From positions 1 through 25,052 of IMG/VR virus record IMGVR_UViG_3300017722_002131: a stretch of 25,052 nucleotides of DNA. One strand, written 5' to 3'. Below, in pieces: positions 1 to 25,052 of the stretch. The stretch comes from a virus. Taxonomy: Duplodnaviria; Caudoviricetes. A program made the position numbers and the translations under genes. Each line of letters begins with the position of its first letter. Position 1 is the stretch's first letter. The notes under the pieces are model-generated. The model was not told the origin of the DNA, searched no databases, and saw nothing but the letters and a program-made list of their open reading frames with translations.

Positions 1-1189
1 CCTCACCTAACTCAAACAAAAACGAATCGTACGTATATAATACAATTTTTGTTTTCCGCCCAATCAGTAGCTTATGTATATCCATCAATATACGAACATT
101 CATTGCGGATTCCACGTTCTGTAACATATAGTTAAACAGCTTTTGTGGATTCATATTCTCCAGTTTATCCTTTTCAAAGCAATAACCTGAAATTGGCACA
201 ATAACTTGACCCGAGTTATTAAACGCCTCCCAATTTATTGTTATGAATTTCTTTATTTTTTGAAAAAATTCAAGGTGCTCATACTCTTTAAATACCCCAC
301 CATAAAGTTGCTTAAACGTAAGTTCTTTTGCCTCTTTGTAGCTCGTACCGTAGAGGTCTGCGAACGTTTGGTGGACATCCGTAGTGCCAAAATCAAAGGC
401 AACCATACGACTAGCGAGATGAGGATGATATGCACTAATATCGAACTCAACGAACCCATGACTCGATACGAAGCTCCTCCTTGCGCCATTGTCTTTATTT
501 AATGCGGCAAAATTAATGCCATTAAAAGAGTTACTTGGTCTACGTGTTGTTGTAGCCAAATTGTAGCATGTGTAAATCCTATCGCCTTGGATTGAATAAT
601 TCTCGTGATTAAGCTCATAGTGTTTATCAAATTCATATTTGTTTATTTTTAATCCGTTCTTTTCTATTCCAAAAAACGCCAATACTACCTTATTGTTATA
701 AAAATCAAACCAAGGGGGTAGTTCTTGGGGTAAAACACTACGAACGTGCTTATAAATATGCTCACATTTTTCGTAATGCTTGGTAACCGGTATAAGTTTA
801 TTAACTTTTAAATACGTAGGGTATTTTTGGTAAAAATGATTGAATACCTTAGGTGAATCTTGTATATACGGAGGAATGATTTGTGATAGGTCGCACAAGC
901 TCTTAATTGGAAAATAATATAATGCTTGTTTTTTATCTCGCACCCACACACGTTTAATACTTTGTAGTATACCGTCTATAGTCGTTTTATTAAGCGAGGA
1001 AGTCTCACTATGGTCAACGCATAACATATAACCTTTTGTTTCACTAAACGGTCTAATGTAGATTAAAGACACATTATTTAAAGCAGGGTGTATATTGTCG
1101 TGATAGGGAATAATTTCAACAAACGCCTCATTAATAGGGTGTTGGTGTAAATACTCTAAATCTTTTTCATTTTCAATTAGCCAAAACAT
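1..1189 (-). CDS. Compact, divergent family-A DNA polymerase-like protein (partial, runs off the left edge; 396 codons visible)
   Basis: Manual translation from ATG at 1189 (MFWLIENEKDLEYL...) is open to base 2. It has TTRRPSN (TGRLSS-like), motif A EFDISAYHPHL (D250), motif B YKEAKELTFKQLYGG (K288/F292/Y296), NYMLQNVES and motif C LYTYDSFLFE (D388). Absent from the supplied track because there is no stop inside the window. Confidence 0.85.
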   Translation of the reverse strand, partial: MFWLIENEKDLEYLHQHPINEAFVEIIPYHDNIHPALNNVSLIYIRPFSETKGYMLCVDHSETSSLNKTTIDGILQSIKRVWVRDKKQALYYFPIKSLCDLSQIIPPYIQDSPKVFNHFYQKYPTYLKVNKLIPVTKHYEKCEHIYKHVRSVLPQELPPWFDFYNNKVVLAFFGIEKNGLKINKYEFDKHYELNHENYSIQGDRIYTCYNLATTTRRPSNSFNGINFAALNKDNGARRSFVSSHGFVEFDISAYHPHLASRMVAFDFGTTDVHQTFADLYGTSYKEAKELTFKQLYGGVFKEYEHLEFFQKIKKFITINWEAFNNSGQVIVPISGYCFEKDKLENMNPQKLFNYMLQNVESAMNVRILMDIHKLLIGRKTKIVLYTYDSFLFELGE

Positions 1190-1203
1190 AACCTTGATTT
1201 ACG

Positions 1204-1235
1204 GGAATGTAATATCAAGAATTGTGTCTTCCAAC
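1204..1235 (-). promoter_or_regulatory. Possible Bacteroidota-type -33/-7 promoter for the polymerase-like gene
   Basis: Coding strand reads GTTG-N20-TACATTCC, ending 14 nt upstream of the ATG. Partial match to the TTTG-N19-21-TAnnTTTG consensus. Confidence 0.3.
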
Positions 1236-1853
1236 TTTAGGGTAAAATTTTAAAAATCCTCCCGATTGTTCTATAAATTGATAAAAACCTAATACCTTAT
1301 AATCTTTTTCAGCCAATAAAGTAATTTTTTTATTTATTTCAGAAGCGGTTTGAGCTTCACCTGCTATTTCCCAAGGAATACTAAACGGGATATATAATTG
1401 CCATAACCAAGCAGGGTTATTTGAAAATAAATTATCAAAAGTTTGCTTATCAATTTCAATAAAAATAAATTCGTTTTGCTTTTTAGCAAAGTATCTTTGT
1501 ATTTCTCCTAATTCATAATCCTGTTTTGTAGGTTGAGGATAATAAGCAATAGGAATAAATTTATTTTCTAAAGAAGCACCACTAGCTCCTAAATATTTTT
1601 TTAATTCAGGACTACGTTGGATTCTTGGTACAATTGATACTACTGAATATTCTTGTAAGGGTTTGGGAGTGGATTCGCTAACAGGAATAAGTAGTTGAGG
1701 AACTCCATCATTGGGAGTTTTACCACTAAATGCTGTCCCATTATATAATTTGTAATAAAAACCTTGATATGGTAACAAAGTAGATGATACTAAGTATTCA
1801 TTACCATTGGTATATAGGTTTGTTACAATTCTATTAGAAGGATAGTATGGCAT
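1215..1853 (-). CDS. Hypothetical phage protein, probably virion/baseplate associated (212 aa)
   Basis: Tyr-rich ORF starting 2 nt after the hub stop codon. No function recognised. Confidence 0.75.
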   Translation of the reverse strand: MPYYPSNRIVTNLYTNGNEYLVSSTLLPYQGFYYKLYNGTAFSGKTPNDGVPQLLIPVSESTPKPLQEYSVVSIVPRIQRSPELKKYLGASGASLENKFIPIAYYPQPTKQDYELGEIQRYFAKKQNEFIFIEIDKQTFDNLFSNNPAWLWQLYIPFSIPWEIAGEAQTASEINKKITLLAEKDYKVLGFYQFIEQSGGFLKFYPKVGRHNS

Positions 1854-1855
1854 TG

Positions 1856-4800
1856 TTATATTTTTTTATTTTTTCTATTTGATGCTACAGCTAAACTTTC
1901 TATTTTGGTTTTCCATTTACCATCACTTATGGTATGAGAAATACCTTTAATTAAGAAATCAATTACACCACCTTGGTCTCCGGCTCTATAACTATAAGGT
2001 AATATTTGTTCTGTAATAGCAAATCGTTCATAGTTTTTCATTCCCGATAATCCATCCATTTCTAGTGCTAAGTTAAATGGTATAAAGAAAGGAGATGGAC
2101 CTTTACCTTTTAATGCATCGGAACCTACAGCAAAAAGAGATACATCTCGGTTTATTGATTTTAAACTATCTACGTTTTCAGCAACATATCTTCTACTACC
2201 ATAAAGTTCGGCAACAAATGTATTCATTTGATTTAATTTATCACCAAATACTAAATTAACATCCAATGCTGAGCTTGTGCTTGGGAGACCTATAGTTTGA
2301 GCATCAAGTTTTTCTTTAATAACTCTATCTGTTAAACCATAATTTAATCTAGAAATAGAGGTTGCATTTTCTCCTGGGATGTTTGCTCCTTGGGAACGAG
2401 CACTAATAGTTGCCATTTGGGCAAATTTTGGAGGTAATTGAACTTGAAAATCAACATTAGTTACAAAACTACCTTTTCGAGCTATTCCACTTGGGTCAAT
2501 AGCTTTATCTGTAGGAAGACCAAATACATTGAAAACAGCAATTGGTGGTACTATAACTTCATTTCCTGTTTGTAAACCAGAAGTTAAATCTTCATCGTCA
2601 TTAACATTAGTTGCTTCAATAATTTTTATCTTATTGTCATCAGCATCATATACTGCTTCTAACTTATTTACGTTTCCTAAACAATCATTTATACTTTCAA
2701 ATAAAGCCGAAAAAAAACTAATTAAAACTACACGTCCATCAGCATCAACATTTTCTTTCAAAATACGAGCTACGTGATCTATATTAACCATTATATTCAT
2801 AACTCGTCCTTTTTTATCCATTTGTAAATCTGTTGTTGGAATACCTTCTTTTTGAAGCAGTTGTTCAACAGTATTAGATTCATTAATATCTTCTCCTTTA
2901 ATGGTTGATGATTTTAAGGCAACAAATCCTTTTTGAATTACATCTAAAGTTAATTCACTAACAGGATTAATAAAATAGGAAGTTAAATTAGGAGCAGTTG
3001 ATGGTTCCTCTGCTACTTTTCTTCCTTTTTCAAATTTATTCCTTTTACCAGTTAAATATTGCCAATTTAATTCAACAGGTTTAGTTTCTCTTTTTACAAC
3101 TCCGGAATTATCTGTTGTTTCTTGGATTTTAGTTGCTGATCCGTTATATAAAATGGGGATTACACACATTTGGGGATCAGTGGATATTTGAGTAGGAAAT
3201 CTTAAACAAAAATTAGCATAAGGATCAGTATCAATAGTAATATAAGGAGTTTTCTTTTTAGTATCAGTAGCACTAATATCATTTGATGCTAAAATACTGT
3301 ATAATAATAAATTATCTTCAACCCATTCTAACAAATATCCTAATCTAACATAATATTGTTGATAACTTTGTGGGTCATATCCTGCTACAGATGAAGGTGA
3401 TTGGAAATCTAATTTAATTAAATTTAATGTTTTTGTTTTACTTATATAAGCACCGGCTGCTGCTACTGAATAAGGATAAACTTGTTTTTGGTCCTCATAT
3501 TTTTTAGGATCAAATTTAGGATTTAATTCATGAGAAATTTTATCTATTTTTTGTAATTCTTCAATCCAACTATATAATTGAAAGTTAAATTTAGATCTAT
3601 TAGCATATTCGGCTGCGGATTCGGGTGCTAATTCTTGTCTTTCTTTTTCTGCTTCTAGTGCTCTTTCGGCTGCTTCAACAGCTGCTTCTGCTAATTCTAA
3701 TTGATTATCCCTTGTTTCACGATTTTTATCTTGGGTTTCAATGCCTTTTTCAAGACTACTAGAAGCATTATTTGCTTTTTCATATCTTATAACAGCATTG
3801 AACCAATTATTTTGAACAGCAGGAGAATTAAATATAATTACATCTGGTGTTTTATTGTATGTTGCAATGATATTTAAAACATTTTGTGCTTGAGATTGGG
3901 TTTTAATTTCGGTTATTGGGATATCTTTAAAACTAGAATAATTCGATGCAAAACTAGTAATAACTTCTTGAGCTATATCTGCTTTTCCTCTTACCGGTGG
4001 GGTTGATAATGGATCTCCAAATAAATCTTTTTCAGCAGCTGCTAATTCATTTGATGTATTTGTTGATGCTGTTTCATTAATCTTACCCGTTGATATATCT
4101 GTTTGAGCATTAGTTTCTCTTTGTGCTGTAAGTCCAGATGTTAAACTAGATAAAGTTTTTGCTTTGGATCCTAACTTATTTGAAGGAGTTACTATATTTT
4201 TAGGTTTATCAACACTAGTTGTATTAATTTTTAGGGCTTCTATTATATCTCCTAAACTAATTAATTGTAAACTAATATCATAAGTTCCATCAGCATTAAA
4301 TTTCCAGTTAAAATTTACAATTTTACCTAACATTCCATCATAGTTGTATGATGATTTAAGTCTTTCTCTTTTAATAGCATCTAAAACATTGTTTTGAGTA
4401 ACACCTTGTTCTTGAAAAAATACATTTAAGGGTTCTGTGCTATAGTCTTTTCTTTCTACTAAAGGATAATCTCCGATTTGAGAATTAAATATATTACCAG
4501 GATAAAGAGTGTGACCCCATTCTAGTAACATTGTATAACCAATTCTAAAATATAATAAATCAAATACTTGAAGTTGTTCTATAGAAAATACTTTAATGGA
4601 AATATCAGCTTTCATTAAAGCACCTCTGTTATAAAAAGTAATATTAGCTGATTGGATACCAGGCATTGGTCTGTAACCATTTTCGGTTATACCTCCCCAA
4701 CCATAAGCTGCTGTAAAAGGATCATTTAAATTAAAAGGATCAGCAACACCAGCATAAGCTTGGAAACTACCATTTTGAGGATTATATCCTGAGACTCCTC

Positions 4801-5098
4801 CAAATAAAACTGCTTTTTGAGCTAATTTACTACCATCAAGAGTAATAGGTAATTTTCTTTGTTCTAATATTTTTGCAGCAGTTAATACCTGTCCATTATT
4901 GGTTGTTGAACCTTCAGGGGGAATAAAATCTTCTATTTTAATAGAGGATGCTAATCGTAACCATGCATTTTGGTTACTTGAAAGTAAAAGATGTCTATCT
5001 GCTCTAGGATTAGCCCCTAAATATTTTTCTCTTACTTCAATTTGCTTTCTTACCCCTATATCAAAAGGATGACCTGTTATGTTACCTTTTTTAGGCAT
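1856..5098 (-). CDS. Large baseplate hub protein (T4 gp27/P2 gpD-like fold with long insertions), 1080 aa
   Basis: Follows the LysM gene. N-terminal RPMPGIQS...LYFRIGYTMLLEWG and C-terminal LEMDGLSG...FLIKGISHTISDGKWKTKIE strands resemble hub beta-barrels. Confidence 0.6.
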   Translation of the reverse strand: MPKKGNITGHPFDIGVRKQIEVREKYLGANPRADRHLLLSSNQNAWLRLASSIKIEDFIPPEGSTTNNGQVLTAAKILEQRKLPITLDGSKLAQKAVLFGGVSGYNPQNGSFQAYAGVADPFNLNDPFTAAYGWGGITENGYRPMPGIQSANITFYNRGALMKADISIKVFSIEQLQVFDLLYFRIGYTMLLEWGHTLYPGNIFNSQIGDYPLVERKDYSTEPLNVFFQEQGVTQNNVLDAIKRERLKSSYNYDGMLGKIVNFNWKFNADGTYDISLQLISLGDIIEALKINTTSVDKPKNIVTPSNKLGSKAKTLSSLTSGLTAQRETNAQTDISTGKINETASTNTSNELAAAEKDLFGDPLSTPPVRGKADIAQEVITSFASNYSSFKDIPITEIKTQSQAQNVLNIIATYNKTPDVIIFNSPAVQNNWFNAVIRYEKANNASSSLEKGIETQDKNRETRDNQLELAEAAVEAAERALEAEKERQELAPESAAEYANRSKFNFQLYSWIEELQKIDKISHELNPKFDPKKYEDQKQVYPYSVAAAGAYISKTKTLNLIKLDFQSPSSVAGYDPQSYQQYYVRLGYLLEWVEDNLLLYSILASNDISATDTKKKTPYITIDTDPYANFCLRFPTQISTDPQMCVIPILYNGSATKIQETTDNSGVVKRETKPVELNWQYLTGKRNKFEKGRKVAEEPSTAPNLTSYFINPVSELTLDVIQKGFVALKSSTIKGEDINESNTVEQLLQKEGIPTTDLQMDKKGRVMNIMVNIDHVARILKENVDADGRVVLISFFSALFESINDCLGNVNKLEAVYDADDNKIKIIEATNVNDDEDLTSGLQTGNEVIVPPIAVFNVFGLPTDKAIDPSGIARKGSFVTNVDFQVQLPPKFAQMATISARSQGANIPGENATSISRLNYGLTDRVIKEKLDAQTIGLPSTSSALDVNLVFGDKLNQMNTFVAELYGSRRYVAENVDSLKSINRDVSLFAVGSDALKGKGPSPFFIPFNLALEMDGLSGMKNYERFAITEQILPYSYRAGDQGGVIDFLIKGISHTISDGKWKTKIESLAVASNRKNKKI

Positions 5099-5099
5099 A

Positions 5100-5423
5100 T
5101 TAAATATTATTTAATTGATTATATGAAAACAAAATTGATGAAACATTTGATGGGATTCTAATTTCTAATCCTTCAGGAATAAATAACGAGTTTAAAGATA
5201 ATATTTCAGGATTTGCAGATGCTATAATCCAATATAAAGTATAATCTCCATAAAATTGTTGTGCTAATAAATCTAATCTATCGCCTGAAGTAGTAATAGC
5301 ATAGATATCATTTACAGATAAAGGTATTTCTGGATATTTAGTAGTTCTATAGATAGTAGTATTCCTATCACCAACTTGAGCTGGAACATCTTTAAATGGT
5401 ATATCTATGTATCTATTGGGCAT
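5100..5423 (-). CDS. LysM-fold baseplate protein (T4 gp53/P2 gpX-like), 107 aa
   Basis: TTSGDRLDLLAQQFYGDYTLYWIIASAN...PEGLEIRIP is the typical LysM/gpX signature. Canonical position between tube initiator and hub. Confidence 0.85.
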   Translation of the reverse strand: MPNRYIDIPFKDVPAQVGDRNTTIYRTTKYPEIPLSVNDIYAITTSGDRLDLLAQQFYGDYTLYWIIASANPEILSLNSLFIPEGLEIRIPSNVSSILFSYNQLNNI

Positions 5424-5437
5424 TTATAAAACTATTA

Positions 5438-6778
5438 TTATTTATTATTAAAAGTATATCCTCCTCCAGAATTAGTATTACTATCTATCTTACCAAAATT
5501 AATAAAAGGAGAGTTATTAAATTGACCTTGAATGTTTCCATTTTCTCCAATAAATTTATTTTGTACTTTACTAGGGATAAAGGTATGAATAGGTTTAAAC
5601 TGGAACCCGCTTACTTCAATTAGTCTTGGCATTCTATAACCTCCTGAGTCATTGTTGATGGCTTCTTCTGTGTATCCACCTTCGGGGTTCGGGTTTATAT
5701 AGTTTCCTTGTTTTGCTAAATCTGTTTTAGAAGTTGTTCTAGCTACGTCCCAACCTGCTTCTTCATTTGGAGTAAAAGTAAATCCAGTAACAACCCCGGG
5801 TATGTCCGTCAAATAATCGCCTATAGTTATTTTAATTAAATTGCCTCTCATAAAACCACCATCTGTGTAATCAGGGGCCATAATTGAAGCTAAATAATTT
5901 AATTTACTATATACGGATTGTTGTTCATACAGTGATAATACAGGAACTTTAAAATTAAAACTTATATCTCTACTAAATCCATTATAATAATAAAAGTTTT
6001 CTCCTCTACCCATATATTTTACAGCATTCCATTCAGCAGCATAAGCATCACTTAATCCTTCAATATATGCTCTAAAATGTAAATAAGTATTTAATCCTGT
6101 TCCATCATTATTAATAACAGTAATATAAAAAGGAACAGTATCATATTGGGCTACTGTAGAATCGACTTGTTTTGCTCTATATAAGGGAAAAGTTGTTAAT
6201 TTATCTGTTCTATCTTTATAAGAAGCTATTCTTTTTTCTGAATCTAGTTGGTAAGTATTTCCTTCTTGGTATTTACTTTGACGAGCAATATTTGTACTTG
6301 GTTTAACAAAACTAAAAATATTAGGAGTTCTAATACCAGTAGGAGCTAAAGCAGTATTAATTACAGGAGAAAGGGGATTATAAATTTGTCCCGTTACTCT
6401 CCAAGTTGCAGGATTTAATCCATATAATTTAATACTTTCAGCAATGTATAAACCTTGTTGTTTTGCTAAAAAAATAAGACCTTGTTCAGTTACTAAAAAT
6501 TTTGATATACGTCTAACGTCATCCGATAGTTTTACAGGAAGTAATGAACCTCCTCTAACTAATTGATCTACACCTCCAGTTTGCCCAAAAGATTTTGAAG
6601 GATCATTTGTAGATGTTGATATTTCTGTACCAAATTTTTCTTCAAATGGATTTACCGGACCATTATTAATTGGAGTTTTTATAAACGGTTGTTTACTATT
6701 TCCCCCAAATGGTCTATCCCCACCGTATCTTAACGATCTTAAATCTGTTGTTTGAGTTACTAGAGAACCTTTGGGCAT
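5438..6778 (-). CDS. Baseplate tail-tube initiator-like protein with N-terminal extension, 446 aa
   Basis: C-terminal half (FRAYIEGLSDAYAAEWNAVKYMGRGENFYYYNGFSRDISFNF...IKITIGDYL...GVVTGFTFT) resembles tube-fold initiators. Lies between the tape measure and LysM genes. Confidence 0.6.
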   Translation of the reverse strand: MPKGSLVTQTTDLRSLRYGGDRPFGGNSKQPFIKTPINNGPVNPFEEKFGTEISTSTNDPSKSFGQTGGVDQLVRGGSLLPVKLSDDVRRISKFLVTEQGLIFLAKQQGLYIAESIKLYGLNPATWRVTGQIYNPLSPVINTALAPTGIRTPNIFSFVKPSTNIARQSKYQEGNTYQLDSEKRIASYKDRTDKLTTFPLYRAKQVDSTVAQYDTVPFYITVINNDGTGLNTYLHFRAYIEGLSDAYAAEWNAVKYMGRGENFYYYNGFSRDISFNFKVPVLSLYEQQSVYSKLNYLASIMAPDYTDGGFMRGNLIKITIGDYLTDIPGVVTGFTFTPNEEAGWDVARTTSKTDLAKQGNYINPNPEGGYTEEAINNDSGGYRMPRLIEVSGFQFKPIHTFIPSKVQNKFIGENGNIQGQFNNSPFINFGKIDSNTNSGGGYTFNNK

Positions 6779-6984
6779 TAAATTCTACCTTGGGCTTCTG
6801 GTGTTACTTTTTCTCTGTAGGTTTTAGGTGTAACTCCATCTAAATCTAAAGAAGATTTTGCTAATAAACCAGTAAGTTTTGTGTTGGTAGGTGAATCTTC
6901 ATATTTTTCACCAGCTTTAGGGCTTTTGCCATCTAATTTGCTAAGGACTGAACCTTGTTTTTGTAATAAATCTAAAAGTGCCAT
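6778..6984 (-). CDS. Small hypothetical protein (68 aa) with an internal LDGx(S/T)PK repeat
   Basis: Has its own upstream ATATTTATA motif and a TAATG stop/start overlap with the next gene. Contains SKLDGKSPK and LDLDGVTPK. Confidence 0.7.
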   Translation of the reverse strand: MALLDLLQKQGSVLSKLDGKSPKAGEKYEDSPTNTKLTGLLAKSSLDLDGVTPKTYREKVTPEAQGRI

Positions 6985-7009
6985 AGTTATATTTTTTAAT
7001 TTGTTTTGT

Positions 7010-7018
7010 TATAAATAT
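7010..7018 (-). promoter_or_regulatory. Putative late-promoter motif ATATTTATA
   Basis: Same 9-mer found upstream of five structural genes. Here it lies 25 nt before the ATG at 6984. Confidence 0.6.
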
Positions 7019-7022
7019 TAAA

Positions 7023-10000
7023 TTATTGAGTTCTGTAATTTGATCTTGCAATAGCTACTCCTACTTTGTTTCCATCTATATAAACATTACCTCCTTTTTC
7101 TACTGCAGATACTAGTCTTTCAAGTAATTGAACTACTCTTCCATCTCCTCCTTTATTACCTCCACCTCCTAATAAACTTGTACCGCCTAATACTATATCA
7201 TCTTTACGGAAACGTTGTACTTTACCACCTTGCATTACAAAGTCAGCAGCAACTTCGTCACCACTTAATGCTTTTGCTAATGGGGGTGCTAAAGCTTCCT
7301 GAATTGGTTTTGATTCTCCAATAAATTGACCAGCTAATTGTCCTAAATATCCACCACCAAAGGTTCCTAAAGGACCTAAAACTGAACCTGCTACTGAACC
7401 TATAATACCACCGATGGTTCCGGCTGCTGATGGGATTATTTTTTTTGCTTTGTCTAAACTGTTCATTTTAGAATCTGCTAAAACAGAAGCAATATCCGCT
7501 GCTCCAAATAAAGCACTTAATAAACCTCCTCCTTTAACTGCTTTTCCTATAAATTTACCTGCTTTTCCAATTAAACCATCTTTTAATAACTTCATTGGGT
7601 TTAATTTTGAAGCAACGTTTACTATTCCTTTACCTACAGATTTTACTCCACTTAATGCTTTACTTCCTAAATCGCCTAAAAATCCACCTGCTTTGCTTAA
7701 TAAACCTTTTCCACCAGAAGCTGCTTTACTTAATAAATTTTTAGCTCCACTAAATATACTTTTTGCTGCTCCAGCTAATCCACTTCCTATTTTTCCTACT
7801 ATATTTTTAAAATATCCACCAATATTTTTAGCTACGTTCATAATAGAACTTCCCAAACGTCCAAATATTCCTCCTAATTTACTAAATAAAGGACTTAATT
7901 TACTTCCAAACTTACCTATAGCTAATCCAGCTTTACCTATAAGTTTACCAAATTTTCCTCCCTTCATAGCTAAAGCCCTAAACATTACACTTGGTTTTTT
8001 GAATAAGGTAGTAAGTTGTTTAGATAAACTAGCACGTCCTTTATCTCCTAATAAATCTGTAATTTCACTTCCTCCACCTCCACTAGCATTAATATCTTCA
8101 ACATATAAAGGCTTATCTGTGGTATTTCCTCGTTTTCCTCCGCTTAATAAATCTTTACCAAATCCAAATATTTTATCTAAACCTGTAAATTTTAGTATTG
8201 CTTTACCAGCAATTAAACCTCCTAAAACTTTAACAAGTGGACTCATAATAGGATTATCCATAATTTTAGATATAAAGGTAAAAGCTGTTACCAATCCTTT
8301 TCCAGCCATTATAGCTCCTTCTTTTAAATCTTTAAAAAATTGAGAGTTTTTAATGTCTTGTATATATCCCCACATTTTAGAAAAAAACCCAGGTTCACTA
8401 CTTTTTGAAGTATTTAACCATTTATTTAATTTATCTATACCATCGTATATTGCTCCTCCAGGTTCTAACAAATGACCTATTTTACCAATTGCTGTGTCTC
8501 CAACACTTTTTCCAGCACCAAAAATTTTATTAAAGATAGTTGAAAGTAAACCACCATCGGCTACAAGTTTATCAACAAACCCTTCTACAGTATGTGCTAA
8601 CTCATCTAATCCTTTTTTAGTTTTTGGATCGCCAAACCAAGATTTAAATTTACTTCCAAAAAAATCGGAAAACTTTTTAGATATAGAAACTGTTAGATGT
8701 TCAAACTTTTGATATAAGGGAAATATTGTTTTAAAAAATCCTAACCCACTAGCATTTTTCTTTCTTTCCTTTTCCTCTTCTATTTCTGCTTGTGTTGCTG
8801 CTCCTTTTCTAAAGTCAGCACCTTTTTTAGCATTTTCATTTAAATCCTTTCCAACAGTTTTCATTGTTTTAGAAGCATTTAACATATTAGATAACTCTTC
8901 TTCACTCATTTGAGTGGCTTCTGCTAATTGTTGGAATACAACAGCATTGTTTTTAGCATCAGGACCTAAATCTTTTACAATTTTACCTAATTCAGCAGAC
9001 ATCCCTGTAGCATCTCTAGTTAAAGCAGCATATCTTAATTTATCAAGATTTACTTCTTTACCTGTTAAAGCTTGTAATTCTTGTTCTGCTGAAATACTTT
9101 GTTCAAGATCTAAAAATCCTTTAGATTTACTAATAACATCGTCGATATTAATACCTAATTGTTTTGCTTGAACAACCGCTGCGGTGATTGCTTTTGTTGA
9201 ATTACCAAATGCTAATTTAGTATTATTTGATACTTTAGCTACATCCTGAAATACTGATCTAACACTAGTAGCTACTTTATTTTGTTTAATTAAACCAGCG
9301 GCTGTTTCGTTAATTTCATCGGCTACTACCCCAGCATCTTGGCCTGTAAGTTTGGCCATTTTTTGTACCTCAGCTAATGAATCTGCAGAATATCCTGCGT
9401 ATGTACTAAGGCCTATAAATGTTTTTAATGTATTAGCACTTAATTGTTCAGTGCTATCCATAGCACTATAAATTCCTTCAATAGCACTTTTACTTGATGA
9501 TGCTGTTGGACCTAATCCAGCAATAGAGGACATTAATTGAGATGCTCCTTGTTGAGTAAGAGCTAATCCTCTAGCTAAACCTTGAATTTCTTCCGAAAAT
9601 GTACGGGCTGCGTTTTTTCCTCTTTCAAATTGTTCTTCTAAAAATCCTTTTATTTTACCAAAAATAGATTTTATTCCCCCAACAATTCCTTTAAATAATC
9701 CTTTTATACCTTTTATTAATCCACCAGCAATAACTAATGGGTCTAATAAATTTTTAGCTAAACTTTTACCTAAAGCACCAATAGCAGCTCCCGCTACTCT
9801 AAATTTGCCACTTAGACCAGCTGCTTGAGTACCTCCTTTAGTTACTCTTTTAGCCATAGATTCAGCTGCGGCCGATGCTGATTCAAAAGCTTCGGAGAGA
9901 ACATCACTGTTCACTCCCATTTTTTCTAAAATTTTATTACTACCTTTAAGTATAGAACCTGTTAAACCTTGAGCGGTTTCTAATCGTTTTTGTTCTTTAT

Positions 10001-10523
10001 ATGCTTTATTAAGTAATGCTACCTGATCTTGGTATGTTTGGCTTTGACCTCCAAGCTGAGCAGTAATTTCTTCTAATGTACTTAATTCTTGATCAGTAGC
10101 TATACCTGTTTTTTTTCTTTCTTCTAATAACTGTTTTGATAATTTTAAATCAGCAAATGCTAGTTGATTTTTTTGTTTTAATAATCTAATATCTTTTGTT
10201 GATAATTCTGAAATACCCTGTGATGAGTATCTTAATTTGTCGGAAATATCTTTTAATTTATCAAGACTACCACTTGCTAATTTATATCCTTGATTAGTTT
10301 TACCTACTTGTTCAGATATATTTCTCCATTGTGTAGATAAACCCTCAATTGAACCTTCAGTATCTTTAACAAGATCTCTAGCTCTAATTAATTCTTCTGT
10401 TAATTTAGCAATACCTGAAAAGTCAAAATTTACCTTAACCGCTTCTTCTCCAAGTTGTTTTTTGAGTTTATTTAATTCATCTAACTCTTTTTTAAATTTT
10501 GCTTTATCGTAATTTTCAGCCAT
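7023..10523 (-). CDS. Tail tape measure protein, 1166 aa
   Basis: Long helical Ala/Gly/Lys/Leu-rich protein with amphipathic repeats and hydrophobic Gly-rich segments. Directly downstream of the tube and chaperone genes. Confidence 0.9.
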   Translation of the reverse strand: MAENYDKAKFKKELDELNKLKKQLGEEAVKVNFDFSGIAKLTEELIRARDLVKDTEGSIEGLSTQWRNISEQVGKTNQGYKLASGSLDKLKDISDKLRYSSQGISELSTKDIRLLKQKNQLAFADLKLSKQLLEERKKTGIATDQELSTLEEITAQLGGQSQTYQDQVALLNKAYKEQKRLETAQGLTGSILKGSNKILEKMGVNSDVLSEAFESASAAAESMAKRVTKGGTQAAGLSGKFRVAGAAIGALGKSLAKNLLDPLVIAGGLIKGIKGLFKGIVGGIKSIFGKIKGFLEEQFERGKNAARTFSEEIQGLARGLALTQQGASQLMSSIAGLGPTASSSKSAIEGIYSAMDSTEQLSANTLKTFIGLSTYAGYSADSLAEVQKMAKLTGQDAGVVADEINETAAGLIKQNKVATSVRSVFQDVAKVSNNTKLAFGNSTKAITAAVVQAKQLGINIDDVISKSKGFLDLEQSISAEQELQALTGKEVNLDKLRYAALTRDATGMSAELGKIVKDLGPDAKNNAVVFQQLAEATQMSEEELSNMLNASKTMKTVGKDLNENAKKGADFRKGAATQAEIEEEKERKKNASGLGFFKTIFPLYQKFEHLTVSISKKFSDFFGSKFKSWFGDPKTKKGLDELAHTVEGFVDKLVADGGLLSTIFNKIFGAGKSVGDTAIGKIGHLLEPGGAIYDGIDKLNKWLNTSKSSEPGFFSKMWGYIQDIKNSQFFKDLKEGAIMAGKGLVTAFTFISKIMDNPIMSPLVKVLGGLIAGKAILKFTGLDKIFGFGKDLLSGGKRGNTTDKPLYVEDINASGGGGSEITDLLGDKGRASLSKQLTTLFKKPSVMFRALAMKGGKFGKLIGKAGLAIGKFGSKLSPLFSKLGGIFGRLGSSIMNVAKNIGGYFKNIVGKIGSGLAGAAKSIFSGAKNLLSKAASGGKGLLSKAGGFLGDLGSKALSGVKSVGKGIVNVASKLNPMKLLKDGLIGKAGKFIGKAVKGGGLLSALFGAADIASVLADSKMNSLDKAKKIIPSAAGTIGGIIGSVAGSVLGPLGTFGGGYLGQLAGQFIGESKPIQEALAPPLAKALSGDEVAADFVMQGGKVQRFRKDDIVLGGTSLLGGGGNKGGDGRVVQLLERLVSAVEKGGNVYIDGNKVGVAIARSNYRTQ

Positions 10524-10539
10524 TAATCAAAGTATTTAT

Positions 10540-10548
10540 TATAAATAT
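10540..10548 (-). promoter_or_regulatory. Putative late-promoter motif ATATTTATA
   Basis: 16 nt upstream of the tape-measure ATG. Confidence 0.55.
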
Positions 10549-10556
10549 TTAATAAT

Positions 10557-10871
10557 CTATTTTTTTGCCTGATTAATGGCTTGTTTAGCTGCTGATGGGT
10601 CAATGAAATCTATAGGTGTATAACTGGTTCTACCATCGGATGATGGGTTTGTATCTTTTTTATTTTGTTTATCGTAGAATTTTTCCAATTCGGAATAAGT
10701 AAATTTCCTTAACCATATAGGCATGTTATATACAGTATCGTGGTCATAACCACCTTTACCGTGAAATACTATTTCGTGGATTTCTTTAAATAAACCAAAT
10801 CTATCCTCAGGCGTCAGGCCAAAAAAAGTTAATAGTGATAGGAATTTCGATGTCCTCCTCAACACCATCAA
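10557..10871 (-). CDS. Tail/baseplate assembly chaperone C-terminal part (T4 gp51-like), probably expressed by frameshift from the upstream gene
   Basis: HEIVFHGKGGYDHDTVYNMPIWLRKF resembles the gp51-type MxxWxR helix motif. Overlaps the upstream ORF by 65 nt, and its annotated N-terminus looks like a shadow of that gene. Confidence 0.7.
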   Translation of the reverse strand: MMVLRRTSKFLSLLTFFGLTPEDRFGLFKEIHEIVFHGKGGYDHDTVYNMPIWLRKFTYSELEKFYDKQNKKDTNPSSDGRTSYTPIDFIDPSAAKQAINQAKK

Positions 10872-11586
10872 CGTTAACGTATTTAAATTTGGTTATAACG
10901 TCGGGTTGCGTTTTTCTAATATAATCACGCAAAGCCCTAGAGTCAGGCGCTAATAGATAATTATCTACGAAATCACGGATGGTTTTCTTATCGTAATCAC
11001 CATTAATAGACAATATAATATATTTCAAACGAGTAGTTAATTCGGGGGATAAATTTTTATTAATTTTTTTAATACCCGCTAATTCATTTTCTATATCTTT
11101 TTCGTCTTTATTAGTTAATAATTTAAATGTAATTTCATTACCTGATTTGGGTAATATAAATTTGAATTCATTTTTATTAGAAGTTAATAAATTTGATTCA
11201 TCTAATTCCTGAGATTCTAATTCACTTAAATCAACTGTTTGTTCTTCTCCATCATACGTAAAGTTATAGTCTTTACCATAACCTAAAATACGAGCAGCAA
11301 TCATAATAGCATTTTTATCTCCAATCAATAAATCATTATAATCAATTTTTGTTAAAATTAATGATTGAAGAAGTTTATCTAATACAACTCCTTGTCTAAT
11401 AAAATTTTGGTTTGTTAAAATATCTTCTTCTCGTGCGGTCATATATTTCATCTCAATTTCTCCTTTAGATAAAGGACTAGTAGATGGATAAAGAAGACCC
11501 TTTGAAGGTAATTTAACTACTTCGGAAGGAAATTTAAATTTTGAAACGGTTTCTGTAGAATCGTTTGTTTCTTTTTGTTTTGTCAT
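10807..11586 (-). CDS. Baseplate hub/tail assembly chaperone (T4 gp26-like), 259 aa
   Basis: VKLPSKG...MKYMTAREEDIL...LLIGDKNAIMIAARILGYG, a second LPKSG...FKLLT repeat, and a terminal FF. Located between the tube and tape-measure genes. Confidence 0.8.
   Translation of the reverse strand: MTKQKETNDSTETVSKFKFPSEVVKLPSKGLLYPSTSPLSKGEIEMKYMTAREEDILTNQNFIRQGVVLDKLLQSLILTKIDYNDLLIGDKNAIMIAARILGYGKDYNFTYDGEEQTVDLSELESQELDESNLLTSNKNEFKFILPKSGNEITFKLLTNKDEKDIENELAGIKKINKNLSPELTTRLKYIILSINGDYDKKTIRDFVDNYLLAPDSRALRDYIRKTQPDVITKFKYVNVDGVEEDIEIPITINFFWPDA
10819..10830 (-). other. Candidate programmed ribosomal frameshift site AAC-UUU-UUU-UGG (+1 or -2)
   Basis: U7 run at 10827-10821, a few codons before the stop of the 259-aa gene. 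The +1 frame continues FF-GLTPEDRF... into the gp51-like ORF. Confidence 0.65.
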
Positions 11587-11620
11587 AAATTACTATTTTT
11601 AAGATAACTTTTGTGTCGTA

Positions 11621-11629
11621 TATAAATAT
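11621..11629 (-). promoter_or_regulatory. Putative late-promoter motif ATATTTATA
   Basis: Immediately after the tube-gene terminator, 34 nt upstream of the ATG at 11586. Confidence 0.55.
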
Positions 11630-11634
11630 ATGAG

Positions 11635-11669
11635 AAAAAAAGTAGCTCGCAAAAAATGCGAGCTCTTTT
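11635..11669 (-). terminator. Intrinsic terminator downstream of the tail tube gene
   Basis: Perfect 8-bp stem AGCTCGCA (11644-11651)/TGCGAGCT (11657-11664) with a 5-nt loop. U7 tract follows on the minus strand and a short U4 on the plus strand. Confidence 0.85.
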
Positions 11670-11687
11670 GATTTTTCTTTTTATTGA

Positions 11688-12176
11688 TTAGAAGTTCAAT
11701 ACACAATAATCCATACCTAACACCATAGATATATTTTGTGCTTCAGCTTCTGTATCCCAGTTAAATTCACCGAAATCGGCTGATTTAATAAAGGCACCTT
11801 TAACAACCCATTCAGAAATAATATCACCTACAGGACCTAATACGTTGAGAGTTAAATCTTTCTTATACATATCCGAATAACCATCACGTCCTGTTACTGA
11901 TTCATGGTGTAAACGTACCCATTCCATTACTGCTTGAGCGCCTGAGGGAGTAATAGGGTCAAACAGGGTGAATGTTAAATCGTTCCACTTTAATTTACCT
12001 TTAATTTTACGGTAAACGTTTATATGGTTTAATACGATTTCTTCTTGTGAAAAACCCATACCGCTTACTCCTTTGATTATGTAAGCAGGAATACCGTCCA
12101 CATAAAGAATAAATCTGTTCTTTAATTTGGGTTCAAACGCGGTAAAAAATATTTGATTTGGATCTAAGATTGCCAT
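11688..12176 (-). CDS. Tail tube protein (T4 gp19-like), 162 aa
   Basis: FEPKLKNRF...KGKLKWNDLTFTL...VMEW...YKKDLTL...W.VKGAF motifs. Directly follows the sheath gene. Confidence 0.92.
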   Translation of the reverse strand: MAILDPNQIFFTAFEPKLKNRFILYVDGIPAYIIKGVSGMGFSQEEIVLNHINVYRKIKGKLKWNDLTFTLFDPITPSGAQAVMEWVRLHHESVTGRDGYSDMYKKDLTLNVLGPVGDIISEWVVKGAFIKSADFGEFNWDTEAEAQNISMVLGMDYCVLNF

Positions 12177-12202
12177 TTTTTATTTATTTATTTTTGTTTT
12201 GT

Positions 12203-12211
12203 TATAAATAT
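12203..12211 (-). promoter_or_regulatory. Putative late-promoter motif ATATTTATA
   Basis: 26 nt upstream of the tube ATG, followed by an A-rich leader. Confidence 0.6.
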
Positions 12212-12227
12212 TCTATCCTTTAAAAAA

Positions 12228-13958
12228 TTAACCTGGGAATGTTGCGCCTGTAGGAGTAACGTTGAAATCCAAGTAAATAAATTCAGCTGTTTTGGTCGGT
12301 TGTAAGTAAATTTGACCAATTAACTGATTTCTATCAATTGTTTCAGCGTTGTTGTTTGAATCATCCATAATTACTTTAAAAGCATACAAACCTTGTTGTT
12401 GTTGTACTGATTGTAAGTATGGGTTAACTGCTGCTACGAAGTTTTGACGAGTTGCGATTGTATTTTGTTCAAATACTAAGTTATTAGCAATTTCACTAAT
12501 TCTAGTTTTAAGAGCAATTAACAAACGACGAACGTTTACACGATCAAGAGCAGACGATTTAGTTTGTAATGTCTTTTGACCATATACTACAACTCCAGTT
12601 CCCGGGAATGTTGCAATTGGGTTAACTTTATTTTGATATAAATTATTTCTATCTGTTTGAGTTAATTTCTTTTCTGCCCTAACAGCATTTAAAATTCCAC
12701 CACGATTTAAACCAGCAGGTGCAAACCAAGGAGCAGCAATAGTATCGTTTTGAACATATACTGAAGGAATCATTGTTGAAGCAGGTACCCAAGTAAATTC
12801 ACCAGTGATAGGATCTACTGTTTGAATCCAAGGCCAATAAGTAGCAGCATAAGAAGTATCTACTGAATTAGCAGTGTTTGTTGATGATGCAACTGTTCCG
12901 CCATAAAGTTCAGTATCAATTACTGCAATTGCATCTCCACGGTTTTGAGTATTGTTGATTAAATTAGTTAATTGAGCTTTACCGTTTGCATTACCATAAG
13001 TTAAACCAGGAACTGCAATCACGTTATAAGCATATTCATCAGCATTTGACATTAAAGTAATTGCTGTTGAATAGTTAGCAGCTGTAAATCCTTGAATGTT
13101 ACTGTCTGTAATATAATTGTAATAATTAGCGGCTGCTGAACCTGAAATTTCACCTAATGCTGAACCAAAAGTACCACTAATATTTAAAGGGATAGAAGCT
13201 GTGTAAGCATTAGAAGCAACAGTACCTACGTTATTAAAGTAGTTTGGAGTTTTCTGTGCTACGGAAGCTACGGTTACATAATTACTTCTGTTAGGATAGT
13301 TTCCATTAGTATTAATGTATAAATTATCTGAAGAAGTAGAAAATGTTTGGTTACCAATTACTTTTTCAATGTAGTTAGCTTGAGTAGGGTCTAATGATAA
13401 GTTGGGCCAAGTTTCTAATACTGTAGGAACAGGTGCTGTATCGTTACCTTGTCTAATTAATAAAGTAAAAGTACCTGAAGCGGTATTAGCGTTAACAATT
13501 TGCCAACGAATATTATCTTTAGTACCATTTACTAATGAACCACTAACTCCTTCTGAACCCGTACTGTTTTGATTTGAGCCCCAACTTAAAGTTTGTAAAG
13601 TAAATGAAGCTGAGGTTGGGTTAAGAAAACTTCCAATTGTTGATGCTGAACCAGAAGTAACAGCAGGGGCAAAAGCACCTGAAGCAATTCTAGTTACCCA
13701 TAAGCTGGTTCCACCATTTTGGAAATAATTGTAAGCAGCGGTAGATGTAAGAAAAGTATATTGACTTGACCCGCTAATAAAACTACCTCCAAAAAAAGTT
13801 AAATACTCAGTATAACTGGTAATTCGTTTTGGAATATAAGGTTGACCTTTTACAGTAGGACCTATAATTGCTGCTCCAATTGCAGCAGGTATATTGGAGG
13901 TAACTGTTAAATCGTTTTCTCTTGCTAGTACGCCTGGAGATAAAAGTGTTTCTGCCAT
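12228..13958 (-). CDS. Contractile tail sheath protein, 576 aa
   Basis: LSPGVLAREND start, YWPWI, PWFAPAGLNRG, YGQKTL, RVNVRRLL, VFEQN, PTKTAEFI. Confidence 0.97.
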   Translation of the reverse strand: MAETLLSPGVLARENDLTVTSNIPAAIGAAIIGPTVKGQPYIPKRITSYTEYLTFFGGSFISGSSQYTFLTSTAAYNYFQNGGTSLWVTRIASGAFAPAVTSGSASTIGSFLNPTSASFTLQTLSWGSNQNSTGSEGVSGSLVNGTKDNIRWQIVNANTASGTFTLLIRQGNDTAPVPTVLETWPNLSLDPTQANYIEKVIGNQTFSTSSDNLYINTNGNYPNRSNYVTVASVAQKTPNYFNNVGTVASNAYTASIPLNISGTFGSALGEISGSAAANYYNYITDSNIQGFTAANYSTAITLMSNADEYAYNVIAVPGLTYGNANGKAQLTNLINNTQNRGDAIAVIDTELYGGTVASSTNTANSVDTSYAATYWPWIQTVDPITGEFTWVPASTMIPSVYVQNDTIAAPWFAPAGLNRGGILNAVRAEKKLTQTDRNNLYQNKVNPIATFPGTGVVVYGQKTLQTKSSALDRVNVRRLLIALKTRISEIANNLVFEQNTIATRQNFVAAVNPYLQSVQQQQGLYAFKVIMDDSNNNAETIDRNQLIGQIYLQPTKTAEFIYLDFNVTPTGATFPG

Positions 13959-13979
13959 TTCTAATTTATTTTATTTGTT

Positions 13980-13988
13980 TATAAATAT
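13980..13988 (-). promoter_or_regulatory. Putative late-promoter motif ATATTTATA
   Basis: 21 nt upstream of the sheath ATG. A second core ATATTTAT lies at 14047-14054. Confidence 0.6.
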
Positions 13989-14073
13989 GTTAAAATTGTT
14001 CAAAAGTTCATTTAGAAAAACTTATTTAACAGAAACCTTTACAATAATAAATATACCAAAAAAACTAAAAATA

Positions 14074-14979
14074 TTAGTTTTCGTTAATGTTTATTAAATA
14101 CCATCCTACTGCTGGGAAAATAGTTCCTGATGGTGTATTAACATATTGGAATGTTAAGTTACGAGGAGTATTAATTCCTAAAGTATTAAGAAGGGCACTA
14201 CTATTAGGAAGTACTACATTATTATTAGTTGTATAAATAGAAACACCTATAGAAGAAGTTATACTTATAGTAGGTTGACCACCTCCAGCAATAGAAAGAT
14301 AACCAGATTGTTTCCAATCAGGTGTAAAATTTACTATTTGACCATTATTACCTGTACCAAAAGCTAATGATAATTCATTAGAAGTTCCTTGTGATTGAGA
14401 AACGTATACATTATAAGGAGTATTTAAATTTATAGGATAAGCTCCAGCTGATGAGGAATATGTTACATCATTTATTCCTATATAAGTAAAAGTTACGTTG
14501 GTTGCGGTTGTAGCTGTAGTAGCAACATTAGCATAGTTAGCATAAGATGCTGTTCCATAAAAATCAGGAGTTGAACCATTATTTGAACCTGAAATTTTAG
14601 AGGCATATAAAGTATCAGTTGAAGGATTATAATATAATCCCGAACCATCGGAACCTGAATCAAAACGAGGTTGAGCATATCCGTCAGCATTAGGATTTGG
14701 TAAACCACTTTCAGCAGCAAATAATAATCTAAAATTTTGGTTAGTAGTAGCATTATTAGTAACTTTTACAGATTGTGCTACACTACTTGTAGCTGCTGTA
14801 CCTAATAAACTACCTGTAAATCCATCTTTAGATTTTACAGAACCAGTTAATGTTAATGAACCAGAAATGGTTATATCGTAAGCAACAGTACCTGTTAACG
14901 CATCAACGGATTGTGTTACATGCCATGCTTGAATTGTACTATTAGTTGTTATACCTGTTTTAGAAAGGGTTTGTGCCAT
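14074..14979 (-). CDS. Fibre-like virion structural protein, Ser/Thr/Gly/Asn-rich (301 aa)
   Basis: ITISGSLTLTGS, FTGSLLGTA, LYYNPSTDTL and FYGTASYA are beta-fibre-like motifs. Very few charged residues. Confidence 0.6.
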   Translation of the reverse strand: MAQTLSKTGITTNSTIQAWHVTQSVDALTGTVAYDITISGSLTLTGSVKSKDGFTGSLLGTAATSSVAQSVKVTNNATTNQNFRLLFAAESGLPNPNADGYAQPRFDSGSDGSGLYYNPSTDTLYASKISGSNNGSTPDFYGTASYANYANVATTATTATNVTFTYIGINDVTYSSSAGAYPINLNTPYNVYVSQSQGTSNELSLAFGTGNNGQIVNFTPDWKQSGYLSIAGGGQPTISITSSIGVSIYTTNNNVVLPNSSALLNTLGINTPRNLTFQYVNTPSGTIFPAVGWYLININEN

Positions 14980-14980
14980 A

Positions 14981-16186
14981 TCATGAATAAATATTCAGGA
15001 ATTTATTAATTGACACAATTACTTGATCAGGTTTTATAGTTTTTGTACATTCAAAATGTCTTGGTGTATCTTTATGTTCAGGACACCATTCCCAATCACC
15101 AGGATTTAACCAATGGGTATTAAAACATCCTCTACATACATTAGGATCTGAATTGAATATTCTTTCACAATCTTGGAATTCAGTATATGGTTCACTAAAT
15201 CCGGAAATTAAAATAGTTGGGGTATTTAAAGCCCAAGATAACCAACTCATTCCACTACCAACACCAATAAAAGCATCAGCATATTTAATATCAACCATTC
15301 TGTTTTCTAATGGAAAATCACCTGTTTTATCTATAACATTTTTTAATGTTCCACCTAGTTTAGAATCATGCCACTTATCACCTAAAGGTTCTTGTGTAAT
15401 CATAACTACTTTATAACCTTTTTCGTTTAAATAATCAATAACTGTTTGCCATCCTTTAGGATACATCCAATACTTGGCATGAGCCGAGGCATGAGGAGCA
15501 ATTACAACGTATTTACCCTCTATTTGTTTACCTCTATCTTTAAAATTAACAATAGGTTTTACTTCAGTAAAAGGTAATCCTAAAATATCTGTGGAAGTTT
15601 GTTGTAAGGGAATATCTTTAAATTCACGAGGGTGTTTATTTTCAACTCGCTTATTATTTTCGTCATAAAACCAACCAACACAATACATAGCATATAAATC
15701 ATGTACTCTAGTTCCTGGTTTTACGAATTCAATTTCAGGATATTTACTTTCAAACCAATCATTGTGATGGGTTGAACATATTACTTTACATTTATGTTTT
15801 TTTCTAAATTCCTCAATATAAGGAAACCATGCTAATGTATCACCTAAAGCTCCTGAATCTAGACACAAAAATACTCTTTTACCTTCGGCATTATATTTGT
15901 GTTCAAATTCTAAGTTGCCTGTAGATTTTTCAAATGCTTGAATTTTATAATTAACAAAATACTCTTTAGGAACCTTAGTCCACATATTATTATTAATAGT
16001 AGTTTGCCAAATTAATTCATCATTATCTTGGTTAATAAATTTAACCAAATATTCTTTATCATAACTTCCAGTAATTTCTAAAAAAGCACATTGTACAAAA
16101 TGTACGAAAAAATTATTACTAGGTTTTTTAGGTTCAATACCTAATTTTGTTGTGTTGTTGTATTCTTTAATTAGTATATCTTTCAT
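14981..16186 (-). CDS. TibC/Aah-like (BAHT family) protein O-heptosyltransferase homologue, 401 aa
   Basis: N-terminal beta domain ending EYFVNYKI; GALGDTLAWFPY (catalytic Asp equivalent D116); HAKYW...GW; FIGVGSGMSWLSWA; ISGFS; iron-finger cysteines C351, C354, C368, C380 in CRGC...WCPEHKDTPRHFECTKTI. Confidence 0.9.
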   Translation of the reverse strand: MKDILIKEYNNTTKLGIEPKKPSNNFFVHFVQCAFLEITGSYDKEYLVKFINQDNDELIWQTTINNNMWTKVPKEYFVNYKIQAFEKSTGNLEFEHKYNAEGKRVFLCLDSGALGDTLAWFPYIEEFRKKHKCKVICSTHHNDWFESKYPEIEFVKPGTRVHDLYAMYCVGWFYDENNKRVENKHPREFKDIPLQQTSTDILGLPFTEVKPIVNFKDRGKQIEGKYVVIAPHASAHAKYWMYPKGWQTVIDYLNEKGYKVVMITQEPLGDKWHDSKLGGTLKNVIDKTGDFPLENRMVDIKYADAFIGVGSGMSWLSWALNTPTILISGFSEPYTEFQDCERIFNSDPNVCRGCFNTHWLNPGDWEWCPEHKDTPRHFECTKTIKPDQVIVSINKFLNIYS

Positions 16187-17123
16187 ATATTTTTAATAAC
16201 TCTTTTGAACGATTAAACCAAGATAAAGATTCAGCATGTCCTCTAGCTCGTTGTCTATAAGAATCATAATTGCTAACAATATCATCTATACCTCTTAGTA
16301 ATTCAAAGAAATCACGAGGTGCTCTCCACATACCAAAAAAATCAGTTTCCAATTCAATCCAACCATTAATAGGTAAACCACAAGCGGCGGCCTCTAATAT
16401 TGTTAAATTAGGATGACCAGCTTCTAATTCACTAGGATGCATAAATATGGTATGATTTTGATATAATTTTACTAAATCGTCTTGACTTGGTTCAAACACA
16501 ATATCTAATCTAGGATAAGCTAATGTCCAAGGATTTTCATTAAAAAAATTCCTATTATTCCAAGGACCAGCAACTGTTATAGGAAATCCTTTTTGTGCAG
16601 CAGCAGCAATAGCTAATCCAAATCCTTTTCTATCGTGTGAACCATAACCTCCTAATCCATTATTAGCTAAACATAATAATCTGTGTTCTTCTAAGGGTGT
16701 TTCTCTTGGTACAAAAAAATCGGTATTAACACCGTGAGAAAAATATTCTACTTTATCTGTATCAAAATAATTTACTAAATAACGAGCAGGAACTAAAGAT
16801 ACAAGTGAATTTTCCATTGCTTGTAAATTTTCTTTATATACCTGAGATTCTTTACCATAGTAATAAGCGTGATGGTCATGGAATTGAAATATGTAAGGAA
16901 TATTTCTTGCATGTAATCTATTTGCTAAATTAGCAACATGTACCATTACAATGTCGTATTGGCAATATTGGCCTGAATGGATTTCTTCTTCGTATTTAAT
17001 ATCTACTTCGTGTCCTAATTTTTCTAAATTACATTTAAATTCCCATACTATTTTTTCAATAGCTCCCCAAGATGGTGGTGGAATTTGGATTCCACAATTT
17101 GGATGGACTTGACAAATTTTCAT
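16167..17123 (-). CDS. GT4-family (GT-B) glycosyltransferase, 318 aa
   Basis: IPPPSWGAIEK N-terminal loop, HGVNTDFF, DRKGFGL, HPSELEAGHPNLTILEAAACGLP. Confidence 0.88.
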   Translation of the reverse strand: MKICQVHPNCGIQIPPPSWGAIEKIVWEFKCNLEKLGHEVDIKYEEEIHSGQYCQYDIVMVHVANLANRLHARNIPYIFQFHDHHAYYYGKESQVYKENLQAMENSLVSLVPARYLVNYFDTDKVEYFSHGVNTDFFVPRETPLEEHRLLCLANNGLGGYGSHDRKGFGLAIAAAAQKGFPITVAGPWNNRNFFNENPWTLAYPRLDIVFEPSQDDLVKLYQNHTIFMHPSELEAGHPNLTILEAAACGLPINGWIELETDFFGMWRAPRDFFELLRGIDDIVSNYDSYRQRARGHAESLSWFNRSKELLKIYERYTN

Positions 17124-19078
17124 TTTCTTGTAAATAACCCGTTATTTTTTAAATCTTGTGTAGATGCAAATCTTTCTTCTATTAAATTTCCTGATGTTTT
17201 ATCATATATTTTAAATATAATATTATATGTTTTATTTAAATCTAAAGATAATATTCTATAAAATTCAATCTTATTTTCTACTTCAAACCATTCTTGATCA
17301 ACTAAAACATCTTCATCATAAGTAAACATTTCAATTTTTTTACTATCATAACTGTTAGATATTTTAACATAAATTACAAATTCATTTTCGTTTTGTGTAG
17401 GTAAAACAGTATAATATTCTACTCTTGAATAGTCTTTATGGTCAAATTTATTTCTAGCTACATCTTCATGTACCCAATGAATATTATTAAAATCTTTAAA
17501 TTTACCATAAATTAGGTTTTCTAAACTATTAGATTCAGAACCAAATTTATATTGTAAATCATCATATTGTTTACTGTTTTCTATAAAAGGTAAATTATTA
17601 GTTAAAAACTCGGGTTTGATAGCTAAAAACCAAGTCATTAATTGATTACCTTCACTAGCTACATTTTTTAAACAATAAGCAGGTTTTTTATTTAATATTT
17701 CGGATATTGAATCAATATAAGAAACATCATTTAATATGTAATCATAATTTACATAAAATAATTTTTTAATACCTATGTGCTGTGCTAAAGATGCTGCATT
17801 ATAATAATTTGTATAAACTGTAGGACCATGATATACGTCATTATCATTACCTCTTAAATTGATATGTACATCGTAATTATCAAAATAAGCACGATAAGTA
17901 TCATAAAAACTATGTTTAGTTAAAATGTTATTTTTGTCATAAACACAGTAATCAACTAACTCTTGTAATTCTGTTGGAACAGGAACATGAGATGTTAAAA
18001 TTATTTTTCGCCCAGTTTCTTTTAATGCTAAAATACATTCTTTTGTAGTTTCAACAATACTACTTAAAACAGGATATGTTGATACAACAAATGCTTCTTC
18101 GGAAATATCAATTATAGATTTTTGTTGTAAAATTGAATCTATAATTCTACAATTTCCTTTAAAATCATCAAATTCTATATAAGATACATTTTTAAACGTA
18201 TCAAAGTAATTTAAATATACTGGAAGGTTGTAAATTAATACCGGTAAATTCCATGAAATAGCTTCTCGAATTACTAAAGGCATTGTTTCTTTATCATTTT
18301 CATTTCCTCTAGAGGTAAATAAAAACAAATCCATTGCCTTATAAAAATTATCTACATCACGTCTTTCATTCCACCAAGTTATATTACTTGGTTTATTTTC
18401 CATTAAAGGTTTCCAGTAATGTTGGAAATTTTCTGCTTGATTACCTACACAATGAAATTGATATTCAGGTAATGACCTAGCATATTCAAAAAATTCTGCT
18501 TGGTTTTTTCTTGGTGTAAATAAACCAACATGCAGTACGTGTTTTTTATTAGGATCTAATCCTAAAGATTGTAGTGCTGTAGTTCTATCAGGGCGTTCCT
18601 TATATTCAATAGGATATTCAACTAACACAGCAGGAATATCAATATTTTTATATTGTTGTATCTGCCAATTAGATACAAACATAAACTTATCAGGAAAAAA
18701 TTGTTTGTTTTCTGTATTATAAGATGAATCGTGTGATGTTTCTACTATGATATATTTTCTATCAGGATTATAAATTTGTTTTGCAACATCATAATCCATA
18801 AAAAACTCAGGGATTTCCTCTAAATGAACAATATCCGGTTGAACCCTGTTAATAATATTAACTATTTCATGTTTATCTTCGTATAGAGTAAAGAATTTGT
18901 TGGGATTTAACAGGTTGCGTATTTTATCTCTTTGAACCACTAATATACCACCAGTACAGTCTACCCATTCTACTAAATAGACATCAAAATCATTTTTTAA
19001 TAATTCTATTTTTTTGGTTAAGTATTGAGGTAAACCACCTGTTGATAAATGGGGTGCAACAAATAACAATTTTTTCAT
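17120..19078 (-). CDS. Two-domain glycosyltransferase: N-terminal GT4 plus C-terminal putative GT-A-like domain, 652 aa
   Basis: PHLSTGGLPQY, HVGLFTPRKNQ and ETMPLVIREA (Ex7E) in the first ~320 aa. Second domain has VVSTYP...IILTSH...YDKNN...HG...FYVNYDYIL. Confidence 0.8.
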   Translation of the reverse strand: MKKLLFVAPHLSTGGLPQYLTKKIELLKNDFDVYLVEWVDCTGGILVVQRDKIRNLLNPNKFFTLYEDKHEIVNIINRVQPDIVHLEEIPEFFMDYDVAKQIYNPDRKYIIVETSHDSSYNTENKQFFPDKFMFVSNWQIQQYKNIDIPAVLVEYPIEYKERPDRTTALQSLGLDPNKKHVLHVGLFTPRKNQAEFFEYARSLPEYQFHCVGNQAENFQHYWKPLMENKPSNITWWNERRDVDNFYKAMDLFLFTSRGNENDKETMPLVIREAISWNLPVLIYNLPVYLNYFDTFKNVSYIEFDDFKGNCRIIDSILQQKSIIDISEEAFVVSTYPVLSSIVETTKECILALKETGRKIILTSHVPVPTELQELVDYCVYDKNNILTKHSFYDTYRAYFDNYDVHINLRGNDNDVYHGPTVYTNYYNAASLAQHIGIKKLFYVNYDYILNDVSYIDSISEILNKKPAYCLKNVASEGNQLMTWFLAIKPEFLTNNLPFIENSKQYDDLQYKFGSESNSLENLIYGKFKDFNNIHWVHEDVARNKFDHKDYSRVEYYTVLPTQNENEFVIYVKISNSYDSKKIEMFTYDEDVLVDQEWFEVENKIEFYRILSLDLNKTYNIIFKIYDKTSGNLIEERFASTQDLKNNGLFTRK

Positions 19079-19092
19079 AACAGTGTTATCAA

Positions 19093-19124
19093 TAAATATA
19101 ATAACAAAGTATTAAATTACCAAA
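19093..19124 (-). promoter_or_regulatory. Bacteroidota-type -33/-7 promoter candidate for the glycosyltransferase cassette
   Basis: Coding strand TTTG (19124-19121), 20 nt spacer, TATATTTA (19100-19093). One mismatch to TTTG-N19-21-TAnnTTTG, and it overlaps the ATATTTAT core. Confidence 0.5.
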
Positions 19125-19125
19125 T

Positions 19126-19344
19126 CTATTGAGGATTTCCTACTTTACTTTGAAAATATTGTTGTAGAAATGATAATGGGTATTGATATGATTTTTTATT
19201 ATAAGGAATGGGTGCAAATGGTCCTAAAGGATTTCCTATTTTGTATGAAGTTTTAACTTCTTTTGCTTTATTAAATATTTCTAATTCTAAAGCATCGCTT
19301 GCTTGATAACCTAAAAAACTATATGTTGATATCCAATTAATCAT
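19126..19344 (-). CDS. Hypothetical protein (72 aa)
   Basis: ATG 1 nt after the upstream stop. Fills the gap between genes on the coding strand. Confidence 0.65.
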   Translation of the reverse strand: MINWISTYSFLGYQASDALELEIFNKAKEVKTSYKIGNPLGPFAPIPYNKKSYQYPLSFLQQYFQSKVGNPQ

Positions 19345-19345
19345 A

Positions 19346-20065
19346 TTAATAAATAGTTAAAACAAAATCAAATCCAGCTGTATTACCCCCATAACCTGTA
19401 GCCATATCTTGTGTACTAGAACCTGCTGAATTAAGTGTTGTTGTTACTCCACCTCCATTAACTGTTGTACCTGTATATTTTGCTGAGCCATTAATAGATA
19501 AATCAGCTGTAGCTCCTGGGAAGTTTGGGGATGATGCTATTACAATTTCCCAATACGCTCTAAAAATTAAAGGAGAAACATTTGGGGTTGCAGCATCAAG
19601 AGGTCCGTAAGTTCCACCACCATTTCCTAATGATAATACTACCCCACTACCTAGTGTTATATAAGAATAAGTACTAGTACTATCTCTTAAAGTTAAATTA
19701 ACATCTTGAACATTATACTCCACACCTGGTGGAGGGAAGGGAACATCTGCTGGTAAGTTATTATAAACTGTTAAATTACATTTATATTCTGTACTATCAT
19801 AAAAATAATCTTTAACATTTGTAGGTGATATAGAACCTGAAGAAAAAGCTCCAAACTTAAAATCACTTGAAGCAGGAGTTAAATTATATATTCTATTACC
19901 CGCTGAAGTATTACCATTTCTTCCCCAAGCATTGTAACTTATAGTATTATTACCATTAGGTCCTTCAAAATAACTTAAAGACGACATAGTAGCAAAACTA
20001 GTAGCTGACCCTGGGGTGCTACCATTTGCTTTAGAATATATGTCTCCAAAAGATACTGTTGCCAT
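19346..20065 (-). CDS. Putative fibre-tip/adhesin protein (239 aa)
   Basis: Starts 5 nt after the S74-fibre gene. N-terminal VSFGDI...FKFGAF segment followed by a Gly/Ser/Thr/aromatic beta-rich domain. Confidence 0.5.
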   Translation of the reverse strand: MATVSFGDIYSKANGSTPGSATSFATMSSLSYFEGPNGNNTISYNAWGRNGNTSAGNRIYNLTPASSDFKFGAFSSGSISPTNVKDYFYDSTEYKCNLTVYNNLPADVPFPPPGVEYNVQDVNLTLRDSTSTYSYITLGSGVVLSLGNGGGTYGPLDAATPNVSPLIFRAYWEIVIASSPNFPGATADLSINGSAKYTGTTVNGGGVTTTLNSAGSSTQDMATGYGGNTAGFDFVLTIY

Positions 20066-20070
20066 AACTA

Positions 20071-23000
20071 TTATTTTTTAAGTTCGTTTATTTGTTCTTG
20101 TAATTCTTTTATTTTGTTATTTAATTCCTTAATAGCTTCAATTAATAATCCATTCATATTACCATATGCTACTGATTTCATTCCTGTTTTATTATCAGTG
20201 TGTACTACTTCTGGTAATACTTTTTCAACTTGTTGTGCTATTACACCCGCATGTCTATGAGTATTGTCTTTATCACCATCAATTCTTACATAAGTTACAC
20301 CATCAATTTGTTCAATTCTATCAAGTGAACCTGTAATTCTTTGAACATCACCTTTTACTCTTTCATCGGAGAATGCTGTAATATCATCTGTTGCATAAAT
20401 TGATATACCACTTACTGCTCCTGATACATGCAATGGATAACTTGGTGATGCTGTTTTAACACCTACTCTTCCATTAGGAATATCAAAGTATATTAAATTA
20501 GTGCTTTGTACTAATGTAGAACTAGAAGCATATACTGCATAGAAAGGTTGGAATCCAAATGTAGCACCACTAATACCTGATGTACCGTTAAACGAAACAC
20601 CGCTTGTACCTGCTGTACCACTAGAACCTGAAGTGCCATTTCTTCCACTTGTACCGCTAGCACCGTTTTGTCCATTAGTACCACTAGTACCACTAGAACC
20701 AGATGTACCTCCTCTACCACTTGTTCCATTTACACCTGAGGTACCCATAGTACCACTAGATGCTGATGAACCTGAGGTTTGAGATAAACCTGATTGACCT
20801 GCGGCACCTGAAGTTCCTGTTGTTCCAGTAGAACCACTTGTTCCACTTACTGCACTTTGTCCATTTGCACCTGCATTTCCAGATGTACCATTTGTACCTG
20901 ATGAACCTGAAGTTGCACTTAAAGCACTTGCTCCTGCATTACCAGCAGCACCATTTGAACCTGAAGTTCCAGATGAACCTGATGTTCTGCTTAAACCACT
21001 AGCTCCTGCTGCTCCAGATGAACCAGCTGTACCTGTAGATCCTGAAGTTCCGCTTATTGCACTTTGTCCGTTTGCACCTGCTGCTCCAGATGAACCAGCT
21101 GTACCGCTTGAACCACTAGTTCCGCTTATTGCACTTACACCATTTGCACCTGCTGCTCCAGATGAACCAGCTGTACCACTAGAACCACTAGTTCCGCTTA
21201 TTGCACTTTGCCCGTTTGCACCTGGGTTACCTGATGTACCGCTAGTTCCACTTGAACCTGAAGTTGCACTTAAAGCACTTGCTCCTGCTACACCAGCTAC
21301 ACCACTTGAACCTGAAGTACCTGAGCTACCTGAAGTATTACTTAATGCGCTTGCACCTGCTACTCCTGGAGCACCATTTGTACCACTTGTTCCTGAAGAA
21401 CCTGAAGTTGAACTTAAAGCACTTGCTCCTGCATTACCATTAACACCATTTGTACCGCTTGTACCTGAACTACCTGAAGTTCTGCTTATACCTGAAGTAC
21501 CATTATTACCTGATTGTCCATTAGTACCTGATGTTCCTGTGCTACCTGAAGTGCCGCTTACTGCGCTTTGACCATTTGCGCCTGCGTTTCCGCTAGTACC
21601 TGATGTTCCTGTGCTACCTGAAGTGCCGCTTACTGCGCTTTGACCATTTGCGCCTGCAGCACCACTAGTACCTGCTGTACCACTAGAACCACTAGTTCCG
21701 CTTACTGCACTTATACCATTTGCACCTGCATTACCGCTTGTACCTGATGTACCTGTTGAACCACTAGTTCCGCTTACAGCACTTTGACCATTTGCGCCCG
21801 CAGCACCACTAGAACCACTTGTTCCTGAAGAACCAGAAGTACCATTATTACCTGATTGTCCATTAGTACCTGAAGTACCTGAACTACCGCTAGTTCTTGA
21901 TATACCGCTTGTTCCTGCTACACCTGAGGTACCCATAGTACCACTTGATGCGCTTGAACCTGAGGTTTGACTTAATCCTGATTGACCAGCAGCACCACTT
22001 GTACCATTTGTACCTGATGAACCTGAAGTACCACTTACTGCACTTTGACCATTTGCTCCAGCATTACCGCTTGTACCTGCTGTACCGCTTGAACCTGAAG
22101 TACCACTTACTGCACTTTGACCATTTGCTCCAGCATTACCGCTTGTACCGTTTGTGCCTGAAGATCCTGATGTACCACTAACGGCACTAGCTCCGTTAGC
22201 TCCAGCATTACCACTAGTACCAGCAGTTCCTGATGAACCACTAGTTCCACTAACAGCACTTGCCCCGTTTGCACCCGCAGCACCATTAGTACCGCTTGTT
22301 CCTGAAGAACCTGAAGTTGCACTTAAAGCACTTAAACCAGCAGCACCTGCTATACCTGAAGTACCACTAGTACCACTTGAACCGGATGTTGCTGATGAAC
22401 CACTTGTTCGTGAAGCACCACTAGCACCAATTGTACCTGAAGTACCTGTGCTTCCTGATGTTGCGCTTGAACCTGAGGTTCCTGAAGCACCACTTTGACC
22501 ATTTGTACCACTTGTACCTGACGAACCACTAGTACCACTTACTGCACTAGCACCGCTTGCTCCAGCAGCACCATTTGTACCTGAAGTACCTGAGGAGCCA
22601 CTTGTTGCTGAAGAACCACTAGTTTGAGATGCACCACTTAATCCAGCTGTACCACTTGTACCAGATGAACCACTTGTTGCACTTGATCCTGAAGTTCCTG
22701 AAAGACCACTTTGACCATTTGTACCTGAGGTTCCTGATGAACCTGAAGTTCTTGATATACCACTAGTTCCATCAATACCTGATTGACCATTTGTACCAGA
22801 AGTACCTGAGCTACCTGATGTTCTACTAGCACCTGAGGTTCCATTTACACCACTTGTACCCATAGTACCACTTGATGCACTTGAACCTGAAGTTGCACTT
22901 AAACCTGATTGACCTGCAGCGCCACTTGTACCTGATGTACCAGTTGAACCACTAGTTCCTGATGAACCACTAGTTTGAGATGCACCACTAGCACCTACAG

Positions 23001-25052
23001 TACCTGATGTTCCTGAACTACCAGAGGTTGCTGAACTACCACTAGTTCTAGATATACCACTTGTTCCATCTACACCACTTGTACCTGAAGTACCTGATGA
23101 TGCTGAACTACCACTTGTTCTGCTTATACCACTAGTTCCAGCATTACCTGAGGTACCATTTGTACCTGAAGAACCTGAGCTACCAGAAGTTGCGCTTGAA
23201 CCTGATGTTTGAGAAGCGCCTGATTGGCCAGAAGTACCTGATGTACCTGTACTACCACTTGTTTGAGATGAACCTGAAGTTCCTGCTACACCTGATTGTC
23301 CGTTAGTACCTGAAGTACCTGTGCTTCCTGATGTTGCACTAACACCCGAAGTACCTGCAACTCCATTAGCACCATTTGTGCCTGATGTACCTGTTGAACC
23401 AGATGTTGCACTAACTCCTGAAGTACCAGCAACTCCATTAACACCATTTGTACCTGATGTACCTGAAGATCCCGAAGTTCTACTAATTCCTGAAGTTCCA
23501 TCTATACCTGATTGTCCATTAGTACCACTAGTACCACTTGAACCTGAGGTTCTAGATATACCGCTTGTTCCTGCTACACCTGAGGTACCCATTGTACCTG
23601 AAGATGCACTTGAACCACTAGTTTGAGATAATCCTGATTGTCCAGCAGCACCTGAAGTTCCGCTTGTTCCAGTAGAACCTGAAGTTCCTGAACTACCGCT
23701 TGTTTGTGAAGCACCGCTAGCACCGATTGTACCTGAAGTACCTGTTGAACCTGAAGTTCCGCTTGAACCAGAGGTAAATGAACTACCACTTAATCCTGCT
23801 GTACCTGAAGTACCTGTTGAACCTGAAGTTCCTGAAGAACCTGAGGTAAATGAACTACCACTAGCACCTGTTGTACCACTTGTACCGCTTGAACCTGATG
23901 TTGCGCTTGAACCTGAAGTTCTGCTTATGCCTGAAGTTCCGTCTACACCTGAAGTACCACTTGTACCTGAAGATGCACTTGAACCTGATGTTCTAGATAA
24001 ACCTGAGGTTCCATTATTTCCTGAAGTACCGTTTGTACCAGAAGAACCTGAACTACCTGATGTACCACTTGAACCTGAAGTAAATGAGCTACCGCTTTGA
24101 CCTGCTGTACCTGAAGTACCTGTAGATCCTGAAGTTGCACTTGAACCGGAGGTTTGAGCTATACCGGAAGTACCTGCTACCCCTGAAGTACCTGAAGTAC
24201 CTGATGTTCCAGAACTTCCACTTGTTTGAGATGAACCGCTTGTTCCAGCTACACCTGATTGTCCATTTGTACCACTAGTACCACTTGAACCAGATGTTGC
24301 ACTTGAACCAGATGTTCTACTTATACCACTAGTACCATCAATTCCTGAAGTACCACTTGTACCTGAAGATGCTGATGAACCACTAGTTCTGCTTATGCCT
24401 GAAGTACCAGCTACCCCTGAGGTACCCATAGTACCACTTGATGCACTGCTACCTGAGGTTGCACTTAAACCTGATTGACCAGCAGCACCTGAAGTTCCAC
24501 TTGTACCAGTTGAACCACTAGTTCCGCTTGAACCACTTGTTTGTGAAGCTCCGCTTACGCCTATAGTTCCAGAAGTACCACTTGAACCTGAAGTTGCACT
24601 TGAACCTGATGTTCTTGATATACCAGAAGTTCCGTCTACACCACTTGTACCTGAAGTACCTGATGAAGCACTTGAACCTGAAGTTCTACTAATTCCTGAA
24701 GTTCCGGTATTTCCTGAAGTACCGTTTGTACCTGAGGAACCACTTGAACCACTAGTTCCTGAAGAACCTGAAGTGAATGAGCTACCACTAGCACCTGTTG
24801 TGCCTGATGTTCCAGAAGAACCTGATGTTGCACTTGAACCTGATGTTTGGCTTATACCACTTGTTCCAGCAACACCTGAAGTACCTGAAGTACCTGTTGA
24901 ACCTGATGTACCTGAAGAACCACTTGTTTGTGATGAACCAGATGTTCCAGCAATACCTGATTGTCCGTTTGTACCTGATGTACCACTTGAACCTGAAGTT
25001 GCTGATGAACCACTTGTTCTGCTAATACCACCAGTGCCATCTACTCCTGAGG
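20071..25052 (-). CDS. Giant Gly/Ser/Thr-rich collagen-like (G-X-Y) fibre protein with C-terminal peptidase S74 chaperone (partial, >=1659 aa)
   Basis: The frame stays open for 207 more codons upstream of the tracked Met at 24429, to 25050 ([16 protein letters not shown]...). That Met is an internal repeat residue, so the true start is outside the window. Confidence 0.93.
20074..20370 (-). other. Peptidase S74 intramolecular chaperone (autocleaving trimerisation) domain
   Basis: SDERVK cleavage motif (20370-20353), [32 protein letters not shown], and a terminal coiled coil. Confidence 0.92.
20560..25052 (-). repeat. Coding 9-bp (tripeptide) tandem repeat with 72-bp and 0.7-1.2-kb higher-order units
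   Basis: About 500 triplets dominated by GTS/GSS. Exact 72-bp-period duplications at 21522-21585/21594-21657 and 22019-22077/22091-22149. Confidence 0.95.

Follow-up and report, generated by a model that had tools for sequence, protein, structure and literature searches.

A TibC-like transferase gene near a collagen-like fibre gene in a freshwater phage: a candidate system for virion fibre O-glycosylation

Described systems and the phage locus

The serine-rich repeat adhesins of streptococci are Ser/Thr repeat proteins glycosylated by clustered glycosyltransferases (GTs), GtfA and GtfB, and in Bacillus BclA and vent-worm collagens threonine is glycosylated, with sugar in place of hydroxyproline. 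Among the systems closest to the locus described here are TibC–TibA and Aah–AIDA-I of E. coli, whose enzymes belong to the bacterial autotransporter heptosyltransferase (BAHT) family (TIGR04414; PDB 4RAP and 4RB4; PMC4358343). TibC possesses a catalytic aspartate (D110), donor-binding residues T226, K230, R286 and W305, a four-cysteine iron finger and a beta-hairpin thumb (F265/V266) that is required for both the dodecamer ring and activity (PMC4358343). It adds single heptoses, the target being serine and not threonine.

Phage-encoded GTs that decorate virion proteins are known from mycobacteriophage Che8 and its relatives (Freeman et al. 2023, via excerpts of PMC12619734 and PMC11256854); the reported targets there are capsid and tail-tube subunits, and the excerpts name neither a BAHT enzyme nor a collagen-like fibre. 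In E. coli prophages, the collagen-like EPclP tail fibres combine Gly-X-Y repeats with a C-terminal trimerisation domain and are described as triple-helical; recombinant EPclA was not glycosylated, and Thr glycosylation is named as a collagen stabiliser (excerpts of PMC3368898).

The locus analysed here lies in a 25,052-nucleotide stretch (the window) of IMGVR_UViG_3300017722_002131, a freshwater phage, and all of the genes discussed are on its minus strand:

20071..25052, minus strand: giant fibre gene; the ORF runs past the window edge, with its 5' end outside (at least 1659 aa)
19346..20065, minus strand: 239-aa protein gene, function not assigned, no family named
19126..19344, minus strand: 72-aa ORF, function not assigned
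17120..19078, minus strand: 652-aa two-enzyme GT gene (GT4, GT-A-fold domain and C-terminal beta-rich domain)
16167..17123, minus strand: 318-aa divergent GT4-like gene, with weak Pfam and PHROG matches
14981..16186, minus strand: 401-aa TibC/Aah (BAHT)-family transferase gene, above the TIGR04414 cut-off
14074..14979, minus strand: 301-aa protein gene, with a fibre-like lead from an atlas search
12228..13958, minus strand: contractile tail sheath gene
11688..12176, minus strand: tail tube gene, after the sheath
10807..11586, minus strand: hub/assembly protein gene
7023..10523, minus strand: tape measure gene

The initial annotation described three overlapping GT genes with up to four catalytic domains, placed in the tail module between the fibre and the 301-aa gene and sheath. 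The overlaps are indeed 4 nt (652- and 318-aa genes) and 20 nt (318- and 401-aa genes), and four catalytic-type domains are supported by profile and fold matches. The position also stands, except that two small genes (239 and 72 aa) separate the fibre from the first GT. In some members of the clade, a relative of the 239-aa protein, for which the atlas search gave no match, comes after the fibre. The 301-aa protein is probably structural, perhaps a short fibre (a lead only), and its gene is missing between GT and sheath in many relatives. An assembly or frame artefact is ruled out by the same ORFs in four 99–100% identical IMG/VR contigs, and half or more of the words of the GT region are present in 14 runs. 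A promoter and terminator scan of 13900–20200 was uninformative, with 40 promoter-like sites against 39.3 expected. Near-identical pieces covering the sheath, tube, 301-aa, TibC-like and fibre genes were found in three RNA libraries, those of the TibC-like gene in one of the three; these are contigs only, and so leave transcription unproven.

By tail genes, the nearest cultured relative is Flavobacterium phage vB_FspM_immuto_2-6A (Immutovirus, NC_055915), in which sheath, tube and hub match at 51%, 59% and 61% and the gene order agrees with that of the window as far as DNA polymerase A. Unlike the window, however, it has no BAHT match, no GT annotated in the stretch from fibres to sheath and no Gly-Thr/Ser-Ser repeats (0 matches in 160 kb).

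The fibre and the transferases

The fibre had been described as mucin-like, with about 1490 residues of mostly Gly, Ser and Thr. The composition is borne out (75.7% Gly+Ser+Thr over 1496 repeat residues) but the epithet is not: the repeat consists of 498 triplets (~20563–25050) in a single unbroken Gly-X-Y register, which rules out a mucin-like or random low-complexity tract as a description. Judged by its sequence, the fibre is collagen-like, with Gly recurring at intervals of three residues through a long tract (Pfam Collagen, E 3e-132, 431 bits). Of the 1496 repeat residues, 472 are Ser, 243 Thr and 2 Pro, and 26 are charged; Ser stands at 73% of Y positions. The fibre is far longer than the EPclP fibres, in which Pro and charged residues abound (excerpts of PMC3368898). 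Gly occupies 83% of first triplet positions, the other 17% being non-Gly; runs of Gly extend mostly for 5–8 triplets before Gly is regularly replaced by Ala, Arg, Gln or Phe, interruptions that would break up a triple helix.

In addition to the repeat, the fibre has a short head region and a C-terminal Peptidase_S74 chaperone domain (PF13884, E 3e-17), together with many PHROG tail-fibre matches. S74 domains are trimer-folding chaperones of fibres. A role as fibre chaperone is also given in excerpts of PMC7824862. From this domain and its place in the tail module, we infer that the fibre is part of the virion. In a search for the missing 5' end of the fibre gene, an exact 43-base pattern matched no other viral contig.

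In the search with BAHT/TibC models suggested in the initial annotation, TIGR04414 (cut-off 200) gives the 401-aa protein 317.5 bits, and residues 45–396 of this protein match TibC (4RAP) with E 3e-58. Residue alignment pairs D116, K238, R296 and W315 with TibC D110, K230, R286 and W305, S234 with T226 (a conservative swap) and F378 with F368, and C351, C354, C368 and C380 are the predicted iron-finger cysteines. The Asp, Lys, Arg and Trp and all four Cys are unchanged in 120/120 close relatives, R296 being mostly substituted in more distant members of the branch. TibC P300 is replaced by G310, and the hydrophobic thumb is not found, F265/V266 aligning to D270/K271 beside a gap; the conserved sequence of the loop differs in this enzyme, and in distant members the loop is shortened or missing. 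The 401-aa protein is thus a TibC/Aah-family transferase by sequence, and we propose it as a candidate initiating protein O-glycosyltransferase. As with TibC and Aah, its gene lies near that of a long, repetitive, Ser-rich surface protein. It differs from them in being phage-encoded, in its altered thumb and P300 and in belonging to a separate, well-supported branch, and a fibre of Gly-X-Ser repeats that ends in S74 takes the place of a beta-helical autotransporter beside it. Family scans found no autotransporter domain among the proteins of the window, which lowers the case for an autotransporter heptosyltransferase system as such but not for one that works in the same manner.

Whilst TibC adds single sugars, the phage enzyme is accompanied by three further predicted GT domains. 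Residues 1–322 of the 652-aa protein match GT4 above the Pfam cut-off (PF00534, E 1e-12), and the model has a predicted GT-B fold (Z 19.4) with two Rossmann domains and an acidic motif, E264-x7-E272. The GT-B fold matches are generic and tied, and include the LPS enzymes WaaG and WaaB, T4 DNA alpha-glucosyltransferase (Z 18.4) and GtfA (Z 16.6). That generic match is the only sign of GtfA: family scans of the window reported no match to GtfA/GtfB or SecA2/SecY2, an absence that carries little weight in scans of this type. Residues ~325–577 are predicted to adopt a GT-A fold, from whole-model searches (glycogenin 1zcu, Z 14.2, rmsd 3.2, 175 aligned; B4GALNT1 9h6j, Z 13.6), with an invariant N444-Y-D446-Y motif in place of DxD and no family nameable, and the protein ends in a beta-rich domain. 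The 318-aa protein is a weak GT4 match (Pfam E 2e-5, below cut-off; PHROG glycosyltransferase E 2e-8) with weak PDB sequence matches to GTs and an E234-x9-E244 pair that is invariant in 36 relatives.

It could be that, of these enzymes, the TibC-like one alone modifies the fibre and that the targets of the GT4 and GT-A domains are elsewhere (capsid, sheath, DNA or a small molecule); no single initiate-and-extend pathway would then exist. Mycobacteriophage GTs are reported to act on capsid and tail tube (excerpts of PMC12619734 and PMC11256854), the T4 DNA enzyme is among the fold matches, and proteobacterial carriers (see below) possess enzyme and partner with no match to the GT4 genes of the window. 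We nevertheless judge this somewhat unlikely: the GT-B matches that point to DNA are generic and tied, the genes overlap here and are fused to the TibC-like enzyme in several arrangements in distant phages, and in relatives that lack the repeat they are gone together with this enzyme. Separate targets for these domains would be compatible with a first step on fibre serine.

Distribution of the enzyme and the repeat

A tree of 163 enzyme rows places the window's enzyme in a distinct branch (SH 100, length 0.64) of 110 rows that includes all viral rows, the other 53 being classical BAHT rows. A Gly-Thr/Ser-Ser repeat gene lies nearby in 73/110 branch rows and 0/53 classical rows; the remaining 37 branch rows have no repeat in the DNA at hand, and many of these are short fragments. 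Where at least 6 kb of upstream DNA is available, 32 of 34 loci of the window's clade hold a repeat ORF, and in Microcystis phage Mel-JY01 and a 735-kb phage such an ORF lies beside differently fused forms of the enzyme. In the reverse direction, the enzyme is present within the flank in 12/52 repeat-anchored viral contigs, with 8 more among 30 searched whole, and in 0/69 control contigs that encode Pro-collagen without the motif.

The pairing extends to bacteria. With two 4-kb contigs set aside, the strict repeat motif is found at 14 of 17 enzyme loci from bacterial assemblies, and 15 of 17 is the overall count; one of the two contigs ends in a Gly-Thr-Ala tract. Among Proteobacteria such as Methylobacter, Polaromonas and Arenicellales, the partner gene lies 14–917 bases away and encodes a short lipoprotein or secreted protein, with tracts of 6–50 triplets directly after the signal peptide; no match to any of the phage genes of the window, GT4 genes included, was found at these loci. 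Ser accounts for 63–86% of Y positions in five of six other partners measured, and for 40%, with 43% Thr, in the sixth. The partners (unrelated phage fibres, lipoproteins and secreted proteins) have only the repeat in common. Exceptions occur: the enzyme is present in the 636-kb phage LR756504 with no match to a four-triplet pattern, and at one locus (L041) with 10 kb of repeat-free DNA upstream; a 148-kb record (G012, 84% complete) has long repeats but no enzyme match; and in two classical-BAHT genomes (G063 and G064) the DNA form of the repeat pattern has matches distant from the enzyme, of which at least some are simple DNA repeats.

These data bear on whether enzyme and repeat gene merely move as one mobile block with no enzyme–substrate link. 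The clade of the window shows few independent gains or losses that can be counted, several of the 'bacterial' tree rows are phage contigs inside bins, and the GC content of the enzyme gene is below that of its locus in 8/9 bacterial loci measured, all of which would suit such hitch-hiking. We consider it highly unlikely all the same, as it does not account for partners that share the repeat alone across unrelated architectures and in tandem, convergent and divergent orientations. The co-occurrence of GTs with Ser-rich fibres, proposed in the initial annotation as its own test, is thus seen in phages and bacteria that are distant from one another, and the negative controls agree. Because enzymes of this branch accompany such repeats in many phages and bacteria, that of the window likely sugar-coats the phage's own fibre.

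In two Methylococcales the neighbours are Ser-rich but non-triplet, so the enzyme may recognise Ser-rich tracts and not the collagen register. Together with the shortness of the bacterial tracts and the glycine replacements in the fibre, this would fit a glycosylated repeat that forms a flexible, disordered glycan scaffold or a polyglycine-II bundle and no triple helix, which is nearer to the mucin-like picture. We regard such a structure as somewhat unlikely, given a register that continues unbroken throughout the repeat, a Mel-JY01 chain in which Gly-Pro-Pro triplets run into Gly-Thr-Ser triplets, and the trimer-folding S74 domain.

Relatives without the enzyme are also informative. Among 20 tube-anchored loci, each with at least 8.2 kb upstream, repeats are present in 12/13 with the enzyme and 0/7 without, these seven being fragments; the cultured phage immuto likewise lacks both. 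Across supported branches, the joint absences amount to 4 independent pairs (p 0.125), from rows picked as having both or neither trait. One enzyme-free relative (L619) encodes a Ser-free, Pro-free Gly-Ala-Gln/Gly-Asn-Thr fibre, which shows that a predicted Pro-free Gly-X-Y fibre can exist without a TibC-like enzyme. Relatives also carry additional genes at the same position: FkbM methyltransferases, RmlD-like genes and an NDP-sugar epimerase.

The FkbM and epimerase genes suit surface polysaccharides equally well, and the cassette might modify the host envelope (LPS core or surface glycans) against superinfection, its fibre-side position marking a variable late-gene module. Cyanophage GT clusters are interpreted in this way in excerpts of PMC7824862, WaaG and WaaB are among the GT4 fold matches, and the 401-aa enzyme weakly matches GT9/LPS heptosyltransferases (PF01075, E 9e-11; RfaQ, E 1e-9). 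Its TibC match is far stronger, however (E 1e-94), and includes the iron finger, and an envelope target explains neither the short secreted Gly-Thr-Ser proteins that adjoin this branch in bacterial chromosomes nor the lack of repeats in enzyme-free relatives. We therefore think it very improbable.

Donor sugar, proposed function and significance

The pathway had been called self-contained. That description is not supported: there is no donor-synthesis gene in the window, and a GmhA-type gene is found in 1/21 large carriers. Among viral fragments of the window's clade (≤62% complete) an epimerase is present in 1/21 and RfaE domain II was matched in none, whilst two large phages encode HldE-like nucleotidyltransferase and kinase genes directly after the enzyme. 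A heptose kinase is found in 1/151 genomes of Flavobacteriaceae, the family that probably includes the host of the nearest cultured relative, versus 155/251 candidate host genomes.

The core proposal, that a TibC-type enzyme glycosylates the neighbouring fibre, is supported by co-occurrence in phages and bacteria, though its terms 'mucin-like' and 'self-contained' are not. In our preferred reading, which we consider likely, the 401-aa enzyme O-glycosylates serines of the fibre, with the other GT domains probably extending the glycan. The enzyme would place a nucleotide-activated sugar on Ser of the Gly-Thr/Ser-Ser repeat, probably chiefly at Y. The donor may be ADP-activated heptose or similar, from host or phage genes outside the window, a suggestion we make tentatively. 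Whether the first sugar is then lengthened by the GT-A domain and both GT4 domains is, taken as a step of its own, evenly balanced. It is reasonably probable that the fibre trimerises, beginning at the S74 domain at its C-terminus, and forms a triple helix with interruptions, ~0.43 µm long for the visible part at the collagen rise of 0.286 nm per residue. The predicted outcome is a glycan-coated, collagen-like virion fibre, and the sugar might, more speculatively, stabilise and shield a helix almost without proline or charge and vary its surface between relatives.

Beyond this single locus, we tentatively suggest that an undescribed, largely viral branch of TibC enzymes may be a dedicated 'serine-collagen' glycosyltransferase, for which (Gly-Thr/Ser-Ser)n would be a portable glycosylation tag. 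Aquatic phages of 150 to 735 kb might then build sub-micrometre, glycan-stabilised collagen fibres, with the sugar coat varied through exchange of GT, methyltransferase and epimerase genes; the same pair may serve some bacteria on secreted proteins and lipoproteins. A literature search, which covered few subscription papers, found no paper on phage BAHT, TIGR04414, Mel-JY01, these repeats or their pairing. The enzyme–repeat pair is present in cultured phage Mel-JY01 and in cultured Methylobacter strains, and an estimated 1500 or so stored viral stretches match the enzyme's patterns, with about 3400 matching the repeat pattern. If the proposal is true, it would offer a short genetically encoded tag with a soluble enzyme for glyco-engineering and a candidate proline-independent means of stabilising collagen; the BAHT family would reach beyond autotransporters, and protein O-glycosylation of virion fibres would be common in aquatic phages and not a mycobacteriophage curiosity.

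The glycosyltransferase cassette and the fibre

The window is a whole viral record of 25,052 bases. Its genes lie on the minus strand, beginning with a fibre gene and two small genes, then three genes for glycosyltransferases (GTs) and one for a 301-aa protein. Sheath, tube, hub and tape measure come next, followed by baseplate genes and a fragment of PolA. Near-identical DNA is found in four IMG/VR contigs and in 14 runs, 13 of them labelled freshwater. The features discussed here are as follows.

14981-16186, minus strand: TibC/Aah (BAHT)-family protein of 401 aa (the enzyme)
16167-17123, minus strand: putative partner GT of 318 aa
17120-19078, minus strand: partner GT of 652 aa
20071-25052, minus strand: fibre, the proposed acceptor
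1215-1853, 1856-5098 and 5438-6778: genes of 212, 1080 and 446 aa without Pfam or PHROG match, probably baseplate parts, their order conserved in the cultured Flavobacterium phage immuto_2-6A

The coordinates agree with the GT gene overlaps of 4 and 20 nt described in the initial annotation, and the BAHT/TibC profile search that it called for places the 401-aa protein above the cut-off of family profile TIGR04414 (317.5 against 200 bits), with E 3e-58 to E. coli TibC. According to a TibC study (PMC4358343), that enzyme modifies Ser with D110 as base, T226, K230, R286 and W305 are donor residues (R286, the counterpart of R296 in the window, selecting adenine), four Cys hold an iron and F265/V266 serve its ring. 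Across the top 120 among 2783 homologues, the counterparts D116, S234, K238, R296 and W315 and the four Cys do not vary. The hydrophobic thumb pair F265/V266 is absent from the window enzyme, and P300 is replaced by Gly; speculatively, the changed thumb would suit a substrate that differs from the beta-helix passing through the ring of TibC. As to the partners, a family scan finds a GT4 domain in the 652-aa protein, the second domain of which aligns, in a structure search with an AlphaFold model (63 sequences, mean pLDDT 83.9), with glycogenin (Z 14.2, rmsd 3.2, 175 aligned) and B4GALNT1 (Z 13.6), both GT-A enzymes. The 318-aa protein shows a weak GT4 resemblance at the sequence level.

The fibre ORF runs off the window edge and encodes at least 1659 aa, the first 1496 in a single tripeptide register: Gly occupies position 1 in 83% of triplets, Thr (45%) or Ser (22%) position X and Ser (73%) position Y. 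The repeat holds 472 Ser, 243 Thr, 2 Pro and 26 charged residues. Given this register, a Pfam collagen match (431 bits), a C-terminal S74 chaperone and non-Gly first positions recurring every 5–8 triplets, the fibre is better described as collagen-like with interruptions than as mucin-like, the term used initially. We infer that it forms a triple helix; the rival view, that the repeat is a disordered scaffold, has to accommodate the strict register. In one freshwater run, summed contig depth over the repeat (20700-25052) reaches ~1000 times that of unique genes. The ratio is not a copy number; it suggests that numerous other genomes in that sample bear the repeat.

Linkage of enzyme and repeat

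Gene order is conserved among the best 80 of 248 viral stretches, examined for the window's clade. Of the 34 that extend 6 kb or more upstream, 32 contain an ORF with the Gly-Thr/Ser-Ser repeat. The two exceptions, loci L041 and L042, are clade members with the enzyme and no repeat ORF in 7–10 kb upstream; a 197-aa gene near their cassette resembles, by eye, a 2OG-Fe(II) oxygenase. Because clade co-occurrence partly reflects shared descent, a wider survey was undertaken.

The enzyme occurs in four of 50,697 annotated phage records. In the cultured Microcystis phage Mel-JY01, an ORF with 138 motifs lies just upstream of a fusion protein that ends in the enzyme, and in a 735-kb phage (two records, 1932 pattern matches genome-wide) a repeat ORF lies next to relatives of each of the three GTs; a 636-kb phage has the enzyme and no pattern matches. 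In bacterial assemblies a repeat ORF is found at 15/17 loci, the other two being 4-kb contigs. The partner in Methylobacter (one complete chromosome), Polaromonas, Arenicellales and other Proteobacteria is a secreted protein or lipoprotein of 100–350 aa, 14–917 bases away (signal peptides and lipoboxes judged by eye). In two Methylococcales, members of that secreted family carry Ser-rich tracts that are not built of triplets.

Several of these loci have further features. The Mel-JY01 repeat ORF (L081:2-3049, plus strand, PP395634.1) contains both Gly-Pro-Pro and Gly-Thr-Ser triplets and probably continues across the start of the record; in GenBank, the opposite strand of this stretch carries two hypothetical proteins. 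The Mel-JY01 sheath is 50% like that of the window, and the stated host is Microcystis, the nearest other relative infecting Flavobacterium. Most matches in the 735-kb phage (LR756501.1) lie far from the enzyme gene, and a 299-kb phage (L119:646-16593) encodes repeat proteins of up to 5316 aa. At seven bacterial loci (L250, L251, L255, L257, L261, L414, L422) the lipoprotein-like ORF beside the enzyme is 100–220 aa of largely Gly-Thr/Ser-Ser triplets, in some cases ending in a run of Asp.

For the enzyme, 163 domains were placed on a FastTree tree (left out: 21 duplicate, fragmentary or split loci and domains <280 aa). One branch (SH 100, length 0.64) has 110 rows and takes in every viral row (74, of which 45 are repeat-linked) plus 36 genome rows (28 of them repeat-linked), some of the latter being phage contigs in bins. 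Among the other 53 rows are Aah/TibC-type genes on plasmids, of which three out of five lie next to proteins annotated as AIDA-type; none of the 53 has the repeat within up to 6 kb, and one has a Gly-Ala-Thr tract. The co-occurrence of BAHT homologues with GTS/GSS-repeat fibres across phage genomes that had been proposed as a check holds in distant phages, and at bacterial loci the enzyme is likewise paired with such repeats.

The link was also examined starting from the repeat. In the 3 of 64 collection parts covered, a DNA pattern for the repeat matched 167 loci; of the 57 contigs with flanks (first 80 rows), 52 carry a real repeat ORF, 12 of these with the enzyme in the flank. Whole searches of 30 of the remaining contigs found it in eight more, most of the rest being <40% complete, and G012 (148 kb, 84% complete) has repeats with no enzyme found across the contig. 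Among 73 control contigs anchored on Gly-Pro-X repeats there were two enzyme matches, both among the four also carrying Gly-Thr/Ser-Ser ORFs, and none in the other 69 (926 kb). Any proposal that the cassette modifies the host envelope, as cyanophage GT clusters have been read in one source (PMC7824862), must account for the pairing of enzyme and repeat, also beside secreted proteins in bacteria.

Absence is also joint. Immuto_2-6A, the nearest cultured relative by tail genes, lacks any match to the enzyme or to the repeat, and its slot contains no gene annotated as a GT. In the window's own clade, 20 of 80 loci retrieved with the tube gene extend 8.2 kb or more upstream, several being near-duplicates. 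The enzyme is present in 13, 12 of them with repeats in the locus or record and one ending too early; of the seven without it, none has repeats. Hitch-hiking of enzyme and repeat is an alternative; on a sheath-plus-tube tree of 38 rows, picked as having both traits or neither, the joint state changes at least five times. Four independent pairs have branch support, a number too small to reach significance (p 0.125). One locus without the enzyme, L619, has a Pro-free Gly-Ala-Gln/Gly-Asn-Thr fibre lacking Ser, which fits a Ser-specific acceptor and also shows that such fibres need not depend on the enzyme. At L619:1-3210 this collagen-like fibre is followed by a methyltransferase gene and unknown genes. 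A very close relative, L557:1-3235 (tube 96%), fills the slot with another cassette, in which two TibC-like genes are accompanied by genes for an RmlD-like protein and a C-methyltransferase; the contig ends before the fibre.

Sugar donor and proposed modification

The pathway had been described as self-contained, but as far as seen it is not: the window holds no donor gene, and of 21 large carriers surveyed, one has a GmhA-type domain and two have a near-full RfaE kinase, with weak matches in five. RfaE-type nucleotidyltransferase matches occur in 9/48 records, none of the window's clade. In records G033 and G036, nucleotidyltransferase and kinase genes follow the enzyme, with heptose enzymes as best NCBIfam hits, below cut-off. 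The kinase is above cut-off in 5/5 bacterial carriers tested. The host is probably a member of the Bacteroidota; the kinase is found in 1/151 genomes of the family of G096 (bin titled Winogradskyella) and 155/251 of the phylum of G097 (bin titled Flavobacteriales), the group names being read from those titles. Heptose is thus a plausible candidate for the transferred sugar.

Large phages (loci L640:354-2635, L636:759-3378, L638 and L639) have an operon of HldE-like nucleotidyltransferase and kinase, located after the TibC-like gene in L640 and L636. GmhA was not seen in these records; a cupin-like gene (128–133 aa, by eye) in three of the four operons may supply an isomerase step.

What the cassette slot holds differs between relatives, which suggests that the glycan may vary between them; FkbM methyltransferases, an NDP-sugar epimerase, an RmlD-like gene and a C-methyltransferase are all found there. 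R296 is kept in the window's sub-clade and mostly replaced in more distant branch members, so that donors, too, may differ across the branch.

We consider it likely that the enzyme O-glycosylates fibre serines. The soluble TibC-like enzyme would add the first sugar to Ser in the cytoplasm and the GT4 and GT-A domains would extend it, unless these accessory GTs have separate targets; S74 would drive folding of the trimer, starting at the C-terminus. Sugars attached to the hydroxyls at position Y could replace proline as stabiliser, and would also shield and diversify the fibre; Thr glycosylation is mentioned as a collagen-stabilising mechanism in one paper (PMC3368898).

Protein heptosylation by BAHTs, mycobacteriophage virion glycosylation (as cited in PMC12619734 and PMC11256854) and phage collagen fibres are each known separately, and a literature search of incomplete coverage found no paper joining them. 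To these the window adds a cultured double-negative relative, joint absence in one clade, a Ser-free fibre control, a GT-A fold and a host-donor survey, and the small lipoprotein-like repeat ORFs flanking the enzyme in bacteria would make ideal minimal test substrates.
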